Assembly (NCBI GenBank): GCA_049975265.1 | Contig: JBNGDF010000001.1 | Location: forward strand, 118,218 to 182,217 | Reading direction: 5' to 3' | Source: Fidelibacterota bacterium | GTDB lineage: Bacteria > Fidelibacterota > UBA2242 | DNA: 64,000 nucleotides | Part shown: piece after piece, positions 1-64,000 of the stretch | How the letters are laid out: each line of letters begins with the position of its first letter | Position numbering within the stretch: the stretch's first letter is position 1 | Position numbers and translations under genes: made by a program | Notes under the pieces: model-generated | Seen by the model: the letters and a program-made list of their open reading frames with translations, nothing else | Told to the model about the DNA's origin: nothing | Databases searched by the model: none

Positions 1-50
1 GATTCACAGGCACCGCATGAGATGCAATCTTCTGTAATTTTGTAAGCCAT
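1..50 (-). CDS. 4Fe-4S ferredoxin, 5' end only (gene continues beyond window start)
   Basis: Minus-strand ATG at ~48-50 preceded by AAGGAG; reverse translation reads MAYKITEDCISCGACE..., a classic clostridial-type ferredoxin N-terminus with CxxCxxC. Confidence 0.5.
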   Translation of the reverse strand, partial: MAYKITEDCISCGACE

Positions 51-211
51 TGTTATATTCTCCTTTTCGTTTAATTGACAAAAATCGCCTGAATTTATGA
101 ATAATCTGAAGGATAGACAATAGCGGAGCGACAATAGTTTTTAATATTTGACGCGGATTCTGTAGATTACGTCCGAAGATTCGTATCTGATTTTAACAAA
201 AAGGGAATTTT

Positions 212-1558
212 ATGGTAACAGAGATTCAGGAGACATTGAGAGAGAGCAAGGCGATGCGCTGGCTGGCGCTTTTCATCGTCTCTTTTACGATGATGTTCGG
301 CTATTTTTTTACGGAGGTCATCTCCCCCCTGAAACCGATGCTGGAGGCGCAGCTGGGATGGGACAGCACGGCTTACGGAACGGTTACCAGTGCGTATGGC
401 TGGTTTAATGTATTCCTGCTGATGCTGATTTTCGGCGGGCTTGTACTGGACAAGATGGGCATCCGTTTTACGGCAATCAGTTCGGCGCTGGTGATGGTGA
501 TCGGTGCCCTGCTGAAGTATTGCGGGATTGCCTTTGCGGCCAGCCTGGGTGTCAGGACCTCCATGTGGCTGGCGGCGGTGGGGTTTGCCATTTTCGGAGT
601 AGGCGTTGAAACCGCCGGTATCACTGTGTCGAAGGTGATCGTTAAGTGGTTCAAGGGCAAGGAGATCGCCCTGGCGATGGGGCTTCAGGTAGCGCTGGCG
701 CGGCTGGGGAGCTTCGGCGCCCTGGCTTTCTGTCCCTATATTGCCAAGGCGTTTAATGTCGCCGCCCCGGTTCTGCTGGGAGCGGTGCTGCTATGCATTG
801 GTCTGATTACTTTTATCATTTATAATTTTATGGATCGGAAGCTGGATCGCCAGATTGAGATTGATCTGGAAGAGGAACCATTCCGGGTCCGGGATATCGG
901 CAAGATTATTACCAACCGCGGTTTTTGGTATATTGCGCTGCTGTGTGTGCTGTTTTACTCGGCGGTATTTCCCTTTTACAAATATGGACCGGATTTAATG
1001 GTCAATAAATTCGGGATTAGCGAAGAGCATGCCGGCTTGATTCCCAGCTTGGTGCCCTTTGGGACGCTGTTTCTGACACCGGTTTTCGGGAGTGTGTACG
1101 ACCATATCGGCAAAGGCGCCAGTATTATGATTCTCGGATCGCTGATGCTATTGGCGGTGCACGTGATTCTGTGGATTCCGGGCTTGACCAGCGTGGCACT
1201 GGCGGTGGTTATGGTGATTATACTGGGAATTGCCTTTTCACTGGTACCGTCGGCGATGTGGCCTTCGGTTCCCAAGATTATCCCGGAAAAACGTCTGGGC
1301 ACCGCCTATGCGGTAATTTTCTGGGTCCAGAACTGGGGGCTGATGGGCATTCCCTTTCTGCTGGGCGTTGTGCTGGATAAAACCAATCCGGGTGTTGCCG
1401 CCGCCAAGTATGCCGGTGAGAATGTGAGGTATCAGTATGCTACCACCTGGCTGATCTTCATTGCCTGCAGCGCGCTGGCGATCATTCTGTCTTTTATGTT
1501 GAAAGCAGAAGATAAGAAAAAGAGCTACGGTCTGGAGAGACCGAATATTGTAAAGTAG
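212..1558 (+). CDS. MFS-type transporter (multi-pass membrane protein)
   Basis: 448 aa, about 12 hydrophobic segments, Gly/Ala-rich helices typical of major facilitator superfamily; AT-rich promoter-like leader 60-210. Confidence 0.65.
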   Translation: MVTEIQETLRESKAMRWLALFIVSFTMMFGYFFTEVISPLKPMLEAQLGWDSTAYGTVTSAYGWFNVFLLMLIFGGLVLDKMGIRFTAISSALVMVIGALLKYCGIAFAASLGVRTSMWLAAVGFAIFGVGVETAGITVSKVIVKWFKGKEIALAMGLQVALARLGSFGALAFCPYIAKAFNVAAPVLLGAVLLCIGLITFIIYNFMDRKLDRQIEIDLEEEPFRVRDIGKIITNRGFWYIALLCVLFYSAVFPFYKYGPDLMVNKFGISEEHAGLIPSLVPFGTLFLTPVFGSVYDHIGKGASIMILGSLMLLAVHVILWIPGLTSVALAVVMVIILGIAFSLVPSAMWPSVPKIIPEKRLGTAYAVIFWVQNWGLMGIPFLLGVVLDKTNPGVAAAKYAGENVRYQYATTWLIFIACSALAIILSFMLKAEDKKKSYGLERPNIVK

Positions 1559-1618
1559 GTATTCGCGGGCAAACTTGAAGAGCATCACCTGGAAATTCAG
1601 GGGGCGTTTTGTATTGGA

Positions 1619-3706
1619 TCAGGAGAGTAGATTCAGAAGCCGGCGGGCTTCCCGGCAGGGCGGGTACTCGGGGTCGGCGTTTTCCCAGACCTGGAATACA
1701 ATGGTCATATGTTCCCGGACTTTGTCGGGATTTTCTTCCAGTTGGTAAATTTTAGCCATTTCCAGATGGGTTTCGGCGTGCATCGGTAAAACGCTCAGGA
1801 CCTTTTCCAGCAATATTTGAGCCTTGGGGTAATTGCCGGTTTGTCGGTAGCAGCGGGCGATTTTTGTCAGAATCGTGACGTCCAGTGGTGAATACTGGTA
1901 TGCCTGCTGATATTCAAGAATGGCATTCAAATAATCACCACCGATTTCGAACAGCCTGCCCCGGGCGCTGTGAGTTATATCGGATCGGGCAAGCTCACCG
2001 AATATTTTCAGCGTTTCCGCCACCCGATCGATGTTTTCCCGGATGGCGGCTGTGTCTTCCTTTTCACAGGCGATTTGGAGTTCACCCAGCGATATCCAGC
2101 GGGACCAGGGCTTTGGGATGGTCTTGCGATAGTGATTCAGCTGCTCGAGAGCCTGATCTTCCCGGTTCAGCATCACGTAAAGTTCGAAGCGGGCGTTGCT
2201 CATCCGGTTCATCATTGCATCCAGTGGTTTCAGGAATTTTGCCGATTCCCGATATTGCCGGATGGAATATTCCAAAGCCTGGCGAATCTCTCCCCGCTGA
2301 TAAAGATACTCGCCGTAAGCATTGAAGAGAGCAGCTCGGTCTGCCGGAGTTTTTGCCAGCGCGGCGGCGCTTTGCAATTGATTATATGCAGCCGAAAAAT
2401 TGCCCTGCCGCCGCTCTACGTTTGCCAGGTTGATTAAAATGGAAACTTCATTGGGTTCCAGCAGCTGGGCGTCTATATAAAAATCGCGGGCTTTGGCATA
2501 TTTGCCCATAGCCAGAAACAGGTCGCCCAGGGATAGGAAGGAGCGGTAATCTTTAGGAAAAGCCTGTTGGTACTGGTTGAAGTATTTCAGGGCATTCTCA
2601 AAATCGCCCTTGGACAGGTAGGCGTTACCGATATAGCGGTAGTAGTACCGGCGGGCAGGGTCCAGCGCAAGGATTTGATTGAATTCCGCAATGGCGGCGT
2701 CAATTTTGAACTGTTTAAAATATTCCTGAGCCCGGCGGAAGTGTCCCCGAATGTCATCAGGATAGAGCTGAACCCACATATCCAGCACCGCTATTCGTTT
2801 TTCGGGGTCTTCGGAGACCAGATAAAATTCCTCCTTAATGGCGAACTGGATCGCTTCCGGGAATTTATAAATATAGCGCATGGTCGTATTGAGCGCTTCG
2901 ATCGCCTGGTCATAGGAATTCAGATTGATGTACAACTGGTACAGCGCCCAATAAGCCAGGGCGAAAGTCGGGTCGGCGTGGACCGCTTTCTCAGAATGCC
3001 GCCGGGCGGTCCGGACATCGTTTTCCAGGTTAAGCTGGTTGGAACCGAGAATATACTGGCGATAAGCCTCCGTTGACGCGGTCATGATTTCAGAAACGGG
3101 CAGATCGGGTACAGTCTCCAGATGCCAGGTGGGAATATTCAGGTCCTGCTTCAGCCGGTCATTGATCTGATCAATGATTGTGAAAATATCGGTATTCTGA
3201 AAGGAATTTTCGGCGATCATTTTACCCCGGGCGGTTTCATAGAGAAAGGTTTTGACGAACAGGGTGTCATTCCGCCGGCAGTAGCTGCCGCCCAGAAAGT
3301 ATTCGCGTTCCACTTCGCGGGCAATTTTCTGCTCCAGCGCCATGGGTACACCGATGACGTTACCAAAGCCGGCGCCGGAGATTTTTTGATAAATAATGTC
3401 GTCGTAACCGGAATAGACGGAGAAAACCGGATCCTGATTCAGGTCGTAGTGACAACCGGTCATAAAGGCGAACTGGAGCCAATCCAGGTCGGGATTGCGT
3501 TCTTCGTTTTCAAAAAAGAAAATCGCCAAGCGCTTGGTCAGATTTTGCTTCGGGATCTCCCGCCGCACGGTCTGTCCGGTTTCATCTACGACATCAACCG
3601 CTGTGTGGTTGCCGAGCCCAACTCTTTGCCGCTCAGCAGGAAAAAGAGCAGGCATCCGGTCAGCAGCAGATTGATGGGGATGCCTATCTTTTCGGTTCTG
3701 GTCCAA
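1619..3706 (-). CDS. TPR-repeat protein (C-terminal ~695 aa of a probably frameshifted membrane-anchored TPR protein)
   Basis: Many tetratricopeptide-like repeats (AxxYxxLGxxY, W-LG-Y patterns) across residues ~230-690; N-terminal part overlaps ORF 3586..3948 in another frame. Confidence 0.6.
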   Translation of the reverse strand: MDQNRKDRHPHQSAADRMPALFPAERQRVGLGNHTAVDVVDETGQTVRREIPKQNLTKRLAIFFFENEERNPDLDWLQFAFMTGCHYDLNQDPVFSVYSGYDDIIYQKISGAGFGNVIGVPMALEQKIAREVEREYFLGGSYCRRNDTLFVKTFLYETARGKMIAENSFQNTDIFTIIDQINDRLKQDLNIPTWHLETVPDLPVSEIMTASTEAYRQYILGSNQLNLENDVRTARRHSEKAVHADPTFALAYWALYQLYINLNSYDQAIEALNTTMRYIYKFPEAIQFAIKEEFYLVSEDPEKRIAVLDMWVQLYPDDIRGHFRRAQEYFKQFKIDAAIAEFNQILALDPARRYYYRYIGNAYLSKGDFENALKYFNQYQQAFPKDYRSFLSLGDLFLAMGKYAKARDFYIDAQLLEPNEVSILINLANVERRQGNFSAAYNQLQSAAALAKTPADRAALFNAYGEYLYQRGEIRQALEYSIRQYRESAKFLKPLDAMMNRMSNARFELYVMLNREDQALEQLNHYRKTIPKPWSRWISLGELQIACEKEDTAAIRENIDRVAETLKIFGELARSDITHSARGRLFEIGGDYLNAILEYQQAYQYSPLDVTILTKIARCYRQTGNYPKAQILLEKVLSVLPMHAETHLEMAKIYQLEENPDKVREHMTIVFQVWENADPEYPPCREARRLLNLLS

Positions 3707-3948
3707 TGGTCGCGCCCCGGGCGTCCGTGAAAATAGGCGAGCATACCCACTGTCGGCAACAGTGAAATCAGTGTGATAAAGCTCAGATCGGTCAGATGAG
3801 GCGAGATTTTGTAATGCTCTACAATCCAGCTGACGAATTCCAGAATTGTCCAGCAGATCCCCAGATAGATGAACAGTATCTGGGGAAAGCGCCGGTTCAG
3901 CAGATCCCGGAAAAACGAAGGTTTTTTATGATTGTCGGTAGCGGTCAT
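3586..3948 (-). CDS. N-terminal membrane-anchor fragment (3 predicted TM helices), probably 5' part of the TPR gene 1619..3706 separated by a frameshift
   Basis: 120-aa ORF with hydrophobic helices (ILFIYLGICWTILEFVSWIV, ITLISLLPTVGMLAYF, IPINLLLTGCLLFFLL) overlapping start of TPR ORF; A5 homopolymer in overlap (ggaaaaagagc ~3636-3646). Confidence 0.35.
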   Translation of the reverse strand: MTATDNHKKPSFFRDLLNRRFPQILFIYLGICWTILEFVSWIVEHYKISPHLTDLSFITLISLLPTVGMLAYFHGRPGRDHWTRTEKIGIPINLLLTGCLLFFLLSGKELGSATTQRLMS

Positions 3949-3994
3949 ATGGTTGTGTTCTTTGGATAAGATATTCAGCCGACTGTTTTTGTTG

Positions 3995-4465
3995 TCAGCG
4001 GCTCTTATCTTCCCGAACCATCAGATAATGGTCAATATCCGCCTCTTTAAACAGCTCTCCCTGAACCTGAAAACCGTGCCGGGTGTAGAAATCGCACAGA
4101 TACGCCTGGGCGTGCATTTTGAATTTGTGGTACCCTTTTGTACGGGCGACGTCCAGCATGTAATCCACGATGGCGTGACCGTAGCCCTGATTACGGTGCT
4201 CATTACGAACGGCGATCCGTTCTAGTTTTGCCCACTCTCCCAGGAACCGCAGGCGTCCGGCGGCGATCGGTTCACCGTCCAATTCACCCAGAATATGCAG
4301 GGCACTGAGTTCGTGTTCATCCATTTCGATCCGATAAGGCACTTTTTGCTCGTCGATGAACACGATACCGCGGACAATAAATACCTTAATCAAGTCGTCG
4401 AGACTATCCACAATTTTAAACATGGTGGCTGACTTAGCCGGGTCTTTTTCCTGGTGATTATTCAT
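3995..4465 (-). CDS. GNAT family N-acetyltransferase
   Basis: 156 aa; acetyl-CoA binding motif region RNEHRNQGYGHAIVDYMLDVAR (Q/RxxGxG/A) typical of GNAT fold. Confidence 0.85.
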   Translation of the reverse strand: MNNHQEKDPAKSATMFKIVDSLDDLIKVFIVRGIVFIDEQKVPYRIEMDEHELSALHILGELDGEPIAAGRLRFLGEWAKLERIAVRNEHRNQGYGHAIVDYMLDVARTKGYHKFKMHAQAYLCDFYTRHGFQVQGELFKEADIDHYLMVREDKSR

Positions 4466-4791
4466 TTGGTTGAGAGTTGTTGGGTAATTTGGATTTCATC
4501 GCTTCAATCAGTGTTTCCGCTTCCTGTATCTGGCGACGGATTCTGCCCAGGATTTCATCGTCCCGGTTGACAGTTGATTCAATATTTGGTTTTTCGTCCA
4601 TAAATCAGCGGGCTCCCGAGTCTGGTTGGTCAGTACTCTTGTTGATTGGTTGTGTCAGTTTCTATTCATGGCAATTAATGTAAGTAATTTAACCATTTGA
4701 AAACAGATTGAAAATAGAGGAAAGCTTTTCATTTTTTATGGGCTTTTGTATATTTATTTTCAAGCCGCTTTGCTATGTTTGGAGGACATTT

Positions 4792-5544
4792 ATGCATTGT
4801 GCTGAATTGGTAACATATCTGGATGAATTGCTGGAAACTGCCCGTTTCTCTGACTACGGGCCCAATGGTCTGCAGGTCGAAGGGCAGCCCGCTGTCAAAA
4901 AGGTGGTTACCGCCGTGAGTGCCTCGGTTGCACTGTTCGAAAAGGCGATCGAATTGCGTGCCGATACCCTTCTGGTTCATCATGGAATTATCTGGAATCA
5001 TGAACGCCCGCTGTACCGGGGCGGGTACAGACAGCGGGTTAAATTGTTACTGGAGCATGACCTGAATCTGATTGCCTATCACCTGCCGCTGGACGCTCAT
5101 TTGAAGTTCGGCAATGCTGCTCAGATTGCCGGGCGGCTGGGGTTGAGAAACCGGGAACCGTTTGGGGAACACAAGGGTAATTTCCTGGGTGTTCAGGCGG
5201 ATGCCGGGGGGATTACCCGTGCGGAAGTGGAGCAGAGGATCCGACGTGAGATCAACCGGGACGCACTGATTTTTCCCTACGGACCGGAGCGGATAGAGCG
5301 GATCGGGATTATTTCCGGCGGTGGTCAGAAGGAGACGAACCAGGCGGTTCTGGCGGGTCTGGATATGTACATTACCGGTGAAGCCTCGGAGTTTGTCATG
5401 CATCTTGCCCGGGAGGAGCGGATTCATTTTGTAGCTGCCGGGCATTATGCCACCGAACGATTCGGTATTCAGGCGCTGGGGGATCATCTGGCGGAAACAT
5501 TTCAACTTCAGGTAGAATTTGTTGATATCCCCAATCCGGTGTGA
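4792..5544 (+). CDS. Nif3-like dinuclear metal centre protein (YqfO/YbgI family)
   Basis: Conserved Nif3 blocks GPNGLQVEG, ADTLLVHHG, IAYHLPLDAH, FVAAGHYATE; start moved to ATG 4792 preceded by GGAGG (track ORF begins 4708). Confidence 0.85.
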   Translation: MHCAELVTYLDELLETARFSDYGPNGLQVEGQPAVKKVVTAVSASVALFEKAIELRADTLLVHHGIIWNHERPLYRGGYRQRVKLLLEHDLNLIAYHLPLDAHLKFGNAAQIAGRLGLRNREPFGEHKGNFLGVQADAGGITRAEVEQRIRREINRDALIFPYGPERIERIGIISGGGQKETNQAVLAGLDMYITGEASEFVMHLAREERIHFVAAGHYATERFGIQALGDHLAETFQLQVEFVDIPNPV

Positions 5545-5599
5545 TGAATTGTAAAGCCTGAATGTTGCAAGCGACTTTTGGGGCGGTGGGTAAAATCGA

Positions 5600-6406
5600 A
5601 TGAATGATGAACGCGTATCAATTGATTCCGGAAAAGTAATTACGACCCTTTTCTGGGTCGGAGTTTTCAGCATTGCCATGGGTTTTCTGGAGGCGATTGT
5701 GGTGGTGTATCTGCGGAAAATCTACTATCCCGGCGGCTTTGTGTTTCCCATGAGTCCCGTCTCTCCGCAAATGTATCTTGTGGAACTGGTCCGGGAGATA
5801 GCGACGCTGATTATGCTGGTTTCGATCGGGTTTTTAGCAGGCAAGAAGGGGATTCAACGCCTGGCTTATTTTCTGATCAGTTTCGGCGTCTGGGATATTT
5901 TTTATTATGTGGCGCTGAAACTTTTTCTGGACTGGCCTGATTCGCTGCTGACCTGGGACGTGCTGTTTCTAATTCCACTCCCCTGGCTCGGTCCGGTGAT
6001 TGCGCCGGTTCTGGTTTCGCTATCCATGATCTGGATCGGGATTAATCTGATTCTGCTGGATGAATTGGATGGTCCGCTGGTGTTGAAAGCCGACGAGTGG
6101 TTACTGCTGATGGCAGGCTGTGGCTTGATATTTATCAGTTTTATCTGGAATTATGCGGCGCTGATTATCCGGAACGGATTTTTACCGCAATTTTTCCTTC
6201 TGGCGGAAAACCGGGATTTTTTACAAATCGTCTATGATTATGTACCGGAGGATTTTAACTGGTTTCTCTTTTTTGCCGGTGAGCTGTTGGCTGTTTTAGG
6301 TATGCTCAAAATCCTGTTTCAATACCGGCGGCTGATTCAGGAGACTGCCCGGGAGCTGTATGCGCAGCTCCGGATGGCTCAGCGCCGGGTCTTTCATAGT
6401 AATTAA
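5600..6406 (+). CDS. hypothetical polytopic membrane protein
   Basis: 268 aa, about 7-8 hydrophobic helices, no recognisable catalytic motif; sits between Nif3 and a nitroreductase-fold gene in the same orientation. Confidence 0.45.
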   Translation: MNDERVSIDSGKVITTLFWVGVFSIAMGFLEAIVVVYLRKIYYPGGFVFPMSPVSPQMYLVELVREIATLIMLVSIGFLAGKKGIQRLAYFLISFGVWDIFYYVALKLFLDWPDSLLTWDVLFLIPLPWLGPVIAPVLVSLSMIWIGINLILLDELDGPLVLKADEWLLLMAGCGLIFISFIWNYAALIIRNGFLPQFFLLAENRDFLQIVYDYVPEDFNWFLFFAGELLAVLGMLKILFQYRRLIQETARELYAQLRMAQRRVFHSN

Positions 6407-6425
6407 CTTAAATTTGGGAGTAGCG

Positions 6426-7061
6426 ATGGGAAAAACAGGAGTGTCATTTATGATTTTTTCTTTGATGGTTGGGCTGACGGCGCCAATTGGTGCGCAGGAC
6501 ATTGGGCTGCCGCCGCCGAAATTTCAGAAGGACGTTACGCTCTATCAGACTCTGCAAAATCGTAAATCGGAACGCTCTTTTTCAGAGAAGGAACTTTCAA
6601 AGCAACATCTGTCTAATCTGCTCTGGGCGGCATCTGGTATCAATCGCCCCGAGAGCGGTAAACGGACCGCCCCGACTGCCCGCAATGCTCAGGAAATTGA
6701 TATCTATGTCGCTCTGAAAGCGGGTCTGTACCTGTACGATGTCAAAGAACACCGCCTGGTTTTGCTGGATAAAACGGACCTGCGCGGAATGACCGGGACA
6801 CAGGATTTCGTCGGAACGGCGCCGGTTAACCTCATCTTTGTAGCGGACTACGACCGCCTGAGAGGCAGCGAAGAATCACGAAAGTTTTATTCTGCCACGG
6901 ATACCGGTTTTATCAGCCAGAATGTTTATCTCTACTGTGCAGCAGAAGGGCTGGCGACCGTGGTACGCGGCAGCGTCGACCGGGAAGCGCTGGCGGCTGC
7001 GATGAAACTGCGTCCCTCGCAGCATATCATCCTCGCCCAGACAATTGGATATGGAAAGTAA
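6426..7061 (+). CDS. SagB-type dehydrogenase / nitroreductase-family protein with N-terminal signal peptide
   Basis: Start ATG 6426 after GGGAG; signal-like MGKTGVSFMIFSLMVGLTAPIGAQD; nitroreductase/SagB block RKSERSF...LSNLLWAASGINRP...RTAPTARNAQEIDIYV. Confidence 0.6.
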   Translation: MGKTGVSFMIFSLMVGLTAPIGAQDIGLPPPKFQKDVTLYQTLQNRKSERSFSEKELSKQHLSNLLWAASGINRPESGKRTAPTARNAQEIDIYVALKAGLYLYDVKEHRLVLLDKTDLRGMTGTQDFVGTAPVNLIFVADYDRLRGSEESRKFYSATDTGFISQNVYLYCAAEGLATVVRGSVDREALAAAMKLRPSQHIILAQTIGYGK

Positions 7062-7716
7062 AACCAGCAGAGGCATACGGAAAAGAATCATCGATCTGAG
7101 CCAGCTGCTGGCAACCGGAATGCCGACCTATCCGGGGGATTTGCCGGAACCGTTAATCCGCTCCGCTGTGAAAAACAATATCCGTACCTCTACCATCCGG
7201 ATTGGATCACATTACGGGACTCATATCGACGCTCCGGCGCATTTTTTCCGGGAGGGCTTGACGCTGCTGGATTATCCCCTCAGCCGTTTTTTTGGGCAGG
7301 CGGTCTGTCTCGATAAAACAGAGTCGGCGTCGGGTAAAATCGAGCTGACGAAGAACGAATCAGCCTTGATTGAGCAGCTTGAGCCGGATTGGATTCTGAT
7401 CCGGAGCGGTTTTGACCGCTATTGGGCTCAGCCTTGCTATTTTTCAAAGCACCCATTTCTCTCAGAAGAGTTGATTATGAGGCTTCTTGAGACCAGCGTG
7501 ATTGGTATTGGGGTAGATTTTCCCAGCATTGATGCGGCGGATGCGGAAGTGACCGATTATCCGGTTCACCGGCGGTGGCTTGGTGCCGGGCGGCTGGCGG
7601 TTGAAAATTTATGCAATCTGCAAAGTCTGCCGCAACATGAGATGTTTGAGTTTTGCGCTCTGCCATTAAAAACAGATACCGAGGGAGCACCGGTCAGAGC
7701 GCTGGCGTTTTTATGA
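7045..7716 (+). CDS. cyclase family protein (kynurenine formamidase-like metal-dependent hydrolase)
   Basis: Diagnostic motif HYGTHIDAPAHF (HxGTHxDxPxH) and overall ~220 aa size of cyclase/KynB family. Confidence 0.8.
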   Translation: MDMESKTSRGIRKRIIDLSQLLATGMPTYPGDLPEPLIRSAVKNNIRTSTIRIGSHYGTHIDAPAHFFREGLTLLDYPLSRFFGQAVCLDKTESASGKIELTKNESALIEQLEPDWILIRSGFDRYWAQPCYFSKHPFLSEELIMRLLETSVIGIGVDFPSIDAADAEVTDYPVHRRWLGAGRLAVENLCNLQSLPQHEMFEFCALPLKTDTEGAPVRALAFL

Positions 7717-8250
7717 TTTCCCTTTACGAATCAGTCTGACCATAGCCGCCCGGACAGCCGCTAAAAACCGGCGGTTTTTTACCCAGTAATAATCGTCATA
7801 GGTCCAGGGCAGGCAGATAAAATCGCCGTGTGCAAACGGCATGGTAACCTCGGCGTAAATCCCGGCGCCGCAGTAGATCCGGTGGGAAAAGTTTTTTGTG
7901 GAAAAGAGCACCAGCTTTGAAGGCTCCAGATAGCCGGGATCGATATTTACAATTCGACTGGGTTGTGGTGATGTCCTATCAGATTCCAGATCATTGGTCC
8001 AGACCTTGATCTCGTGAAATCCTTCAAGGCTAACGGGATTTTGAAAAACAAAAAACTGCTTTTGCAGGTGATTACCAAAGTCTTTGACGTAGTAATCGGT
8101 GAAATCGGTAACACGATAAACAGGACCAGACGACATGACGCCGCCCAGCCGACCGGAAAGGATTTTTAGAAGACGATCCAGATCCGTTTTTCGGTTGAAC
8201 ATTATCGCCACGAAAGGCAGTGCCTGTGGTGCCGCTTTCAGCATTCCCAT
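7711..8250 (-). CDS. DUF4416-like protein (uncharacterised partner of B12-binding radical SAM enzymes)
   Basis: 179 aa, immediately downstream (4-nt gap) of radical SAM gene; N-terminus MGMLKAAPQALPFVAIMF... resembles DUF4416 family as I recall it; function unknown. Confidence 0.4.
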   Translation of the reverse strand: MGMLKAAPQALPFVAIMFNRKTDLDRLLKILSGRLGGVMSSGPVYRVTDFTDYYVKDFGNHLQKQFFVFQNPVSLEGFHEIKVWTNDLESDRTSPQPSRIVNIDPGYLEPSKLVLFSTKNFSHRIYCGAGIYAEVTMPFAHGDFICLPWTYDDYYWVKNRRFLAAVRAAMVRLIRKGKS

Positions 8251-8253
8251 TTG

Positions 8254-9600
8254 TCAATCCACTATATTGGTTCTGGTTTTCGCATTCAAATCATTGGAAA
8301 GTTGACGTAATTCAAGGAATTTTTCCACAGGAAAATCGCGGGAGGCACAGGGGTAGATAGTATTATTTGTAAGTAGCGGGTCCATATCATCGGAAACACA
8401 GCCGCTCTCCCTGGCGACCCGCCAGAAAGGGGTGTGTGGGATCGGACTAAAGGCAGCCAGCCGGGAGATTGTTCCCTGTTCGAAAACATAGCGGAGTGTG
8501 GTTTCAACGTCGGAATATCTCTGACCTGGCAGCCCCATAATAATATAGACCTCGATGTCCTTCCGCTGGAAACCGGCTTTTTCGAGGAAGATCAGGGCGT
8601 TTTCGAAGTCCCGGGTGGACACTTTATGGCTCGAAGTTTTTTGCCATTTAGGGATGACGGACTCCAAACTCAGGCGAATGGTTTCAAAGCCGGCTGCCTT
8701 CATCAGCTCCGCCAGTTCGGCATCAATTTCCCGGGCAAAGAGTCCGTTGGGTGTGTGAAATTTTACGCTGAGATCCCGGCTGATCAGCTCCCTTAATATA
8801 GGCTTGATGTGCCGCTCTTTGTGGGTAAAAAGGGCATCGTCGTAGAATGCAAATTCCCGGATGTTGCGTTCCCGGCTCAGGTATTGGATCTCCGCCACGA
8901 CATCTGCCGGTGATCGTTGAGAAAACCGGGGATTCAGGAAAGGGGTGGCGCAGTAATTGCAGTGCATGGGACAGCCCCGGGAGGTCAGAATTGGGGCGAC
9001 ATTGAGATTGGGATACAGATCCCATGGGGGAATGCCGGCATCGTTGCGTTCCGGAACTTGATGATAGTCACGGGAGATGCCGCAGAGATGGTCGCTCAGC
9101 TCCAGCACCGGCTTCTCACCGTAGCCGGTAATCAGATAGTCGGGGCGGATGGTTTGGCGGGCGTGATCGGAGAAAAGGCTGGCGTAGATGCCACCCAAGA
9201 CGATTGTCGTCTCCGGAAAGGTATCGCGTAAAATGGTTACTGTTTTCCGGACTCCGGGATACCAGTAGGTCATGTGTGAGGTCACCAAAATGAGTTTTGG
9301 CGGTGTAACGTTTTTTAATGCCATGGCGAACTGCTCCCGGCTGGCGCCGTAGAGCCCGAAGCGGCGGGGCACATGGGCAACAGCAGACGGTTTGGGAATC
9401 GGGATTTTCGGGTATTTCCCGCGACTTTCTGAAGGTTTGTCACCGCTCCAGCGCAGCCGGTCGGTTAGATCGATTAGTTCAAGATCGTAGCCATACTGGC
9501 GCAGGAACTTCCCGATATACAGCAAGCCCAGCGGTTTTGCCCACAAGTCATAGGCGGCGAAGTCGGCGATCCAGGGGTTGATTAGGAGAACTGGTTTCAT
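8254..9600 (-). CDS. B12-binding domain-containing radical SAM protein (class B rSAM)
   Basis: N-terminal Rossmann-like cobalamin-binding region (KPVLLINPW..., LGLLYIGKFL), radical SAM cluster motif SRGCPMHCNYCATP (CxxxCxxC). Confidence 0.85.
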   Translation of the reverse strand: MKPVLLINPWIADFAAYDLWAKPLGLLYIGKFLRQYGYDLELIDLTDRLRWSGDKPSESRGKYPKIPIPKPSAVAHVPRRFGLYGASREQFAMALKNVTPPKLILVTSHMTYWYPGVRKTVTILRDTFPETTIVLGGIYASLFSDHARQTIRPDYLITGYGEKPVLELSDHLCGISRDYHQVPERNDAGIPPWDLYPNLNVAPILTSRGCPMHCNYCATPFLNPRFSQRSPADVVAEIQYLSRERNIREFAFYDDALFTHKERHIKPILRELISRDLSVKFHTPNGLFAREIDAELAELMKAAGFETIRLSLESVIPKWQKTSSHKVSTRDFENALIFLEKAGFQRKDIEVYIIMGLPGQRYSDVETTLRYVFEQGTISRLAAFSPIPHTPFWRVARESGCVSDDMDPLLTNNTIYPCASRDFPVEKFLELRQLSNDLNAKTRTNIVD

Positions 9601-9735
9601 AATTGCTGGTTAAAAGTACAAATGGATACATGGATAAACAATAGTTTGGAGAGGCGGAGAACTGTTTTTGAAGTTTTTTGATTTAATCGTAACTTCACAT
9701 GCAGGTTCAATCTGATTAATTCAGGATTATTTCTA

Positions 9736-10836
9736 TTGACGGACAAAAGCGCAGAAAAAAAGAGACGGATTCTATTTGCCGTATTGAACTGGGGGTTGGG
9801 TCATGCAACACGCTCTATTCCGCTTATCAGAGCGTTGAAAAACAATAATGAGGTCATACTGGCAGCCACCGGGCGGTCTTTGCAGCTGTTACGGCGGGAA
9901 TTTCCGGATTGTACGGCAATTAACTTCCCCGATTACGGAGTCTGCTATTGCCGGAATCCTGTTTTTTTATTTCTCTACCTGTTGTTACAGCTACCGCGGG
10001 TTCTGGTGCGCCTGATCCTGGAAAATCGGCAGACGCAGCGAATAGTTGAATTGTATAAAATTGATCTGATTTTCTCCGACAACCGCTATGGTGTCTTTGC
10101 CAGAGATATTCCGAGCTTCCTGATGACCCACCAGCTGCGTTTTCGCCTTCCGCAAATACTCCACTGCTTTGAGTTTATCAGCGTTTTATTCAACCAGCTG
10201 ATGTTCCGACGCTTTCGGCATGTTTTTATTCCTGATTTTGAAGGGGCTGAAAATCTGACTGGTCAATTGGGACACCCCTGGGCTTTTCGAGGTACTAGGA
10301 GGCTGAGCTATATTGGGATTTTGTCGAGTATCGCGAAACAGACTGTTAGCGATCCGATTGATGGTCTGGTGATGATCTCGGGACCGGAACCGCAGCGGAC
10401 GGTTTTGGAAAGGCTGGTTTTAGATCAAGCAAAGGCGCTGACGGGACACTGGGTCATTGTACTAGGTAAGCCGGATTCGACGATGCAGCAGAGTACCCGG
10501 GTTGGTCAACTGGACATCTACCCGCATCTGAACCGTTCGGCAATGGCGGATGTTATGAACAATGCTGAACTGATTGTAGCCCGGGCGGGCTATTCGACGA
10601 TTATGGAGTTGATTGCCTTGGGAAAACCGGCGCTACTGATACCGACACCCGGTCAAACGGAGCAGGAATATCTGGGACACCGGCTTATGGCGGCGGGCTG
10701 GGTTCATTGTGTGCATCAGGCAGATTTGAATCTCCCGGAGGATATAAAAAGTGTGCCTCGCTCACTGCCAACGATGCTACTGAACAAACCTGTTAATGAC
10801 GTGACGGCGGTGCTCTCGGTTATAGGAGTGGATTGA
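9736..10836 (+). CDS. glycosyltransferase (GT1/GT28 MurG-like, UDP-sugar dependent)
   Basis: N-terminal ILFAVLNWGLGHATRSIPLIRAL (GxGH motif of MurG/UGT-like GT-B fold) and C-terminal nucleotide-sugar binding region; TTG start per ORF track. Confidence 0.6.
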   Translation: MTDKSAEKKRRILFAVLNWGLGHATRSIPLIRALKNNNEVILAATGRSLQLLRREFPDCTAINFPDYGVCYCRNPVFLFLYLLLQLPRVLVRLILENRQTQRIVELYKIDLIFSDNRYGVFARDIPSFLMTHQLRFRLPQILHCFEFISVLFNQLMFRRFRHVFIPDFEGAENLTGQLGHPWAFRGTRRLSYIGILSSIAKQTVSDPIDGLVMISGPEPQRTVLERLVLDQAKALTGHWVIVLGKPDSTMQQSTRVGQLDIYPHLNRSAMADVMNNAELIVARAGYSTIMELIALGKPALLIPTPGQTEQEYLGHRLMAAGWVHCVHQADLNLPEDIKSVPRSLPTMLLNKPVNDVTAVLSVIGVD

Positions 10837-11999
10837 AGTTGATGTTAATTGTAAATATTATTCTTGGAATTTCAGCCGTTATCTATCTGTTATTTATCCT
10901 CTATTTTCTGACGGGTTTGCGGAAAGTTAAACCGAATAACAGGCTGTCTGATGAATATCCGCCTCTGGCGGTGATCGTCGCCGCCCGGAATGAAGAGAGG
11001 CATATCGGCAACACGGTTCATTCTCTGTCTAATCAGAATTATCCCGATGATCGCTATGAGATAGTTGTTGTCAACGATCGCTCGGAGGATAAAACCGGCG
11101 AGATTTTGGAGGAATTGAAAAAGACAGTTCCCAATCTGCGAGTCATTTCCATCGTCCAGTGTCCGACGGGGATTTCACCGAAGAAAAATGCCCTGATTGA
11201 GGCGGTCAAAACGCTGACTTGTCCCTTTATCCTGACCACCGATGCTGATTGCGTTCACCATCCCGACTGGTTGCGCAGTTATGCGGCTCTAATCGAGGAA
11301 AATTTGGGGGTTGCGACGGGGATTACCCGTTTTCAACAGAGAACCTATCGCAATGGCTTTGAGTGTCTTTGGCAGAACATGCAAGCCATCGAATATATGT
11401 CACACCAGATCGTCATGGCTGGTGCCATCGGGCACAATCGGGGTTTTACAGCCAATGGCAACAATATGATATTCAACCGGCAGCTGTATGTTGACTATGA
11501 GAACGACGCACTGCGCAGAGGGATTGTATCCGGTGACGATTTCTTTATTATTCAGACGGCGGAAAAAAGGAACTATCTGCTGAAATTCAATCTGAGTACC
11601 GCTGGAATCGTTCAGACTCCGCCTCAGCGGACACTGCGGGCTGTAATCAACCAGCGCGCCCGCTGGAGCTCGAAGATCGGCAGGGCAAAAGCGGAAGTGC
11701 TCTTCTTTTCTTTGAACACCTTTTTGTACTATCTGGGATTGACAATCTATCCCGGACTGCTGCTTTTTTTCCCGTCCTACGGACCACTGTTATTGGGCCT
11801 GTTCGGAGTGAAAGTGTTCAGCGATACGCTTTATATGGTTTACGGATATCAGAAATTTGGTCAAAAATTGAATTCGTTGTATTATATTCTCATGGAAATA
11901 GTGCATGCTCCGTTCATTGTAATTGTTGCCGTAATTGGATCTCTGTTTGGATTTACCTGGAAAGGAACACGCTATAAGGTAGATGCGGGAAGTGGGTAG
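10833..11999 (+). CDS. family 2 glycosyltransferase (membrane-associated, cellulose-synthase-like fold)
   Basis: GT2 signature: AVIVAARNEE, DD...EIVVVNDRSED, TTDADC (DxD), QRARW (QxxRW processivity motif), flanking TM helices. Confidence 0.8.
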   Translation: MKLMLIVNIILGISAVIYLLFILYFLTGLRKVKPNNRLSDEYPPLAVIVAARNEERHIGNTVHSLSNQNYPDDRYEIVVVNDRSEDKTGEILEELKKTVPNLRVISIVQCPTGISPKKNALIEAVKTLTCPFILTTDADCVHHPDWLRSYAALIEENLGVATGITRFQQRTYRNGFECLWQNMQAIEYMSHQIVMAGAIGHNRGFTANGNNMIFNRQLYVDYENDALRRGIVSGDDFFIIQTAEKRNYLLKFNLSTAGIVQTPPQRTLRAVINQRARWSSKIGRAKAEVLFFSLNTFLYYLGLTIYPGLLLFFPSYGPLLLGLFGVKVFSDTLYMVYGYQKFGQKLNSLYYILMEIVHAPFIVIVAVIGSLFGFTWKGTRYKVDAGSG

Positions 12000-13701
12000 A
12001 AGAAAAGCCGTTAGACTACGGAACCATATTTATCTATGCGGATTGCTGCTGGTTTTTGTCGGCACGGTTTCGGCGAGCCAGATCCATGTGAATATCGATG
12101 ATCCGGTCTATCTTTTTCTGGATCGCTTAACAACCGCAGGGTTCCTGCCGGGGAACCTGAACGACACTCGCCCGTTTACCCGGGACAAAGTCGCCGGGTT
12201 GCTTTTAATGATTTATGAAAAGCGCGCAGAGCTGAATCGGATCGACCAGGCAATTCTCGATGAATATTTAGCCGACTACAGGATGGAAATTTCCCCGTCT
12301 CAAAAGCATTTTCAGATTCCCGCTGGTGAAAACACCTTTTTCTTTTTCAGATCTTTTAAAAATATGAAAACGGGTTTTCGGAATATAGCAAAATGGGAAG
12401 ATAACCGGGAGAAGCAGCATCTGCTCGTGTACGAAAAGGAGGACGAAGTCGTCTGGGTGGACTGGAGCGAAGCGCTCCGTATAGAGTCGAAAAATGGCTC
12501 CTATCGCCCGCTGAACCGTGATGCGATTCACCTGTCCGCCCAGCTGGGTGAGCACTTTTCAGCCTATTTCGATGGTATCCGCTATGTCCAGTATAACGTG
12601 AATAATTACACGGAGTTGACGGAGGACTATAAGGGCGGATTTTCCCAAAAGCCGAAAGAGGAGACGTTTGACTTGCAGGGATTTGATTATTCCAACGCTT
12701 ACATTCAGGTGTCCGGCAAGTACGGTCTGTTCGGGATGGGCAGTGAGCCGTTGTATTGGGGTAACAGCCCAAACTCGCTGATATTGTCGGACAATGTGAC
12801 CCCCTTTCCTTTTTTCAGCTGGCAGAAGAGTTTCAAACAGGCGCAGTTTACCTTTTTTCACGGGTCGCTCTTGCCGAAGGAGTTTGAAAGAGATTCGACG
12901 GGTGAGAAGATTTTCAGTAAAAAATATCTGGTTGGTCATCGCTGGGAAATGGCGATCGGGAAAAAGTTTAATTTCAGTTTTTCCGAGCTCTATATTTACG
13001 GCAACCGCGATATGGAACTGGCTTATCTTATTCCTCCAATCATGCTCTGGCCGACTCAGCACAACTTGATGGACCGTGACAATGCGACTATGGCAGTGGA
13101 GTTTGAATATCTGCCGGTGAGCAGATTTAAAATTTACGGAACACTGTTTTTAGATGAATTCACAACGACCCGGATTTTTGATGATTACTGGGCGAATAAA
13201 CAGGGCGTCCAGCTGGGAGTTCACTATGCTCCTTTTAAAATGCCCACCGATTTTCGATTTGAATTTACAGCTGTGCATCCCTGGACCTATACCCATAAGT
13301 ACTTTTATAATTCCTACACACATAACGGCGTTGATCTGGGATTTTACGCCGGACCCAATTCGCAGCTCTGGTTTTTTGAGAATCAGTGGTGGCTGAGCAA
13401 GCGGCTGTATGCCACCTTGCGGTATCGGTGTTTGAAACACGGTGTCGAGCCGTTGCCGGAGGATCATCCCGACTATTTTCCCATCGGTAGCAGTTCCAAC
13501 CAGAATTATAACAACCGCAATGAAGCTTTGGACGACAAGACAACCTGGTTAATGGGAGATATCGAGACAACCAATGAATATCAGATTTTGATTTCTTACC
13601 GTTTGAGAAAAGAATTCTTTCTGGACTGGGGCTTTAAAATAAGAGCTGTGGATGACACAACCAACCGCTATTTTTCCTTTCAGGTTCGCTTTGATTATTA
13701 A
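11983..13701 (+). CDS. putative outer-membrane beta-barrel protein (possibly Wzi-like polysaccharide-associated OMP)
   Basis: Signal peptide (LCGLLLVFVGTVSA), aromatic-rich alternating strands, C-terminal ...FQVRFDY ending in aromatic residue typical of OMPs; in operon with GTs. Confidence 0.4.
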   Translation: MREVGRRKAVRLRNHIYLCGLLLVFVGTVSASQIHVNIDDPVYLFLDRLTTAGFLPGNLNDTRPFTRDKVAGLLLMIYEKRAELNRIDQAILDEYLADYRMEISPSQKHFQIPAGENTFFFFRSFKNMKTGFRNIAKWEDNREKQHLLVYEKEDEVVWVDWSEALRIESKNGSYRPLNRDAIHLSAQLGEHFSAYFDGIRYVQYNVNNYTELTEDYKGGFSQKPKEETFDLQGFDYSNAYIQVSGKYGLFGMGSEPLYWGNSPNSLILSDNVTPFPFFSWQKSFKQAQFTFFHGSLLPKEFERDSTGEKIFSKKYLVGHRWEMAIGKKFNFSFSELYIYGNRDMELAYLIPPIMLWPTQHNLMDRDNATMAVEFEYLPVSRFKIYGTLFLDEFTTTRIFDDYWANKQGVQLGVHYAPFKMPTDFRFEFTAVHPWTYTHKYFYNSYTHNGVDLGFYAGPNSQLWFFENQWWLSKRLYATLRYRCLKHGVEPLPEDHPDYFPIGSSSNQNYNNRNEALDDKTTWLMGDIETTNEYQILISYRLRKEFFLDWGFKIRAVDDTTNRYFSFQVRFDY

Positions 13702-13703
13702 TC

Positions 13704-14597
13704 ATGGCTGACGGTTTAAGCAAAAGATGGCTCCGGTCGGTTGCCGGGCTTGCGCTGAAATTGTTCGTTTCGGCAGGGATTCTCTATCTGATATTTACCC
13801 GAACCGACATTCATCATATTGGAGACGCACTGTTAATGACCGGCTGGCGGACGGTTGGGTTGGTGCTGATAGCCGGTCTGGGCATCTGGTGGGTTGAATA
13901 TTGGCGATTTTATGCAACGGTTGAACCGCTTCTTGACGGGAATATTGAAACGCCTCTTTGGCGGGTTTTTTTTAGCGGATATGCCTTTCGGTTTGTCATC
14001 CCGGGCGGACACGGTGAGCTGGGCAGGATGCTATTTATCGGCGGACGCTATTCCCGGCGATTGCTGGCGTATATTATTGATAAGGGCAGCTTGGCAGTTG
14101 TGGTGCTATTGACCGGGTTTTTTGGTGTCTGGACGTTATATCGGCAATATAGTTCTTATTACTGCTTTTTACTGCTGGTGATCCCGATTTTGATTTTACT
14201 TTTATGGATCATCTTCAGGAAACGCCGTAAAGTTTTCACCGGTTTCGGAGCCTATCCTTACAGAGCAGTGCTGCCGAAAACTATCCCGCTCTCTCTGCTG
14301 CATATACTTTTAATGGCGCTGCAATACTGGTTGGTTTTGCGCTGTTTTGATATATCTTTTTGGGCTGCCTGCGGGACTGTAGGTGTGGTCATGACCGCAC
14401 TGATGCTACCGATCTCTCTGGCTGGTCTCGGTGTACGGGAGTGGGTCTCTCTGCAACTTCTGGCGCAGTTTGATATTACCCGAGAGGTGGCTTTACTGGC
14501 ACCATTGCTGGTATTCCTATGTAATGTTTTGGTGCCAGCGCTAATCGGGGTCGCAACGCTGATATTATTCAAAATGAAACCGCGTTTGCGGAGCTGA
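13704..14597 (+). CDS. flippase-like / lysylphosphatidylglycerol-synthase-TM-domain family membrane protein
   Basis: 297 aa, ~8 TM helices, N-terminal LKLFVSAGILYLIF... pattern of UPF0104/LPG_synthase_TM family often adjacent to GT2 enzymes. Confidence 0.55.
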   Translation: MADGLSKRWLRSVAGLALKLFVSAGILYLIFTRTDIHHIGDALLMTGWRTVGLVLIAGLGIWWVEYWRFYATVEPLLDGNIETPLWRVFFSGYAFRFVIPGGHGELGRMLFIGGRYSRRLLAYIIDKGSLAVVVLLTGFFGVWTLYRQYSSYYCFLLLVIPILILLLWIIFRKRRKVFTGFGAYPYRAVLPKTIPLSLLHILLMALQYWLVLRCFDISFWAACGTVGVVMTALMLPISLAGLGVREWVSLQLLAQFDITREVALLAPLLVFLCNVLVPALIGVATLILFKMKPRLRS

Positions 14598-14605
14598 TTG
14601 CGGTT

Positions 14606-15967
14606 TTACATTAATATTAGCGTCGCAATGGAAAAATAGACCAGCATACCGGTAATGTCAAGAGATGTCGTCACAATCGGGCTGGTGGCAACCGCCGGGT
14701 CAACATTAATGCGCTGTAACAGCATCGGTACCAGAGTCCCCAGCATCGCCGCAATAACCAGTTCGCAGCAGAGCGATACCCCGATGACTGGCCCGATCAA
14801 TAAAATATTTTCTGTTGCTCTGTAAAAGATATTGGAGAATAGGGTCAGCAACATGCCAAAGGCGATTCCCAGAAAGAAACCGATAATAATCTGCCCGATT
14901 AAAACTTTAAATATTTGTTGAATGTTTATTCGTCCGGTCGCTAATCCGCGTACGATAATAGTGGACGACTGGGAACCGACGTTGCCGCCCATGCCGGCGA
15001 TAATCGGCATAAAGGCTGCCAATATTACAAACCGGTTCAGCAATTGGTGGAAGCTGACCACAATGCCAGATACGATTAAGCCGCCGATGAAGGTGGCGAA
15101 GAGCCATGGAAAACGGATTTTGGCGGCTTCGACAGGCGTCTTTAAAAGAATTTCCCGGTCCTTTCCGACACCAGCCATCTGTAAAAAGTCTTCGGTGGCT
15201 TCTTCCCGAATCACGTCAATGATATCATCAACGGTGACAATCCCCAGGAGGTGGTTTTCCCGATCCACCACCGGTAGCGCCAGAAAATTATAGCGGCTGA
15301 TAATGCGGGCAACTTCTTCCTGATCGGTATCCGGATGAACGGTAACCAGCTTTTTGATCATGATGTTTTGCAGGATGGTTTTCGGCGAGACCATCAGCAG
15401 TTGGCGCAGCGAGATGATGCCCGTCAGGCGGTCGTTATCATCGACAACATAGATGTAGAAAACCATCTCAGCATCTTTTTGTTCATGAATCGCATTGATG
15501 GCATCCTGAACCGTGTCCTGTTCATGCATTTTAAAAGGCAGCGGCACCATAATCCCGCCGGCTGTATCCGGATCGTACATCATCAGTTCTTCCAGATCTT
15601 CAGAATCGGTGCTGCTCATCAGGTTTAGCACCTCTTTGCTCAGATCCTCCGGTATCTGCGCCAGTAAATCTGCCTGATCGTCAGGTGCCATCTCCTTCAG
15701 CAGTTCGGCAATGTCTTTGGGGGCGGAATCCCGCAGGATTTCCACCAGAATGGATTGATCGAGTTCCGTCAGAAACTCGGCTTTATACGTGCGGTCGGAA
15801 ATCAGCTTGAAAACGGTCTGGCGTTCGGCGTCGGTAAAAGAGCGGAAAAGCGCCGCCAGATCCGCCGGGTGGGTTTTCATGATCATCTTCTGAGTGTTGG
15901 TACGGGCATTGCGGCGAATCAGCCGCCGGAATGCATCCTGTAAAATAATAAACTCACGGTCCAGCAT
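14606..15967 (-). CDS. mgtE: magnesium transporter MgtE
   Basis: N-terminal MgtE_N acidic helical domain, tandem CBS domains, C-terminal 5-TM MgtE channel region (...PIIAGMGGNVGSQSSTI...). Confidence 0.9.
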   Translation of the reverse strand: MLDREFIILQDAFRRLIRRNARTNTQKMIMKTHPADLAALFRSFTDAERQTVFKLISDRTYKAEFLTELDQSILVEILRDSAPKDIAELLKEMAPDDQADLLAQIPEDLSKEVLNLMSSTDSEDLEELMMYDPDTAGGIMVPLPFKMHEQDTVQDAINAIHEQKDAEMVFYIYVVDDNDRLTGIISLRQLLMVSPKTILQNIMIKKLVTVHPDTDQEEVARIISRYNFLALPVVDRENHLLGIVTVDDIIDVIREEATEDFLQMAGVGKDREILLKTPVEAAKIRFPWLFATFIGGLIVSGIVVSFHQLLNRFVILAAFMPIIAGMGGNVGSQSSTIIVRGLATGRINIQQIFKVLIGQIIIGFFLGIAFGMLLTLFSNIFYRATENILLIGPVIGVSLCCELVIAAMLGTLVPMLLQRINVDPAVATSPIVTTSLDITGMLVYFSIATLILM

Positions 15968-15987
15968 GAATCACCTCCTTCGAATGA

Positions 15988-16845
15988 CTATCTGTCGCCC
16001 CTTTTTGGCGGATTGCCCGATTGATCATCGATGAATAAAAACTCGTCGCGCCGCTCGTCTGCCGGTGTCGCCCGCCGGAACCAGTACATGCCACAGAATA
16101 ATAATACAATTCCGATCAACAAAATGACGGGTGAGACATGCCCCTTCCACTCATACCAAATCAGTTTACCATCATCAAGATGGGTGAACAGAATGGCGAC
16201 GCCATTGTTGACGGCGTGAATAATAAAAGATATCCAGACGGAATTCGTGCGCCAGGCGACATATCCCATAAAGACCCCGATAATATATATTTGTACAATC
16301 CACCAGGGATTGAAATGAATAAAGGCAAATATCAGCGCCGAATACAGCACGGCTCTGGTAATATCCCGGATACGGTATTCCAGGATACGCTGCAGAAATC
16401 CGCGGAAGACCAGCTCTTCAATCAGGGGCGCAATAATCACCACAACGCCGATGATAAAGATCGCCGAAAGCGGATCGGAAATGGTGACAATTTCCTGAAT
16501 TTTTGAAAATTCCAAAGGCGTAGGCGCCAATGTCTGGGCGATTCGATCCAGTTCGTCGATAATGACAGTCAGACCGATAGCTAGTGGCAGCGCCGCCGCT
16601 ACCGCCCCCAGTGGTACGGGATTGATTCGAAAAATCTTACGCAGGCTGGCACTGTTCTTTGTTGCCCAGAAATAGATCGGCAGGGGCAGAAAGAGTTCTC
16701 CGATCAGCAAGCCCATCTGCACCGAGGTAATCCCGATAATTGTCGGTGATAAAAACATGACAGCACCGGCGGTGATGGATGCCAGGACCAATCCGACGAT
16801 CAGAAGAATAATAGCGGTTTTTATCGAAGGAATGCTATTGAACAT
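15988..16845 (-). CDS. CPBP family intramembrane glutamic endopeptidase (CAAX protease / Abi family)
   Basis: Motifs EELVFRGF (EExxxR), FxxxH (FAFIHF) and HAVNN (HxxxN) in TM helices. Confidence 0.8.
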   Translation of the reverse strand: MFNSIPSIKTAIILLIVGLVLASITAGAVMFLSPTIIGITSVQMGLLIGELFLPLPIYFWATKNSASLRKIFRINPVPLGAVAAALPLAIGLTVIIDELDRIAQTLAPTPLEFSKIQEIVTISDPLSAIFIIGVVVIIAPLIEELVFRGFLQRILEYRIRDITRAVLYSALIFAFIHFNPWWIVQIYIIGVFMGYVAWRTNSVWISFIIHAVNNGVAILFTHLDDGKLIWYEWKGHVSPVILLIGIVLLFCGMYWFRRATPADERRDEFLFIDDQSGNPPKRGDR

Positions 16846-16944
16846 TGGATTACACTGTTTTGTGTTAAAGGGCGTGTGAATTTAGACAGGCGGGCGGCTA
16901 AAGTCAAGAACTTGCCCCCTGTGGATATTACTTTTCACCGCCGT

Positions 16945-17472
16945 TCAATCCGGGGCGAGCTGGTTGAATAGTGTTCGGATTGCCGTAGTGTCCGGGGCGG
17001 AAAATCCCTGCTTGAAACAGACAATCTCACCGTCTACGTTGATTCCCACCAGTGTCGGCGTGGCCTGGGCGGTAAAGTTTTCCGCAATCTTTCCGTAGCG
17101 GTCCAGCAGGACCGGCAGGGTATAGTTCATCTTGCGAATGTAGGCTTGAACCGTATGTGGATCTTCGCCCACATTGACCAGATAGATCCTGATTTCAGGA
17201 TATTCTCTGCTCAGGGTATGCAGATAGGGAATCTCTTTTCGGCAGGCTACACAGTAACTGGTGAAGAAGGAAAACACGATTGGTCCTTTTAAGTCCGGGC
17301 GGGCGCGGGGTCCGACATAGCGGCTGAGGAAAAAATCTTTTCCGTCGAGAGTCCTGGCATAACAACCCGGTGCCGTTGTTCCCGTCGAGAGCTGTTTTGT
17401 TGGATTGACAGAGAGGCTGTCGGCTCCCGAAATTGTAGTGATCAGTAAAACAGGCAGGATAAACAGACGCAT
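16945..17472 (-). CDS. TlpA-like thiol-disulfide oxidoreductase (redoxin), secreted
   Basis: Signal peptide MRLFILPVLLITTISGA (start moved to ATG 17472), thioredoxin fold with CVAC active site (FFTSYCVACRKEIPYL). Confidence 0.75.
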   Translation of the reverse strand: MRLFILPVLLITTISGADSLSVNPTKQLSTGTTAPGCYARTLDGKDFFLSRYVGPRARPDLKGPIVFSFFTSYCVACRKEIPYLHTLSREYPEIRIYLVNVGEDPHTVQAYIRKMNYTLPVLLDRYGKIAENFTAQATPTLVGINVDGEIVCFKQGFSAPDTTAIRTLFNQLAPD

Positions 17473-17473
17473 A

Positions 17474-18367
17474 TCAGGTCTCCTCCGGGCGCAGTAGTTC
17501 GTGCAGGAGAATTCCGGCAGAAACTGCCACATTCAGAGATTCTCCGCTGCCGTGCTTCGGAACCGCTATAATGTCATGGGCGGCATATTTAACCGCTTCT
17601 GGTAAACCGTGTGATTCACTGCCCAGAACCAAGCCCCAGTGTTTGTGTGGACAGGGTTGTACCGGTTTCCCGCCGGGATCGGCGCAGAATACCGCAATAT
17701 TCTTTTGAATACAATAGTCTAAAAGATCATCAGGGGCGACATTTTGCCATATGGAAACGTGGAAAACGGCGCCCATCGATCCACGTACAACTTTTGGAGA
17801 GTAGGGATCGACGCTGTTGGGGGAGATTATGATATGCCGGATACCAAACCAGCAGGCGGTTCTGAGGATGGTTCCCAAGTTGCCGGGATCGTTGATTTCC
17901 CAGAGAAATAGAAAGGGTGATTGTTCAGTATCTTCCGGCGGAAAAGAGTATTCCGGCAGGCTGGCAATGGCAAGAACACCCTCCGGATTTTTCTGTGAGC
18001 TAATGGATCGTATATCTGCATCCCTGACAATTTTAACCGTATCCCAGTCGACAGGAATCCCGCTGAAGATGTTTTTCTCATAAGCAGAGTGACCGAGATA
18101 GATCCGCCCGACCGGAAAGTGTGCCTCCAGCGCCTCCTTTAGGAGCTTGGCTCCCTCGAGCATGAACTGCTGCTGGCGGTAGCGGAATTTTTTCTGCTGA
18201 AGAGCAGTGACCTGCTGCCGTTCCGGGCGGGATAGCCGAAAAACCGGTTGATCTTCTCCTGACTTCTTGAATCTCTCTGGATTTCGACGGTTGCCATCAT
18301 TATATTTGCGGGGGTGTTGTACAGTGTTCACAAAAGATAAGTTATTGATAGCAGGCAAATGAAACAA
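17474..18367 (-). CDS. TrmH/SpoU family RNA 2'-O-methyltransferase (RlmB-like)
   Basis: N-terminal substrate-binding region (LQQKKFRYRQQQFMLEG), SPOUT motifs LEINDPGNLGTILRTA, LVLGSESHGL, LNVAVSAGILL; exact start uncertain. Confidence 0.8.
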   Translation of the reverse strand: MFHLPAINNLSFVNTVQHPRKYNDGNRRNPERFKKSGEDQPVFRLSRPERQQVTALQQKKFRYRQQQFMLEGAKLLKEALEAHFPVGRIYLGHSAYEKNIFSGIPVDWDTVKIVRDADIRSISSQKNPEGVLAIASLPEYSFPPEDTEQSPFLFLWEINDPGNLGTILRTACWFGIRHIIISPNSVDPYSPKVVRGSMGAVFHVSIWQNVAPDDLLDYCIQKNIAVFCADPGGKPVQPCPHKHWGLVLGSESHGLPEAVKYAAHDIIAVPKHGSGESLNVAVSAGILLHELLRPEET

Positions 18368-19519
18368 GCCCGCAACATCAGAGAAATGTTACACATGCTG
18401 GTTCTTTTTAGACGGGCGGCGCGGGTCGTATTGCTCTATTCCTGTCACGGATTGCTCAACTATTGGATTCGCCGACGCCCGGTTTTGAAAAAAAGTCAGA
18501 TCGGACTGCCCGGAAGAGACAAGATTCATCCGGCTGTTCTTTATACAACAGCAATATCCGAAAAACGCCCGGTATTTGTCGTAGTTGCCGGAACGAGTGC
18601 CTTTGCCCGGAAGCGTCAGCGCCTGAACTGCTTTGCCAAAGCCCTGGCACTGGTTGGTTATCACGTAATCATTGTAAAAAATGAAAATGGGCAGCATATC
18701 CCGGGTACAATTGATCCGACAGAAATCGGTGAAATTATTGAGGCAGTTTCCCTGGATGAGCGGTTTGACAGCAGCCGGATTGTGCTGGTGGGTGCCGATT
18801 TCAGTTCAGCCTGTTTACTGGCGGCAATGAATAATGCAGAAGCCCTTTGGAAAATCCACAGCTTTCTTTTTCTATCACCGGTGACGGATATAAGCAGTCT
18901 CATCAATTTTGCTTTTCGGGGTCGGGTCAAAATCCGGGGTCGCTGGTTTTACCGCTCCTCTTCCGTCAAAATCCGACTTCTTTATCTGTTGTTCGTCCTG
19001 AAAACCGGTCTGTCTCCCGATCAATTTGAGCGGGTATCCGGCATTATATCTCTGCTGCTATCAGACCGTCCGACGACGGCATTTCAGAAAGTTCAGACCC
19101 TTGAGTCGGATATTCACCACCTGCTGCTGGCTGTTTATAGGGGGGATATGGATACTAATGCCGTCCGGAGTTTGACGGAAATATACCGGCGTGATCTGGA
19201 TGCGTCGTATAGCGAGGCGATTCCATCATGTGATCTCGAACGCCCGGTCTTTATTGTACACAGTATCCTTGATGAGGATGTTGATTGCGGGCAGGGTCAG
19301 CTGCTCTGGGAGAAGCTGTCCAGCTCGGCAGGTGTTTACCTGCATTTGACGGATTTTGTGCTTGCCGACGGATGCCGGTCGCTTGTCACCAATCCGGCGA
19401 AATGGGTCTGGGGTGCTTTCGACATGACCCGTGCTCTTTACAGAGTACTGGCGTATCTTTACAGTGATAAAAATTTACCCTATAATCCCACCCAAACAGC
19501 CCTTCGGATGCGTATTTAA
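18359..19519 (+). CDS. hypothetical protein, degenerate alpha/beta-hydrolase-like fold
   Basis: 386 aa; hydrolase-like strand-turn-helix RIVLVGADFSSACLLA where a GxSxG elbow would be (G-A-D-F-S, last Gly missing); no other motif recognised. Confidence 0.3.
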   Translation: MKQARNIREMLHMLVLFRRAARVVLLYSCHGLLNYWIRRRPVLKKSQIGLPGRDKIHPAVLYTTAISEKRPVFVVVAGTSAFARKRQRLNCFAKALALVGYHVIIVKNENGQHIPGTIDPTEIGEIIEAVSLDERFDSSRIVLVGADFSSACLLAAMNNAEALWKIHSFLFLSPVTDISSLINFAFRGRVKIRGRWFYRSSSVKIRLLYLLFVLKTGLSPDQFERVSGIISLLLSDRPTTAFQKVQTLESDIHHLLLAVYRGDMDTNAVRSLTEIYRRDLDASYSEAIPSCDLERPVFIVHSILDEDVDCGQGQLLWEKLSSSAGVYLHLTDFVLADGCRSLVTNPAKWVWGAFDMTRALYRVLAYLYSDKNLPYNPTQTALRMRI

Positions 19520-19587
19520 TATGACAATCAAAACGGATCGGAGTAACCGACCCGTTTCTGTTCCGCCAGTGTTCGTGAATTAATCGT

Positions 19588-21246
19588 CTATTTTGATTTT
19601 TCGATCTTCTTGAGCTGCTTTTCAGCCTTTTTGGCGCTCTTGGAATCTGGGTAATTGGTGACGATCAGATTAAGCGTTTCGACGGTTTTATCATGATCGT
19701 TCAGTTTACTGCTGTAAATGTCGGCAGCTTTATCCAGGGCATTAACGATATTTTCGGCAGCGGGGTATTTATCATATAGTTTCATATATTCAGCGATTGC
19801 AGATTCGTACTGTTTGTGTCTTGCGTATAGGTCTCCGGCAGCCATAATAGCTTGGTGAGCGTCCGGTGAGCCCGGAAAGCGGTCATCAACCGACAGGTAG
19901 GTGGCAATGGCATCCTGAATCAGATTCATTTGATCCGCCAGAATTACCGCCTTGCGCATGAGCGCATCGGTACTGAGATGGTCCTTTCCGGCTTCCATGA
20001 ACAGATCGCCGGCAATTTGGTATTCGGTGGTCGCCTGCTCCCAGTTCTGCTTTTTAATATCGGCGATTTGGGCGATGCGATGATGCGCATAAACGGCGAG
20101 AGTATCGTCAGGAAAAAGGTTTATAAAGCGGTAAAGGGTCTCGATGGCTTGATCGTATTCCTCGAATTCTTTTTCCTGCAGCCGGGCGGATTGATAAAGA
20201 GCGACAGCCATTTCCGGACTATTAGGATAAAAGATCATCAGCCGGTGGTAAGTGATAAAGGCGCTCTGCGGGCGCAGATTTTCGGCATAATATTGTGCCA
20301 GCCAGAGACAGATTTGCGGTGCATATTCAGAAAAGGGGTAAAGTTGCAGATAGGTCTGGGCTTCGTTCGGAAACATCGCCTTGACAGCCGGGTCCGGAAA
20401 ATCCTTGAGCAGTTCCACGAACCTGAAGTAGCGGGTTTCCACGTCGGGGTAAGCCGGCGTGGAGGCGACCACGTTCATTAAAAAGTCGGTATAGCTTTTG
20501 TATGTTTTTTCAGTCTGGAAAATCCCGGCGCGGATGGTCTTGATCTCCTCGGCTAAAGGGGATTCGGGATATAGAAAGATGAATTTGATTATTGATCGTT
20601 CAGCGTTAGCCCAGTCCTGCTTGCGAATATAGATTTGGGTCAGAAAATCCTGTATGGAGTCACAGCGCGCAGCCGGGAAATAGGTATCGAGATATTGTTC
20701 CAGCTGGTTGACCTGAAACGGATGAATATCCTCGATATCGGTGGTCAGAATTAAAAAGCCTGACCTGGTTTTTTTCTCCTGACGTTTGACAAATTTTTCA
20801 TATTCAAAATACTTTTGCTCGCTTTCGGGATCGAATTGCGGTTCTCCAGTGGCAACGATTGCCGATGTTGTCGTTTGCCGGGCTTTTAAACTATCTTGCA
20901 AGGCACGGATGGTCTTTCTGTATTTGGTGATTTCCATGGAGTTCTGATTGAGAATATCGGTGATCTGAGTATTGAGAAGCGTCACCAGCGAGTCTTTCTG
21001 TTCCATTAACTTTTCGTCATAGACCAGCGTCATTGAATCGATAATAAACTGCCGTAGCGTCTGAATGTCACCGACAGCCTCCTCCTCAACGGCTTGTTGA
21101 AATTCATACTCCTGTCGCCCGGCGAGAGTATCAACGAGACTATCTAGAGAGTCGGTCTGAGCCCTCAGGCAGATGGAAGCAATCATAACGATCAGGACCG
21201 GTAAAAGCAACCGGTCCGCAGGGGAACAAAGGAATGATTTATTCAT
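19588..21246 (-). CDS. secreted TPR-repeat protein (probable lipoprotein/periplasmic scaffold)
   Basis: Signal peptide LLLPVLIVMIASICLRAQ, coiled-coil N-terminal third, then repeated TPR-like helices (A..Y......Y..A...Y), Lys-rich C-terminus. Confidence 0.5.
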   Translation of the reverse strand: MNKSFLCSPADRLLLPVLIVMIASICLRAQTDSLDSLVDTLAGRQEYEFQQAVEEEAVGDIQTLRQFIIDSMTLVYDEKLMEQKDSLVTLLNTQITDILNQNSMEITKYRKTIRALQDSLKARQTTTSAIVATGEPQFDPESEQKYFEYEKFVKRQEKKTRSGFLILTTDIEDIHPFQVNQLEQYLDTYFPAARCDSIQDFLTQIYIRKQDWANAERSIIKFIFLYPESPLAEEIKTIRAGIFQTEKTYKSYTDFLMNVVASTPAYPDVETRYFRFVELLKDFPDPAVKAMFPNEAQTYLQLYPFSEYAPQICLWLAQYYAENLRPQSAFITYHRLMIFYPNSPEMAVALYQSARLQEKEFEEYDQAIETLYRFINLFPDDTLAVYAHHRIAQIADIKKQNWEQATTEYQIAGDLFMEAGKDHLSTDALMRKAVILADQMNLIQDAIATYLSVDDRFPGSPDAHQAIMAAGDLYARHKQYESAIAEYMKLYDKYPAAENIVNALDKAADIYSSKLNDHDKTVETLNLIVTNYPDSKSAKKAEKQLKKIEKSK

Positions 21247-21486
21247 ATGGTAACCTCATGTAGCTTGTTTTCCCTTTATAATAAGCAATTTAAAAGATAT
21301 TTTATAAAAGTTTGTCGTTTTTCCAAAAAAAATCAATGCCTCTGGAAAAAATTCGGCTCGTTTTTGGTGTTTTCGGGCGATGATTCGGTTCATTATTAAT
21401 AAAATTAAGAAAAATTTGATAAAAAACTTTATCTTTAAAAATCTTATTTGCAACTTTAGGTATGGATCGTTTCAAGGAGGATTAGT
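21247..21486. promoter_or_regulatory. AT-rich divergent promoter region (upstream of TPR lipoprotein gene on minus and ldcA-kor cluster on plus)
   Basis: 240 bp visibly AT-rich (long A/T runs: ttttccaaaaaaaatcaa, aaaattaagaaaaatttgataaaaaac) in an otherwise ~50% GC window; GGAGG RBS at 21477-21481. Confidence 0.35.
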
Positions 21487-22413
21487 ATGTACCGGTTTCC
21501 CAAGCCGCTGTCTAACGGGGCAACCATAGGGGTCATCGCGCCGGCCAGTGCGGCTAACCGGAGACAGACCCGTGAAGGTCTGGAATATTTGGAACGCCGG
21601 GGATTTACGGTAAAAACGGCGCCCAATCTGACACGCGGCCGGTTTTACCTGGCGGGAGCTGACACCGGACGGGTGAAATGGCTTGAAGAGTTTATCCGGG
21701 ACCCGGAAATTGAGGCGATAATCTGTGTGCGGGGCGGCTATGGAATACTCAGGATTATCGACAGAATCGACTATCGGAAACTGGCGAAAGTGCCTCCCAA
21801 GATGATTATCGGCTATTCCGATGTTACCGCATTACAACTGGCATTCCTGCGGAAGCTCGGCTGGATTGGTTACAGCGGACCGATGGTCGCTTCGGATATG
21901 AACGGTGAGTTTGACACCTATTCCGAAGAGTGGTTATGGAAGGTTGTTATGGCGCATCCCTATCCGCTGAAACTTGAAAATCCCATAGGCGAAGAGATTA
22001 AAATATACCGGCAGGGTTCGGCAGAGGGAACTCTGATTGGTGGCTGTCTATCGCTGATTACGCCGCTTTTGGGAACCGGGTACATGCCCGATCTGAAAGG
22101 TGCGGTGCTGGTGATTGAAGATATCGGTGAAAAGACCTATCATCTGGATAAACATCTGCATATGTTGCGGCTTCACGGGGTATTTGATAAAATCGGCGGT
22201 CTGATTCTGGGGCATTTTGTCAACTGCTTTCCCAAAAATCCGCAGCGCTCCTTTACAATGGGAGAGTTGCTGGGTGATATTCTCAAAGATTACGATTTTC
22301 CGGTCCTGACCCATTTTGCCTATGGTCATATAAAAAAACGCCTGACTTTGCCCCTGGGCGCCCGGGTGCGGTTGAATACGAATCCGGTGGAGATTGAAAT
22401 TACTGGAAATTGA
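21487..22413 (+). CDS. ldcA: LD-carboxypeptidase (muramoyltetrapeptide carboxypeptidase, peptidase S66)
   Basis: S66 blocks IGVIAPAS, IICVRGGYG, IGYSDVTAL (Ser nucleophile), C-terminal His/Glu region. Confidence 0.85.
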   Translation: MYRFPKPLSNGATIGVIAPASAANRRQTREGLEYLERRGFTVKTAPNLTRGRFYLAGADTGRVKWLEEFIRDPEIEAIICVRGGYGILRIIDRIDYRKLAKVPPKMIIGYSDVTALQLAFLRKLGWIGYSGPMVASDMNGEFDTYSEEWLWKVVMAHPYPLKLENPIGEEIKIYRQGSAEGTLIGGCLSLITPLLGTGYMPDLKGAVLVIEDIGEKTYHLDKHLHMLRLHGVFDKIGGLILGHFVNCFPKNPQRSFTMGELLGDILKDYDFPVLTHFAYGHIKKRLTLPLGARVRLNTNPVEIEITGN

Positions 22414-22499
22414 TATAGCGATTGTCGCCTTTGTGAGTATAGCTGGCAAAGGTACGATAAACCAAGAGAGATTGATTATTTTAAAGATGGTGTAACAGT

Positions 22500-22715
22500 A
22501 TGAAGAAAAATGTGGATATCATTATAAATGAAGACTGGTGTAAAAGCTGTGAGATTTGCGTCACTTTTTGTCCGAAAAAGGTTTTTGACATGGGTCGTTT
22601 TTATCCCATAGTAGCCAGACCGGAAGACTGCATCAATTGCAAATTATGCGAAATGTTATGTCCGGATTTTGCGATTCAGGTGATTGCGACCGATGATAAG
22701 GATAAGAATAAGTAA
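22500..22715 (+). CDS. korD: 2-oxoacid:ferredoxin oxidoreductase delta subunit (2x[4Fe-4S] ferredoxin)
   Basis: 71 aa with two CxxCxxCxxxCP motifs (CKSCEICVTFCP, CINCKLCEMLCP). Confidence 0.85.
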   Translation: MKKNVDIIINEDWCKSCEICVTFCPKKVFDMGRFYPIVARPEDCINCKLCEMLCPDFAIQVIATDDKDKNK

Positions 22716-22729
22716 GCAACGGAGATTCT

Positions 22730-23878
22730 TTGGAAACACCAAATCCCAATATCAAGATGTGGCAGGGCAATGTCGCCTGTGCCGAGGGTGCTCTGGCGGC
22801 GGGATGTCGTTTTTTTGCAGGTTATCCCATTACTCCCTCGTCTGAGATTGCCGAGGTGCTGGCGCTGCGTCTGCCACAAATGGGTGGCAACTTTATTCAG
22901 ATGGAAGATGAGATTGCTGCAATGGGGGCAACCATCGGCGCATCTCTGGGGGGCGTAAAAGCCATGACCGCCACCAGCGGTCCGGGATTTTCGCTGAAGC
23001 AGGAAAATATCGGTTTCGCGGCGATGGCTGAGATCCCCTGCGTGGTGGTGAATGTCCAGCGCGGTGGACCCAGCACCGGACTACCGACGCACACCTCTCA
23101 GGGAGATGTCATGCAGGCTCGCTGGGGAACTCATGGTGATCACCCCATCATTGTGCTGGCACCCTGCTCTGTGCGGGAAACCTACGATATGACGGTGAGA
23201 GCCTTCAATCTGGCGGAAAAGTACCGCACGCCGGTTATTCTCCTGTCGGATGAAATTGTCGGGCATTTGACAGAAAAGGTCGAGATTCCGCCTATTGAGT
23301 CGCTGGGACTGATAGATCGCAAAAAGCCCGTGGTACCACCCGATCAGTACAAACCCTATGAAATGGATGCGAGTGACATTCCGCCGATGGCAAATTTCGG
23401 CGAGGGGTACCGCTATCATGTAACCGGTCTGGCTCATGATGAGACCGGATTTCCGACCAACGATCCGGAAAAAATCCAGGCACAGCTGGAGCGCCTGAAC
23501 CGGAAAATCGACCGCTACCGGGACCAAATCGTTGAGGTGGAGACCCAGTTTACCGAGGACGCCGAAATATTGGTGATATCCTTTGGCTCTACCGCCCGAT
23601 CGGCTCGTCGGGCGGTGATAAACGCCAGAGAACAGAATGTTAGAGCCGGCTTCCTGCGCCTGAAAACGATCTGGCCCTTTCCCGGCGCAGAGATCGAAGC
23701 CATCGGATGTTCGGAGCAGGTGCAACGGATTATTGTTCCTGAAATGAATCTCGGTCAGCTGGCGCATGAGGTCGAATGGGCTGTACGCCGCTCAAGACCG
23801 GTAGTGCGGATCAATAAGATCAACGGCGAGCCGATCGCGCCCAGTGAAATTTTGAATACCATAATGGAGCAAAAATAA
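22730..23878 (+). CDS. korA: 2-oxoacid:ferredoxin oxidoreductase alpha subunit
   Basis: KorA/PorA blocks GYPITPSSEI, TATSGPGFSLK, VVVNVQRGGPSTGLPT. Confidence 0.9.
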   Translation: METPNPNIKMWQGNVACAEGALAAGCRFFAGYPITPSSEIAEVLALRLPQMGGNFIQMEDEIAAMGATIGASLGGVKAMTATSGPGFSLKQENIGFAAMAEIPCVVVNVQRGGPSTGLPTHTSQGDVMQARWGTHGDHPIIVLAPCSVRETYDMTVRAFNLAEKYRTPVILLSDEIVGHLTEKVEIPPIESLGLIDRKKPVVPPDQYKPYEMDASDIPPMANFGEGYRYHVTGLAHDETGFPTNDPEKIQAQLERLNRKIDRYRDQIVEVETQFTEDAEILVISFGSTARSARRAVINAREQNVRAGFLRLKTIWPFPGAEIEAIGCSEQVQRIIVPEMNLGQLAHEVEWAVRRSRPVVRINKINGEPIAPSEILNTIMEQK

Positions 23879-23880
23879 CG

Positions 23881-24693
23881 ATGGATTATCTATACTATTT
23901 ACGCCGGGATAAAATGCCCCATATCTGGTGTGATGGATGTGGGCACGGTATCATTTTGAAGTCCATTCTGAGGTGCATTGACAAAATGGGCTGGGACAAA
24001 AACGATATCGCTCTGGTTTCTGGGATCGGTTGTTCCAGCCGGACGCCGGGCTATGTGGATTTTAACACCCTGCATACAACCCACGGTCGGGCGCTGGCGT
24101 TTGCCACGGGATTGAAAATTGCCAAACCGAACCTGCATGTAATTGTCGTCAGCGGCGACGGTGATGCAACAGCTATCGGTGGCAATCACTTCATTCATGC
24201 CGCCCGGCGGAATATTGATATCACTATGATCATCTATAACAACTATATCTACGGTATGACCGGCGGACAGGTATCCCCGACGACACCTGCCCACAAGAAA
24301 GCCACAACGGCACCCTACGGCAATCCCGATGAGCCTTTTGATATCAGCCGGCTGGCGCAGTCGGCCGGCGCCATCTATGTCGCCCGCTCTACCGTTTTTC
24401 ATGTAGCCAGGATGGACAAATACATTGAGAGCGCTTTGAATAGAACCGGTTTTTCTGTGGTGGAGATACTGACACCCTGCCCAACGTCCTACGGACGGCG
24501 CAATAAGGAGGGGCGTGGCGTTGATATGCTGATGTATCAAAAAAGCAACAGCATCGGAATCGAGAGAGCAAAAAATATGTCTGCAGAAGAGCTGGTCGGG
24601 AAAATCGTTACGGGTGTATTTGCAGATAAAGGGCAGGAAAGTTATCTTAATCGATACAACGAGGTCATTGAAAAAGCCCGTAAGGGGACATAA
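23881..24693 (+). CDS. korB: 2-oxoacid:ferredoxin oxidoreductase beta subunit (TPP-binding)
   Basis: WCDGCGHG, GIGCSSR, VSGDGDATAIGGNHFIHAARRNIDITMIIYNNYIYGMTGGQ thiamine-PP binding region. Confidence 0.9.
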   Translation: MDYLYYLRRDKMPHIWCDGCGHGIILKSILRCIDKMGWDKNDIALVSGIGCSSRTPGYVDFNTLHTTHGRALAFATGLKIAKPNLHVIVVSGDGDATAIGGNHFIHAARRNIDITMIIYNNYIYGMTGGQVSPTTPAHKKATTAPYGNPDEPFDISRLAQSAGAIYVARSTVFHVARMDKYIESALNRTGFSVVEILTPCPTSYGRRNKEGRGVDMLMYQKSNSIGIERAKNMSAEELVGKIVTGVFADKGQESYLNRYNEVIEKARKGT

Positions 24694-24707
24694 TACAAGG
24701 AGACTGT

Positions 24708-25277
24708 ATGGCTTTTCGCTATGAAATACGATTGAGTGGTTCCGGCGGGCAGGGCCTGATTCTGGTGGGTAAGGTTCTGGCGGAAGCGGCGGCGATTTAC
24801 GATGGACTGAATGCGACCCAGAGTCAGTCCTACGGACCGGAAGCCCGGGGGGGTGCCAGTCGCTCCGAGGTGATCATTTCCGATGGCGATATCGATTATC
24901 CCAAAGCGGAGAACATCGATATTTTGCTGGCATTGACCCAGGAAGCCTGCGATAAGTATATTACGGATCTCAAAGGAAGTGGCATCTTAATTGTCGATTC
25001 GCAAATGGTGACAAAGATTCCGGAAGGTGACTTTCGGGTGGTGGCGGTGCCGATTATTCAGTCGGCGGTGGAACGGCTTGGTAATTTTCTGGTTTCCAAT
25101 ATTATCGCATTGGGGATTATCATCAAATTGTCCGGGATCGTTTCGGAGGATTCCGCCAAACATGCCATCCGCTCACGGGTTCCAAAGGGAACCGAGGAGG
25201 TTAATATCAAAGCCTTCTACGCCGGGGTTGAACTGGCGCAGAAATGGCTGGAACAGCACGGACCGCTGAAAGCGTAA
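24708..25277 (+). CDS. korC: 2-oxoacid:ferredoxin oxidoreductase gamma subunit
   Basis: 189 aa, GSGGQG nucleotide-like loop at N-terminus, typical gamma-subunit length; 14-nt gaps to flanking subunits. Confidence 0.85.
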   Translation: MAFRYEIRLSGSGGQGLILVGKVLAEAAAIYDGLNATQSQSYGPEARGGASRSEVIISDGDIDYPKAENIDILLALTQEACDKYITDLKGSGILIVDSQMVTKIPEGDFRVVAVPIIQSAVERLGNFLVSNIIALGIIIKLSGIVSEDSAKHAIRSRVPKGTEEVNIKAFYAGVELAQKWLEQHGPLKA

Positions 25278-25287
25278 TCAGACCGTT

Positions 25288-28269
25288 GTGATTCACACAG
25301 TCGACTTTTCCACGATTGATCTCTTTGGACGTGTCAGCGCCCTGGGAAATCACCATAATAAATATCTGTTAAATATTGAGAAAAATTTTGATGCCCTGGT
25401 CTCGCTGATTGATGCCAAGCATCTTTTTGACCAGTTCCGTCTGCTTCGATTTTCGTCGCAGCCGGCGCGGGAGATGCGCCTAATTAAGGATTTTATCAAG
25501 GACCGTGAGACATTGCTGGAAATGCTGGGATGTTATTACTCGCTTCAATTTCTGCTGATGAATATCAAGGCGCTGGATGTACTTCAGATGAATCTCTCGA
25601 AGCCCACCGACCGGTACGAAAATTTTCAGTGGTTTTTGATGCGCACCGGCTCCGATTTCCGACTGCTCAGTGGAGCCTATATGGAAATTCTGCTGGATAT
25701 TTTTCTGCCGGAAACGTCACGTCCCGACTTTGTGGTCTGCTGCGTGGGTACACGGGTTGATCAGGACGATATCGATTTGGGGGTGATTGACCGGGGCACC
25801 AGAGACCGGCGCATTATTACAAAAGCCTTTGGTCTGCTGAACCGGGAGATGTTGAAAAATGCCAGCGCGCTGCATTTTCATCTCTCCGAACATGTCGGTA
25901 AAAGCGGCTATTCGGCATCCATTGCAGAGTATCATGACCTGCTGGATCATGAGATACAGGATTTCGTCATATTGAGCGAGATGCTGAATGCTGTGCCGAT
26001 TCTCGGTCAACGGGCGCTTTTTCACCAGTTCAAAACCGAGATTCTGGACCGTTATTACTATCACCCGGCGAATGATAATAAATACCACGAGGGTTGTCTG
26101 CGGGGTTTACTGGGGGAAATCCGGGACCTGATCATGAAGGAAGCTCCGGAAAACATCCTGATTCCCAAGCGGGATGCGCTGCGGATGCTGAAGGCGACCC
26201 TGTTTGCCATGAAGACCTGGAAAGGGATTGATCGCAATACTACTCTGGAGGTTCTGGACGTTCTGCTGAAAACCGATCTCTCCAACCGGGACGACTATCT
26301 GCGGATTCATCGCGCCCTGACCTTTTTTGAGACCTTCCGGTTTCTATATCATCTGATTGTTGTGCAGGAAGAGGAGATATATCTGGAAGATGCCAACATG
26401 TCCGACAATCTGCAGAAGGTGGCTTTGGCGATGGGCTACGAAGACAAAAGCTATGCGCCGGCATATACACAGATGCTGATTCATTATCAGGATTTACAGG
26501 AGACCGCCCGGCGCGGTGCCGAACGTCTCATCGGGCAGATCAACAAACACTTACAAAATATCACGATATTTAATTCGATTACCGGTGTGGCGGATAAAAC
26601 GGTGCATGCGGAATCGGGAGAGCGGATTAATATTGCCAAGGAATTTATCAGACAGTCCACCTTTTTCCGTGGAATCCGTTTCTGGGACGATGTGTTTACC
26701 CGGCTGGACAGCGAGGATGAAATTCTACTGAATATGTTTATCAGCGATTTTATCAATCTGCCGGGTGAACAGATGATTTCCCTGCTCAAAACCTATGTAC
26801 GCTGGGGGCGGACGTCGCCTTACTCGCTGATTTCGCTGATAACAATTCTGGCAAAACACCGACCGGCATTGGCGGAGTCAAATTTTATCCGCTGTTTTTT
26901 GGATGAATTCATTAACGATCTTCAGGGTACCTATGAAAATATCAGCCGCTTGTGTCACATTCTGAATTTTGCTCCCCGGATGATGAACAATTTTCTGGCA
27001 TTGCTGAACGAAGATCATCTGACGCGTCTGATCGGAATTGTTGACCAGCCTTTGTGGCGTCCCGATATTCAGATGTTACAGGATAATCTGCTGATCATGT
27101 GCCGCCTTTACAGAGACAGCAGTTACTATTTTCAGCGTTTTGTACAGCGGGTGTTTAATTCCTATGCGGACTATATTTCCACTTTGAGAAATGAGCCAAA
27201 ATTTGCCCAGATTGCGGACGGTCTGCTGCGCAATCTGGATAATTTTGATACAATTTCGGAGCGAATCGAAAAGCTGGGCGACTACTATGATTTTGAGTTT
27301 TTACGGCTCGGCATCAAGATGATTTCCGGCGGATCCTTTGAGACGGTAAACCAGCAGTTCACAATTTTTTCGGACAATTTTATCCAGATTCTGTTTGATC
27401 TGTGCCGGGAAGAGATTGCCAGGGAGATGGATGATGAAATTTTGGAGACCCGCGACCTGCTGGCGGTTTTTGCCGCGGGCGGACATGCCCGCAGTCAGTC
27501 ATTTGACGACGATTATGATTTGATCATATTATTGAATTCCGACGATGAGAAGATGCTGCAATACGCCAACCGGATTATTCTGAAAATGAATAAGCATATT
27601 ATTCGCCGTTCCATTATGACGCACTACCGCTTTGCCGACCGGTTTAAGAATTACGTTACCACGTTTCAGAATCTTAAGGACTTCTTCCGTCATCCCGATG
27701 AAAGTGCCTTTATTGATATGTCGCAGTTGCTCGGCTCCCGAATGATCGTGGGCAGCGCTCATTTCAAGGATGCCTTTGAGAAGGAGATTGTCATTCCCTT
27801 CATTTTTAACCGGAAAGCGGAGTTCACAAAATCGCTAAAAGCCGAAATCGATTCACGGCAAACATACCGCCTGACATCCGAAGAGATCGATATCAAAGAG
27901 TGTCCCGGGGGTCTGCGGGATATGGAAAATTTTCTGTTTATTCTCAAAGCCCATTTCTCCATCGTCAGACCGATATCGGAGAAGCTGTTCAAACAGCTGT
28001 TCCAGTTATTACCCAACCATGAGATTGAAATAGATACTCTTCGTCAGAATTATTTCCTGCTGAAACATATTCGCGACCTCTATCACCTGATGGTCTCTGA
28101 TAACGATGAGCTGCAGACCGACTATCTTGCAAACATAATTCCGCCGCTGAATCAATCGCGGAAACTGAATCTGGCGAGTGTTGATCAGCTGCGGAAAATG
28201 ATCGAATCACTGCTGCAGGAGAACGTGGAGCTGATCGCTCAATTATTGGAGCTGGTGGAATCCAACTGA
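25288..28269 (+). CDS. divergent GlnE-like tandem nucleotidyltransferase (glutamine-synthetase adenylyltransferase-type architecture)
   Basis: 993 aa, GTG start 10 nt after korC; two NTase-like motifs: VCCVGTRVDQDDIDLGVI (N half) and AAGGHARSQSFDDDYDLIILL (C half, GG..R....D.DL like GlnE/GlnD) each followed by long helical regions; no HD motif seen. Confidence 0.5.
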   Translation: MIHTVDFSTIDLFGRVSALGNHHNKYLLNIEKNFDALVSLIDAKHLFDQFRLLRFSSQPAREMRLIKDFIKDRETLLEMLGCYYSLQFLLMNIKALDVLQMNLSKPTDRYENFQWFLMRTGSDFRLLSGAYMEILLDIFLPETSRPDFVVCCVGTRVDQDDIDLGVIDRGTRDRRIITKAFGLLNREMLKNASALHFHLSEHVGKSGYSASIAEYHDLLDHEIQDFVILSEMLNAVPILGQRALFHQFKTEILDRYYYHPANDNKYHEGCLRGLLGEIRDLIMKEAPENILIPKRDALRMLKATLFAMKTWKGIDRNTTLEVLDVLLKTDLSNRDDYLRIHRALTFFETFRFLYHLIVVQEEEIYLEDANMSDNLQKVALAMGYEDKSYAPAYTQMLIHYQDLQETARRGAERLIGQINKHLQNITIFNSITGVADKTVHAESGERINIAKEFIRQSTFFRGIRFWDDVFTRLDSEDEILLNMFISDFINLPGEQMISLLKTYVRWGRTSPYSLISLITILAKHRPALAESNFIRCFLDEFINDLQGTYENISRLCHILNFAPRMMNNFLALLNEDHLTRLIGIVDQPLWRPDIQMLQDNLLIMCRLYRDSSYYFQRFVQRVFNSYADYISTLRNEPKFAQIADGLLRNLDNFDTISERIEKLGDYYDFEFLRLGIKMISGGSFETVNQQFTIFSDNFIQILFDLCREEIAREMDDEILETRDLLAVFAAGGHARSQSFDDDYDLIILLNSDDEKMLQYANRIILKMNKHIIRRSIMTHYRFADRFKNYVTTFQNLKDFFRHPDESAFIDMSQLLGSRMIVGSAHFKDAFEKEIVIPFIFNRKAEFTKSLKAEIDSRQTYRLTSEEIDIKECPGGLRDMENFLFILKAHFSIVRPISEKLFKQLFQLLPNHEIEIDTLRQNYFLLKHIRDLYHLMVSDNDELQTDYLANIIPPLNQSRKLNLASVDQLRKMIESLLQENVELIAQLLELVESN

Positions 28270-28274
28270 TCGAA

Positions 28275-29423
28275 TCAATCTCCGAGTTTGGAGAGCGCTT
28301 TGCGGGCGGATTTTAGGGCGATGGAGATCATTCTGTCCTGAAATTCTGCCACCTCTGCCGGTTTCGGCTGGATCTTTTCCCATCGTCTGAGTTGCCGTGC
28401 GGTGACACGGAATATCCGGTTTTGTGCCCGGTCCAGAATTCGGCGGAGGCTCTGATATTTGCCCATGTCAATACGGGTCTCGTCAACATAGATGGTGTTT
28501 TTAATGTCTCTGAAGACCGAATTTAAGAGCGCGCTGTCCATTCCGCTCAGTGCATCGGGTATCCGCTCTGCCCGGACCCACAGTGGAACGGCAATGGCAG
28601 CAGCCGGTTCGCCCAAGGTACACCAGAAGGTCGTCATTTCCGGACTATTATCGGCAGTGCCGTCAAAGATAGCCGCGGATACGGTTCGATGGCGGTTGAT
28701 GGTATTACGGGTCTCCCGCAGCCGGGGCTGATGGGGGTCCAGTAAGGAATCGGGCAGAGTCATGTCCCGGGAGACGGTCGTGATCAGGTAGCGGTGGTCG
28801 AGCTGCCCTTTTTGAATGGCATCGGCAATAAGCGATTTTGCCTGGTTATAGCGGATTCTGCCATAGCCTTCGGAGGAACGGGCATTGTGGGCGAAATTGG
28901 CACGTACCAGATAACCCGGTGGATCGGCATCAAACCGAAAGTATTCGTGATTGCCTGTTTCGAAGAAAGCGGCGCTTCCCAGTGCATCAATGACACCAAA
29001 ATTGCTGGTGACCTTGCGTCCCGATGAATTACTTCTGCGGAGCATCTCCTCGAAATCATCGATAGTCCGGCAGTGCCGGAGGGCGGCTTTCATCCAGATG
29101 CCCTCATCGTCGTAGCCGGTGTTTTCGTCGGGGCGTGCCAGATCGCGGGATTCGGCATTCATGATGGCAAAGCCGAAATTGTTCACTCCCGCCCAGACCT
29201 GGCTTGTATCGCCGGCATTGATCAGTCCCAGATAGTGCATGGAATTATCATTGAAAAAGACAATCGCATTTTGTTCAAAACCGGAATCCCGGTTTTTCCA
29301 GAGTAAAACGTGGTTGCTTTTGGTGGCATTTGGTCCGGCAAGTCCGGTGGTACAAGCGAAGGTAGCCGGTATGGAGCCGGAAATGCTTATCGAGATGGCG
29401 AGAATGATGAGCCTTGTTTTCAT
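28275..29423 (-). CDS. secreted N-terminal-nucleophile cysteine hydrolase, peptidase C69-like dipeptidase
   Basis: Signal peptide then ...FACTTGLAG...LLWKNRDSG matching C69 N-terminal nucleophile block (ACTTILVG...LIARNED) with Cys directly after predicted cleavage site. Confidence 0.6.
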   Translation of the reverse strand: MKTRLIILAISISISGSIPATFACTTGLAGPNATKSNHVLLWKNRDSGFEQNAIVFFNDNSMHYLGLINAGDTSQVWAGVNNFGFAIMNAESRDLARPDENTGYDDEGIWMKAALRHCRTIDDFEEMLRRSNSSGRKVTSNFGVIDALGSAAFFETGNHEYFRFDADPPGYLVRANFAHNARSSEGYGRIRYNQAKSLIADAIQKGQLDHRYLITTVSRDMTLPDSLLDPHQPRLRETRNTINRHRTVSAAIFDGTADNSPEMTTFWCTLGEPAAAIAVPLWVRAERIPDALSGMDSALLNSVFRDIKNTIYVDETRIDMGKYQSLRRILDRAQNRIFRVTARQLRRWEKIQPKPAEVAEFQDRMISIALKSARKALSKLGD

Positions 29424-29448
29424 TACTGGTTACCTTTTAAATGTGGAA

Positions 29449-30378
29449 TCAGGACAGCCTGTCGATATATTCGGAGGCGGTCAGTGCACCGATGGTACCA
29501 TCTCCCACCGCTTCGGCGATCTGCCGGAATTTCTTGGAGCGTACATCGCCAACGGCAAAAACACCCCTGATATTGGTGTGCATATAACGATCGGTGATAA
29601 TGTGTCCGTCGTCGTCCAGCTCCACCAGGTCTTTGACAAAATCCGTATTTGGTGTCCAGCCGATGAATATGAAAACCCCTTCGGTCTTTTTGGTGTCGAT
29701 TTTGCCGGTTTTAACATTTTTAATTGTCACGGCTTCCACTAGATTTTCACCCGTGATTGCGGTAACAACGGAGTCCCAGATAAAGTCGATCTGTTTGTGG
29801 TCGTAGGCACGCTGTTGCAGGATCGGACTGGCGCGCAGCTGATCACGGCGGTGAATAACGGTTACCTTACTGGCGAATTTTGTCAGAAAAAGAGCCTCCT
29901 GAATGGCGGCATCGCCTCCGCCGACCACGACGATTTCGGCGTCTTTGTAAAAGGGACCGTCGCAGGTGGCGCAATAGGAAACACCCCGACCGGTCAATTC
30001 CTTTTCACCGGGGACATTTAGCAGGCGGGGCAGACCGCCGGTGGCAATGATAACCGTTTTGCTGTGGTACTCTTTTTTTTCTGTTTTTACTATATGGAAC
30101 TTTTCACCGGGAGTAATGGCGCTGGCTTCATCATACTCCCTGATGACGACATTGAACCGCTCGGCTTGGCGCCGAAATTTCTGCATCAGTTCCGGTCCCG
30201 GGATCCCTTCGGGAAATCCGGGGTAATTCTCAATCAGGTCGGTGACATTTGGGATACCGCCGGTCATTGATTTTTCCAGCAGCAGCGTGTCCAGTTTTTC
30301 CCGGGCGGTATAGATTGATGAGGTGAATCCGGCAGGACCGCCACCGATAATCACGACGTCGTAAACTTTATCCATCAC
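29449..30378 (-). CDS. trxB: thioredoxin-disulfide reductase
   Basis: FAD motif VIIGGGPAG, redox-active CATCDG, NADPH motif VVVGGGDAA, ~309 aa. Confidence 0.9.
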   Translation of the reverse strand: MMDKVYDVVIIGGGPAGFTSSIYTAREKLDTLLLEKSMTGGIPNVTDLIENYPGFPEGIPGPELMQKFRRQAERFNVVIREYDEASAITPGEKFHIVKTEKKEYHSKTVIIATGGLPRLLNVPGEKELTGRGVSYCATCDGPFYKDAEIVVVGGGDAAIQEALFLTKFASKVTVIHRRDQLRASPILQQRAYDHKQIDFIWDSVVTAITGENLVEAVTIKNVKTGKIDTKKTEGVFIFIGWTPNTDFVKDLVELDDDGHIITDRYMHTNIRGVFAVGDVRSKKFRQIAEAVGDGTIGALTASEYIDRLS

Positions 30379-30546
30379 TTTTTACCTCCGTGGTTTATTC
30401 TTTAAAAAGCGCCCAATTAAATTGATTCCACAATTACAAAAGCGTTACGCCGGAATAGTTTACATGTTTTTTAAAAAAGTTCCTAATGGGAAAAGAATAA
30501 ACCAATTCCCTGTTTCCGATCCGCTAAATTTTTCCTAAATTTAAAC

Positions 30547-30918
30547 ATGTTAAAAGGTGACAAAGAGATCATTTTAGTGGGTGACCGGGTGCTGATTGAT
30601 CCGGACACCGATCAGTCCAAAACCCCGTCCGGTCTTTATCTGCCACCGGGTGTCAAGGAGAAGGAGATCGTCCAGGGTGGTTATATTGTCAAGGTCGGTC
30701 CCGGATTTCCGATCCCAGTTATGGATGAGTCCTCCGATGAACCCTGGGCGCAGGAATACCGCGAGCCCCAGTACATGCCGCTCCAGGCGGAAGAGGGCGA
30801 TTATGCCATCTTTCTGCGCAAACATGCCATTGAAATTGAGCTGGAGGGCAAGAAATATATCATTGTGCCGCACTCCTACATACTGGTTCTGATCCGGGAA
30901 GATTTTCTGGATGAATAG
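30547..30918 (+). CDS. GroES-like co-chaperonin-fold protein with ~50-aa internal insertion (stand-alone, no groEL nearby)
   Basis: N-terminal LVGDRVLIDPDTDQSKTPSGLYLP...IVQGGYIVKVGPG follows the GroES pattern; extra acidic segment before final beta-strands KKYIIVPHSYILVLI. Confidence 0.5.
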   Translation: MLKGDKEIILVGDRVLIDPDTDQSKTPSGLYLPPGVKEKEIVQGGYIVKVGPGFPIPVMDESSDEPWAQEYREPQYMPLQAEEGDYAIFLRKHAIEIELEGKKYIIVPHSYILVLIREDFLDE

Positions 30919-30977
30919 AAAAAAACGGCTGACTTTCTGTCAACCGCTTTTTATAATTAAAAACCGTTGAATTTATC

Positions 30978-31844
30978 TTAATCTATCCAGCGAACATCGA
31001 CACTGCCAAGACCGATTTCGATCACCAGATAAATACGCCGCCCGGCATTTTTCCAGTTTTTGCTGCGATAGATATTCTTTTCGATCTCTCTGAATCCATT
31101 GAAATTGAGGGAAGACAGAAATGAGCTTTCAGCTTCGATCTGGACGGCGTATTCTTCCGGTATTTCAATGGTCAGGGAGCCGAGCCCGACAGTCAGCCGC
31201 CCCTTGATATCGCGTCTCAGATCGCCGTCAAACCGTAATTTTGTTGATCCTAGACCAGATTCCACGCTGAACCGGTCCATATTGCTATTGCACAGTCCGG
31301 TCACCTCCACGTTGCCCAGACCTGTTTGAATGACCAAGTTGCGGATACGCTCGGGATTATTTTTAGCAAATTCGATCAGCACATCGCTGAGCCCGCATTC
31401 CAGATTAAGATCGCTGACCCTGATTTTTGTAAAATCGAGAACACCCTTGCCCAACCCAAATTCAATATCATAGGCAGTGGGTACCTGATCCGTCATGGCG
31501 ATGCGCCAGTGATTATTTTTAATGTCGGAATCGCTTTTTTTTGAGCGCCCCCAGACAGATTTGTCTTTATTCTGATGGGAGACCATCTTCAGCTTGCCCC
31601 GGTCGCCTACGGTTTTATAGCTGATTTCCGGACGGTAAATATCTTTTGAGTAGGTTACTTCCGCCTGCATAAGGTATTTGGAATTGTCAATACTGCGCAG
31701 CTCCAGCTGTCCCAACCCGAATTCAATGCCCACATCCAGCTCCTTTTCGCCTTTGTAGGGCACGCTGTGTCGCTCGGCGACGATATTATTGGATTGGGCG
31801 CTTATGGACAGGAAAATCAAAATCGGGAGGATGATCTTTTTCAT
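30978..31844 (-). CDS. DUF4097-family putative adhesin / beta-helix repeat protein (secreted)
   Basis: Start moved to ATG 31844 (AAGAGG 7 nt upstream); signal peptide MKKIILPILIFLSISAQS; seven iterated x(I/V)xxGLGxxxL(x)F units (IEFGLGQLEL, IEFGLGKGVL, IQTGLGNVEV, VESGLGSTKL, LTVGLGSLTI, IEIGLGSVDV). Confidence 0.55.
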   Translation of the reverse strand: MKKIILPILIFLSISAQSNNIVAERHSVPYKGEKELDVGIEFGLGQLELRSIDNSKYLMQAEVTYSKDIYRPEISYKTVGDRGKLKMVSHQNKDKSVWGRSKKSDSDIKNNHWRIAMTDQVPTAYDIEFGLGKGVLDFTKIRVSDLNLECGLSDVLIEFAKNNPERIRNLVIQTGLGNVEVTGLCNSNMDRFSVESGLGSTKLRFDGDLRRDIKGRLTVGLGSLTIEIPEEYAVQIEAESSFLSSLNFNGFREIEKNIYRSKNWKNAGRRIYLVIEIGLGSVDVRWID

Positions 31845-31876
31845 GAAGTAAACCTCTTTAGATGTCAAAGCCAATT

Positions 31877-33109
31877 CTACTGGCGACGGATGTCGATATT
31901 TCCGCCGCTGGTTTTTAGAGTAATATCATCACCGCCGCCATTGATGCGTCCTTCACCAGTGATTATCAGTTTGGAGCCACGGCTCTCTTTTTGGATGTCG
32001 AGCGGGAAATCAGAGCGGATCTCGCAACGATCCCATTTGTCATAAACCGTAATTTGGGCGAAAATGTCGGCTTTCATATAATCGGGTATTGTAAGGGAAA
32101 TATCCCCACCGGAAGATGCCAGATCAATTTTATGGTTGGGGAGCGATTTTCTAAGCAGCTTATTTACCTCAATATCTCCACCGGAGGTCCGACCGTAGAC
32201 GGCTCCGTAAACCTCAGATATGTAGATATCACCGCCTGATGTAGTAGCCTGAATTTTTTCTTCAGCCATGCGGACTTCAATATCCCCACCGGATGTGTTC
32301 AGCGTACATTCGCCGCTGACCCTGCCGATGTCAATATCGCCGCCCGAGGTATTTAGCGTTAATTCCGCATCAATATCATCGGCACCAATATCACCACCCG
32401 AGGTGCTGCCCTTGAAAAATTTACCTCTGACGCCAGCAATGTAAATGTCACCACCCGAGGTCTTGATTTCGCCGTCACCGATCAACTTTTTAACGGTAAT
32501 GTCGCCGCCCGAGGTTTTGGCGTAAGTATTGCCGGATATTTGATTTAAAACGACATCACCGCCCGAGGTTATCGCCCGGATTTCGGCTCTGCAATCACGG
32601 ATGCTTATATCTCCGCCGGAAGTATTGACCGTTAATTTTCCGGCTGTCTCCAGAATATCAATGTCTCCGCCCGAAGTACGGATTTCGATAATGCCATTTA
32701 CGGTTTCGGTCACAATATCACCACCAATTACGTCAATATTGAGATTGAAGTTGTTCGGAACCTGTATGGTAAAGTCGTTTTGATAGCGCCGGAAATTGTC
32801 ACCCCCTTCGATCGTCAGGACATCGCCCTTTTGAATATATTTGGCGCGGTAAGCCCGGAGTATTTTTTCAGCCTCTTTTTCGGAATAGGTATTAATCCGG
32901 AAACGCTCGGTAACCGTGACATTATTACGGGCTGCGCCGACAATTTTGATATCACCGCGAATCTTCTTCATCACCAGGGAGCCCTTTTCGGAAATATTGT
33001 ATTCCTTGACCGATTCGCCATGATAACGCATGCCGTCGTATTCCAATTTCTGAGCCGGCAGCTGGCAGTAGAGAAGGATTAAAATTAAAATTAGACGATT
33101 TATTTTCAT
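31877..33109 (-). CDS. DUF4097-family putative adhesin / beta-helix repeat protein (secreted), TSGGDI repeat type
   Basis: Signal peptide LILILILLYCQLPAQ; at least 13 tandem ~19-aa units each containing (T/S)SGGDI(x)I; stop overlaps start region of downstream paralogue. Confidence 0.6.
   Translation of the reverse strand: MKINRLILILILLYCQLPAQKLEYDGMRYHGESVKEYNISEKGSLVMKKIRGDIKIVGAARNNVTVTERFRINTYSEKEAEKILRAYRAKYIQKGDVLTIEGGDNFRRYQNDFTIQVPNNFNLNIDVIGGDIVTETVNGIIEIRTSGGDIDILETAGKLTVNTSGGDISIRDCRAEIRAITSGGDVVLNQISGNTYAKTSGGDITVKKLIGDGEIKTSGGDIYIAGVRGKFFKGSTSGGDIGADDIDAELTLNTSGGDIDIGRVSGECTLNTSGGDIEVRMAEEKIQATTSGGDIYISEVYGAVYGRTSGGDIEVNKLLRKSLPNHKIDLASSGGDISLTIPDYMKADIFAQITVYDKWDRCEIRSDFPLDIQKESRGSKLIITGEGRINGGGDDITLKTSGGNIDIRRQ
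31912..32707 (-). repeat. intragenic ~57-nt periodic imperfect tandem repeats (encode TSGGDI beta-strand units)
   Basis: Recurring ccgccgga / ccacc(c)ga(g/a)gt(g/a) ... atatc(a/g)cc blocks visible on plus strand 32100-32700. Confidence 0.5.
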
Positions 33110-34149
33110 TGCAACACCTGTTGGTTACTTTTTTCCAGAATAATGTCCAGGTAATTCTGAGCGGTTTTACGCAGTGTCGAATCGGGGTCATTGGTGGCAA
33201 TTAATGCCAGAATCGGCACAGTTGTTTCATCGGCGCTCTGATAGAGCTCTTTGACGGCTCGGCGTCGAATTTCGAAGCTGCTGTCCCGCAGAGCGATGGT
33301 TTTGAAAGCGTCCATGATCCGGGGTGTCAGGTCATAGGATTCCAGTGCATCCATCGCCTGTTCGCGGACTTCCGGGTCACTGTCGTTAAGCAGTACCGAT
33401 ATCATGGTAGACTCGTTGCGGCTGTTCTGGGGCGATTTAGCCAATAATTTGATTGCTCGCAGGCGCCGGGAGGGGTCTTGATCGTGGATTGCCGAATACT
33501 GGAGCATGTTCAATATCGTGGGATCATCGAGACCGCCTTTAATGGCAATATCGCGGTCCACTTTCAGGTTGACTTCCACCATGCCATCATCATCCGTGGA
33601 GCTCTGGATTAGATCTGCCACCTCTACCCCACCGGACTGAATGAGATAGTTTGCCATTACCTTTTGCAGCTGTTCCTTTTCTGTATCGGTGAGAGCAACC
33701 TGATAATTGACAAAATTTGCCAGCATGCCCGGATCGTGCCGCAAACCGCTGCTCAACCAGAGTTTGCCGACGAAAACACCGATCACGAAGGTAGCCCCAA
33801 TGGCGATCAACTGATACCGGGGGTGAGCAAAGAATCCGGTAAAGGCTTCCTGTATTTCATCGAGAATACCGGTGAGGGACCATTTGAATTTGCGCTTTTT
33901 CGTCTGCCGGATGGCGCTCATGACCCTGGCATTGGCACGCTCTATCAGAGCCGGAGCGGGAACCGCCCGGGTAGTGTGTTCCAGTACCGCTTGCATGTCG
34001 TTCAGCCGCTGTAATGCAGCGGAGCACTCCGGACATTCCGCCAGATGTTTTTCAAACTGCGCCGCATCCCTGGCGCTTAGTTCGTTATGAAAATAGAGCA
34101 TCAGCATGGGTTCAAATTGCTTGTGTGTTTTCATAGTAGATTCCTTCAT
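33106..34149 (-). CDS. anti-sigma factor, zinc-finger (zf-HC2) type with one TM helix and C-terminal HEAT-like repeat domain
   Basis: FEKHLAECPECSAAL (HxxxCxxC), TM segment LIAIGATFVIGVFVGKLWL, C-terminal repeats DPEVREQAMDALESY / EIRRRAVKELYQ / DPDSTLRKTAQNYL; ATGA overlap with sigma gene. Confidence 0.7.
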   Translation of the reverse strand: MKESTMKTHKQFEPMLMLYFHNELSARDAAQFEKHLAECPECSAALQRLNDMQAVLEHTTRAVPAPALIERANARVMSAIRQTKKRKFKWSLTGILDEIQEAFTGFFAHPRYQLIAIGATFVIGVFVGKLWLSSGLRHDPGMLANFVNYQVALTDTEKEQLQKVMANYLIQSGGVEVADLIQSSTDDDGMVEVNLKVDRDIAIKGGLDDPTILNMLQYSAIHDQDPSRRLRAIKLLAKSPQNSRNESTMISVLLNDSDPEVREQAMDALESYDLTPRIMDAFKTIALRDSSFEIRRRAVKELYQSADETTVPILALIATNDPDSTLRKTAQNYLDIILEKSNQQVLQ

Positions 34150-34700
34150 GCCTTGACAAGTAAGCTTTGTAGTTTGCGGGTCGCCCGAAACAGATACCGC
34201 TTTACAGTTCCTTCGGTGCAGTCCAGGATTGCGGCGATATCTTTGATCTTTTTTCCTTCGTAATGTTTCAAAATGAAGACCACCCGCTGTTGCGAAGAGA
34301 GCTGCCGTAGCGCCCGGTCAATTTCCTCCCGCAGGGATGCATTGAGCGTCGCCTGATCGGCTTCACTGGCTTCGTCGTCCGGAATAGTCTCCCAGAGGTA
34401 ATCATCTTCGCCGGGGTCTACGGTCATCATCCGCTTTGATTTGCGATAGAAATTGAAAGCCTGATTAGCCAGAATCCGATAAACCCAGGTGAAAAACTCG
34501 CTTTCAAACCGAAAAGAGCCGATATTGCGGTATACTTTAATAAAGGTTTCCTGATACAGGTCTTCGGCGTCCTGGTAGTTTTTGGTGAAATGAAAAGCCA
34601 GCCCCATCACTCGCTCTCCGTACTTGCTCATCATCGTCTGGAAGGCCATTTCATCACCATTTTTTATTCTTTCAATCAGATCTATTTCCTGCTGATCCAT
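34146..34700 (-). CDS. RNA polymerase ECF-type sigma-70 factor
   Basis: Region 2 (DLYQETFIKVYRNIGSF, FFTWVYRILANQ) and region 4 HTH (KIKDIAAILDCTEGTVKRYLFRATRKL). Confidence 0.9.
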   Translation of the reverse strand: MDQQEIDLIERIKNGDEMAFQTMMSKYGERVMGLAFHFTKNYQDAEDLYQETFIKVYRNIGSFRFESEFFTWVYRILANQAFNFYRKSKRMMTVDPGEDDYLWETIPDDEASEADQATLNASLREEIDRALRQLSSQQRVVFILKHYEGKKIKDIAAILDCTEGTVKRYLFRATRKLQSLLVKA

Positions 34701-34770
34701 TCAAATTTCTCCCTATTTAGACATCCGCCGCTTTGTAAGGTTGTCAGCCGTTGATAAACTCTCTGAAAAG

Positions 34771-36531
34771 TTAATGCAGAACCAGACAATTACCACGAAT
34801 TATAGTGTCCCGATCGTAAATAGTCACGATATAGATGCCGGAGGATACCTTTTGTCCCTGTAAATTTTTCAGATTCCATTGAATTGATTCCGGCGTTCCG
34901 GCAATTTGGGGTGCAAGTTCGGTGCGCCAGACCAGTTCACCAAGAAGGTTATGGATGGTAAGCGGTACCCTCTTTTCAGAGGGAATCACATGAGGCCAGA
35001 GAAACCGGAGGGTCACACCGGAGATGGCTGGATTCGGCAGGGCGTAGACTCGTTTTCGCTCCAGCTGGCGACCCGGAATAAAAAGCGAATCCTGAGCGAA
35101 CATGGCTCGATATATATCGGGAACGCCCCATCCGTAACGATGGTCGGGATTGTGGCTGTGTGAGGCATTGTTTCTGAGCATTTGAATAATTTGGATCGGC
35201 GACAGTGTGGAATATTTTTCGATTAACAGGGCGGCAGACCCGGCGATTAATGGCGTGGCATAGGAGGTTCCGTCACCGGTATTGTAGGATGTCGGAGAAC
35301 CGGAGGAAGCCACGTAGATGCTGACACCGGGTGCGCAGAGATCCGGCTTGATTCGCCCGTCGGGTGTTGGACCGTGAGAGCTGAAGCCGGCGATCTGACC
35401 GTCCAGATTTACCGCCCCGACGGTCAGTGCTCCCAGGGCATCGGAAGGTGACATCAGCCCGCCGTCAGAGAAGAGCCGGGCGGCATTGCCGGCACAGATG
35501 ACCGGTAATATTCCGCGTTCGAAAGCCCAGTTGACGACACGTGCCACCGCAGTGGTCCGACCGTCCAGGTCTTCGTAGGGATGATCCTCGGCGGGATCGT
35601 CGAAGTCGTAGCGATAAGAAACCGAGGAACTGATGATATCCGCGCCATTTTCATCAGCCCACTCAACTGCCGCTACGAAGTAATCCTCCTCCACGGCGGT
35701 TTCCGATGGAATGATTTCGGTTTTTGCCAACAGGAATTCGGCACCATAGGCGGCTCCGATGTAGCTGTCTTCTACGAACCCACCAATCAGACTCCAGACG
35801 GAGGTACCGTGCCGGCACTGGATATTGCTGGTACCGCTGCCAGCCTGATCATCCTGAACATCGTTATCCTTGTAAATAAAATCCCGCTCAGCGATCAGCC
35901 GATCGCTAGTAATGATTTGTTGAAAGACCTCATGATCTTTAAAGAAACCGGCATCAATGAGAGCAATCCGCACACCTGCGCCGGTATACCCTGCCTCATG
36001 GACAGGTGGAATATTCAGTCGCTGAAGCTGCTCATAAGAGTTGCCATAGTAGGGATTGTCCGAATGAGATTTTTCAAGTGATCGGGCTGGTTCGGGAGGT
36101 GACATACGCCGGTAGCGGCGCACCATCGTAACCTCTTTGACAAACGGAAGGTCTTTGAGAGAAGATGTTTTTGAGGGATTTATCATTGCCGAATAGGCTT
36201 GCAGGGCTCGTGAATAGAACAGAATCCTTCGGCAATCCTTTTCGATGGCGGTGCGAATATGCTGACCCGGAACGGCATTGGAAAAATTCGTCTCATCAGG
36301 CGCACCTTTCTGATAAAGCCGGGCTGCACAGCGCGGGGTGATTTTCAGCGGAGTAAAATCTGCCGTGGTCAATTGGGTTGTATCCAGATAAATCCAGACC
36401 TTTTGACAGTCGTTGATGGCTGTCTGGGCGGACAGTGCCGGGGAGAGACAAAGCCAGGCGATCCAGCCGGAGATGAAAACCGCAAATGCGGCTGTGCCAG
36501 GATAAAAAATCAGATAGCTGCTGCGTCTCAC
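34771..36531 (-). CDS. S8 family subtilisin-like serine peptidase with T9SS C-terminal sorting domain
   Basis: Catalytic triad blocks ALIDAGF (Asp), HGTSVWS (His), GTSYATPLIAGSAALL (Ser); C-terminal ~80 aa ...KVSSGIYIVTIYD...NCLVLH typical type-A T9SS CTD. Confidence 0.9.
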   Translation of the reverse strand: MRRSSYLIFYPGTAAFAVFISGWIAWLCLSPALSAQTAINDCQKVWIYLDTTQLTTADFTPLKITPRCAARLYQKGAPDETNFSNAVPGQHIRTAIEKDCRRILFYSRALQAYSAMINPSKTSSLKDLPFVKEVTMVRRYRRMSPPEPARSLEKSHSDNPYYGNSYEQLQRLNIPPVHEAGYTGAGVRIALIDAGFFKDHEVFQQIITSDRLIAERDFIYKDNDVQDDQAGSGTSNIQCRHGTSVWSLIGGFVEDSYIGAAYGAEFLLAKTEIIPSETAVEEDYFVAAVEWADENGADIISSSVSYRYDFDDPAEDHPYEDLDGRTTAVARVVNWAFERGILPVICAGNAARLFSDGGLMSPSDALGALTVGAVNLDGQIAGFSSHGPTPDGRIKPDLCAPGVSIYVASSGSPTSYNTGDGTSYATPLIAGSAALLIEKYSTLSPIQIIQMLRNNASHSHNPDHRYGWGVPDIYRAMFAQDSLFIPGRQLERKRVYALPNPAISGVTLRFLWPHVIPSEKRVPLTIHNLLGELVWRTELAPQIAGTPESIQWNLKNLQGQKVSSGIYIVTIYDRDTIIRGNCLVLH

Positions 36532-37478
36532 CGTTCGGTATCTTTGCCGTTATAGGCTTTGATAATATCTTTGACCAATCTGTGGCGAACCACGTCGCCC
36601 GGATTGAAGTAGACAAAGTCGATTCCTTCGATATTCTGCAGGATATTTTTTGCTTCAATCAGTCCGGAGCTCTTTTTATCGGGAATATCGATCTGGGTAA
36701 TATCGCCGGTAATGATGGCTTTGGAATTGGCACCGAGGCGGGTTAGAAACATTTTCATCTGCATGCTGCTGGTATTTTGAGCTTCGTCCAGAATGACGAA
36801 AGCGTTGTTCAGGGTGCGACCACGCATATAGGCAAGGGGCAGAATTTCGATAGTGTGCTGATCGGTGAAGGTTTTCAGTTTTTCAGCAGGGATCATATCG
36901 TGCAGGGCGTCATAAAGCGGCGCCAGGTAGGGCTCTATTTTTTCTTTCAGATCGCCGGGAAGAAAACCGAGGCTTTCACCGGCTTCGACGGCAGGGCGGG
37001 TCAGGATAATCCGTTTGACTTCATGGTTGCGCAGCGCGGCAACCGCGATTGCCACCGCCAGATAGGTTTTGCCGGTTCCGGCGGGACCGATTCCGAATAC
37101 GATATCGTTTTTCAGTGTTGCCCGATAGTATTTTTCCTGATTGACAGAGCGTGGTTTGATTGTACCGGACTTTTTAAAAAGAATGACAGTCTCCGCCGTG
37201 ATCTCCTGGTCCAGGGGATGATCGCTCAGTTCCAGGCTGATCAGCGTTTCTACGTCGGCAGCTTCAACGAAACCTTTCTGGGATGCGGTTAGCATCATTT
37301 CACCCAGAATCCGGTTTACCTGTTCAATGTGATCCGGCGTGCCCTCCAGGTGAATCTGCGTTCCCCGGGCGAAAATCTTCAGCGGAAATTTATCGGTCAG
37401 CATTTTCAGGAAGAGGTCATTGCTTCCCATAATCTGGAGCGGATCGATGCCTTTGATGTCTATGGTTTTACGTGTCAT
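36528..37478 (-). CDS. phoH: PhoH family ATPase
   Basis: Walker A GIGPAGTGKTYLAV, conserved PhoH blocks RIILTRPAVEAGESLGFLPGDL, FVILDEAQN. Confidence 0.9.
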   Translation of the reverse strand: MTRKTIDIKGIDPLQIMGSNDLFLKMLTDKFPLKIFARGTQIHLEGTPDHIEQVNRILGEMMLTASQKGFVEAADVETLISLELSDHPLDQEITAETVILFKKSGTIKPRSVNQEKYYRATLKNDIVFGIGPAGTGKTYLAVAIAVAALRNHEVKRIILTRPAVEAGESLGFLPGDLKEKIEPYLAPLYDALHDMIPAEKLKTFTDQHTIEILPLAYMRGRTLNNAFVILDEAQNTSSMQMKMFLTRLGANSKAIITGDITQIDIPDKKSSGLIEAKNILQNIEGIDFVYFNPGDVVRHRLVKDIIKAYNGKDTER

Positions 37479-39250
37479 TCTGCGGTAATTTGCTCGGTTT
37501 TCAGCTGAATTCCCAGTTCGTCCAGCTGTTTTTTATCCACCGGTGATGGACAGCCGTCCATCAACGATGCGGCACTGGTGGTTTTCGGAAAGGCAATGAC
37601 ATCGCGGATATTGTCGGTGCCGGCGAGGAGCATAACCAGCCGGTCAAATCCCAGGGCGATGCCTCCGTGCGGCGGGGCGCCGAAGGTAAGTGCGTCGAGT
37701 AAAAATCCAAATTTTTCCTGCGCTTCTCTCCGGCTGATTCCCAGCACATCGAACATTTCCTGCTGCATCTCGAGGGTGTGGTTGCGGATGCTGCCGCCGC
37801 CGATCTCGTGACCATTAATAACGATGTCATAAGCCCGGGCGCGTACCGTTTCGGGCTGCCGGATCAGTTTTTCCCGGTCTTCCGGCAGCGCTGCAGTAAA
37901 GGGATGGTGCATAGCCAGGTAACGTTGCAGGTCATCATCCCATTCCAGCAGCGGAAAGCGGGTCACCCAGAGAGGCTGAAAAACGTTGTCGGGTATCAGA
38001 TTCATCAGTTTTGCGGAAGCGATGCGTAAGCGTCCCAGGACCGGATACACAATTTCTGGTTGATCGGCGATGAACAGCAGCAGATCGCCGGGTACCGCGC
38101 TGAACGTTTTTATCAAATCTCTCTCATAGCCTGTCAGGAATTTTGCGATTCCGCTCGCCAGTGTATCTTCGGTGATTTTTACAAATGACAGTCCCTGGGC
38201 GCCCCAGTGCCGGACTTTGGCAGTCAGGTCATCGATATTTTTACGGCTGAACCGGGCTCCGCCGGGGACATTAATAGCGGCTACGGTTCCGTTGTTTTCA
38301 AGAACAGATCGAAAGACCTGAAAATCGCACCCTGCCAGCGGCTGATTCAGCGTATGAATTTTCATGTCGAACCGCAAATCCGGTTTGTCGGATCCGTACC
38401 GTTGCATGGCTTCGTGGTATTCCAATTTCGGGAAGGATACGGGAAGTTCGACTCGCAGTACGTCTTGGAAAACCTGTCGGAGCATCTCTGTGGTGCTCTG
38501 CATGACATCTTCCTCTTCGACAAAGGACATTTCCACATCGATCTGGGTAAATTCCGGCTGGCGATCGGCGCGAAGGTCTTCGTCGCGAAAACATTTAACG
38601 ATCTGGAAATAGCGATCGAAACCGCCGATCATCAGCAGCTGTTTGTAGGTTTGTGGAGATTGCGGCAGAGCATAAAAGCGCCCCTTGTGAATTCGACTGG
38701 GGACCAGATAATCCCGGGCGCCTTCGGGTGTACTTTTCATCAACAGCGGCGTTTCGATTTCCAGGAATTGATGTTCATTATAGTATTTCCGAACACTCTG
38801 AGCGGCAGAATGGCGGATTGCCAGGTTGTGCTGGAGTTCCGCGGTGCGCAGTTCCAGATAGCGATATTTCAAGCGTAAATCCTCGAGCCCGGTGGTGCGG
38901 TCGGTAACCAGAAACGGAAGCGTGGCTGCCCGATTAGAAACCTCGATTTCATGTGCCAGAATGTCGATCTCTCCGGTAGGCATATCGGGATTCAGAGCCT
39001 CTTTGGGGCGCCTGCGTACCGTACCTTTGACTGCGATGACGTCTTCCATTCTAAGACTGTGAGCGATGGTCATCAGACCCGGATCGCTTGCCGGATCGCA
39101 TACGATCTGGGTGAGACCGTAACGATCCCGCAGGTCAATAAAAATCAGCCCGCCAAGGTCGCGACGCCGGTTGATCCAGCCGTTCAGAATCACCATCTGT
39201 CCCACATGTTCTTTCCGTAATTGACCACAGGTTACGCTTCTTTTGAGCAT
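37475..39250 (-). CDS. aspS: aspartate--tRNA ligase
   Basis: 591 aa; N-terminal OB-fold anticodon domain (VILNGWINRRRDLGGLIFIDLRDRYG), class II motifs FQIVKCFRDEDLRADRQPEFTQID, GGGSIR, LDALTFGAPPHGGIALGFDRLVMLL. Confidence 0.95.
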   Translation of the reverse strand: MLKRSVTCGQLRKEHVGQMVILNGWINRRRDLGGLIFIDLRDRYGLTQIVCDPASDPGLMTIAHSLRMEDVIAVKGTVRRRPKEALNPDMPTGEIDILAHEIEVSNRAATLPFLVTDRTTGLEDLRLKYRYLELRTAELQHNLAIRHSAAQSVRKYYNEHQFLEIETPLLMKSTPEGARDYLVPSRIHKGRFYALPQSPQTYKQLLMIGGFDRYFQIVKCFRDEDLRADRQPEFTQIDVEMSFVEEEDVMQSTTEMLRQVFQDVLRVELPVSFPKLEYHEAMQRYGSDKPDLRFDMKIHTLNQPLAGCDFQVFRSVLENNGTVAAINVPGGARFSRKNIDDLTAKVRHWGAQGLSFVKITEDTLASGIAKFLTGYERDLIKTFSAVPGDLLLFIADQPEIVYPVLGRLRIASAKLMNLIPDNVFQPLWVTRFPLLEWDDDLQRYLAMHHPFTAALPEDREKLIRQPETVRARAYDIVINGHEIGGGSIRNHTLEMQQEMFDVLGISRREAQEKFGFLLDALTFGAPPHGGIALGFDRLVMLLAGTDNIRDVIAFPKTTSAASLMDGCPSPVDKKQLDELGIQLKTEQITAE

Positions 39251-39259
39251 ACAAATCCT

Positions 39260-41470
39260 TTATTTCTTTTTGGGCAATATCTTATGTTTTCCCGACGAAG
39301 ATTTGCTCAGAACCTGATACATCTGCCTGGCTGTTTTGCACGCCAGCAGTTTTTTACGACCCTCTTCGTCAAAAGCCTGACTGATCATAGACATAAAGTG
39401 CATATGCGGTGCCGAGGCACTCTCCGGCGAAAGTGTCAGCACGATGATATTAGCCGGCTTTCCGTCAACGGAATGAAACTCAACTCCCTCCCGCTTGATT
39501 CCAATTGCGCAGACCAGCCGATCAACGGCGTCACAGCGTCCATGGGGAATGGCGATGCCGTACTGAATGCCGGTTGACATGCTTGCCTCCCGCTCGAGGA
39601 CAGTTTTCCGCGCTAACTCACAATCCTTTATCAATCCCTGGCTGTTCAGAATGTGCAGCAGTTCGTCAATGATCTCTTCTTTGGTGTCACCCTTAAGTGA
39701 GGGGCATAATACACCGGGTGTCAGGTACTGAGCCAGATCGCTTCGGATCGGCATTTTGGTCGGGGATTGCTCCTGAATGCGCCGGACAACGGCGGCGCTG
39801 TCGATTGGTTTGCGAAGCGCCTTGACCGTCGTCTCAAATTCGGCGAATACCTCATACATTGCCGTATTGATGTAGGGCACAATACTTTTATCGCAATCAA
39901 TATTGATGGTATGAAGGTCAACCTCTACACCGATGATCATGTCGTCCTTGCGCAGCTGATAAATCTGGCGGGGCTGGTTCAGGGTGTGGATGTAGAATCC
40001 TTCCAATTCAAACAGGTTGAACAGTTTGCTGGTCATCAGGCTGGCGGTCTGAACATTGGGAAACTGGAAGGAGAGCCGGGTCTCCTCGGTTTTGCGGATC
40101 TGCCGCCGGACGCCGCTCTGGTCGTGCCGGAAAATGGTTACTAGCACAGGCGGTGAAATCAGCGTCGTTATCAGGGTCATCATTACGGCGATTCCAAAAA
40201 ATTCCGGTGGTAACAGACCCGCCGCCAGACCGATGCCGGCGATAATCAACGCCACCTCGCCTCTTGGCAGCATGCCCACCCCGATCCGCAGGGCGCCCCG
40301 CAGGTTGAAATTGGCAAAAAGGGTCGGTATACCACAGCCGAAAACCTTTGATACAATTGCGCCAAAGGTGTATAAGAGTCCAAACAGCAAAACCGTTTTG
40401 GAAGCCAGCAGACGGACATCAACCAGCATGCCCATAACGGTGAAAAAGACCGGCACGAGAAAAGAGTAAATCGGTCCCATTTTTTCCATAATCACATGGT
40501 TAATATCGGTTTTTGAGAGGGATAATCCCATAATGTAGGCGCCGATAATCATCGCCAGTCCCGCCTCTTCGAAAAGTCCTGCCAGGACCAGCGCGAATCC
40601 CAATGCCATCATGGCGATGGAGGTGCGGTCATGAAACCATTTCAGCAGGAGACTGATTTTGCGGGAAGCCAGCAGACCGATAATTGTAGCCGCCGCCCAG
40701 ATACCAAAAGCCTTGACTGAAATAATGCCGATATGAGCCCAATCGACATAACCTGATTTTGCCGAAGCGGCGACGATTCCGAGACCGATGGCCAGCAGAA
40801 TGATACCGAGTACGTCATCGATTACCGCGCCCGCCAGGATGGTCACCCCTTCCGGCGAATCGAGTTGGCGTTGCTCTGATAAAATCCGGGCGGTGATTCC
40901 CACCGATGTGGCGGTGGCTATGATCCCCAGAAACAGGCAGGGAGGCGAAAAAAAGCCCAGCTGGGTTCCGAAGAACCATTTGGATAACCAGATCGTGAGC
41001 AGGTCACCGATTATAAAGGAGAAAAGGACGCCTCCGATGCCCACAATACCGCCGATGACGGAGTAGCGTAAAAACAGGCGGAAATCGGTCTCCAGTCCGA
41101 TCATGAACAGCAGCACAATGGATGCCACTGTGCTGATTCCGTACAATTCGGGTGATATGGGAAAATTGTTCGAGCTGATTGGAAATATACCCGCCGGAAA
41201 GCCGGGCAGCGGAACCGCGCCGAGTAAAAAGGGTCCGATTAGAATGCCGGCAAACAGTTCACCCAGGACACCGGGCATTTTGAATTTTTCGAAAGATATA
41301 TTGCCCAGGCGCGCTGCAAACAGAATGAGCCCCAGTTGTATGACCAGCATCATCATGCGGTGAGTCATAGTGCCCGGGAGGGCGGTTTGAGTGGCAGAGA
41401 AGAGATAATCCGAAGCCAGGAGTCCGACCATTAATTGCAGGCAACGTTTGGTGAAACGATTTATTTTCAT
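39260..41470 (-). CDS. CPA2-family cation:proton antiporter (KefB/NhaP-like) fused to C-terminal PTS EIIA(Ntr/fructose-type) domain
   Basis: N-terminal ~400 aa with 12-13 TM helices and Na+/H+ exchanger blocks (LGELFAGILIGP, GLETD); C-terminal ~150 aa with EIIA-2 phospho-His motif GIAIPHGRC and regulatory linker. Confidence 0.8.
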   Translation of the reverse strand: MKINRFTKRCLQLMVGLLASDYLFSATQTALPGTMTHRMMMLVIQLGLILFAARLGNISFEKFKMPGVLGELFAGILIGPFLLGAVPLPGFPAGIFPISSNNFPISPELYGISTVASIVLLFMIGLETDFRLFLRYSVIGGIVGIGGVLFSFIIGDLLTIWLSKWFFGTQLGFFSPPCLFLGIIATATSVGITARILSEQRQLDSPEGVTILAGAVIDDVLGIILLAIGLGIVAASAKSGYVDWAHIGIISVKAFGIWAAATIIGLLASRKISLLLKWFHDRTSIAMMALGFALVLAGLFEEAGLAMIIGAYIMGLSLSKTDINHVIMEKMGPIYSFLVPVFFTVMGMLVDVRLLASKTVLLFGLLYTFGAIVSKVFGCGIPTLFANFNLRGALRIGVGMLPRGEVALIIAGIGLAAGLLPPEFFGIAVMMTLITTLISPPVLVTIFRHDQSGVRRQIRKTEETRLSFQFPNVQTASLMTSKLFNLFELEGFYIHTLNQPRQIYQLRKDDMIIGVEVDLHTINIDCDKSIVPYINTAMYEVFAEFETTVKALRKPIDSAAVVRRIQEQSPTKMPIRSDLAQYLTPGVLCPSLKGDTKEEIIDELLHILNSQGLIKDCELARKTVLEREASMSTGIQYGIAIPHGRCDAVDRLVCAIGIKREGVEFHSVDGKPANIIVLTLSPESASAPHMHFMSMISQAFDEEGRKKLLACKTARQMYQVLSKSSSGKHKILPKKK

Positions 41471-41542
41471 TGATTTGTTACATGGTAGCAGCCGCTCGTG
41501 CTGTGCGGGATTCGGAACGTGCTACCTGTATGGAGGTGAAAT

Positions 41543-41887
41543 TTACTCATTTTTTAAATTCATATAGCAGGAGCCTTCGAATTTTGCTCCGTCTTCGATG
41601 ACTAGTTGTGCCGCTTTGATGTCACCTTTGAGAACGGCTTTTTCGCCCAAAACAACTTTTCCCGCGGCGTTCACATTACCCTGGATATTGCCGCCGATAC
41701 TGATGTCCTCGCCGTGCAGATTGCCGCGGATTCGCGCGGTTGGCGATAGCGTGATGGAATTTTTAGTGCTGATGTCCCCTTCCACCTGTCCGTAAATAAT
41801 GATATTGCCATCCAGCTGAATATTGCCGGTGATGCCGGTGTCTTCACCGATAATAGTGTTGATCGTCGAATCTTTTTTCTTATTCAT
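41543..41887 (-). CDS. bactofilin family cytoskeletal protein
   Basis: Beta-helical DUF583 repeats (ITGNIQLDGNIIIYGQVEGDI, IRGNLHGEDISIGGNIQGNV, VLGEKAVLKGDIKAAQLVIEDGAKFEG); start set to ATG 41887 with AAGGAG 6 nt upstream (track start 41908 overlaps M23 gene). Confidence 0.75.
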   Translation of the reverse strand: MNKKKDSTINTIIGEDTGITGNIQLDGNIIIYGQVEGDISTKNSITLSPTARIRGNLHGEDISIGGNIQGNVNAAGKVVLGEKAVLKGDIKAAQLVIEDGAKFEGSCYMNLKNE

Positions 41888-41897
41888 GGTCGGCTCC

Positions 41898-42713
41898 TTA
41901 TTCTCCATAGTTATTGACAGAAATATCGGCGCGGCGGTAGGAATAGATCATACTCTGGGGATCAATCGGTTTGCCCTCACGCCAGATTTCGAAGTGCAGA
42001 TGCGGTCCCTGGCTGATGCCGGTATTTCCCAGAAAGCCGATAATATCGCCCCGCTTGAGATATTGGTGCTCTTCGACGATATTGCGCTGGTTGTGTCCAT
42101 AGATTGTAAAATAGCCGTTGGGGTGGTACAGAATGATCGTGTAGCCCAAATCGTAGGTCCAGTTGGAAAATACCACTACTCCTGAAGCAGAGGCATGAAT
42201 CGGAACACCCTCCGGAGCGGCAATGTCGACCCCGTAATGATTGTCCTGCAACAGAATATGGTCATCAACAAATCCCTGGGTAATATAACCCTCCACCGGC
42301 GGATAAATCGGGACATTGTCCAAGTAGCTGATTTCCACCGATTTTTCCTGGGAATGATTGGTGATTTCCAAAGGCAGGAACATAGAATCGAGGTAGGCGG
42401 AATCCAGCGAGGCGATGTTCAGGTCGGTTCCCAGCACCGAGCGAATATACTGGTCCATCTGACGGATTTTATTGTAATCGCTTAAAATCTTGGTGACCTT
42501 CAGGCGGTCCACAATCAGGCGTTCATTCTCCGCTACCAGATCGTTGTACTGTCTGGCGCGGGGAATCAGATAGACAGCGCCGGTGATAATGAGGATGATA
42601 AAGAGTGTCAATAATACCAGCACCGTTTTGGCGAAAATGGAGCTGAACGTGAGTCGTAGTGGTGTTTCCCGGGCATCGCTGATCAGATGCAGGGTATAGT
42701 GTCTTTTTTTCAT
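41898..42713 (-). CDS. M23 family peptidoglycan metalloendopeptidase (membrane-anchored)
   Basis: N-terminal TM anchor, LytM/M23 motifs HYGVDIAAPEGVPIHASASG (HxxxD) and GNTGISQGPHLHFEI (HxH). Confidence 0.85.
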   Translation of the reverse strand: MKKRHYTLHLISDARETPLRLTFSSIFAKTVLVLLTLFIILIITGAVYLIPRARQYNDLVAENERLIVDRLKVTKILSDYNKIRQMDQYIRSVLGTDLNIASLDSAYLDSMFLPLEITNHSQEKSVEISYLDNVPIYPPVEGYITQGFVDDHILLQDNHYGVDIAAPEGVPIHASASGVVVFSNWTYDLGYTIILYHPNGYFTIYGHNQRNIVEEHQYLKRGDIIGFLGNTGISQGPHLHFEIWREGKPIDPQSMIYSYRRADISVNNYGE

Positions 42714-43579
42714 TGATTGCGATCCTCGATTAATTCGAACAGCTCGACCAGGCGCCCCAGGTCCTCTTTTGAATAGTATTCGATCTCGATAACACCGCGC
42801 TCCTTTCCTCTGATTTTTACCCGTGAACCGACAATATGCATTAAGCGGTCTTCCAACGGTTTGTACCGTTTGTCGGGCGCCGGTTTTCCGGCGGGCGGCT
42901 TTTTCTCCGGAGCGGTGGACATTTTCTTTACCAGCAGCTCTGTGGCGCGAACGCTCAGGGCGTCGCGCTTGATTTTTCGCCAGAGATTCAGCTGCTGTTC
43001 GCGGTTGGGAATGGTGATAATGGGGCGGGCATGACCAGCGCTGAGTTTCTGGTCTTTCAGGTCCCGCAGAATCTCATCGGGGAGAGACAGCAGACGGAGA
43101 GAGTTGGTGATTGTTGAGCGCTCTTTGCCGACCTTTTGGGCGATATCCTCATGAGACAGGTTAAAGGTATTGATCAGCAGCTGGTAGGCTTGTGCCTCTT
43201 CCACAGGATTCAGATTTTCCCGTTGGATGTTTTCGATCAGTGCCATCTCCATCATCTCCACATCGCTGGCGACGGGCAGAACGTAGGCGGGGATGCTGTT
43301 GTGTTCCAGTTCGATACAGGCGCGCAGGCGCCGTTCACCGGCAATCAGTTCAAAGCCATTCTCCTTTTGCCGGACAGTAATGGGTTGAATAATGCCCTTT
43401 TCACGGATGGACTGCTTTAATTCCTCCATTGCCTGGGGATTGAATTCTTTGCGGGGCTGGTTGGGATTCACCTGCACCTTTTCCACTTCGATTTCGGCAA
43501 TCTGATTGCTGAGATCGATTCCCTGCGGAAATTCGGGAATAATGGCTCCGAGACCTTTACCGAGTCGTTTGACCGTCAT
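42710..43579 (-). CDS. parB: ParB/Spo0J chromosome partitioning protein
   Basis: ParB box IQPITVRQKENGFELIAGERRLRA, HTH region, C-terminal dimerisation domain; ATGA overlap with M23 gene. Confidence 0.9.
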   Translation of the reverse strand: MTVKRLGKGLGAIIPEFPQGIDLSNQIAEIEVEKVQVNPNQPRKEFNPQAMEELKQSIREKGIIQPITVRQKENGFELIAGERRLRACIELEHNSIPAYVLPVASDVEMMEMALIENIQRENLNPVEEAQAYQLLINTFNLSHEDIAQKVGKERSTITNSLRLLSLPDEILRDLKDQKLSAGHARPIITIPNREQQLNLWRKIKRDALSVRATELLVKKMSTAPEKKPPAGKPAPDKRYKPLEDRLMHIVGSRVKIRGKERGVIEIEYYSKEDLGRLVELFELIEDRNQ

Positions 43580-44333
43580 TTTGCAGTATCTCTCCCACCA
43601 GATTCATGTAATCCTGAGCCCCGGCTGCCGAGGCATCGTAAAGGATGATCGGTTTGCCGAAGCTGGGCGATTCGCCCAGGCGGACATTCCTCCGGATGAT
43701 AGTGTTATACACTTTTTCTTTGAAATGGCTGCGAACCTGCTCGGTGACCTCCTGAGAGAGCCGCAGACGGGAATCGTACATCGTAATCAGCACTCCCTCG
43801 ATCTGCAGGTCGCGGTTTAGATTGCGCTGAACAAGCCGGATGGTGTTTAACAGCTGTCCTAGCCCTTCCATGGCATAATACTCACACTGGATCGGAATCA
43901 GGACCGATTGGGCGGCGGTCAGACTGTTAATCGTCAATAAACCCAGAGAAGGCGGGCAGTCGATAATGATATATTTATATTCCTTTTTCAGATGACTGAT
44001 CGCTTTTTTCAAAACAATTTCGCGACTGATCATGGAGACCATCTCAATTTCGGCGCCTACCAGTTGTGGCGAAGAGGGTACCACCTCGAGAAAGGGAATT
44101 TCCGTGGAATGAATATGCTCGTTGATATCTAAACCGTCTACCAGAACATTGTAGATATTTTGGTCGGTGGATTGGTAGTCAATGCCACAGCCGATGGTGG
44201 CATTTGCCTGGGGGTCCATGTCGATTAGCAGGGTATGGACCTCGGACACCGCCAGACCCGCGGCTAGATTGACGGAGGTTGTCGTCTTGCCAACGCCGCC
44301 CTTCTGATTGGCGACGGTTATGATTTTTGTCAC
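43557..44333 (-). CDS. parA: ParA/Soj chromosome partitioning ATPase
   Basis: Deviant Walker A KIITVANQKGGVGKTTTSVNLA, Walker B IIIDCPPSL, 258 aa. Confidence 0.9.
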   Translation of the reverse strand: MTKIITVANQKGGVGKTTTSVNLAAGLAVSEVHTLLIDMDPQANATIGCGIDYQSTDQNIYNVLVDGLDINEHIHSTEIPFLEVVPSSPQLVGAEIEMVSMISREIVLKKAISHLKKEYKYIIIDCPPSLGLLTINSLTAAQSVLIPIQCEYYAMEGLGQLLNTIRLVQRNLNRDLQIEGVLITMYDSRLRLSQEVTEQVRSHFKEKVYNTIIRRNVRLGESPSFGKPIILYDASAAGAQDYMNLVGEILQNDGQTTR

Positions 44334-44442
44334 CCGACTTCTCTAAACATAATAATTACAAATAGTTCCAACTTTTTCGACCCACTCTGTAAAGCAAAGC
44401 AAATTTAATTCTGACCCGTCCTAAAATCAAGGCAAAAGGCGG

Positions 44443-45888
44443 CTACGCTTTTCGCCAGAATTTTGGAACAAAGATTAAAAAAACCGAATAGAATTCCAGC
44501 CGTCCGAAAAGCATGCAGGCGATCAAAATCCATTTTGTAAATGCCGGCAGACCCAGATAGCTGCCCAGAGGACCGGTTTGCCCGAGTCCCGGACCGACGC
44601 CGCCCAGGGTGGTTGCCACGGAAAAAAATGCCGTATTCAGGTCTGCGCCGGCAGCCGTCATGAGCATTGAGGCAAGAAAGAAGAACAGCAGATAGATGCC
44701 GATGAATACCAGCACGGTCCGGATGGTCTTATCATCGATAGTGCGGGAATTCAGCCGGACAGGTCGAACGACACGGGGATGAATCATCTGGATCAGTTCG
44801 CGGTAGATGCTTTTCATCAGGATGATGATGCGGGAATTTTTTATCGCGCCGGTTGTCGAGCCGGGGCAGGCTCCGACGAACATCAGGATGAGCAGGACAA
44901 TCTGGCTGAGTGGTCGCCATTCTCCGTAGTCGGCGGTTATAAAACCGGTGGTGGTGTTGATAGATACGGTTTGAAACACACCGTAGCGGAAAGCCTCGGT
45001 CAGCCTGTCGTAATGATTCAGGCGCAGATCCACAACGATAATGGTTGCACAGCAGAGCATAAAGAGAAAGTAAAATTTCAGAACGCTGCCGAACTGCCGG
45101 TGGCTCCGATTGCGTTTAAAAAATACCAGATAGAGAGAAAAATTGATTCCGGCTAGGAACATAAAGATTGTCACGATTGTCTCGACGTAGGGGCTGTTGT
45201 AATGGGCGATGCTGGCGTTACGGGGGGAGAATCCACCGGTTGGAATCGTCCCCATAGCCGTCAGGGCGGCGTCATACAGCGAGAGTCCGCCCAGCAGCAG
45301 GAGCCCCGTCTCAATGACGGTGAGTGCCAGATAAACGATCCAAAGCAGCCGGGCGGTGTCCTTGATTTTCGGGGTGATCCGCTCCTGAGCGATGGACGAC
45401 GATTCGAAATTGTAAAGATTGCGGGCACTTACATTAATTACAGGCAAAATGACCAGCGCCAGAATGACGATGCCCATGCCGCCGATCCAATGGGTCATGC
45501 TGCGCCAGATTAGCAGACTGGCGGGCAGGGCTTCGATATCCTCCAGCACCGATGCGCCGGTAGTCGTAAACCCGGAGACGCTTTCAAAGAAGGCGTCCAG
45601 AAAACCGTGAAAGTAACCAGAAAGTTGGAAGGGGAGTGCGCCAATTAGTGAGGCGATGAGCCAGCCGAATACAACCATCGCCACGGCTTCGCGTCTTTCG
45701 ATAATGAGCTCGGCGGGTTTGTTCCAGCCCAACAACAGTCCGGCTGAGATAGCGATGATAATGGGAAGCAGAAAGATGCGCATCGGAGCATCACCGTTGA
45801 GAAGGCTGAATACCAGTGGAATCATCAAAAAGATACCCAGCACCACCAGCAGTGTACCCAGTAGGGCAAAGAGATGACGAATTCTCAT
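44443..45888 (-). CDS. trkH: TrkH/KtrB family K+ uptake membrane subunit
   Basis: 481 aa, four MPM repeats with selectivity-filter glycine segments (TTGASV, TTGFIT, LGGVGPG...). Confidence 0.9.
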   Translation of the reverse strand: MRIRHLFALLGTLLVVLGIFLMIPLVFSLLNGDAPMRIFLLPIIIAISAGLLLGWNKPAELIIERREAVAMVVFGWLIASLIGALPFQLSGYFHGFLDAFFESVSGFTTTGASVLEDIEALPASLLIWRSMTHWIGGMGIVILALVILPVINVSARNLYNFESSSIAQERITPKIKDTARLLWIVYLALTVIETGLLLLGGLSLYDAALTAMGTIPTGGFSPRNASIAHYNSPYVETIVTIFMFLAGINFSLYLVFFKRNRSHRQFGSVLKFYFLFMLCCATIIVVDLRLNHYDRLTEAFRYGVFQTVSINTTTGFITADYGEWRPLSQIVLLILMFVGACPGSTTGAIKNSRIIILMKSIYRELIQMIHPRVVRPVRLNSRTIDDKTIRTVLVFIGIYLLFFFLASMLMTAAGADLNTAFFSVATTLGGVGPGLGQTGPLGSYLGLPAFTKWILIACMLFGRLEFYSVFLIFVPKFWRKA

Positions 45889-46054
45889 AGAATCAACAAC
45901 AATAAGAAAAGGACAGGTATCATATCATTTAAGTTTACTGGATATTTTCCTTCAAAGCAAATCCGGGAATTGGGAAAAAGCCCTTGGAGCTCCGGGTGGA
46001 TTGTGTATATTTATACGGTTTTATTACAGCTACCTGTTGCCGGTTATTTTTTGG

Positions 46055-46762
46055 ATGAAACGAATTGTCTACATCTATCGCTGGTGCGTGGCGGTTACGG
46101 TTTTTGCACTGATTGCGGCGCTCGTATTTCTCGGACTGATTCTGTATCGCCCGCAGCAAATTTATGTGCTGGTTCAGCCCCTCTGCCGTCTCCTGTTACG
46201 CGCCATTTCGGTGCGGGTGAAAGTCACCGGACTTGGCAATTTCGACCACACGCGTCCCTATTTAATCATCTGCAATCACGAGTCTCTTTTGGATGCCTTT
46301 ATCTGTCCGGGCTACATCCCGCTCTTTTTTGCTGTCCTTGAATTGACGGACCATTTCGACTGGCCGGTCTGGGGTAGAATGATCAGGGAGTGGGGCAACA
46401 TTCCAGTGCGGAAGGGTAATCTACGAGCCGCCATGAGCAGTCTGGACCGCGCCCGCGATGTACTGAAGAAGGGGACCTCTATTCTCATTTTCCCTGAGGG
46501 GGAACGCACTACCACCGGCAAAATGAAGCCCTTTCGTAAAGGGGCGTTTCATCTGGCACATATTGCACAGGTCGACATCTTACCGATCGGAATGCACGGT
46601 CTGTATCGGGCAAAAACCAAAGGTGACTGGCACGTACGCTCGGCGAATGTCTGTTTTAATTTTGGGCGACCGCTGAAGTACGGGGACTATCGGCATATGA
46701 GCATCGACCAGCTCAAAGACTGGGCTGAACACGAGATTCGGCGCCTGAAATACGAACGGTGA
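46055..46762 (+). CDS. plsC: 1-acyl-sn-glycerol-3-phosphate acyltransferase (lysophospholipid acyltransferase)
   Basis: HX4D motif NHESLLD, FPEGERT block, N-terminal TM helix; start set to ATG ~46055 (MKRIVYIY...). Confidence 0.8.
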   Translation: MKRIVYIYRWCVAVTVFALIAALVFLGLILYRPQQIYVLVQPLCRLLLRAISVRVKVTGLGNFDHTRPYLIICNHESLLDAFICPGYIPLFFAVLELTDHFDWPVWGRMIREWGNIPVRKGNLRAAMSSLDRARDVLKKGTSILIFPEGERTTTGKMKPFRKGAFHLAHIAQVDILPIGMHGLYRAKTKGDWHVRSANVCFNFGRPLKYGDYRHMSIDQLKDWAEHEIRRLKYER

Positions 46763-46826
46763 AGATTTCGCCACGTATTTAATTATTCTACATTGAGAAT
46801 ATTTAATTTTTTATTAAATTTAGAGC

Positions 46827-47606
46827 ATGAAAAAGACCGATTTTTCTTATCTTCCGGAAAAAAAACGCCTGCTCTATGAGCAGATTGCGCGCTCCTACCG
46901 AATTCGTGAGCGTCAGAAAAATCTTGCCTGGACCCCTTTCGAGGCAAAGCTGATCGATAGTAAAATTGCCTTTATCTCCCTGTGCGGTGCCTATCTGAAA
47001 AGCGGTAAACCTTTTACCCGAGAATCCCAGGAGAGCAACTATACTTACCGCTCGATCGATATCAATTTTGATCGCGCCGAACTGGCGTTTTGTGCGCTGG
47101 ATTGGGAGACTTCGGAGCTGCAGCAGGATATCAATGTGGTCTTGCCGATTGACCGACTGGTTTTACTGCAGAAAGAGGGACTGATTGGAAAGGTGAATGA
47201 GAATTTCTACAGCTTTTTAGGTATCAACGATGAGCACGAGCTTCTGGATAAGGCGATTAAAAAATTGGTGAAACAGCTGAAGAGCGATGATTGTGTGGGG
47301 GTGCTGATTATTCCCTGTTCAGCCCGCACCGCCGAGACCGCCTGTCTGATTGCCAATCAACTGGAGGCGTCAAGGCTGTCCACCGTCATGCTGACACCCT
47401 TTTACGAGCAGGCGCTGGTGATGTCACCGCCGCGTTGTGCGTTTATCAATTTTCCTTTCGGTCGGATTTTGGGAAAGGCGAATCATGTTACCCTGCATAC
47501 GGCTATTCTGCGCGACACTTTACGGTTGTTCGAGAAAGCCAAGGTGCCGGGTGAAATCTTGAACCTTAACTTTATCTGGTCTTATGGTCAGATTCCGGAC
47601 TGGTAA
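46827..47606 (+). CDS. hypothetical protein (Cys-containing alpha/beta fold; possible distant GrdB/PrdB-reductase-family relative)
   Basis: 259 aa, no clear motif; VLIIPCSARTAETACL segment; assignment to reductase family is a weak recollection only. Confidence 0.3.
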   Translation: MKKTDFSYLPEKKRLLYEQIARSYRIRERQKNLAWTPFEAKLIDSKIAFISLCGAYLKSGKPFTRESQESNYTYRSIDINFDRAELAFCALDWETSELQQDINVVLPIDRLVLLQKEGLIGKVNENFYSFLGINDEHELLDKAIKKLVKQLKSDDCVGVLIIPCSARTAETACLIANQLEASRLSTVMLTPFYEQALVMSPPRCAFINFPFGRILGKANHVTLHTAILRDTLRLFEKAKVPGEILNLNFIWSYGQIPDW

Positions 47607-47626
47607 ACCGGATGTTTTGTTCAATT

Positions 47627-47662
47627 AAAAAAGCCGTCCCGGATCCGGAGACGGCTTTTTTT
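47627..47662. terminator. bidirectional rho-independent terminator between convergent genes
   Basis: aaaaaa-GCCGTCCCGGATCCGGAGACGGC-ttttttt: GC-rich hairpin flanked by A-run and T-run, 20 nt after + gene stop and 20 nt after pepD stop. Confidence 0.65.
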
Positions 47663-47681
47663 ACAAATGGGGCGGTTGGGT

Positions 47682-49142
47682 CTAACCGGTGGCAATTCGT
47701 TTAAGTGTTTCCACCAGCAATCCCCAGAATCTTTCTACGGTTTCGATTTCCACAACTTCGTCGGGAGAGTGAGGATTTTTTATCGTCGGACCGAAGGAAA
47801 TCATGTCAATACCCGGAACGGTTTCACCGATGATGCCGCATTCGAGTCCGGCGTGGATCGCCTTCACTTCCGGTGTTTTGCCGTAAAGGTCCTTGTAAGC
47901 GGATTTCATCATTTCCAAAATTTTCGATTCCATGTTCGGTTTCCAGCCGGGATACCCGCCACCCTGATGGACCTCTCCGCCAGCCAGTAATCCGGTCGCC
48001 TTGACCTGATCGGCGATGTCGATCTTGGCGGTCTCCACCGAGCTGCGCTGACTGGTCAGAACGGTGACATTTTTTTCATCGGTCTGAACAATCGCCAGAC
48101 TGGTGGAGGTCTCGACCAGGTCGGGAATTGCATGGCTCATGGCGACGACGCCGTGCGGTAATGCGTAGAGCATATTGAGCAGACGGGTTTGAAAATCTTT
48201 GGAAAATACTTTCTGTGGTTGGTCGACCTCTATTATGGCGATGTTAATGCCGCTTTCGATGCCCCGGTATTCTTCTTTGAAAATCCGCTCAAAATCACCA
48301 ACCAGGGATTTCAGATTTTCTAGGTCGTCGGAATTGACCACCAGCAGAGCATCGGCTTCCCGGGGAATGGCGTTGTGTTTGCTGCCGCCGCTCAGGGATG
48401 CCAGATAAAAGTCGTGCCTGTCATTGGCATTCCAGAGCAGGCGATTGAGCAATTTGTTGGCATTGGCGCGCCCCAAGGCAATGTCAAGCCCCGAATGACC
48501 GCCCTTCAGACCGGTGAGTTTGATCTGCAGAGGCTGGTAATCGGCGGGGATATTGATCCACTCAATGGATAGTTCGATTTTGGTGTCTTTACCGCCGGCA
48601 CACCCGATGTACAGGGCACCATCCTCTTCAGAATCACAGTTCATCAAAATATCGGCGGTAACAAAGCCGGGTTTCAGGGCGTTGGCGCCGGTCAGACCGG
48701 TCTCTTCATCAATGGTAAACAGGAATTCCATGGGCGGATGCACCAGGTCCGTGGCGGTCATGACCGTGAGTGCTGCAGCGACACCGATACCGTTATCGGC
48801 GCCCAGAGTAGTACCGTCGGCGCGAACATAATCTCCATCAATCATCATTTTGATCGGGTCTTTTCTGAAATCGTGCTCTGTACCGCTGTTCTTTTCACAG
48901 ACCATGTCGAGATGACCCTGCAGACAGACTTTCGGTTTGTTTTCTGAACCGGCGCTGGCAGGTTTGGTCACAAGAATATTGCCGACACTATCCTGTTTGA
49001 AGGGCAACCCGTGATCTTTGGCGACGCTGATAATATATTGACCCGCCCGGGCTTCGTGTTTGGATTCTCTGGGGATCTGATTCAGTTCATAAAAATAGCG
49101 CCAGAGTTTTTCGGGTTTCAACCCTTGAAATACATAACTCAT
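47682..49142 (-). CDS. pepD: aminoacyl-histidine dipeptidase (Xaa-His dipeptidase, peptidase M20C)
   Basis: PepD blocks HEARAGQYI, VCLQGHLDMV, GADNGIGVA, FTIDEETGL; start moved to second ATG 49142 which has GGAGG 7 nt upstream. Confidence 0.85.
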   Translation of the reverse strand: MSYVFQGLKPEKLWRYFYELNQIPRESKHEARAGQYIISVAKDHGLPFKQDSVGNILVTKPASAGSENKPKVCLQGHLDMVCEKNSGTEHDFRKDPIKMMIDGDYVRADGTTLGADNGIGVAAALTVMTATDLVHPPMEFLFTIDEETGLTGANALKPGFVTADILMNCDSEEDGALYIGCAGGKDTKIELSIEWINIPADYQPLQIKLTGLKGGHSGLDIALGRANANKLLNRLLWNANDRHDFYLASLSGGSKHNAIPREADALLVVNSDDLENLKSLVGDFERIFKEEYRGIESGINIAIIEVDQPQKVFSKDFQTRLLNMLYALPHGVVAMSHAIPDLVETSTSLAIVQTDEKNVTVLTSQRSSVETAKIDIADQVKATGLLAGGEVHQGGGYPGWKPNMESKILEMMKSAYKDLYGKTPEVKAIHAGLECGIIGETVPGIDMISFGPTIKNPHSPDEVVEIETVERFWGLLVETLKRIATG

Positions 49143-49166
49143 GATTAAACCTCCGTTCATTGGGTA

Positions 49167-50375
49167 TTAAAATTGTTTTGTGAGAACGTTTCTAATGGAT
49201 ACCAGAGCCTGATCGATTTCGGCTTTGGTAATGATCAGTGGTGGTGCAATGCGGATGACATTTTCGTGGGTCTCCTTCGCCAAAATGCCTTCCCGTTGCA
49301 GCGCCTCGCAGAATTGGCGGGCACCGCCGGCGGTGGATTTTAGGACGATACCGATCCAGAGCCCCTTTCCACGATAGAAATCTACGTAGGGGCTCTCAAT
49401 TTTCCGCAGTTCACCCATTAGATAATCGCCCATTTCTGCAGACCGGTCAATCAGATGTTCATCGATAATAATCTTAAGTGCCTCCCGGGCGACGGCGCAA
49501 GCCAGAGGGTTGCCGCCATAGGTTGAGCCGTGATCACCCGGTTTAAAAACGCTCAGTATCTCGCGGGAGGCAACCACGGCAGAGACCGGGTACATCCCGC
49601 CGGATAGTGCTTTTCCGATAACGACCATATCCGGTTTCACTTGTTCATGTTCGTAAGCAAAGAGCCTTCCGGTGCGTCCCAGACCGCTCTGGATCTCGTC
49701 GGCGATGAGCAGAACGTTGTTCCGGCGGCAGATCTCCGCCGCTTCCCGAAGAAAGCCTTCCCGGGGAACGACTACACCGCTTTCACCCTGAATCGGCTCC
49801 ACCAGAAAACCGACGGTATTTTCATTGATCGCTGCTTTCAACGCTTCGGTATCACCATAGGGAATGATTCTGAAACCGGGTGTCAATGGACCGTATCCCT
49901 CTTTGTACTGTTCTTCCGTGGAAAAGGAAACAATGGTCACCGTCCGACCATGAAAATTCCCTTCGCAGGCGATTATTTCCGCCCGGTCCCGGGCGACGCC
50001 CTGGATGGTGTAGCCCCACTTGCGGGCGGCTTTGATAGCGGTTTCCACCGCTTCGGCGCCGGAATTCATGGGGAGCATCATCTCAAATCCGGTCAATTCG
50101 CACAGCTCTTTCGCCAAGAGCGGCAGCTGATCGTTCCGAAATGCCCGGGACGTCAATGCTAAGCGGGCTGCCTGCTCCTGCAGGATTTTAACGAGACGCG
50201 GGTGACAGTGCCCTTGATTGACTGCCGAGTAGGCGGCTAAAAAATCCATATATTTTTTACCTTCGACGTCCTCGACCCAGATGCCTGAACCGCGGGTGAG
50301 AACCACATCCAGGGGCTTATAGTTGTGAGCCCCGTATTGATTTTCGAGTTCGATACACTCTCTGGTTGTTATCAT
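49167..50375 (-). CDS. rocD: ornithine--oxo-acid aminotransferase (class III PLP aminotransferase)
   Basis: OAT-typical FLAAYSAVNQGHCHP, PLP-lysine region LLIADEIQSGLGRTGRLFAYEH...VIGKALSGG. Confidence 0.85.
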   Translation of the reverse strand: MITTRECIELENQYGAHNYKPLDVVLTRGSGIWVEDVEGKKYMDFLAAYSAVNQGHCHPRLVKILQEQAARLALTSRAFRNDQLPLLAKELCELTGFEMMLPMNSGAEAVETAIKAARKWGYTIQGVARDRAEIIACEGNFHGRTVTIVSFSTEEQYKEGYGPLTPGFRIIPYGDTEALKAAINENTVGFLVEPIQGESGVVVPREGFLREAAEICRRNNVLLIADEIQSGLGRTGRLFAYEHEQVKPDMVVIGKALSGGMYPVSAVVASREILSVFKPGDHGSTYGGNPLACAVAREALKIIIDEHLIDRSAEMGDYLMGELRKIESPYVDFYRGKGLWIGIVLKSTAGGARQFCEALQREGILAKETHENVIRIAPPLIITKAEIDQALVSIRNVLTKQF

Positions 50376-50570
50376 ATAAAAACCTCACTTGTGTGCATTT
50401 CCGAATTCCACTGTTGCCTGAATTTAGATAATGATTGTGGAAAAAGCAGGCGTTTTCTTAAATTAATTAAGAACTTTATAAGTTCCCAATCCCGTCGGAA
50501 TCCCGGGGTAGTCGCAACATTCTTACGAGAAAAATGTATTATATCCCCCTGCGTGCGGTATAAATGAACC

Positions 50571-52031
50571 TTAAAAATACCGGCTAAGAGACAATTGGTG
50601 GCTGGTTCCGCCCCGCTCCACTGTTTTCTTGCCGGGAACCGGCTCGGTGAAGTGCACCGGGCTCTCATCGAGGCGTCTGATGACCGGGAGCAGCTGGCTC
50701 AGCCGGTACTCCAGGGCATAATCGCCGAAATTGTACTGTAAAGCGCTCTGGATATCGAAGATATTGGCATCAAGGCGAAGGGGATAGTCCAGCGGTGTCG
50801 CCACCAATCCAAATTCCAGCTCGGCTTCCCCCACCATTTGCAGAAAAATCCTTGAATGCAGATAATGTCCCAGCAAAGTGAACCGGATTTTTGATTTTGA
50901 AAGGCGATAAAAATAGAGAACATCCTGACTGAAAATCCGCCCCTTCCGGAGTTCGCCCCCGGCTTTGTGGGAGATTGGCAGAATACCGTAAAGAACCCCC
51001 AATACCGGCGTCCGGAGGGAGAAATCACCGCCGAATGCAGACAGTGAGACTCCGGCACGGAAGTGATGATCTGCTCCGGTATGGTGGCAAAGCAGTGCTC
51101 CGCTGTTGAGGCTGAAATCCCCCGATCCAAGTTCGTCAAAATCGGTGAAGGAGGGCGGATGATTGTCGGTGTGGTAATGGAGTCCGGCATGCGAATAACG
51201 AATTTCAGCTGCCAGGCAGGCGGGCTCTGACTGTCCCAGCTTCAGAGAGAGCTGGGTCGAATGAAATCGGGTTGGGATATCCAGGATCCGCCTGCCGTTC
51301 AGAACCGGTTTGTTGGTGGTATTGTTGTAGCGAAAAGTAACGGCATTGTCCCATTGAAAGTGATTCAGAGCGATACACAGACGGTTTTGGTCATTGCGGA
51401 GAGGAATACTGATCCAGGGAGTCAATTCGAACTGTTGCGTGCGGATTTTGGATTGAATGGGATTCCCGAATGTCCGGGGCAACCAGTCAAGGAAATAACG
51501 GTTCAGGCGTGAATCTTCCGAGTGGGGATAGGTTTTGATAACGGCTGTCGCGGAATGACTCCGGGATGTCGAGCGGAATTGCAGTCCCAGACTTTTGTTA
51601 TTGGCGGCTCTGACCCAAAGGATGGCATAGGTCTGCCCCTTTCCGTTGCCTTCACCCCGCACGGCGGTCCGGTCGCGCTGGTTTTCGGCGGCAAGCCGAT
51701 CAAGTCCAATGTGAACCCTGAAGATATGGTCCGCCGCCGCGGTTCTGACAGGTAATACGAATCGAAAACAGCCCGATTGCTGGTCTGTTGTCAAGACCCG
51801 TTGGTCGAAAATTCTTTTCCGGTAGATATCGTCATACCGATAGGTGATGTTGAACTCTTTTGTGATGCTTGCAATTTGCCGGTGCAGAATACCGTTGAAA
51901 TCATCAAGAAGCGCCAACCGGGTAAAGCTGTCCTGCCACCGGGCGGTGGTGATTTGTATAAATAAAGCAGTAAAGCAGAAGGGGAAAAGCAGTCTACCTT
52001 TCCCCTTTTGAATTGCATAAACAGGTTTCAA
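50571..52031 (-). CDS. hypothetical outer-membrane beta-barrel protein
   Basis: 486 aa, alternating aromatic/hydrophilic strands, His/Arg-rich, C-terminal ...LSLSRYF with terminal Phe typical of OMP beta-signal; 8-nt gap after T9SS cargo gene. Confidence 0.4.
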   Translation of the reverse strand: MKPVYAIQKGKGRLLFPFCFTALFIQITTARWQDSFTRLALLDDFNGILHRQIASITKEFNITYRYDDIYRKRIFDQRVLTTDQQSGCFRFVLPVRTAAADHIFRVHIGLDRLAAENQRDRTAVRGEGNGKGQTYAILWVRAANNKSLGLQFRSTSRSHSATAVIKTYPHSEDSRLNRYFLDWLPRTFGNPIQSKIRTQQFELTPWISIPLRNDQNRLCIALNHFQWDNAVTFRYNNTTNKPVLNGRRILDIPTRFHSTQLSLKLGQSEPACLAAEIRYSHAGLHYHTDNHPPSFTDFDELGSGDFSLNSGALLCHHTGADHHFRAGVSLSAFGGDFSLRTPVLGVLYGILPISHKAGGELRKGRIFSQDVLYFYRLSKSKIRFTLLGHYLHSRIFLQMVGEAELEFGLVATPLDYPLRLDANIFDIQSALQYNFGDYALEYRLSQLLPVIRRLDESPVHFTEPVPGKKTVERGGTSHQLSLSRYF

Positions 52032-52039
52032 TCGGTGCC

Positions 52040-54418
52040 CTATTTCATGAGCGTCATTTTGCGGGTCATCATTTTGTCATTTACCAGCAATTTCAGGAAG
52101 TAGATACCGGAGGGATAGCCCGCGGCGTTCCATTGTAATCTGATTTTCCCGGCGTTCAGTGGTCCATTGTGCAGATTACCGACGATTTCGCCCCTTAGAT
52201 TGACGATGCTGACGGAGATGTCGGCGGCTTCGGGCAGGTCGAAAGCGATCGTCGCTACCGGGTTAAACGGATTCGGATAAACGGGGTGCAGAGCGAATGA
52301 AACCGGCAGTTTCGGCGCTTCCTCTACCCCCACCTCTTTGTAGCGATCGGGAAACATTCCGCCCATGGTACTGTCAACGCCCAGTGCAAAATTTTTCCAC
52401 ATGGTTAAAAAACTGGTCGGCGGATTATCAAACCAGGCGGAGAGATTGACCCGCTCCCCGTCGATCCACATCATGGAATCCGGATAGGCAAAATCCTCGT
52501 ACATTTCCCAGGCGTTGAAGGACATCATATCCATAATAAATTCCATCTCGGTGGCGTCCATACCAAAATCATCTTCATAAGGTTTCATGGCGGTCGCCAG
52601 ATTGACCATATTGTCAAAGAATGTGCCGAGATTCAGAAAGGCGTCCTCGAGCCAGGCACCGGCTTCATGAAATTTTTCAATACCGTAAGGCGTTACGGTG
52701 AGAAAATCCGGGTTGGACTGTTCCAGAATCAGGATAATGTCCAACTCTGATTCCACGTTGGAGAAGTCCAGTACCGCGGGGTCCAGGTCCAGGATGAAAA
52801 TATTGCTCAGTTCTGCATAGATATTCGATAAGCCGTCGGCGATCATGGACATCCCGTCAATCGCCAGCTCCATTGCAGCGGTCATCAGGGCAACATGCGA
52901 TACGGTCAGAGGGGTAATGGAAAATTCCGAGTTTTCATCCAGAGAATAGAGACCACCGATCTCGTCTTCATTTTCCAAAATAAGAATAACATAGTTCACC
53001 GCCTCTTCGCTTTCGATATATTGATCGATGTGGTAGCGGATTTCGCTGATCTGATCCTGGAGATCGAAGCTGCTCCAATCATAATAGAAGGTCAGGCTGT
53101 CAATATATCCCTCGGAGATAAAATAGAGCGACCGGTCGATATCACCGAAAAACTCCTCGTCATTCAGCATGTCATACAGCAGGGTCAGAGCCAGCCCGAA
53201 GTGCTCGTCGGGAGTAACCAGAGAAGGCGTCAGGGTTTCTTTGGTCAGGAGCGCCTGTTGATATAAGTGCAGTTTGTTTTCAAATTGCTCTACACTATCA
53301 TTAGCGTTCAGAATAATGTCCGATTCTATCATGGCATACATATCAGAAGTGATGCCCTGCGGGAAGGTATTGCTGAATGTAAAGGATTCGGGTTCACCAT
53401 TGCGGTAAAAGTCCTGGAATACACCCCAGAGACCGTCGTGATGGGCGAGACTTTCGATGATACCGCGCGGACGGATTGTTTTGTTTTCTGCTTCAGGTTC
53501 GATGGGATACTCTTTGCCAGCCATGAGAGTGTCAAACTCCACGACCAGTTCCTGCAGGGAATCGATAAACGCCAGATCCAACTCCAACGGAGCAAAGGGC
53601 TGATTCAATAAGAGGACCTGAATCGAGTCGAGCAGCGCATAGAGCGAATCCAGTCCCATATGTACGACGGTGACACCGGGTTCAATGTCATCGCTGTTTG
53701 CATTTAGTGAATCCACGACCTGCGTCCAGCCGCTGTCCAGAGCGGTGCCCATATTTTCGCCCAGAAGACCGATCCTGTCAACACGGTCGAAGAGTGCCCT
53801 TGAAAATACGAACAGCGTATCTTCATATTCGGTTCCGGTTAATTGAACATAGTACTCAAAATCGGCGGTTCCATTAGCGACGGCGTCCCAGTTATCCCCG
53901 AATGTTCCGGCGATGGGATCGGTCTTTTCGAAAAAGAGCTCCAGAGCGACTTCCATATCGTATACATCGGAATTGATGTTGTCCAGCCAGAGCTGAACGG
54001 AATCCCGGTAAGCCGGATAGGTCCCGGAATCAAAAAATTCAGTCAATTGCAGCACGAAGTCGTTGGGATTTTCCGCCAGAAAGAGGGGCAGAATATCCAC
54101 CAGAGACTGGATGGCGATATTAATGGAATTTCTTTGCAGATCATTGAGAAGATATTCCATGTCGCTGATCAGTGTGTCGCCGTTGATATGTGTCCGGGCA
54201 GCCTGGATAATGGCGAGTCCCATATGAGCTTTCATAGTCTGTTCATCATCGGCGCCCGGCAATAACGCAAGATATTCGGTTTCCATACTGTCCAGATAAT
54301 CAATATATGCGGGCGAAATATCCGCTTGCAGTACGATATCGGGCGTCTGGGCACTCAGGGGGAAACAAAATAAAATAACAAGAAATAGGAACGTAAGATT
54401 TTTTGTAGCTTTTTTCAT
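52040..54418 (-). CDS. large acidic secreted protein with T9SS C-terminal sorting domain (function unknown)
   Basis: Signal peptide LTFLFLVILFCFPLSAQ; 792 aa, strongly Asp/Glu-rich; C-terminal ...ISVSIVNLRGEIVG...GKIRLQWNAAGYPSGIYFLKLLVND... type-A T9SS CTD. Confidence 0.6.
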   Translation of the reverse strand: MKKATKNLTFLFLVILFCFPLSAQTPDIVLQADISPAYIDYLDSMETEYLALLPGADDEQTMKAHMGLAIIQAARTHINGDTLISDMEYLLNDLQRNSINIAIQSLVDILPLFLAENPNDFVLQLTEFFDSGTYPAYRDSVQLWLDNINSDVYDMEVALELFFEKTDPIAGTFGDNWDAVANGTADFEYYVQLTGTEYEDTLFVFSRALFDRVDRIGLLGENMGTALDSGWTQVVDSLNANSDDIEPGVTVVHMGLDSLYALLDSIQVLLLNQPFAPLELDLAFIDSLQELVVEFDTLMAGKEYPIEPEAENKTIRPRGIIESLAHHDGLWGVFQDFYRNGEPESFTFSNTFPQGITSDMYAMIESDIILNANDSVEQFENKLHLYQQALLTKETLTPSLVTPDEHFGLALTLLYDMLNDEEFFGDIDRSLYFISEGYIDSLTFYYDWSSFDLQDQISEIRYHIDQYIESEEAVNYVILILENEDEIGGLYSLDENSEFSITPLTVSHVALMTAAMELAIDGMSMIADGLSNIYAELSNIFILDLDPAVLDFSNVESELDIILILEQSNPDFLTVTPYGIEKFHEAGAWLEDAFLNLGTFFDNMVNLATAMKPYEDDFGMDATEMEFIMDMMSFNAWEMYEDFAYPDSMMWIDGERVNLSAWFDNPPTSFLTMWKNFALGVDSTMGGMFPDRYKEVGVEEAPKLPVSFALHPVYPNPFNPVATIAFDLPEAADISVSIVNLRGEIVGNLHNGPLNAGKIRLQWNAAGYPSGIYFLKLLVNDKMMTRKMTLMK

Positions 54419-54497
54419 GATAGTCTCCTTGGAATTTTACGTTTTTAATTTAACAATGGAAGGTTAAACAGTATGTATCACAACTCACAATTGGAGA

Positions 54498-55673
54498 TTA
54501 GACCAGAAATATCTCCTTTTGCGGATGAGAGAGCCATTCGCAGCCGTCTTCGGTGACGACAATCATCTCCTCAACGGTGGCGACGCCGTATCCCTCGATA
54601 GGCAGGCGCGGCTCAATGGTATAAACCTGTCCCTCCTCAATTGGCAGATAGGGAACATCACCATACCGTTCCCAGCGCGGTCCCAACATACCGGCGCCGT
54701 CGTGGGTCGAACGACCAACCTGGTGACCAAGTCCGTGAGGAAACTCGGGATAACCTCTGGAGATAATATAGTCCCGGGCGATTTTATCGATCTCCCAGCC
54801 CATCAAACCGGGGCGGATGGCATCCTTTGCCATCTGAACAGATTCGATGATGGTATTAAAACCACGTAGTACTTCGGCGGGCGCCTCCTTTTCGCTATCT
54901 CTTAAAAAATACCAGGTCCGCTGTATATCGGAACAGTATTCATCTTTTTTCACACCGAAATCAATGTTCAGCACATGCCCCTTCTGAATGATTCGCTCCG
55001 TTGGATCGGCGTGTGCACCGGCGGAATCGGGTCCGGTGAATACCGCCGGACAGGAGCTTTGCTCCCAAGCCGTCGTGACGCCGTGTTCCGCCACTTTATC
55101 CAAGATGAAACGAGCGACATCAAGCTCCCTCATTCCGGGCTGCATATATTCGGAGACCTGGGCGTAAATATTTTCTGTCAGCTGAATCGCCGCCTTGATG
55201 CGCTCAATCTCCGTTTTGGTTTTACGACCACGCAATGTGGCGACGATTTCTTCCGAGCTGACAAAACGGTCGCTGAATTTGGTTGAAGCCGTCATATCCA
55301 TCAGTAATTCATACATTCCGTGAGTCAGCCCATCAGCCATATAGTCGTTTTTCGAGGTGTTAATGGCGATTGTCTGCGGATTCAGGTCATTCAATACAGT
55401 CAGAAGTTCATCCTTTAAACCACCGACATATTTGCGGATATCCCGATAAAGTCCGGTCAGGCGGACCCGTTCGTGATCCAGGCTGCCAACAATGGCGATT
55501 GTTTTGCCACTCCGGGTGATGATAAACGCCGATTGCCAGGTAACGTTTGTTCCCAGAGTCAGATCAAGACAGGGATCGGCAATGGCTTCGGTCTCCCGTA
55601 CGAAGGTCAGCCACATATCAATCTGTTTTTCCTCCAGGATGTCCACCGCCTGCTGAATTTTTTCCTGTAACAT
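54498..55673 (-). CDS. M24 family metallopeptidase (Xaa-Pro aminopeptidase/dipeptidase)
   Basis: Pita-bread metal ligands: NIDFGV, DIQRTW, HGLGHQVGRSTHDG, TIEP; AAGGGAGAG RBS. Confidence 0.85.
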   Translation of the reverse strand: MLQEKIQQAVDILEEKQIDMWLTFVRETEAIADPCLDLTLGTNVTWQSAFIITRSGKTIAIVGSLDHERVRLTGLYRDIRKYVGGLKDELLTVLNDLNPQTIAINTSKNDYMADGLTHGMYELLMDMTASTKFSDRFVSSEEIVATLRGRKTKTEIERIKAAIQLTENIYAQVSEYMQPGMRELDVARFILDKVAEHGVTTAWEQSSCPAVFTGPDSAGAHADPTERIIQKGHVLNIDFGVKKDEYCSDIQRTWYFLRDSEKEAPAEVLRGFNTIIESVQMAKDAIRPGLMGWEIDKIARDYIISRGYPEFPHGLGHQVGRSTHDGAGMLGPRWERYGDVPYLPIEEGQVYTIEPRLPIEGYGVATVEEMIVVTEDGCEWLSHPQKEIFLV

Positions 55674-55721
55674 CGATTCACTCTCCCTTTAATTTACCGG
55701 AGCTGAATTTACACGAAAGTA

Positions 55722-55771
55722 TCCTTAATAAAAAATGTCGGAGGAAGTACCGGGCGGTAAATTCCTCCGAC
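55722..55771 (-). terminator. strong hairpin + U-run on minus strand (orphan intrinsic terminator ~50 nt upstream of M24 peptidase start)
   Basis: Minus strand GTCGGAGGAA-(15 nt loop)-TTCCTCCGAC (10-bp perfect stem, plus coords ~55737-55771) followed by AUUUUUUAUU. Confidence 0.4.
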
Positions 55772-55917
55772 GCGTGGGGTCTATGGCTCTATTATGAGAG
55801 CGGTGGGTTATTGTTACTCAAATAACGCCCTACCTATTGCAACGCTTATGCCAAGGATATATGTTCAATGATAACAATATCTTATTATTTATGGTGTTGG
55901 TAATTTTATTACCCAAT

Positions 55918-55947
55918 CACCACAAAAATTGTGGTGTTTTTACCACA
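55918..55947. terminator. overlapping palindromes forming bidirectional terminator just downstream of uvrA
   Basis: CACCACAA-AAA-TTGTGGTG + TTTTT on plus; TGTGGT-AAAAAC-ACCACA + AUUUUUG on minus, 18 nt after uvrA stop. Confidence 0.5.
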
Positions 55948-55964
55948 GTTTCGGAGCGGAAAAA

Positions 55965-58784
55965 TTATTTCAGTAGTTTTTTAAGGAATTGACCGGTGTA
56001 GGAATGATCGATCGCGGCGATATTTTCGGGTGTGCCGGTGGCAACAATGGTTCCTCCCTGGTCACCACCTTCGGGTCCCAGATCGATGATATGGTCGGCG
56101 GTTTTAATAACATCGAGGTTATGCTCGATCACGATGATTGTATTACCCTGATCCACCAGGCGATTCAGGACATCGAGCAATATTTTGATATCCTCGAAAT
56201 GCAGACCGGTGGTCGGTTCATCCAGAATATAGAGCGTTTTTCCGGTTCCGACTTTGCTGAGTTCCGTCGCCAATTTGACTCGCTGGGCTTCACCGCCGGA
56301 GAGGGTTGTTGCCTGTTGTCCGAGCTTGAGATAGCCGAGCCCGACGCTATGCAGGGTCTCCAGTTTTTTGCGGAGGCGCGGAATTTTTTCAAAGAATGTC
56401 AGGGCTTCATTGACCGACATATCCAGAACGTCGGCAATGCTTTTACCGCGATATTTAATCTCGAGGGTTTCCCGGTTGTAGCGCTTGCCTTTGCACACCT
56501 CACAGGGCACGTAGACATCGGGCAGAAAGTGCATTTCGATTTTTCGAATGCCATCACCGTTGCAGGCTTCGCAGCGACCGCCACGGACATTAAAAGAGAA
56601 GCGCCCGGCACGGTAGCCGCGAATTTTGGACTCTTTCAGTGAGCTGAACAGCTCCCGGATGATGCCGAAGGTTCCGGTGTAAGTTGCCGGATTGGAGCGG
56701 GGAGTACGTCCGATGGGATTCTGGTTGATATCAATGACCTTGTCAATGTATTCAATTCCGCGAATGGATTCGTATTTCAGCGGGATTTGTGATGATTTGT
56801 AAAAATGCCGGTGCAGGATCGGGTAGAGGGTTTCATTGATTAAGCTACTTTTACCGGACCCGGACACGCCGGTGATGCAGATGAATTTGCCGAGAGGAAA
56901 ATAGACGGTAATGTTTTTCAGATTGTTGCCCTGGGCGCCGCAGAGGCAGAGCTGTTTACCGTTGCCGGACCGCCGGTTTGGAGAATAGTGGATGTACCTT
57001 TTCCCGGATAGGTATTGCCCGGTCAGGGATTGGTCGTTTTGCCGGATGTCATCGGGTGTGCCCTGGGCGACCACATAGCCGCCCGTTTCGCCGGCGCCGG
57101 GCCCCAGGTCGAGAATAAAATCACCCTGTTCGATGGTTTCCCGGTCGTGCTCCACCACCATTACGGTATTCCCGATGTCTCGAAGACGGGTGAGAGTATT
57201 CAGCAGGCGACCGTTGTCGCGCTGGTGCAGACCGATGCTTGGCTCGTCCAGAATATAGAGCACTCCGACAAGTTGGGAGCCAATCTGGGTGGCAAGCCGG
57301 ATGCGCTGGGCTTCGCCTCCGGAAAGGGTCTGGGCGGAGCGGTCGAGGGTCAGATATTCCACACCCACATTGATCAGAAAATCGACCCGTTCGCGGATTT
57401 CTTTCAGAATCTGGTGAGCAATCAATTGTTCACTGGAGCTCAGCTCCAACTCTCTGAAGAATGTTTTTAATCCAGAGACCGGATAGGCGGTCAGTTGGCT
57501 GATCGACAGTCCGCCGACTTTGACTGCCAGACTCTCTTTTTTCAGGCGGGCACCGTTGCAGGTGTGGCAGGGACGTACACTCATAAACTGATTGATCCAG
57601 GTTCGGATTCCGATGGAATTGGTCTGGGTGTACCGGCGTTTTAAATTGTTGATAACACCCTCAAACGGTGCATTATATTGCCCCTGCATACGTTGGGAAT
57701 TATAGTTCACCGTGACAGCATCCCCGGATGTTCCATAGAGAAGCACCTGCTTTGCCTGCTCCGGAAGCCGGTAAAAAGGGGTGATAAAATCGAAATTGTA
57801 TCGTTTTGCAAGCCCTTTTAGAATGGCGGAATACCAGTTGCCCCGGGGCTGCTCACCGAGGGGAATGATGGCTCCTTCCGAGAGACTCTTGCGGTCATCG
57901 GGCACTAGCAGGTCCGGATCGATTTCCATTTGATATCCCAGCCCGTCACAGTCCGGGCAGGCGCCGTACGGGCTGTTGAAAGAGAACATCCGGGGCGAGA
58001 GCTCTTCGTAGCTGATGCCGCAGTCGGGACAGGCAAAGTGTTCGCTGAAGATGTGTTCCGCCTCGCCGTTAACCCAGACGATGATCAGACCTGAGCCGAG
58101 ATTCAGAGCCAGTTCGACGGACTCAGTGAGGCGCTCCTGGATGGAGGAGTTCACAATCAGGCGATCGACGACGACTTCGATATGGTGTTGTTTGTTTTTA
58201 TCAAGCCGGATCGGCTGGTCGATATCAAATATTTTACCGTCGATTCGTACCCGGACAAAGCCCTCCCGGCGAACCTCTTTGAAAATCTCGCGATATTCAC
58301 CCTTGCGACCCCGCACCAGCGGCGCCATGATCATAATCCGGGTATCTTCCGGAAAATTCAGAATAGCATCCACGATCTGCTGCGGTGTCTGTTTCTGGAT
58401 GCGTTTGCCGCAATTGTAGCAGTAGGGAACCCCGATCCGGGCATACAGCAGGCGTAGATGATCGTATATTTCGGTTAATGTCCCGACGGTGCTGCGGGGA
58501 TTGCGGGAGGCTGCCTTTTGCTCAATGGAGATGGTGGGGCTGAGACCCTCGATAAAATCCACATCCGGTTTTTCCATGACACCGAGAAACTGGCGGGCAT
58601 AGGCGGAAAGCGATTCCACGTAGCGCCGCTGTCCCTCGGCGTAGATGGTGTCAAAAGCCAGCGAGGATTTTCCCGAACCCGATAAACCGGTAATGATCAC
58701 CAGTTTATCCCGGGGAATCCTGACATCGATGTTTTTCAGATTGTGCTCACGGGCACCTTTTATAATGATATCGTGACGGCTCAT
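55965..58784 (-). CDS. uvrA: excinuclease ABC subunit A
   Basis: 939 aa; two ABC ATPase halves with Walker [13 protein letters not shown] and [11 protein letters not shown], zinc-finger CxxC pairs, signature LSGGEAQR twice. Confidence 0.95.
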
Positions 58785-58983
58785 TTATTCATCCTGACAA
58801 TCATGAAAATTACAACTAACACGGCACAACGGAAAGATTTTTTCTCAGGTTCAATATATCATTTCTAAAGAGTTGTGGTTAAATTAGGTGAGTGGATATC
58901 AGACATTTTCAGATGTATCCAAAAATGGTCTAAGAGGATCAAACAAAATAAACCCAGGATAACATTTAGGAAGGAAATAGGAG

Positions 58984-60537
58984 ATGAGACCGGTTGCATT
59001 AATTATTCGGGATGGCTGGGGCTATAGTGAAAATCCCAAAGGGAATGCCGTAATGGCAGCCAAAACACCCAATATCGATTCCTATAAAAATAAATACCCC
59101 TGGACATTGCTGGAATGTTCCGGAGAAGCGGTCGGTTTGCCGGCGGGCTATCAGGGGTCCAGTGAGGTTGGACACCTGAACATCGGCGCCGGGCGAATCG
59201 TTATCCAGGAGTTAAAGCGCATCGATGATGGATTGACCAACGGAACACTTTTTCAATCACCGAAGTGGCACAACCTGATTGAAAATTGGAAATCCAATAA
59301 ATCCCGCCTGCATCTTCTGGGCTTGCTTCAGGACGAGGGCGTTCATGCGCACCAGGAGCATCTTTTTAAAATTATGAGGCAGGCGCGGGAAGAGTACCCC
59401 GAAGGCGAGATTATTATTCATCCCTTTCTGGACGGGCGGGACACGCCTCCCCGCAGTACACTGGAATATATTGCCAAATTGAATCGGGTGATGCAGGATG
59501 TCGGGAATTGCCGGATCGGTACGCTGATGGGGCGCTACTATGGGATGGACCGCTCCCGCAACTGGAAATTAACCGATATCGCTTATCACTGCATTGTCAA
59601 TGCCGATGGGCGCCGGGCGGAAAGTGCCGAAGAAGCCGTCAAGGAATCCTATGAAAAGGATCAGACACCCGACCATGTGGATATGTTTGATGAGTATATT
59701 CCACCCTACGTCATCGGCTCCTACGACGGGGTCCATGACGGCGATTCCGTTATGCATACCAATTATCGCCAGGACCGCGCGATTCAGCTAAGCATGGCAT
59801 TTGTCGATCCAAAATACCCCGGACAGCTCCAGCGCCGACCGCAGATCGTCTATGTCGGCTTCACCCAGTACTACGATGAATTTGATAATTATCTGCTGGG
59901 TTCTATGAGCTCCGGCGGTGGTATGAAGAATCTTCTCGGTGAGGTGATTTCAAAAGCCGGTCTGAGGCAGCTGCGTATCGCGGAAACCCAGAAATTTCGA
60001 CACGTCACCAGTTTTTTCAACGGCAAATCCACCACCCCCTTTCCCAACGAGGATCAGGTGGATATTCCCAGCCGTTTTGATCCGGCGAGCTTTGCCAGCC
60101 AACCGGAGATGGATGCCTACAACGTCACGGCGGAGGTGTTGAAACGGCTCGAACACAATCCGTATCATTTTATTGTTATTAACTATGCCAATGGTGATAT
60201 GGTAGGACATACGGGTAATTTTGACGCCGCCCGCAAGGCGATTGAAATTGTCGATGAAAACGTCGGCAGAGTCGTTCAACGGCTGCTGGAGCTCGATGCC
60301 CATGTCCTGATCACCGCCGATCATGGCAATTCTGAGCAGATGGTGGATTACGAAACCGGTATGGTAAAAACAAGCCACACCCTGAATCCGGTGGAGCTGA
60401 TCTATATGGCGAAAGATTCTCCGGGAACGAAACTAATCGAGAGAGGCAAACTCTCCGATATTGCCCCGACTGTTCTGCGGCTCATGGGTTTACAGATTCC
60501 CCCGGAAATGACGGCGGATGTTTTATTGAAAAAATAG
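58984..60537 (+). CDS. gpmI: 2,3-bisphosphoglycerate-independent phosphoglycerate mutase
   Basis: iPGM blocks LIIRDGWG, SEVGHLNIGAGR (phospho-Ser), DGRDTPP, ADHGN; 517 aa. Confidence 0.95.
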   Translation: MRPVALIIRDGWGYSENPKGNAVMAAKTPNIDSYKNKYPWTLLECSGEAVGLPAGYQGSSEVGHLNIGAGRIVIQELKRIDDGLTNGTLFQSPKWHNLIENWKSNKSRLHLLGLLQDEGVHAHQEHLFKIMRQAREEYPEGEIIIHPFLDGRDTPPRSTLEYIAKLNRVMQDVGNCRIGTLMGRYYGMDRSRNWKLTDIAYHCIVNADGRRAESAEEAVKESYEKDQTPDHVDMFDEYIPPYVIGSYDGVHDGDSVMHTNYRQDRAIQLSMAFVDPKYPGQLQRRPQIVYVGFTQYYDEFDNYLLGSMSSGGGMKNLLGEVISKAGLRQLRIAETQKFRHVTSFFNGKSTTPFPNEDQVDIPSRFDPASFASQPEMDAYNVTAEVLKRLEHNPYHFIVINYANGDMVGHTGNFDAARKAIEIVDENVGRVVQRLLELDAHVLITADHGNSEQMVDYETGMVKTSHTLNPVELIYMAKDSPGTKLIERGKLSDIAPTVLRLMGLQIPPEMTADVLLKK

Positions 60538-60569
60538 TCCGTTTCTGAAAGAATGGCGGAGTAACGGAT

Positions 60570-61181
60570 TTAATGGTCCTTCAACGGGCTCCAGACCTTC
60601 CAGACATTACCGACTAGATCGGGTCCCGGTTTCAAAACCTTTTTACCCGGCGTCCAGCCAGCAGGACAAACCTCTTTGCCCTTGGAAGCGCGGACATGCT
60701 GAAATGCCTGAATCTGGCGAATCGTCTCACCCAGTTGACGACCGACGGGAGGAGTCATGACCTCCATCACCTGAATGATACCATCCGGATCAATAATAAA
60801 CCGACCCCGTAGTTCGACGCCGGCATTCTCATCGTAGACGCCATATATTTTACCAACGTTGCCGGCTCCGTCGGATACCATGTGAAAAGGGACATCCTTT
60901 TCAGCCATTTTGGACAGTTCCTGCTCGTTCCAGACTTTGTGAACAAATTGGCTGTCAACGCTAACCGAGATAACCTCGACACCCAATTCCTGTAATGTTT
61001 GATAATTGGCAGCGACCGCTGACACTTCGGTCGCTCAGACAAAGGTGAAGTCGCCGGGATAAAAACAGAGCATTACCCATTGACCTAGAAAATCGGATAA
61101 TTTGATGCTGGTAAAAGAACCCCGATAATAGGCGGGCGCCTGAAAATCGGGAGCCTTGGTACCAACTTTGATTGAAGACAT
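60570..61181 (-). CDS. peroxiredoxin (AhpC/TSA 2-Cys type) with in-frame TGA at the peroxidatic-Cys position: candidate selenocysteine peroxiredoxin
   Basis: Track ORFs 61035..61283 and 60570..61025 share one frame split only by TGA 61035..61037: ...LCFYPGDFTFV-[TGA]-ATEVSAVAANYQTLQELGVEVISVSVDSQF vs canonical FYPLDFTFVCPTEI...GVSVDSQF; start ATG 61181 with GAGGAG 7 nt upstream. Confidence 0.55.
61012..61034 (-). promoter_or_regulatory. SECIS-like hairpin immediately 3' of the in-frame UGA
   Basis: mRNA UGA-GCGACCG-AAGUGUCAG-CGGUCGC: perfect 7-bp stem, 9-nt loop, followed by a second hairpin CCAAUU-N15-AAUUGG. Confidence 0.35.
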
Positions 61182-61387
61182 TTTCGGCTCCTCGTGTGAA
61201 ATATGTTCGGGTTTACTTTCAGTGGGCGGTTCACCAACAGTGGCACCTGTCGGACGAGCACAGCCCACAGCTTCTTCTGACATGATTGGATTCCTTCCGT
61301 TTGTTACGTTTTACTCCTGCCATTCTTCCAGAATTCTTCGGGCTGTCATTATTATACAAAGTAAATCGTTGAATTCCAAGTCCTATT

Positions 61388-62206
61388 CTACCGGTTGCCG
61401 GTATTGCGGTATTTTGTGAAGTACAGCAGATGATATTCCAGGGCATTTGTCCAGTAATCCCAGTTGTGCTTTCCGGGGCGCTCAATATAGTCATGGGGAA
61501 TGCCCAGTTCGATCAATTTTGTGTGTACGGTGCGATTGATTGCGATGGTGAAATCATTAATTCCGCAATCCAGCAGAATCCCCTTGTTCAATCCGACGAG
61601 GTTTTCAAGTAGGGAAATACATGAATTTTGTTGCCAAAACTTGGGATTGGATTCCGGGTCTCCGAGCAGCCGGATGAGACCGTATTTTTTACTGGAATGA
61701 GAGAGCGCCAGGGCACCACTCATGCTGCCGGCGGCTGCATACAGGTCGGGATGTTTTGCCAGCAGACTGAGGGCACCATATCCGCCCATGCTCAGACCGC
61801 AGATGAAGCGCCCCTCCGGTCCGGCGATTGTCCGGTAGTGTTTGTCAATATAGCCAATAACCTCTTGAGAGATATAAGTCTCGTACTGTGAGTTTTTATC
61901 CAGAGGGCTGTCGAGATACCAGCCGTCATAGCCACCATCGGGGCAGACGATGATGAGCTGATACCGTTCCACCAGCGGGCGCAGGTCCATGTGCAGCGAC
62001 CAGTCCCGGAATGAGCCACTCCACCCGTGTAGCAGATAGAGAACCGGTAGAGCCGTTTTGTTTTGATGATAGGAATCGGGAATGACAATCACCGCCCTGG
62101 GCGCCTTCTCCATGGATTCGCTTTTGATAACGACAGTATCCAGCGATGCAGCCAGCAGCTGCCGGACGAGAAACAGAGCTAAAAGGAGATATTTTATCAT
62201 TTTCAT
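61388..62206 (-). CDS. secreted esterase family alpha/beta hydrolase (esterase D / enterochelin-esterase-like)
   Basis: Signal peptide MKMIKYLLLALFLVRQLLAAS (ATG start rather than the TTG at 62233 used by the ORF track; my hand count of the plus strand near 62204-62225 disagrees with the track translation by one base, so the ATG coordinate is +/-1 nt), nucleophile elbow GLSMGGYGAL, HGWSGS oxyanion region. Confidence 0.7.
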   Translation of the reverse strand: MKMIKYLLLALFLVRQLLAASLDTVVIKSESMEKAPRAVIVIPDSYHQNKTALPVLYLLHGWSGSFRDWSLHMDLRPLVERYQLIIVCPDGGYDGWYLDSPLDKNSQYETYISQEVIGYIDKHYRTIAGPEGRFICGLSMGGYGALSLLAKHPDLYAAAGSMSGALALSHSSKKYGLIRLLGDPESNPKFWQQNSCISLLENLVGLNKGILLDCGINDFTIAINRTVHTKLIELGIPHDYIERPGKHNWDYWTNALEYHLLYFTKYRNTGNR

Positions 62207-62237
62207 GGGGCGACCTTTCGAATATGCAGACAATTTT

Positions 62238-62263
62238 TTATGCTGATACCCTGATCAGCATAA
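62238..62263. promoter_or_regulatory. 10-bp perfect inverted repeat (candidate transcription-factor operator) in divergent esterase / TolB-like promoter region
   Basis: TTATGCTGAT-ACCCTG-ATCAGCATAA; no U-run on either strand so not terminator-like. Confidence 0.35.
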
Positions 62264-62365
62264 ATCAGTGGTAAAGTTAAAAAATTTTTACCATTTTGCG
62301 ATAAATCATGTGCAAATTGGATTAATAATTTTAACTTACTAACTGAAAAGAAGGAGATCATCATA

Positions 62366-63301
62366 ATGAAACGAGACATTTTATTTGGACTTTTATTCCT
62401 GCTGCCGGTGTTTGGGCTGCAGGCTCAGAGGATCGACGTCACCGGGACGGTTATCATCCCCACGGAAGAGAGCCGGTATATGGCACCGCAATTCAGTCCC
62501 GACGGTGACAAAATCCTTTTTACGGAATTCGGCTATAAGGGTTTATGGCTTTATGATTTGAAACACAAAGCGCTGACCCAGATCAACGCCTATGCCGGTG
62601 CGGGCTATGAACCGGCATTCACGGAGGACGGAAAGAAGGTCGTCTTTCGGGTGGATGAATACCGAAAGATGCGACGATATACCGCTCTGGCAGTTCAGAC
62701 CCTTGGCGATCAGCAGGTAAAATATCTGAGTGAAAAGACCCGCCACCTGTCGCCGGTGCTTCACCTTGAGCCAAACCGGGTATTGGCGGTAGCGGAAAAG
62801 CGTATCCAGGCATACAGTCTTGAGCTAGCAAAACCGGTTCAGTCGGTTAAAAGTCATGCACCGCTTGTATACATTGAGGATCAGAATATAGCCCTGTTTC
62901 AGAATGGCGAGTTAAGGCTTCTGGCGCCTCTTGGCAAGGGCAATTATATTTGGCCTTCATTGTCGCCGGATCACAACCGGATTCTGTTCACGATTGCTGG
63001 TCGGGGAAGTTATATATCCGATCTGGATGGAAAGATAATAGCGGAATTGGGAGTCGCCCGTGCTCCCCGCTGGTCGCCCGATGGGAAATGGGTGGTCTGC
63101 ATGGTGGATGAGGATGACGGACATGTAATCACGGCATCAGACCTCTGGGTTGTCGGTGCCGCTGGCGCGCCACGAATCCGGTTGACCCACACCACTAACC
63201 GTATCGAGATGCACCCCAACTGGTCGCCGGATATGAGCAAAATTGCCTTCGATACAGAAGATGGTCAAATCGGCTATCTGACAATTGAAATTATCAATTA
63301 A
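62366..63301 (+). CDS. secreted TolB-like beta-propeller (PD40/WD40-like repeat) protein
   Basis: Signal peptide LFGLLFLLPVFGLQAQ; repeated PxFSPDG / PSLSPDH / PRWSPDG / PNWSPDM units typical of PD40 blades; AAGGAG RBS. Confidence 0.6.
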   Translation: MKRDILFGLLFLLPVFGLQAQRIDVTGTVIIPTEESRYMAPQFSPDGDKILFTEFGYKGLWLYDLKHKALTQINAYAGAGYEPAFTEDGKKVVFRVDEYRKMRRYTALAVQTLGDQQVKYLSEKTRHLSPVLHLEPNRVLAVAEKRIQAYSLELAKPVQSVKSHAPLVYIEDQNIALFQNGELRLLAPLGKGNYIWPSLSPDHNRILFTIAGRGSYISDLDGKIIAELGVARAPRWSPDGKWVVCMVDEDDGHVITASDLWVVGAAGAPRIRLTHTTNRIEMHPNWSPDMSKIAFDTEDGQIGYLTIEIIN

Positions 63302-63311
63302 CGGGGTGGTG

Positions 63312-64000
63312 ATGAAGAAAAAGATATATTTTTTGTCGATAGTGGCTTTTTTCGTGACCTCTGGATTGGGGCAGGATTTAAGCGGTCTAAAATTTTGTTT
63401 TGATCCGGGTCATGGTGGTCATGAGTCCGATGATCGCCATATGGTATTTGCCGATTTCTGGGAATCGGAATCCAATCTCAGCAAGGCATTTCAGGTAAAG
63501 GAGATTTTTGAAAATCTGGGGGCGACGGTTATTTTAACCCGTTATGCCAACAATGATGATGTGGCAGATGACCCCAGTCTCTCCGAGCGGGCGGCGATTG
63601 CCAATGCGAATAACGTGGATTTTTTTCACTCCATTCACAGCAATGGCTGGAACGGTGAGCGAAACAGCACTTTGATATTGTATCCGGGACCGAGAAACGA
63701 TCCCCGGATCAACGGACTGTCCGGCTATCCCTCCTGTCCCATCGAATTGATCTGTGCCAATGAAATGGCAGAGCAGGTTTACTCTTCGAACCGAACCACC
63801 GGCTGGACCACTGATGGGGACTGGACGTTTTATGGAACCGGACAGCCCTATCTGGGAGTTTTTAGAACGCTAAAACTACCGGGGGTCTTATCAGAGGGTT
63901 CTTTTCATGATTATCCGCCGGAGACCTGGCGATTGAAAAACAGTTCTTACCACCGCAACGAAGCCTATGCCTTTGCCAGAACATATCTGCAGCTGTTTGA
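63312..64000 (+). CDS. N-acetylmuramoyl-L-alanine amidase (Amidase_3 family), 3'-truncated at window end
   Basis: Signal peptide; zinc-ligand blocks FDPGHGGHE and FFHSIHSNG, EGSFHD; no stop before 64000. Confidence 0.8.
   Translation, partial: MKKKIYFLSIVAFFVTSGLGQDLSGLKFCFDPGHGGHESDDRHMVFADFWESESNLSKAFQVKEIFENLGATVILTRYANNDDVADDPSLSERAAIANANNVDFFHSIHSNGWNGERNSTLILYPGPRNDPRINGLSGYPSCPIELICANEMAEQVYSSNRTTGWTTDGDWTFYGTGQPYLGVFRTLKLPGVLSEGSFHDYPPETWRLKNSSYHRNEAYAFARTYLQLF

Follow-up and report, generated by a model that had tools for sequence, protein, structure and literature searches.

The locus analyzed here lies in a 64-kb window (the whole stretch of DNA that was analyzed) from a member of the Fidelibacterota (Marinimicrobia), and not from the "Bacteroidota-like" host that the original prediction had supposed; a database protein (P0001) is 100% identical to the product of the last gene of the locus. 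It comprises five genes in the order korD-korA-korB-korC-NT2, where "NT2" is our name for a 993-aa GlnE-like double nucleotidyltransferase; all features described below are on the plus strand. The first gene, korD (22500..22715), encodes a delta subunit, a 71-aa ferredoxin of the Fer4 families with two [4Fe-4S] motifs; korA (22730..23878) encodes a 382-aa alpha subunit with POR_N and PFOR_II domains; korB (23881..24693) encodes a 270-aa beta subunit, which binds thiamine diphosphate, with a TPP_enzyme_C domain; and korC (24708..25277) encodes a 189-aa gamma subunit with a POR domain. By Pfam, the four-subunit KorDABC/OorDABC-type set (delta, alpha, beta, and gamma) is complete in one operon. 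The longest korA open reading frame begins with TTG, and an ATG lies 9 codons further downstream. With respect to 2-oxoglutarate specificity, the alpha subunit passes a generic 2-oxoacid model only (NCBIfam PRK08659; 587 bits, cut-off 411), and for the beta, gamma, and delta subunits the closest models are 2-oxoglutarate ones, with scores below the cut-offs (331 bits vs. 364 for beta with PRK09628, a model of the beta subunit of 2-oxoglutarate ferredoxin oxidoreductase; nearest NCBIfam models OGOR_delta and OorD for delta). The solved chains nearest to the alpha subunit are 1yd7, 8ys5 (2-oxoglutarate synthase), and 6n2n, and the gamma subunit matches the gamma-subunit structure 3on3 with an E-value of 3.9e-65. 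The presence of fumarase, fumarate reductase, and PEPCK genes at related loci fits a succinyl-CoA/2-oxoglutarate role of Kor.

NT2 (25288..28269) closes the operon, after korDABC: korC ends at 25277 (TAA) and is followed by 10 nt, TCAGACCGTT, with no room for a terminator, and then by the GTG start codon of NT2. In other genomes the korC-NT2 gap is mostly 11–35 nt. A promoter/terminator scan returned consensus matches inside coding sequence only. The GTG start is supported by NT2 homologues, which open with MIHT(V/I)DFSTIDL at the same start position. The list of open reading frames and the sequence bear out the original prediction of a 993-aa, GTG-initiated open reading frame 10 nt after korC that contains two nucleotidyltransferase-like motifs, and confirm the positions of both: VGTRVDQDDIDLGVI at aa 153–167 (25744..25788) and AAGGHARSQSFDDDYDLIILL at aa 729–749 (27472..27534). 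Both motifs are invariant across 39 family sequences, 33–78% identical, over which invariance is judged throughout.

The NT2 protein consists of two modules flanking an all-helical region. The N-terminal module (aa 71–430; 25498..26577) contains a derived nucleotidyltransferase domain followed by a helical domain of the GlnD_UR_UTase type, a type of GlnD and GlnE domain classed as HEPN-like in a survey of HEPN domains (PMC3710099). The C-terminal module (aa 656–993; 27253..28266) contains a canonical nucleotidyltransferase domain followed by a GlnD_UR_UTase domain (PF08335, E 5.9e-9). The PF08335 match in the N-terminal half is weak (aa 312–410, E 9e-4, 19.7 bits vs. a 21-bit cut-off); direct comparison of aa 71–419 with the C module shows that the two halves are homologous (probability 99.4%, E 1.8e-21, 319 columns). 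An AlphaFold model of NT2 has a pLDDT of 88.2 and a pTM of 0.80. According to the secondary structure of the model, the central region (aa 431–655; 26578..27252; pLDDT mostly >85) is helical throughout; it sits where GlnE has its linker and regulatory region, and it carries an invariant FWDD motif.

In the C module, the active-site strands (LLAVFAAGGHARSQSFDDDYDLIILL; 27457..27534) contain invariant residues G731, G732, D741, D742, and D744, a third acidic residue (D or E) is present at the RFAD position, and a IKECPGGLRDMENF motif (27892..27933) contains invariant residues K870, E871, G874, R877, D878, and E880. The last motif is shared by both GlnE domains, aligning with niKlgaGGiReiEf in 1v4a and with diKadeGGitDiEf in 3k7d. 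In the N module, the active-site strands (FVVCCVGTRVDQDDIDLGVID; 25729..25791) contain invariant residues G154, Q159, D161, and D163; an LHFHLSEH motif (25870..25893) contains invariant residues H196, E201, and H202, of which E201 lines up with the C module's third acidic residue; and further His, Glu, and Arg residues are also invariant. Because each half has an invariant DxD and a third acidic residue, both halves are, on sequence grounds, probably catalytic. The suggestion in the original prediction that the first half might be non-catalytic therefore does not hold up well: with G154, D161, D163, and E201 invariant, the first half probably is not a dead domain. The loop from Gly to DxD is, however, 4 residues shorter in the N module than in the C module, and the GG of the KExxGGLRD motif is missing from the N-terminal half. 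Because of the shortened nucleotide-binding loop and the missing GG, the chemistry of the N-terminal half may differ from that of the removing domain of GlnE, or the N-terminal half may only bind a ligand.

Fold comparisons place NT2 with protein AMP-transferases. Foldseek searches with the NT2 model match both GlnE domains (1v4a and 3k7d) and DrrA, all three of which are protein AMP-transferases, and a search of PDB sequences with the family profile matches 1v4a and 3k7d only; a search of PDB sequences with the single NT2 sequence gave no match, and the family profile was needed. The tandem two-module design, GlnE-like rather than GlnD-like, that had been proposed from the sequence is upheld by the homology of the halves, by the match of the fold to the GlnE domains, and by the lack of HD and ACT domains. 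Comparison with the adenylyltransferase domain of DrrA (SidM) of Legionella pneumophila extends to the fold: DrrA joins one module to a GEF domain and is secreted to act as an effector on host Rab1, whereas NT2 is of housekeeping type and has tandem modules.

The resemblance to GlnE raises the possibility, which we consider unlikely, that NT2 is the very divergent functional GlnE of these phyla and adjoins kor only because 2-oxoglutarate, which gives ammonium assimilation both its carbon skeleton and its signal, is produced or consumed by Kor. Like GlnE of E. coli, NT2 has two modules of nucleotidyltransferase plus GlnD_UR_UTase domains in the same order, a helical middle, and a length within ~950–1000 aa (993 aa vs. 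946 aa); the two GlnE domains are the structures that NT2 matches best in fold; the G-x(n)-DxD and KxxxGGxRDIE motifs are common to both proteins; and the DxD motifs of NT2, at aa 161/163 and 742/744, are comparable to the catalytic aspartates of GlnE, which lie at 173/175 and 701/703. The C module aligns with GlnE_N (hhalign E 8e-7) and GlnE_C (E 1.6e-7), its active-site stretch aligning with GlnE residues ...klgggelnfssdidlif. However, PF03710 and all NCBIfam GlnE models, including the equivalog models, have no match in either half of NT2, even at E ≤10, in the same search in which E. coli GlnE, the control, scores 695 bits, and just one of the 39 family members reaches E 0.005 with PF03710. 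Because PF03710 is without a match, we conclude that NT2 is not a canonical GlnE. Moreover, sequence alignment of the N-terminal half with either half of GlnE fails (hhalign E >0.1). Since the N-terminal half is recognizable through its own C-terminal half only, the duplication in NT2 may, judging from these alignments, be independent of the duplication in GlnE. GlnE acts on GSI-beta (Tyr397) under the control of PII and glutamine, and adenylylation of glutamine synthetase is not known outside GSI-beta lineages.

The profile searches foreseen in the original prediction, although negative for GlnE models, returned PF08335 together with weak GlnD and DUF294 matches. In sequence, the C-terminal half is closest to the N-terminal part of GlnD, comprising its nucleotidyltransferase and GlnD_UR_UTase domains (NCBIfam GlnD models, E ~1e-8; hhalign GlnD_N, E 1e-9), and the occurrence of NT2 with several different TCA-branch operons fits a pathway-level regulator. 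NT2 might on these grounds be a GlnD-like sensor that modifies a small signaling protein (PII-like) or a distant enzyme, with the second module replacing HD for removal and with the kor linkage reflecting 2-oxoglutarate sensing. We consider this distinctly unlikely: the GlnD-model scores are ~33 bits vs. cut-offs of 519–1255, and GlnD has the domain order nucleotidyltransferase, GlnD_UR_UTase, HD, and two ACT domains, whereas NT2 has a second nucleotidyltransferase module in place of HD/ACT, PF08335 being the sole Pfam domain in NT2 relevant to that order. Because NT2 is without HD or ACT domains, we conclude that it is not a GlnD. The DUF294 matches (PF03445; weak, in 7 of the 39 members) involve the nucleotidyltransferase domain of a family, DUF294/COG2905, of unknown substrate, and would be consistent with a non-protein substrate of NT2: that is, a small molecule tied to Kor chemistry or signaling, such as a cofactor derivative or a nucleotide messenger. 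This we regard as improbable. Unlike DUF294/COG2905 proteins, NT2 is a tandem protein and has no match to cNMP-binding, CBS, or DUF294_C domains. The DUF294 label appears in some database names.

Full-length homologues of NT2 (~990 aa) are present in at least 219 GTDB species-level genomes, form 161 clusters at 50% identity with E ≤1e-30, and occur in phyla that include Fidelibacterota, KSB1, Calditrichota, WOR-3, and Cloacimonadota. We conclude that NT2 represents a separate, unnamed, conserved family. The synteny between kor and the GlnE-like gene is kept across phyla: of the 74 loci with enough flank to be informative, 63 have korC directly upstream of NT2 and in the same orientation, a count that takes in one locus (L042) at which korC and NT2 overlap. 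The association proposed in the original prediction is accordingly conserved, but it is not with Kor alone. Nine of the 74 NT2 copies do not adjoin kor, and eight of these nine loci carry genes for PEPCK, class I fumarase, fumarate reductase flavoprotein, or the beta subunit of oxaloacetate decarboxylase. Because copies lacking adjacent kor genes adjoin PEPCK, fumarase, and fumarate reductase genes, the association of NT2 is broader than Kor. Conversely, two close Kor operons, in which KorC is ~69% identical to KorC of the window, have no NT2 within 6 kb (L092 and L094), and NT2 therefore is not an obligatory cis partner of Kor. Homologues of glnA, glnB (PII), and glnE were not found either in the 64-kb window or at the 86 loci, and TCA-branch genes recur; NT2 differs from GlnE in being encoded in kor/TCA-branch operons, not alone or with nitrogen genes. 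The absence of glnA and PII genes near the 86 loci argues against NT2 being a divergent GlnE, and the absence of a PII-like gene from every neighborhood examined argues against a GlnD-like sensor. What gene neighborhood shows is that the genes are linked in function, not that one product acts on another.

The reading that we favor, with somewhat less than even confidence, is that NT2 works in the cytosol as a protein nucleotidyltransferase, with two modules and the GlnE/DrrA fold, and serves as a reversible nucleotidylylation switch for Kor or for the reductive TCA branch. The narrower proposal, that Kor or another enzyme of this branch is switched on and off through reversible AMPylation or UMPylation by NT2, is tentative and rather doubtful. 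According to the favored reading, NT2 would be transcribed together with korDABC, at the end of the operon; the canonical C module would use a nucleoside triphosphate to attach AMP (or possibly UMP) to a side chain on the target enzyme (tyrosine is the acceptor for GlnE and DrrA); the derived N module would take the nucleotide off again (the N-terminal module of GlnE is the nucleotide-removing module); and the central helical region would receive a metabolic signal. The likeliest target would be the co-encoded 2-oxoglutarate:ferredoxin oxidoreductase, and an alternative target would be another enzyme on the path from PEP through oxaloacetate, fumarate, succinate, and succinyl-CoA to 2-oxoglutarate. 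NT2 would thereby set flux at the 2-oxoglutarate node, much in the way that GlnE controls glutamine synthetase and AceK controls isocitrate dehydrogenase. AceK, the isocitrate dehydrogenase kinase/phosphatase of aceBAK, is a bifunctional enzyme that modifies and demodifies its target and is encoded by the last gene of a TCA-branch-point operon; the analogy is one of logic only, since the fold of AceK and its chemistry (phosphorylation) are unrelated to those of NT2.

Glutamine synthetase is essentially the one known target of housekeeping protein AMPylation by GlnE-type enzymes; DrrA, the other familiar case, is an effector of a pathogen. Literature searches turned up no paper that deals with the NT2 family or describes AMPylation of 2-oxoacid:ferredoxin oxidoreductases; the HEPN survey was the one relevant item. 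New here is an unnamed, conserved two-module family tied by gene order, across hundreds of species and several little-studied phyla, to the succinyl-CoA/2-oxoglutarate enzyme and adjacent reductive TCA steps. The proposed switch, if real, would be the first one based on covalent modification to be described in the 2-oxoacid:ferredoxin oxidoreductase superfamily; it would be widespread among uncultured anaerobic phyla and would give GlnE-type enzymes a second class of physiological target. If NT2 modifies Kor, a ferredoxin-dependent oxidoreductase would be under post-translational control at 2-oxoglutarate, the metabolite that signals nitrogen status in all bacteria; this would help explain how 2-oxoglutarate is split between catabolism and assimilation in protein-fermenting anaerobes, Marinimicrobia, Cloacimonadota, and KSB1 among them, and would give the AMPylation field a new testable enzyme-substrate pair.

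Two further candidates were considered and rejected. A weak match at aa 378–453 of NT2 (E 7e-4) to DUF6537, the domain found at the C terminus of fused indolepyruvate-type oxidoreductases, was a possible clue to docking on Kor; because just two of the 39 family members match, we treat it as chance. A 244-aa protein encoded between korC and NT2 in some phyla was considered as a third copy of the module and was rejected by hhalign. At three loci (L057, L062, and L078), korC is next to NT2, and korDAB is divergently transcribed.

NT2, a GlnE-like double nucleotidyltransferase of 993 aa (window 25288-28269 in the ORF listing; + strand), is the last gene of korDABC. Its open reading frame, its GTG start, its spacing of 10 nt from the TAA of the preceding korC, and the two motifs quoted in the original prediction (aa 153-167 and aa 729-749) were all located as described. 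Upstream of NT2 lie korD (22500-22715; two-cluster ferredoxin by Pfam and NCBIfam), korA (22730-23878; POR_N and PFOR_II, passing the NCBIfam alpha-subunit model), korB (23881-24693; binding thiamine diphosphate), and korC (24708-25277, + strand; POR domain), which together encode, by Pfam and NCBIfam, a four-subunit 2-oxoacid:ferredoxin oxidoreductase (Kor). The substrate of Kor is likely, and no more than likely, 2-oxoglutarate, since KorB, KorC, and KorD come closest to 2-oxoglutarate-specific NCBIfam models without reaching their cut-offs. The solved alpha chains nearest to KorA include 8ys5 (2-oxoglutarate synthase) and 6n2n (Magnetococcus KorAB). KorC, the subunit encoded beside NT2, matches the solved gamma-subunit chain 3on3 at E 3.9e-65, so that the crystal structure of a very close relative is available and would help to map candidate modification sites.

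The kor-NT2 synteny, raised as a check in the original prediction, proved to be conserved across phyla. We analyzed 80 genome loci, 74 of them with enough upstream sequence to be judged, and found korC directly upstream of NT2 on the same strand in 63 of the 74: in 30/30 close relatives (counting locus L042, in which the genes overlap) and in 33/44 distant relatives. Between the korC stop and the NT2 start there are mostly 11-35 nt, and in KSB1 and Marinimicrobia loci identified by exact protein match NT2 is preceded by korDABC. At three loci (L057, L062, L078) korC is kept beside NT2 and korD, korA, and korB are transcribed divergently. Kor genes are elsewhere in the locus in 2/74 cases and absent in 9/74. 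At L086, one of the loci without kor, genes for PEPCK, fumarase alpha, and fumarase beta lie directly upstream of NT2 on the same strand; at L073, L074, L077, and L084 a divergent fumarate reductase/succinate dehydrogenase flavoprotein gene adjoins NT2, with fumarase a few kb away and, in L077 and L084, PEPCK too; at L076 PEPCK lies 4 kb upstream; and at L060 and L064 the oxaloacetate decarboxylase beta subunit is present. Because kor adjoins most copies of NT2, and because eight of the nine kor-less loci carry PEPCK, fumarase, fumarate reductase, or oxaloacetate decarboxylase, we conclude that NT2 travels with the enzymes leading from PEP through oxaloacetate, fumarate, succinate, and succinyl-CoA to 2-oxoglutarate, and that its commonest partner is the enzyme of the final step. 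NT2 is linked across phyla to Kor and the reductive TCA branch.

In a small reciprocal sample, which started from four KorC homologues sharing about 69% identity with window KorC, NT2 follows the operon in one case, lies upstream in one, and has no copy within 6 kb in two; NT2 is therefore not an obligatory neighbor of this Kor clade. The downstream neighbors of NT2 differ between phyla: a C45-family protein and thioredoxin reductase in the window, and FolE2, NDK, and acetate kinase in KSB1-type loci. The convergent gene at 28275-29423 (− strand), ending 5 nt past the NT2 stop, encodes a protein with a weak, below-cut-off match to the C45/acyl-CoA:6-APA acyltransferase family, and is kept at this downstream position in the closest Marinimicrobia relatives only.

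A protein of about 244 aa with the motif IIGALPLL...WD(I/V)DLLF, not present in the window, recurs among the related loci (L068:9243-9974, L075:7724-8458, L080:9264-9998, L081:9203-9958, L085:9234-9968, L079:7878-8648, L091:1-266, and L092:2884-3612). In WOR-3, Stahlbacteria, KSB1, and Cloacimonadota it is encoded between korC and NT2 or just before NT2; at L092 it adjoins korDABC, with no NT2 within 6 kb. It matches PF19502 ('nucleotidyltransferase of unknown function DUF6036') weakly, in two of five members (E 0.003-0.016), and may be a second Kor-associated nucleotidyltransferase. We rejected it as a third NT2 module: hhalign detects no homology to either half of NT2.

A protein 100% identical to NT2 is on deposit under the name "hypothetical protein", and the metagenome-assembled genome that encodes it belongs to Fidelibacterota (Marinimicrobia); the host is therefore not a Bacteroidota, contrary to the first suggestion. 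Homologues are uniform in length (about 970-1010 aa) and nearly all are labelled hypothetical, a few being named DUF294 or COG2905. Scanning GTDB with one genome for each species revealed relatives in at least 219 species, which include, judged by record title, Neomarinimicrobiota, KSB1, Calditrichota, WOR-3, Cloacimonadota, Zixibacteria, Stahlbacteria, and Zhuqueibacterota, as well as bins labelled Gemmatimonadota or Acidobacteriota. When 1.84 billion representative proteins were searched exhaustively with a profile, 161 clusters emerged at E <= 1e-30; the family is therefore of moderate size, with sharp limits. None of the curated models in Pfam and NCBIfam names it, and in the literature library searched we found no paper that treats either the family or the nucleotidylylation of 2-oxoacid:ferredoxin oxidoreductases. 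Its fold and likely chemistry are already familiar; the family, its genomic context, and its presumed target are new.

The N-terminal and C-terminal modules of NT2 (N-half and C-half) were compared using a family alignment of 39 members with 33-78% identity. In a profile-profile alignment the halves match each other with a probability of 99.4% and E 1.8e-21 over 319 columns. NT2 therefore arose by internal duplication of a single module in which a helical domain follows a nucleotidyltransferase domain. In the aligned halves, the N-half DxD (161/163) pairs with the C-half DxD (742/744), E201 pairs with the acidic residue of the C-half HYRFAD, PKxDALR stands at the position of the C-half KExxGGLRD, and the N-half loop from Gly motif to DxD is four residues shorter than in the C-half. 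Invariant in all 39 members are G154, Q159, D161, D163, H196, E201, H202, E231, H267, E268, R272, K294, and R299 in the N-half, and G731, G732, D741, D742, D744, R818, G822, K870, E871, G874, R877, D878, E880, and R929 in the C-half. Since the N-half DxD and E201 align with C-half counterparts, both halves retain the three acidic residues of the enzyme class, and the catalytic residues are intact in both modules; the proposal that the first half is non-catalytic is unsupported, D161, D163, and E201 being invariant. The chemistry of the N-half may differ from that of the C-half, because the N-half has invariant His, Glu, and Arg residues of its own.

The AlphaFold model built from the family alignment is confident (pLDDT 88.2, pTM 0.80) and comprises two alpha/beta-plus-helical modules joined by an all-helical region (aa 431-655). 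A Foldseek search of the PDB with this model returned GlnE (1v4a; E 1.3e-8) and DrrA (6yx5_B; E 4.4e-4), with only noise ranking under them. Structure comparison scored 26.1 for the GlnE removing domain (1v4a), 22.8 for the GlnE transferase domain (3k7d), 19.4 for DrrA (6yx5_B), and below 10 for the next hit. As modelled, NT2 is a conserved full-length two-module protein with the fold common to GlnE and DrrA.

The original prediction had claimed kinship with GlnE; the two-module architecture and the fold uphold this claim, and the sequence models of GlnE do not. The GlnE domain model PF03710 matches neither half, even at a permissive threshold, in a search that gives 695 bits for E. coli GlnE, and in NCBIfam only GlnD models respond, at about 33 bits against cut-offs of 519-1255 bits. 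The sole Pfam family matching NT2 is GlnD_UR_UTase (PF08335), with E 5.9e-9 for the C-half and E 9e-4, just below cut-off, for the N-half; among the 39 members, PF08335 matches 39, DUF294 seven, and GlnE one. With hhalign, the C-half matches both domains of E. coli GlnE, the N-terminal one at E 8e-7 and the C-terminal one at E 1.6e-7 (308 columns including the nucleotidyltransferase domain), and also the N-terminal part of GlnD (E 1e-9); for the N-half, no direct match to any of the three was obtained (E > 0.03). NT2 thus represents a separate branch of the GlnE/GlnD/DUF294 group, and its duplication may be shared with GlnE or may have arisen separately. That NT2 works as a GlnD-like sensor with a signalling protein as its target is doubtful, and that its substrate is not a protein is less probable still.

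By analogy with GlnE, one NT2 module would attach a nucleotide to a protein, the other would take it off, and the helical middle region would take regulatory input; the canonical C-half would be the likelier transferase, and the derived N-half the likelier removing module. The main rival reading, which the architecture favors, takes NT2 for no more than the local GlnE and GS for its target. We consider this unlikely, because every GlnE model fails to match NT2 and because nitrogen-gene neighbors are completely absent around NT2 in the window and 86 related loci: Pfam searches of 48 of the 52 predicted window ORFs found no GS, PII, AmtB, GOGAT, glnD, or glnE, and the E. coli proteins GlnA, GlnB, and GlnE, used as tblastn queries, had no match in the window or those loci, a search in which a type III GS might escape the GlnA query. 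We tentatively favor Kor itself as the likeliest target, since it shares the operon with NT2 and is the partner most often conserved, and since korC especially stays beside NT2. The observation behind the original prediction is confirmed, and its interpretation is supported in part only.

Elsewhere in the window, four ORFs have no Pfam match at E <= 1e-6: 5600-6406 (+ strand, 268 aa), 18359-19519 (+ strand, 386 aa), 31877-33109 (− strand, 410 aa), and 50571-52031 (− strand, 486 aa). The sole match of the 259-aa product of 46827-47606 (+ strand) is to the C-terminal part of glycine/sarcosine/betaine reductase component B (GRDB, E 5e-7), and no further grd genes were seen in the window. A 123-aa ORF at 30547-30918 (+ strand), which recurs in six related loci, matches the chaperonin Cpn10 model at residues 8-53 only; it could encode a GroES-like protein whose C-terminal half is unrelated, or its boundaries could be wrong. 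At 33106-34700 (− strand), an ECF sigma factor gene (34146-34700) is followed by a gene for a zf-HC2 anti-sigma factor with HEAT repeats (33106-34149), then by an ORF without family match and a gene for a toast-rack N-terminal domain protein (30978-31874); all four genes may form a stress-signalling cassette. The 736-aa product of 39260-41470 (− strand) is a fusion of a Na+/H+ exchanger membrane domain with a PTS EIIA-2 domain at the C-terminus, which suggests a cation antiporter regulated by a PTS(Ntr)-like phosphorelay.

Follow-up and report, generated by a model that had tools for sequence, protein, structure and literature searches.

Why should the genes of a chromosome-partitioning system run almost without a break into those of a cell-wall hydrolase and a cytoskeletal bactofilin? 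The question is raised by a 64-kb stretch of DNA (hereafter the window) from the Marinimicrobia (SAR406), in which four minus-strand ORFs encode, in order, ParA, ParB, an M23 peptidase and a bactofilin. Based on profile searches, structure prediction and comparison of related loci, we consider it reasonably probable that the locus is a housekeeping transcription unit joining a partition pair to a morphogenetic pair, and that the linkage serves co-expression without any physical ParAB–bactofilin complex. Both the co-transcription and the absence of contact between ParAB and the bactofilin are what we infer from the evidence discussed below.

The four genes and their tight coupling had been recognised in a preliminary description, which is borne out: the coordinates are right, each family is assigned by Pfam, and overlaps of 23 and 4 nt can be read from the sequence. 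The features of the locus are as follows.

44400-44431, minus strand: candidate promoter upstream of parA, made up of CTTG (44431-44428), a 20-nt spacer and TAAATTTG (44407-44400)
43557-44333, minus strand: parA, Soj-type partition ATPase, 258 aa, GTG start
42710-43579, minus strand: parB, Spo0J-type, 289 aa, starting 23 nt inside parA
41898-42713, minus strand: predicted bitopic M23 endopeptidase of the LmdC/Csd1 type, 271 aa, its ATG overlapping the parB stop (ATGA)
41894-41899, minus strand: Shine-Dalgarno AAGGAG of the bactofilin gene, read from the sequence and overlapping the M23 stop codon
41543-41887, minus strand: bactofilin, 114 aa counted from the second ATG
41479-41530, minus strand: moderate hairpin after the bactofilin gene, in a 72-nt gap (RNA fold -17.2 kcal/mol, z = -2.1)

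The parA stop codon (43559-43557) falls inside parB, whose ATG is at 43579, and parB and the M23 gene share a common ATGA at 42713-42710; the closest relatives retain both overlaps. At the third junction, taking the longest bactofilin ORF, from 41908, would give an 11-nt overlap with the M23 gene, which ends with TAA at 41900-41898. The true start is likely the ATG at 41887, because AAGGAG (41899-41894) precedes it, 6 nt ahead, and because the resulting N-terminus, MNKKKDSTINTIIG, matches the orthologues. The distance of 11 nt between M23 stop and bactofilin start given earlier was therefore close, the spacer being 10 nt from the corrected start.

ParA and ParB are to all appearances an ordinary chromosome-partitioning pair. 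ParA matches Pfam AAA_31/CbiA (E 6e-68) as well as the ParA model and carries the deviant Walker A motif NQKGGVGKTTT at residues 9-19 of its translation; its orthologues occupy the same position in relatives. ParB matches HTH_ParB (E 1e-34), ParB_N (E 4e-29) and, weakly, ParB_C (0.003), and scores 171.7 bits against NCBIfam TIGR00180 (cut-off 58.45), while its score against the Noc model lies under that model's cut-off. Its length and domain make-up are ordinary, and its translation carries an N-terminal LGKGLGAI and the sequence AGERRLRA, an apparent GERRxRA motif of the CTP-binding type. No cognate centromere was recognised nearby: a scan with the canonical parS 16-mer (TGTTTCACGTGAAACA, a TGTTNCACGTGAAACA-like palindrome), allowing up to three mismatches, gave zero matches in the 64-kb window, in agreement with the preliminary description, whose author had seen no parS by eye. 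About 1 Mb of related loci showed no enrichment, with five matches, all at three mismatches and none inside called parA, parB, M23 or bactofilin genes. Repeated palindromes of 14-18 nt are absent from the window, and no half-site common to several species was found across the related loci, nor is there a GC-skew switch within the window or an origin marker (dnaA, rsmG, mnmG) among the ORFs scanned. The parS site must lie outside the 64-kb window or have diverged beyond recognition.

The M23 protein, for which we found no exact sequence match on record, is covered by Pfam Peptidase_M23 over residues 158-252 (E 1.9e-32). Its LytM-type site (HxxxD, catalytic His, HxH) is intact, H159, D163, H207, H238 and H240 being invariant in 19 homologous sequences. 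The AF2 model (mean pLDDT 74) predicts a β-hairpin with strands at 5-10 and 19-24 (pLDDT 72-82), a helix at 25-94 comprising transmembrane segment and coiled coil, with a hydrophobic stretch at about 28-52, then disorder at 94-129 and an M23 domain at 130-265; the sequence pattern of the hairpin is conserved in homologues. Taken together, the predicted cytoplasmic β-hairpin, the membrane-spanning helix with its coiled coil, and the M23 domain at the C-terminus give the modelled protein the architecture of LmdC/Csd1. The likeness to a Csd1/CcmA-type pair noted at the outset holds up; the best solved relative, in both sequence and fold, is Helicobacter pylori Csd1 (5J1L_A, E 5e-22, by sequence; 5J1L_C, rmsd 1.8 Å and 35% identity, by fold comparison). 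Among the NCBIfam models Pgp3 ranked second at 72 bits, far under its cut-off of 300. One 1232-bp contig contains a 380-aa ORF (P0119) in which M23 and bactofilin are fused; we rejected it as evidence of a natural fusion because it is a single case and because a C-terminal fusion is topologically implausible, given a periplasmic M23 domain and a bactofilin that stays in the cytoplasm. Most likely a stop codon was lost or the sequence contains an error.

Such a peptidase invites the proposal that the M23–bactofilin pair cleaves septal peptidoglycan at the division site instead of controlling shape in general, with parAB co-expression tying daughter separation to partitioning. Many M23/LytM proteins do act in division (EnvC, NlpD, DipM), and they occur among the structural and family matches; BacA and LmdC of Hyphomonas neptunium act at the bud neck, which is the site of division (PMC10945521), and the proposal is compatible with co-transcription alongside cell-cycle genes. 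We nevertheless regard it as unlikely. Division LytM factors are mostly catalytically dead activators of other architectures, whereas the window protein keeps all zinc and catalytic residues in a bitopic LmdC layout; the NCBIfam division-protein models all scored far under their cut-offs; and neither the block nor its surroundings in related genomes contain fts, ami or ftsEX genes.

The bactofilin (Pfam Bactofilin, E 1.2e-26) has structural relatives in the PDB in Thermus thermophilus bactofilin (6RIA) and Caulobacter crescentus BacA (2N3D). Its C-terminal tail is short, with few residues past the Bactofilin domain. The N-terminus, MNKKKDST, has the lysines of the global membrane-targeting consensus of bactofilins, MFSKKKK (PMC12448750), but not its hydrophobic residue at position 2, and membrane attachment may therefore differ from that of BacA. 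Orthologues from Calditrichota, KSB1 and Cytophagales begin with M-[LF]-G/N-K. Other N-terminal motifs have been reported in some phyla (PMC12448750), so that MFSKKKK is no strict criterion for the family.

To place the locus in an evolutionary context, we compared 80 species-level genomes carrying a related M23 gene, of which 76 were evaluable for parB and 75 for the ATP synthase genes. The bactofilin gene lies directly downstream of the M23 gene in 74 of the 80, and, judged by gene order, this pair is the conserved core of the block. In contrast, parB stands directly upstream in 48 of the 76, all of them Marinimicrobia, Calditrichota, KSB1 or unlabelled MAGs, and in none of the 28 evaluable genomes from Ignavibacteriota, Bacteroidota and other phyla; Ignavibacteriota, Bacteroidota, Kryptoniota, Latescibacterota and Rhodothermota all have the pair without parAB. 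The four-gene order, whose absence from relatives would have refuted the preliminary description on its own terms, is thus kept across Marinimicrobia, Calditrichota and KSB1. In a neighbour-joining tree of M23 the parAB-linked genes fall almost entirely on one side and follow organismal phylogeny. An F-type ATP synthase operon comes directly after the pair in 60 of 75 genomes, often with overlapping genes. It would appear that an older gene string, parA-parB-M23-bactofilin-atpI-ATP synthase, was inherited by Marinimicrobia, Calditrichota and KSB1, and that its ATP synthase part was lost from the sub-lineage of the window. The flanks vary (trkH and a Na+/H+ exchanger gene are each present or absent) while the four-gene block is constant, including in the culturable Caldithrix abyssi. 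Marinimicrobia genes overlap or nearly abut at the junctions; parB and M23 are separated by 118-329 nt in most loci of Calditrichota and KSB1. Conserved order over three phylum-level lineages, with genes that overlap or almost abut in Marinimicrobia, is a pattern that frequently accompanies a true functional connection, and it counts against the reading of co-expression alone.

These distributions bear on the suggestion, made in the preliminary description, that a bactofilin scaffold positions the segregation machinery. On this account the polymer would also position ParB–parS and/or ParA, as BacNOP–PadC does, and would physically couple segregation and wall hydrolysis at one cellular site. 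The conservation of the order in the 48 genomes is in line with it, the stop/start overlaps in Marinimicrobia suggest a fixed stoichiometry, and the lack of a parS near the locus would allow an unusual arrangement of the partition complex. Moreover, Myxococcus bactofilins can organise ParABS, so that bactofilins and ParABS meet there, too, in one organism; this requires PadC as an adaptor together with a heteropolymer that three paralogues form around BacP, their genes being located apart from parAB (PMC5703909). The window has none of these features: profile searches detected no PadC-type adaptor, second ParB-domain ORF, bactofilin paralogue or BacP-like long-tailed form in it, its single bactofilin is short-tailed, and each related locus gave one ParB match. 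ParB itself has nothing unusual about it. In addition, sister phyla retain the M23–bactofilin pair with no parAB beside it, and the pair is joined as tightly to ATP synthase genes, for which a role in segregation is implausible. As it is linked to these genes at least as consistently, adjacency in the gene string is weak evidence of physical partnership. Finally, in Myxococcus xanthus, where parA-parB-bacM-MXAN_7474 are co-transcribed, BacM serves cell shape only, and neither segregation nor the localisation of ParA and ParB depends on it (PMC3899335, PMC5703909). A role of the scaffold in positioning ParABS is hence unsupported, and we judge it quite improbable.

Co-expression, the reading that we favour, implies a common transcript. 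Upstream of parA, the candidate promoter resembles what we take to be the Bacteroidota-type consensus (-33 TTTG / -7 TAnnTTTG), a consensus that belongs to Bacteroidota and may not be that of Marinimicrobia. To our knowledge, Marinimicrobia promoters are uncharacterised. Here CCTTTT.CCTTG.TTTTA and TTAAATTTG do not vary among six species, in contrast to the bases on either side, and the motif is retained whether trkH or a divergent acyltransferase gene lies upstream. Between 41300 and 44600 no other TAnnTTTG occurs on the minus strand, and nowhere else in the window does that strand carry one with a -33 TTG. Matches to σ70-type promoters were at background (8 found, 7.0 expected), with nothing convincing within the four-gene block and one weak σ70-like match, on the minus strand, in parA. 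A consensus scan called no terminator on the minus strand within the four genes or in the 72 nt that follow them, the nearest minus-strand matches being inside trkH and the Na+/H+ exchanger gene. The hairpin at 41479-41530 was rejected as a clear terminator, for it has no U-tract and its region is unconserved in relatives; two related loci (L009 and L010) have instead a hairpin followed by a T-run after the bactofilin gene. The genes from parA to the bactofilin are probably read from the one conserved candidate promoter upstream of parA, with coupled translation.

The same evidence bears on the view that the adjacency is purely historical, with separate promoters and independent regulation, and that the look of an operon comes from a compact genome. 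The wide parB–M23 gaps of Calditrichota and KSB1 leave room for a separate promoter there, the weak match inside parA could be read in this sense, and the gene string includes unrelated functions, notably ATP synthase. We find this view very unlikely in that the ATGA overlap of parB and M23, with zero intergenic space, is conserved in the window and its relatives, the promoter-like matches do not exceed background, and the sole conserved promoter-like motif is located upstream of parA. Chance adjacency is rejected because 48 of the 76 genomes evaluable for parB share this order.

Under the favoured scheme, that of a shared transcription unit, the bactofilin would form polymers along the inner membrane, on its cytoplasmic side, and bind the short β-hairpin that the bitopic M23 protein has at its N-terminus; this binding would set the site where the periplasmic endopeptidase domain, competent for catalysis by its residues, cleaves peptidoglycan cross-links. 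A single promoter upstream of parA, together with coupled translation, would ensure that both modules are made together, and the link of parAB to the M23–bactofilin genes would be an inherited remnant of the older gene string. A bolder conjecture, which we consider a long shot, is that ParABS in Marinimicrobia, Calditrichota and KSB1 is coupled physically or temporally to a bactofilin–M23 complex, for instance by adaptor-free docking of ParA or ParB, giving one landmark for origin positioning and wall remodelling; in a wider version, the string from parAB to ATP synthase would mirror membrane organisation around a bactofilin scaffold.

Were the linkage functional, it would represent an adaptor-free tie between chromosome segregation and local wall hydrolysis in a marine lineage that is large and for the most part uncultured, and would carry what is known of bactofilins and ParABS in Myxococcus over to the FCB superphylum. 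On present evidence, the work extends the published bactofilin–M23 module of the LmdC–BacA type to Marinimicrobia, Calditrichota and KSB1, and shows that this pair belongs to an old gene string, preceded by parAB and followed by the ATP synthase operon. The finding that parAB adjoins an already known cell-shape pair is thus of more modest value. Caldithrix abyssi offers a place to learn whether the conserved adjacency exceeds co-expression.

The closest tested precedent of a parAB–bactofilin linkage is the parA-parB-bacM-MXAN_7474 operon of M. xanthus, in which a bactofilin gene likewise follows chromosomal parAB and shares their orientation. The window differs in having M23 between parB and the bactofilin, whereas the fourth Myxococcus gene encodes a putative lipoprotein and follows bacM; the phylum is unrelated, and the linkage may therefore have arisen independently. 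For the other half of the block, an M23 peptidase gene also adjoins a bactofilin gene in the Csd1/Csd2–CcmA system of H. pylori and the Pgp3–CcmA system of Campylobacter. Unlike Csd1/Csd2, however, the window has a single M23 gene, lacks an inactive partner of the Csd2 kind, and shows no csd5, csd7 or murF context; CcmA reportedly acts on Csd1 indirectly (PMC13393453).

The nearest counterpart of the pair is LmdC–BacA of H. neptunium and Rhodospirillum rubrum (Pöhl et al. 2024, PMC10945521). A catalogue in that study lists 226 species in which a bactofilin is paired with an M23 peptidase, among them Ignavibacterium album and Melioribacter roseus, whose genera include relatives of the window M23 family. 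With this catalogue and the parAB-bacM linkage already known, the combination of associations stressed in the preliminary description is less new than implied. LmdC, a bitopic DD-endopeptidase, combines a coiled coil with an M23 domain and binds BacA via a conserved cytoplasmic β-hairpin (PMC10945521). By analogy with LmdC, the window protein, whose hairpin motif reads [KR]-Y-T-[LVF]..., would bind the bactofilin and have DD-endopeptidase specificity; the two proteins are likened by predicted layout. The differences are that the window belongs to another phylum, that its M23 protein is much shorter (271 aa), that its bactofilin lacks the Phe of the usual membrane-targeting motif, and that the pair is located behind parAB. 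As in LmdC–BacA, however, the M23 gene and the bactofilin gene are neighbours with a common orientation, and the peptidase has a short cytoplasmic N-terminus, predicted to form a β-hairpin, ahead of its transmembrane helix and coiled coil, and keeps every zinc ligand in its C-terminal M23 domain. On the strength of this LmdC/Csd1 architecture, we assign the window pair to the published LmdC–BacA type of morphogenetic module.

We consider it probable that the parA-parB-M23 peptidase-bactofilin block is a conserved housekeeping transcription unit, in which an ordinary ParAB pair would be co-expressed with a peptidoglycan-remodelling pair of the LmdC-BacA/Csd1-CcmA type, and which would have been inherited as a piece of an older gene string of the FCB group. 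The preliminary description placed the four minus-strand open reading frames correctly, and each was confirmed with Pfam:

43557-44333, minus strand: parA, 258 aa, GTG start (AAA_31/CbiA/ParA)
42710-43579, minus strand: parB, 289 aa (ParB_N and HTH_ParB)
41898-42713, minus strand: M23 peptidase, 271 aa (Peptidase_M23)
41543-41908, minus strand: bactofilin, longest ORF (Bactofilin)

Direct reading of the sequence gives an overlap of 23 nt between parA and parB and an ATGA overlap between parB and the M23 gene. Bactofilin likely starts at the second ATG (41887), since AAGGAG precedes it and the resulting N-terminus, MNKKKDSTINTIIG, agrees with the orthologues; the spacer from the M23 stop would therefore be 10 nt.

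The M23 homologues come from sources named Candidatus Marinimicrobia, Neomarinimicrobiota, Fidelibacterota and Caldithrix abyssi, which places the host in Marinimicrobia (SAR406), within the FCB group. The operon had been made to depend on its order being kept in relatives, and it is kept: parA-parB-M23-bactofilin recurs on contigs whose M23 homologues share 77%, 46% and 39% identity (the last bearing the name Caldithrix abyssi) and on two more Fidelibacterota-type contigs. Relatives of the M23 protein were then scanned with one genome per species, yielding 80 loci that were annotated via profiles made from the window's four proteins. Bactofilin lies immediately 3' of the M23 gene in 74 of the 80, and parB immediately 5' of it in 48 of 76 evaluable loci, all of them Marinimicrobia, Calditrichota, KSB1/Zhuqueibacterota or unlabelled MAGs; parB is upstream at 0 of 28 evaluable loci that belong to Ignavibacteriota, Bacteroidota, Kryptoniota, Latescibacterota, Rhodothermota and two records with odd labels. 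Sua5 and lipopolysaccharide-synthesis genes occupy this place in Ignavibacteria. In a neighbour-joining tree of the M23 proteins nearly all parAB-linked genes fall on one side, where they are joined by two long-branch loci lacking parB (one Latescibacterota, one labelled Gammaproteobacteria); the parAB linkage thus tracks organismal descent. The complete 3.1-Mb Fidelibacterota genome CP070787.1 (locus L005) has parA-parB-M23 at 4275-6822, followed at that locus by neither bactofilin nor atp genes; a CsgG/PEGA-domain gene and a giant FG-GAP/Laminin_G protein stand there instead. Its close relatives L087 and L089 retain the full string, so the break right after M23 is lineage-specific.

The string extends further on the other side. 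At 60 of 75 evaluable loci, from across FCB-type phyla, an AtpI-like gene (Pfam ATPase_gene1) comes directly after bactofilin, often with an overlapping junction, and leads into the complete F-type ATP synthase operon. The related loci with the atp link are:

L003, L006, L014-L031, L034-L048, L050-L053, L055-L058
L060-L067, L069, L071-L073, L076-L077, L080, L082, L084-L089

This linkage extends to phyla without the parAB link, among them Ignavibacteriota, Bacteroidota and Kryptoniota, and the older string can hence be written (parA-parB)-M23-bactofilin-atpI-atpBEFHAG... From the window's own sub-clade (L001, L007-L013) the atp portion has been lost, and the 64-kb window contains no atp genes anywhere. 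The M23-bactofilin pair stays with the ATP synthase genes at least as faithfully as with parAB, and a connection between ATP synthase and segregation is implausible; adjacency in the string is therefore weak evidence for physical partnership.

The M23 protein should, from its sequence, be enzymatically active, unlike LytM-type activators, since H159, D163, H207, H238 and H240, the zinc/catalytic residues, are kept in 19 of 19 aligned homologues. Its closest solved relative, in sequence and fold alike, is H. pylori Csd1 (5J1L), and the AlphaFold2 model (mean pLDDT 74) predicts the following parts:

residues 5-10 and 19-24: strands of an N-terminal β-hairpin
residues 25-94: single long helix, comprising a transmembrane segment and a coiled coil
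residues 94-129: disordered linker
residues 130-265: M23 domain

This predicted architecture is that reported for LmdC, whose cytoplasmic β-hairpin binds the bactofilin BacA and whose periplasmic domain is a DD-endopeptidase (PMC10945521). The same study lists bactofilin-M23 neighbours for 226 species, including Ignavibacterium album and Melioribacter roseus, both Ignavibacteria, the group whose M23 genes lie on the parAB-less side of the tree. A role of the pair at the division site is unlikely. The bactofilin itself is minimal (114 aa), with T. thermophilus bactofilin and C. crescentus BacA as relatives. Its N-terminus reads MNKKKD, without the Phe found in the published consensus for membrane targeting, MFSKKKK, and the Calditrichota/KSB1 orthologues carry M-[LF]-G-K; membrane attachment in the window's sub-clade may lean on the M23 hairpin. 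One homologue, P0119 (380 aa, on a 1232-bp ENA contig; compare L022), is an in-frame M23-bactofilin ORF in which the stop codon is replaced. We do not regard it as a Rosetta-stone fusion: such a fusion would put a periplasmic domain and a cytoplasmic polymer into one chain, which is topologically implausible, and with only one sighting a sequencing error or pseudogene is the probable explanation.

ParA and ParB both have the look of ordinary chromosomal Soj/Spo0J proteins. ParA has a deviant Walker A motif (KGGVGKT), and ParB has an LGKGLGAI N-terminus, GERRLRA, an HTH domain and a weak match to the C-terminal dimerisation domain; of the NCBIfam models, ParB clears the cut-off for the ParB domain but not the one for Noc. 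No parS had been seen by eye, and indeed TGTTTCACGTGAAACA with at most three mismatches has no match in the 64 kb. Related loci totalling about 1 Mb likewise show no enrichment of parS around parAB, and no alternative conserved palindrome was found. The preliminary description also suggested a bactofilin scaffold that positions the endopeptidase and/or the segregation machinery; for a service of bactofilin to ParABS we found nothing in support. In Myxococcus the scaffold depends on the adaptor PadC and on a heteropolymer centred on BacP (PMC5703909); the 64-kb window has no second ParB-like ORF, no further bactofilin and no further M23 gene. The shared gene order notwithstanding, genuine coupling of ParABS to bactofilin is quite improbable.

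Close relatives differ in what flanks the four genes, whereas the block itself stays the same. Upstream, the window has:

44443-45888, minus strand: TrkH-family cation transporter gene, between a divergent acyltransferase and parA, as in L010, L011 and L012
44431-44400, minus strand: promoter-like motif CTTG-N20-TAAATTTG, directly after the trkH stop

The trkH gene is absent from the closest relative, L007, and from L008, where the divergent acyltransferase abuts parA; the promoter-like motif is retained with and without trkH and is the sole one of its kind on the minus strand of the block. It resembles the Bacteroidota -33/-7 promoter (TTTG / TAnnTTTG), a consensus from another phylum than the host's. 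The motif is read from CCTTTT.CCTTG.TTTTA-N-TTAAATTTG, which stands upstream of parA and is invariant in six species amid diverging surroundings. Generic σ70 and terminator scans gave counts at background level, and the latter found no minus-strand terminator inside the block. The parB-M23 gap is 118-329 nt in most Calditrichota/KSB1 loci, where coupling may be looser; separate transcription of the adjacent genes is nevertheless very unlikely.

At the 3' end, the 72-nt gap after bactofilin has a moderate hairpin without a U-tract that is not conserved, so read-through into the next gene is possible. L009 (~1790-1840) and L010 (~7190-7240) show a hairpin and then a T-run (GAGCAA...GCTCTTTTT) right after bactofilin, absent from the corresponding position of the window; the 3' end of the unit may thus differ between close relatives. 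In the 736-aa product of the next gene (39260-41470, minus strand), the membrane domain of a Na+/H+ exchanger is fused to a PTS EIIA-2 domain at the C-terminus; the exchanger is present in some close relatives and absent in others. L001 has at this position a CBS-EIIA-2 protein, then an ArsB/CitMHS-type transporter, and together these suggest that ion transport in the clade is regulated in an EIIA(Ntr)-like manner. On the other flank, a 259-aa protein (46827-47606, plus strand) is kept in relatives as a neighbour of the acyltransferase, and its match to the glycine/sarcosine/betaine reductase B family (GRDB, E 5e-7) is confined to the C-terminal part of that family. At E <= 1e-5, Pfam matches none of four long ORFs encoding 382-486 aa (50571-52031, 28275-29423 and 31877-33109, minus strand; 18359-19519, plus strand). 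The first adjoins a 792-aa protein (52040-54418) that carries a C-terminal sorting domain for type IX secretion, in keeping with an FCB-group host.

Each of the two component associations has been published before. For Marinimicrobia, Calditrichota and KSB1, our literature searches found no earlier report of the four-gene order or of its link to the atp operon, and among the papers listed for bactofilin with ATP synthase and atpI none mentioned bactofilin. The closest tested precedent is the parAB-bacM arrangement of M. xanthus, where parA-parB-bacM-MXAN_7474 are co-transcribed (PMC3899335). BacM acts there in cell shape only and its loss leaves ParA/ParB localisation unaltered (PMC5703909), a precedent that points away from a role in ParABS.

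Follow-up and report, generated by a model that had tools for sequence, protein, structure and literature searches.

On the minus strand of the window (the whole stretch of DNA analysed here, 64,000 nucleotides in length), a long ORF at 60570..61283 encodes a peroxiredoxin (Prx) of the PrxU type and contains an in-frame UGA at codon 83. It is made up of two shorter ORFs, 61283..61035 (82 codons) and 61025..60570, which share one frame and have only the TGA at 61037..61035 between them. Reading through this codon gives a prxU gene of 237 codons that ends with TAA (60572..60570), and no frame disruption other than the TGA was found. The extent of the long ORF was defined by frame analysis and by its match to an NCBIfam model, NF040737 (peroxi_PrxU), an equivalog profile for PrxU with a cutoff of 270 bits whose name says thioredoxin-dependent. 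The read-through protein scored 399.3 bits against this profile over positions 2-231 of 233, and when Cys was put in for the stop, the Pfam domains AhpC-TSA and 1-cysPrx_C were detected. A candidate sigma-70-like promoter, TTGGAA-17-TATAAT, lies upstream of the long ORF on the same strand (61351..61379) and agrees with the consensus at 10 of 12 positions, a consensus match only.

The TGA (61035..61037, minus strand) would be the Sec codon, giving U83 in the long form of the protein and U49 in a shorter form discussed below. In translation, it occupies the peroxidatic position of the motif PxxxTxxU, which reads P76-G-D-F-T80-F-V-U83 here, within the wider context ...LCFYPGDFTFV-U-ATEVSAVA...KEVCPAGW.... 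The nearest solved structures are typical 2-Cys Prx; in the alignments the UGA falls on the peroxidatic Cys (C_P) and Cys206 on the resolving Cys (C_R). Two Cys codons on the minus strand deserve mention. Cys206 (60666..60668), in EVCPAGW, is where typical 2-Cys Prx have their canonical resolving Cys and aligns with the same motif of PDB 4fh8. Cys73 (61065..61067), in LCFYPGD and ten residues before Sec, is specific to the family and was Cys in 104/104 homologues. The initial annotation had described two same-frame minus-strand ORFs split by a single TGA, a stop placed exactly at the peroxidatic Cys and an intact resolving-Cys region (KEVCPAGW) downstream. All three statements hold: the TGA is at 61037..61035, it aligns with the C of DFTFVCPTE in 4fh8, and Cys206 is present.

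When the window was scanned for an in-frame TGA with two long flanking ORFs and a SECIS-type hairpin at the right distance, prxU alone was found. Eight other matches that combined a TGA with a SECIS-like hairpin were rejected; they were in alternative or antisense frames, and several of them were demonstrably located within known genes. Given that the arrangement in prxU is unique in the window and that the TGA is kept in all relatives, it exceeds chance.

Conservation of the TGA codon and selection on the reading frame

One genome per GTDB species was scanned for relatives of prxU, which yielded 80 sequences with 66-93% identity (in the best tblastn segment); together with seven contigs fetched via protein look-ups, 87 relatives were available. 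They are distributed over more than 10 phyla, such as Neomarinimicrobiota, Calditrichota, Cloacimonadota, Acidobacteriota, Chloroflexota and Synergistota, and also include Beta- and Gammaproteobacteria, e.g. Thiobacillus, Thiocapsa and Marinobacter. TGA was present at the homologous codon in every one of them (87/87), as well as in 74/74 further distinct relatives from metagenomes. Whether related genomes carry TGA or TGC/TGT at this codon had been raised with the initial annotation; it is TGA in 161/161 sequences combined. The closest relative was found in a Neomarinimicrobiota MAG, with 93% amino acid and 85% nucleotide identity. The window and the MAG contig are syntenic over uvrA-gpmI-prxU-esterase.

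Selection was estimated against four close relatives, namely the Neomarinimicrobiota MAG contig and three others, two of which are also syntenic. The dN/dS ratio was 0.02-0.04 for codons 84-237, after the UGA, and approximately 0.09-0.13 for codons 35-82, before it. Such low values on either side of the TGA imply that both sides are translated and constrained. TGA is also a normal stop codon in the window: among the 43 ORFs of at least 250 codons, 18 end with TAA, 15 with TGA and 10 with TAG, and the in-frame TGA scan revealed no other window gene that plausibly needs TGA read-through.

A conserved hairpin, the probable SECIS, downstream of the UGA

The comparative data point to a small hairpin shortly after the UGA as the conserved SECIS element. 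Its core, on the minus strand at 61010..61021 (+14..+25 after the UGA), consists of a CAGC/GCUG stem with the apical loop GGUC (61014-61017). The stem may be extended (61007..61024, minus strand) by U11-A28 and G12-C27 followed by a U13xC26 mismatch and then the core; G12-C27 covaries. Covariation was assessed across 84 distinct sequences, aligned without gaps. The middle pair of the core (30-39) joins the wobble base of the Ser codon to the wobble base of the third Ala codon, so that the general form is C-N-G-C [GGUC] G-C-N'-G. This pair was G-C in 44 sequences, A-U in 29 and C-G in 11, and broken in none. The relatives from metagenomes add a U-A type at this pair, and the stem was fully paired in 72/74 of them. 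The outer pair 27-42, the equivalent of G12-C27, was GC in 49 sequences, AU in 11 and UA in 3, so compensatory changes support the mini-hairpin at two pairs. The covariation score of the core (0.235, vs 0.075 in shuffles) was exceeded in 0/500 shuffles, and RNAalifold, run unguided, picked the same mini-hairpin, CAGC-[GGUC]-GCUG.

The loop is strongly conserved as well. GGUC was present in nearly all of the 84 relatives and in 52/74 of those from metagenomes, the others having AGUU or CGUG; AGUU is the loop of low-GC relatives. The wobble sites of GCG GUC are almost invariant, synonymous sites included. According to a published model of bacterial SECIS elements, the loop has 3-9 nt, its first two positions hold a G and G or U comes next, the upper stem has 4-16 bp, the UGA and the loop are 16-37 nt apart, and the MFE is at most -7.5 kcal/mol (PMC13188914, Fig. 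2A). The hairpin described here has a 4-nt loop, GGUC, with G where the model places it, a stem of four uninterrupted bp (6 bp if one 1x1 mismatch is allowed) and 17 nt between the UGA and the loop. Its local energy in the window, -5.4 kcal/mol, is weak in the window's clade and lies above the limit of -7.5 kcal/mol. The fdhF minihelix of Escherichia coli alone gave -4.2 kcal/mol with the same parameters. The median over the family with the hairpin enforced was -14.4 kcal/mol.

Several further searches bear on this element. Cys-type genes were used as a control (n=4), and the mini-hairpin was absent in three and kept in one; every gene that a metagenome scan yielded with a Cys-type protein as seed was of the TGA type. 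Rfam gave no match in the whole window at gathering thresholds, and at a permissive E-value its sole match in 60900-61100 was a chance snoRNA. The GGUC mini-hairpin is the SECIS to which the aligned sequences point, and the comparative data provide a clean, covariation-backed SECIS for the PrxU family.

Alternative explanations of the hairpin and of the TGA

A different hairpin had been proposed as the candidate SECIS in the initial annotation: a perfect 7-bp stem directly after the UGA, GCGACCG-AAGUGUCAG-CGGUCGC (61012..61034, minus strand), with a second stem-loop behind it. The first of these structures is real in the window sequence. With 7 or 8 bp and -12 to -13.8 kcal/mol, it is more stable than any other local fold of the window RNA. 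It overlaps the SECIS core, and the two cannot form at once; in naked RNA it out-competes the mini-hairpin (-13.8 vs -5.4 kcal/mol). Single-sequence folding picked it too (for the window as a whole, z = -0.5 vs shuffles gave no sign of structure), and across relatives it was 90.6% paired, with all seven pairs formed in 43/84. The gene could therefore be Sec-decoded with this 7-8-bp hairpin, perhaps together with the second stem-loop, as the functional SECIS, a reading that we regard as quite unlikely. Five of the seven pairs are fixed, or nearly so, by codon positions 1-2 of the conserved A-T-E...A-V-A, and at the two that vary, both wobble-wobble, 24/84 and 30/84 sequences have a mismatch that no second change compensates. 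Its covariation score, 0.023, is no higher than that of shuffles (0.029), and zero pairs covary. The loop, AAGUGUCAG, falls outside the bacterial SECIS model in two respects (PMC13188914): neither of its first two nucleotides is G, and 7 nt separate it from the UGA. Nor does this hairpin account for the fact that the wobble sites of Ser and Ala-8 covary perfectly. The almost invariant GCG GUC is its 3' arm, and its 5' arm falls in the first 10 nt or so after the UGA; when the first 10 nt past the UGA were removed, as if covered by the ribosome, 78/84 sequences folded into the mini-hairpin. Comparative analysis of the 84 sequences thus overturns the single-sequence choice: the stem noted at first is there but is not what is conserved. 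The second stem-loop was dropped as a part of the element, since 55% of its cells were paired, which equals the figure for shuffles. The most stable hairpin beside a UGA need not be the SECIS.

With the GGUC mini-hairpin retained as the predicted SECIS, other explanations of the TGA itself may be considered. One base change (TGC or TGT to TGA) would suffice to inactivate a Prx by a Cys-to-stop nonsense mutation, and standard gene callers do split the locus, yet it is highly improbable that we are dealing with such a pseudogene: the TGA occupies the same codon in 161/161 independent relatives of many phyla, dN/dS remains 0.02-0.04 past the stop in a frame that is otherwise undisrupted, and conserved synonymous sites and a covarying hairpin follow just after the UGA. 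Still less credible is that TGC or TGT was misread or misassembled as TGA, as genomes and metagenomes assembled independently of one another have the same TGA, among them syntenic MAGs of Neomarinimicrobiota with 85% nucleotide identity. That the organism reads TGA as sense (Trp or Gly) under an alternative genetic code might be suggested by the W that appears at the catalytic site in 87/104 close database homologues, and deserves equally little credence. Each such W is a TGA codon that a gene caller translated wrongly; TGA terminates 15/43 of the long window ORFs while no other gene needs read-through; and Trp or Gly as the peroxidatic residue would abolish catalysis according to established Prx chemistry. 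Taken together, TGA conservation, dN/dS and the use of TGA as a normal stop exclude a pseudogene, a sequencing error and a code reassignment. This analysis establishes that the protein belongs to the family, that the UGA is conserved, that purifying selection acts across it and that a conserved hairpin covaries. Along with the linkage to selA, selB and tRNA-Sec in Proteobacteria described below, these results bear out the initial proposal that the gene encodes a PrxU-type Sec peroxiredoxin and is no pseudogene. It is very probable that the locus is an intact prxU gene encoding a thioredoxin-dependent Prx of the Prx1/AhpC fold, with Sec as its peroxidatic residue and with SelB-dependent decoding via the GGUC mini-hairpin.

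Start codons and the N-terminal extension

Two possible starts are present in prxU. The long ORF begins at 61283 and carries an N-terminal extension of 34 aa, which contains the family motif M-x-[ED]-x-x-x-G-C-A-R-[PVT]-[TS]-G. In the window protein this motif appears as G7-C8-A-R-P-T-G13 (61245..61265, minus strand); it was seen across phyla, and Cys8 was found in 103/104 homologues. The codons of GCARxTG are conserved at positions 1 and 2 and vary freely at the third position, which argues for protein-level selection on the N-terminal motif. An internal ATG (Met35; 61179..61181, minus strand) coincides with the start of the Prx domain and would give a short form of 203 aa. ATG was found at this site in 80/83 distinct relatives. 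Six nt upstream of it lies the SD-like GAGGAG (61188..61193, minus strand), and an SD-like AAGGAG or GAGGAG was present in 75/83 relatives. At this site the Lys and Glu codons are strongly biased, with AAG preferred 52:1 and GAG 66:5, vs 57% and 42% in the rest of prxU (p = 5e-12 for AAG and 7e-20 for GAG, both uncorrected for phylogeny).

The initial annotation had placed the start at the ATG at 61181 with its GAGGAG. That proposal is plausible in that the internal SD and ATG are conserved, but it does not account for the whole gene, because both the ORF and NF040737 begin at 61283. The short form from 61181 scored 381 bits and covered only positions 34-231 of the profile, so the N-terminal extension from the ATG at 61283 is part of the curated family profile. 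Considering the conserved internal SD and ATG, the extreme synonymous bias and the conserved extension, two starts appear to be maintained. The 203 aa of the short form from Met35 are the same size as the PrxU of Eubacterium acidaminophilum, which reportedly has 203 aa.

One tentative and rather doubtful hypothesis is that prxU encodes two isoforms, a short one from the internal SD and ATG and a long one whose disordered 34-aa arm, through Cys8 with or without Cys73, might resolve or protect the selenenic acid. The resolving-Cys position of PrxU relatives is relevant here: it was Cys in 24/84, T in 45, M in 12 and I in 1, and the motif was absent in 2. If the hypothesis were true, the two isoforms would explain the loss of the canonical resolving Cys in 58/84 members. 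AF2 was applied to a naturally Cys-type relative; it predicted the Prx domain with confidence, gave the N-terminal motif a pLDDT of 57-62 and left the linker below 50. Low confidence in the arm of this modelled relative is compatible with a flexible arm and is not evidence for a function.

Genomic context and Sec machinery

To decode the UGA as Sec, selA, selB, selD and tRNA-Sec would be expected in the genome; none of the three proteins was identified among window ORFs by NCBIfam searches of suitably sized ORFs or by tblastn with the SelA and SelB of relatives, and no tRNA gene, tRNA-Sec included, was found within the 64-kb window. Since the machinery is absent from this window, Sec decoding in this genome is something that we infer. 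Strong support of an indirect kind comes from Proteobacteria: in eight loci, selA, selB and tRNA-Sec come right after prxU, in some cases with an additional ORF, and two further short contigs extend only as far as selA. Separately from the isoforms, and just as tentatively, the proteobacterial prxU-selA-selB-tRNA-Sec arrangement may move as one self-sufficient cassette.

Outside the prxU locus, the window contains trxB for a thioredoxin-disulfide reductase (29449..30378, minus strand; TIGR01292, 380.8 bits, cutoff 343). This enzyme is probably part of the upstream reductant system, and its presence is consistent with a thioredoxin-dependent Prx.

Proposed mechanism of decoding and catalysis

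By analogy with E. coli fdhF, a ribosome positioned at UGA-83 would hold approximately the first 10 nt downstream within its mRNA channel. In the window's clade, it would thereby unwind the competing 7-8-bp hairpin. The element CAGC-[GGUC]-GCUG, with its loop 17 nt after the UGA, would then be freed and could bind SelB-GTP-Sec-tRNA(Sec), so that Sec is presumably inserted at UGA-83 in this organism instead of termination.

In the protein, the selenolate of U83 in the PxxxTxxU pocket is expected from Prx chemistry to reduce peroxide and to become a selenenic acid, which would be resolved by a Cys. In the window's clade this is most simply Cys206 of the partner subunit. With the canonical Cys206 present, the simplest assumption is a Se-S bond between subunits, on the pattern of typical 2-Cys Prx. 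Judging from the family, this bond would be reduced by thioredoxin/TrxB.

Implications for annotation

The locus should be annotated as one selenoprotein gene, prxU, with a transl_except for Sec at 61035-61037, and neither as two fragments nor as a pseudogene. It had been anticipated that automated pipelines would miscall it. Many of them do, as other gene callers split relatives into 81+151 aa and W stands at the catalytic site of most database homologues; on the other hand, NCBI has a dedicated PrxU model. From its sequence, prxU would imply a Sec-decoding trait and a selenium-based peroxide defence in this Marinimicrobia-like organism. The current understanding of Sec-containing Prx is unchanged by the locus; the reading offered in the initial annotation was right and is useful for annotation.

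Comparison with known peroxiredoxins and SECIS elements

The window protein aligns over the whole Prx domain with typical 2-Cys Prx and AhpC, including PDB 4fh8, 5zte, human PRDX2 (1qmv) and AhpC (1yep), with E values of 1e-43 to 1e-45, and the motifs PxDFTFV(C/U)xTE and EVCPAGW are aligned in both. Proteins of this class are recognized by a peroxidatic Cys in DFTFVCPTE and a C-terminal resolving Cys in EVCPxxW. The second is present as Cys206 in KEVCPAGW, whereas the peroxidatic Cys is not found in the window protein, which has Sec there, followed by Ala rather than Pro. Sec and Ala at the active site make it a Sec variant of the Prx1/AhpC subfamily and not a Cys enzyme. It also differs from typical 2-Cys Prx by the 34-aa N-terminal extension with its conserved Cys, and from 4fh8, the best-matching solved structure, by the invariant extra Cys73 at a site where 4fh8 has Phe. 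Within the PrxU family itself, 58/84 relatives are without the canonical resolving Cys, whereas the window's clade keeps EVCPAGW.

The hairpin resembles the E. coli fdhF SECIS, the sequence of which was verified in 5,419/5,426 E. coli genomes, and this likeness concerns sequence and fold only. Both have a GGUC loop on a short G/C stem at nearly the same distance from the UGA (18 nt in fdhF vs 17 in the window), a U immediately 5' of the upper stem, and similar stability (-4.2 kcal/mol for the 17-nt fdhF minihelix vs -5.4 for the window). On the other hand, the upper stem has 4 bp in the window vs 3 bp in fdhF, the U is mismatched or paired and does not form a defined bulge, and a long lower helix is absent from the clade.

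The PrxU of E. acidaminophilum is a Sec-containing Prx (Sohling et al., 2001, Biol Chem 382:979, PMID 11501765, as cited in PMC8533274). It belongs to the same equivalog-level family as the window protein, with Sec for the peroxidatic Cys in TxxU and a Prx1/AhpC fold; the host of the window gene is Marinimicrobia-like, not clostridial. A seleno-peroxiredoxin of Clostridium sticklandii, CLOST_2406, has Sec84 in a protein of 240 aa (PMC3091704, Table 2). Compared by annotation only, the two share the long-form architecture (Sec at about 83-84 of approximately 237-240 aa), which implies the same N-terminal extension. Sec-containing Prx with 43 genes ranked second by abundance among the selenoprotein families of the Sargasso Sea (PMC1088965), and they appear in reviews of bacterial selenoproteomes (PMC1794560, PMC13188914). 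The TxxU motif and the Cys-to-Sec replacement at C_P are common to the Sec-Prx of these surveys and the window protein. The surveys pool several Prx subfamilies (COG1225 is cited), whereas the window gene is a member of the AhpC/Prx1-like PrxU subfamily. Known since 2001, Sec-peroxiredoxins are a long-established and abundant family of bacterial selenoproteins, of which the window locus is an ordinary PrxU orthologue in a Marinimicrobia-like genome.

RNA structures around the Sec codon

Two overlapping hairpins could be formed downstream of the in-frame UGA (61035..61037, minus strand) of prxU. In the clade of the window, the competing hairpin proposed in the initial annotation (61012-61034, minus strand; -13.8 kcal/mol) is far stabler than the SECIS hairpin (61010-61021, minus strand), and in naked mRNA it sequesters the 5' half and the loop of the latter. 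In this clade, the competing hairpin happens to be completed by the bases at the wobble positions of the codons for Ala84 and Thr85, the two residues following Sec. RNAalifold also proposed a small helix (columns 7-24 of alignment A2, about 61026-61043 of the window; UUUGUC/GCGACCGAA region) whose 5-nt loop would contain the UGA; amino-acid constraints fix most pairs of this helix.

With regard to Cys-type genes, a CGGC-GGUC-GCCG hairpin is still present after the TGC codon of one homologue (L088), and is possibly a fossil SECIS derived from a recent Sec-to-Cys conversion. Hairpins of this type have been lost in three additional Cys-type genes (L089-L091).

Annotation and translation starts of the PrxU family

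Of 104 close full-length homologues among proteins P0001-P0120 of a public protein collection, 87 show a Trp in place of the catalytic residue, the result of reading TGA as W, and further homologues have been cut into fragments of 81 and 151 aa (L001/L002). Misannotation of this family outside NCBI's pipeline is systematic.

Two translation starts seem to have been kept in the prxU family (61179-61283 of the window, minus strand; relatives L001-L087). Translation from the ATG of the long ORF yields a 34-aa extension with a conserved GCARxTG motif, whose Cys8 is found in 103 of 104 homologues. The internal ATG is present in 80 of 83 relatives and is preceded by AAGGAG or GAGGAG in 75 of 83, with a strong bias of synonymous codons in this region. 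A subclade of prxU genes (L025, L074 and L082) lacks the N-terminal extension.

Genomic context

In Beta- and Gammaproteobacteria, selA, selB and tRNA-Sec genes directly follow prxU (such as L032, 10001-15484, and L066, 10001-18673, as well as L024, L027, L035, L037, L065, L067 and L077), and this arrangement may represent a mobile cassette of a selenoprotein plus its machinery. The Marinobacter locus (L066) also has an extra convergent selB (16643-18673) and an extra tRNA-Sec (16542-16637).

In the window, a thioredoxin-disulfide reductase gene (29449-30378, minus strand; TIGR01292, 381 bits) likely supplies electrons to PrxU via thioredoxin. The uvrA-gpmI-prxU-esterase block (55993-62698) is syntenic with Neomarinimicrobiota MAG DSAS01000047 (85% nucleotide identity), which, taken together with a weak T9SS C-terminal sorting-domain match (21 bits, below the 23-bit cutoff) in a subtilisin-like protease (34771-36531, minus strand), suggests that the window originated from the FCB-group candidate phylum Marinimicrobia.

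Cysteine residues of PrxU

The canonical resolving Cys (Cys206, 60666-60668) is retained in only 24 of 84 PrxU relatives, its position being occupied by Thr (45), Met (12) or Ile (1) in others. Cys73 (LCFYPGD; 61065-61067) is invariant, being present in all 104 homologues, whereas the equivalent position is occupied by Phe in 4fh8, the solved 2-Cys peroxiredoxin that matches best.
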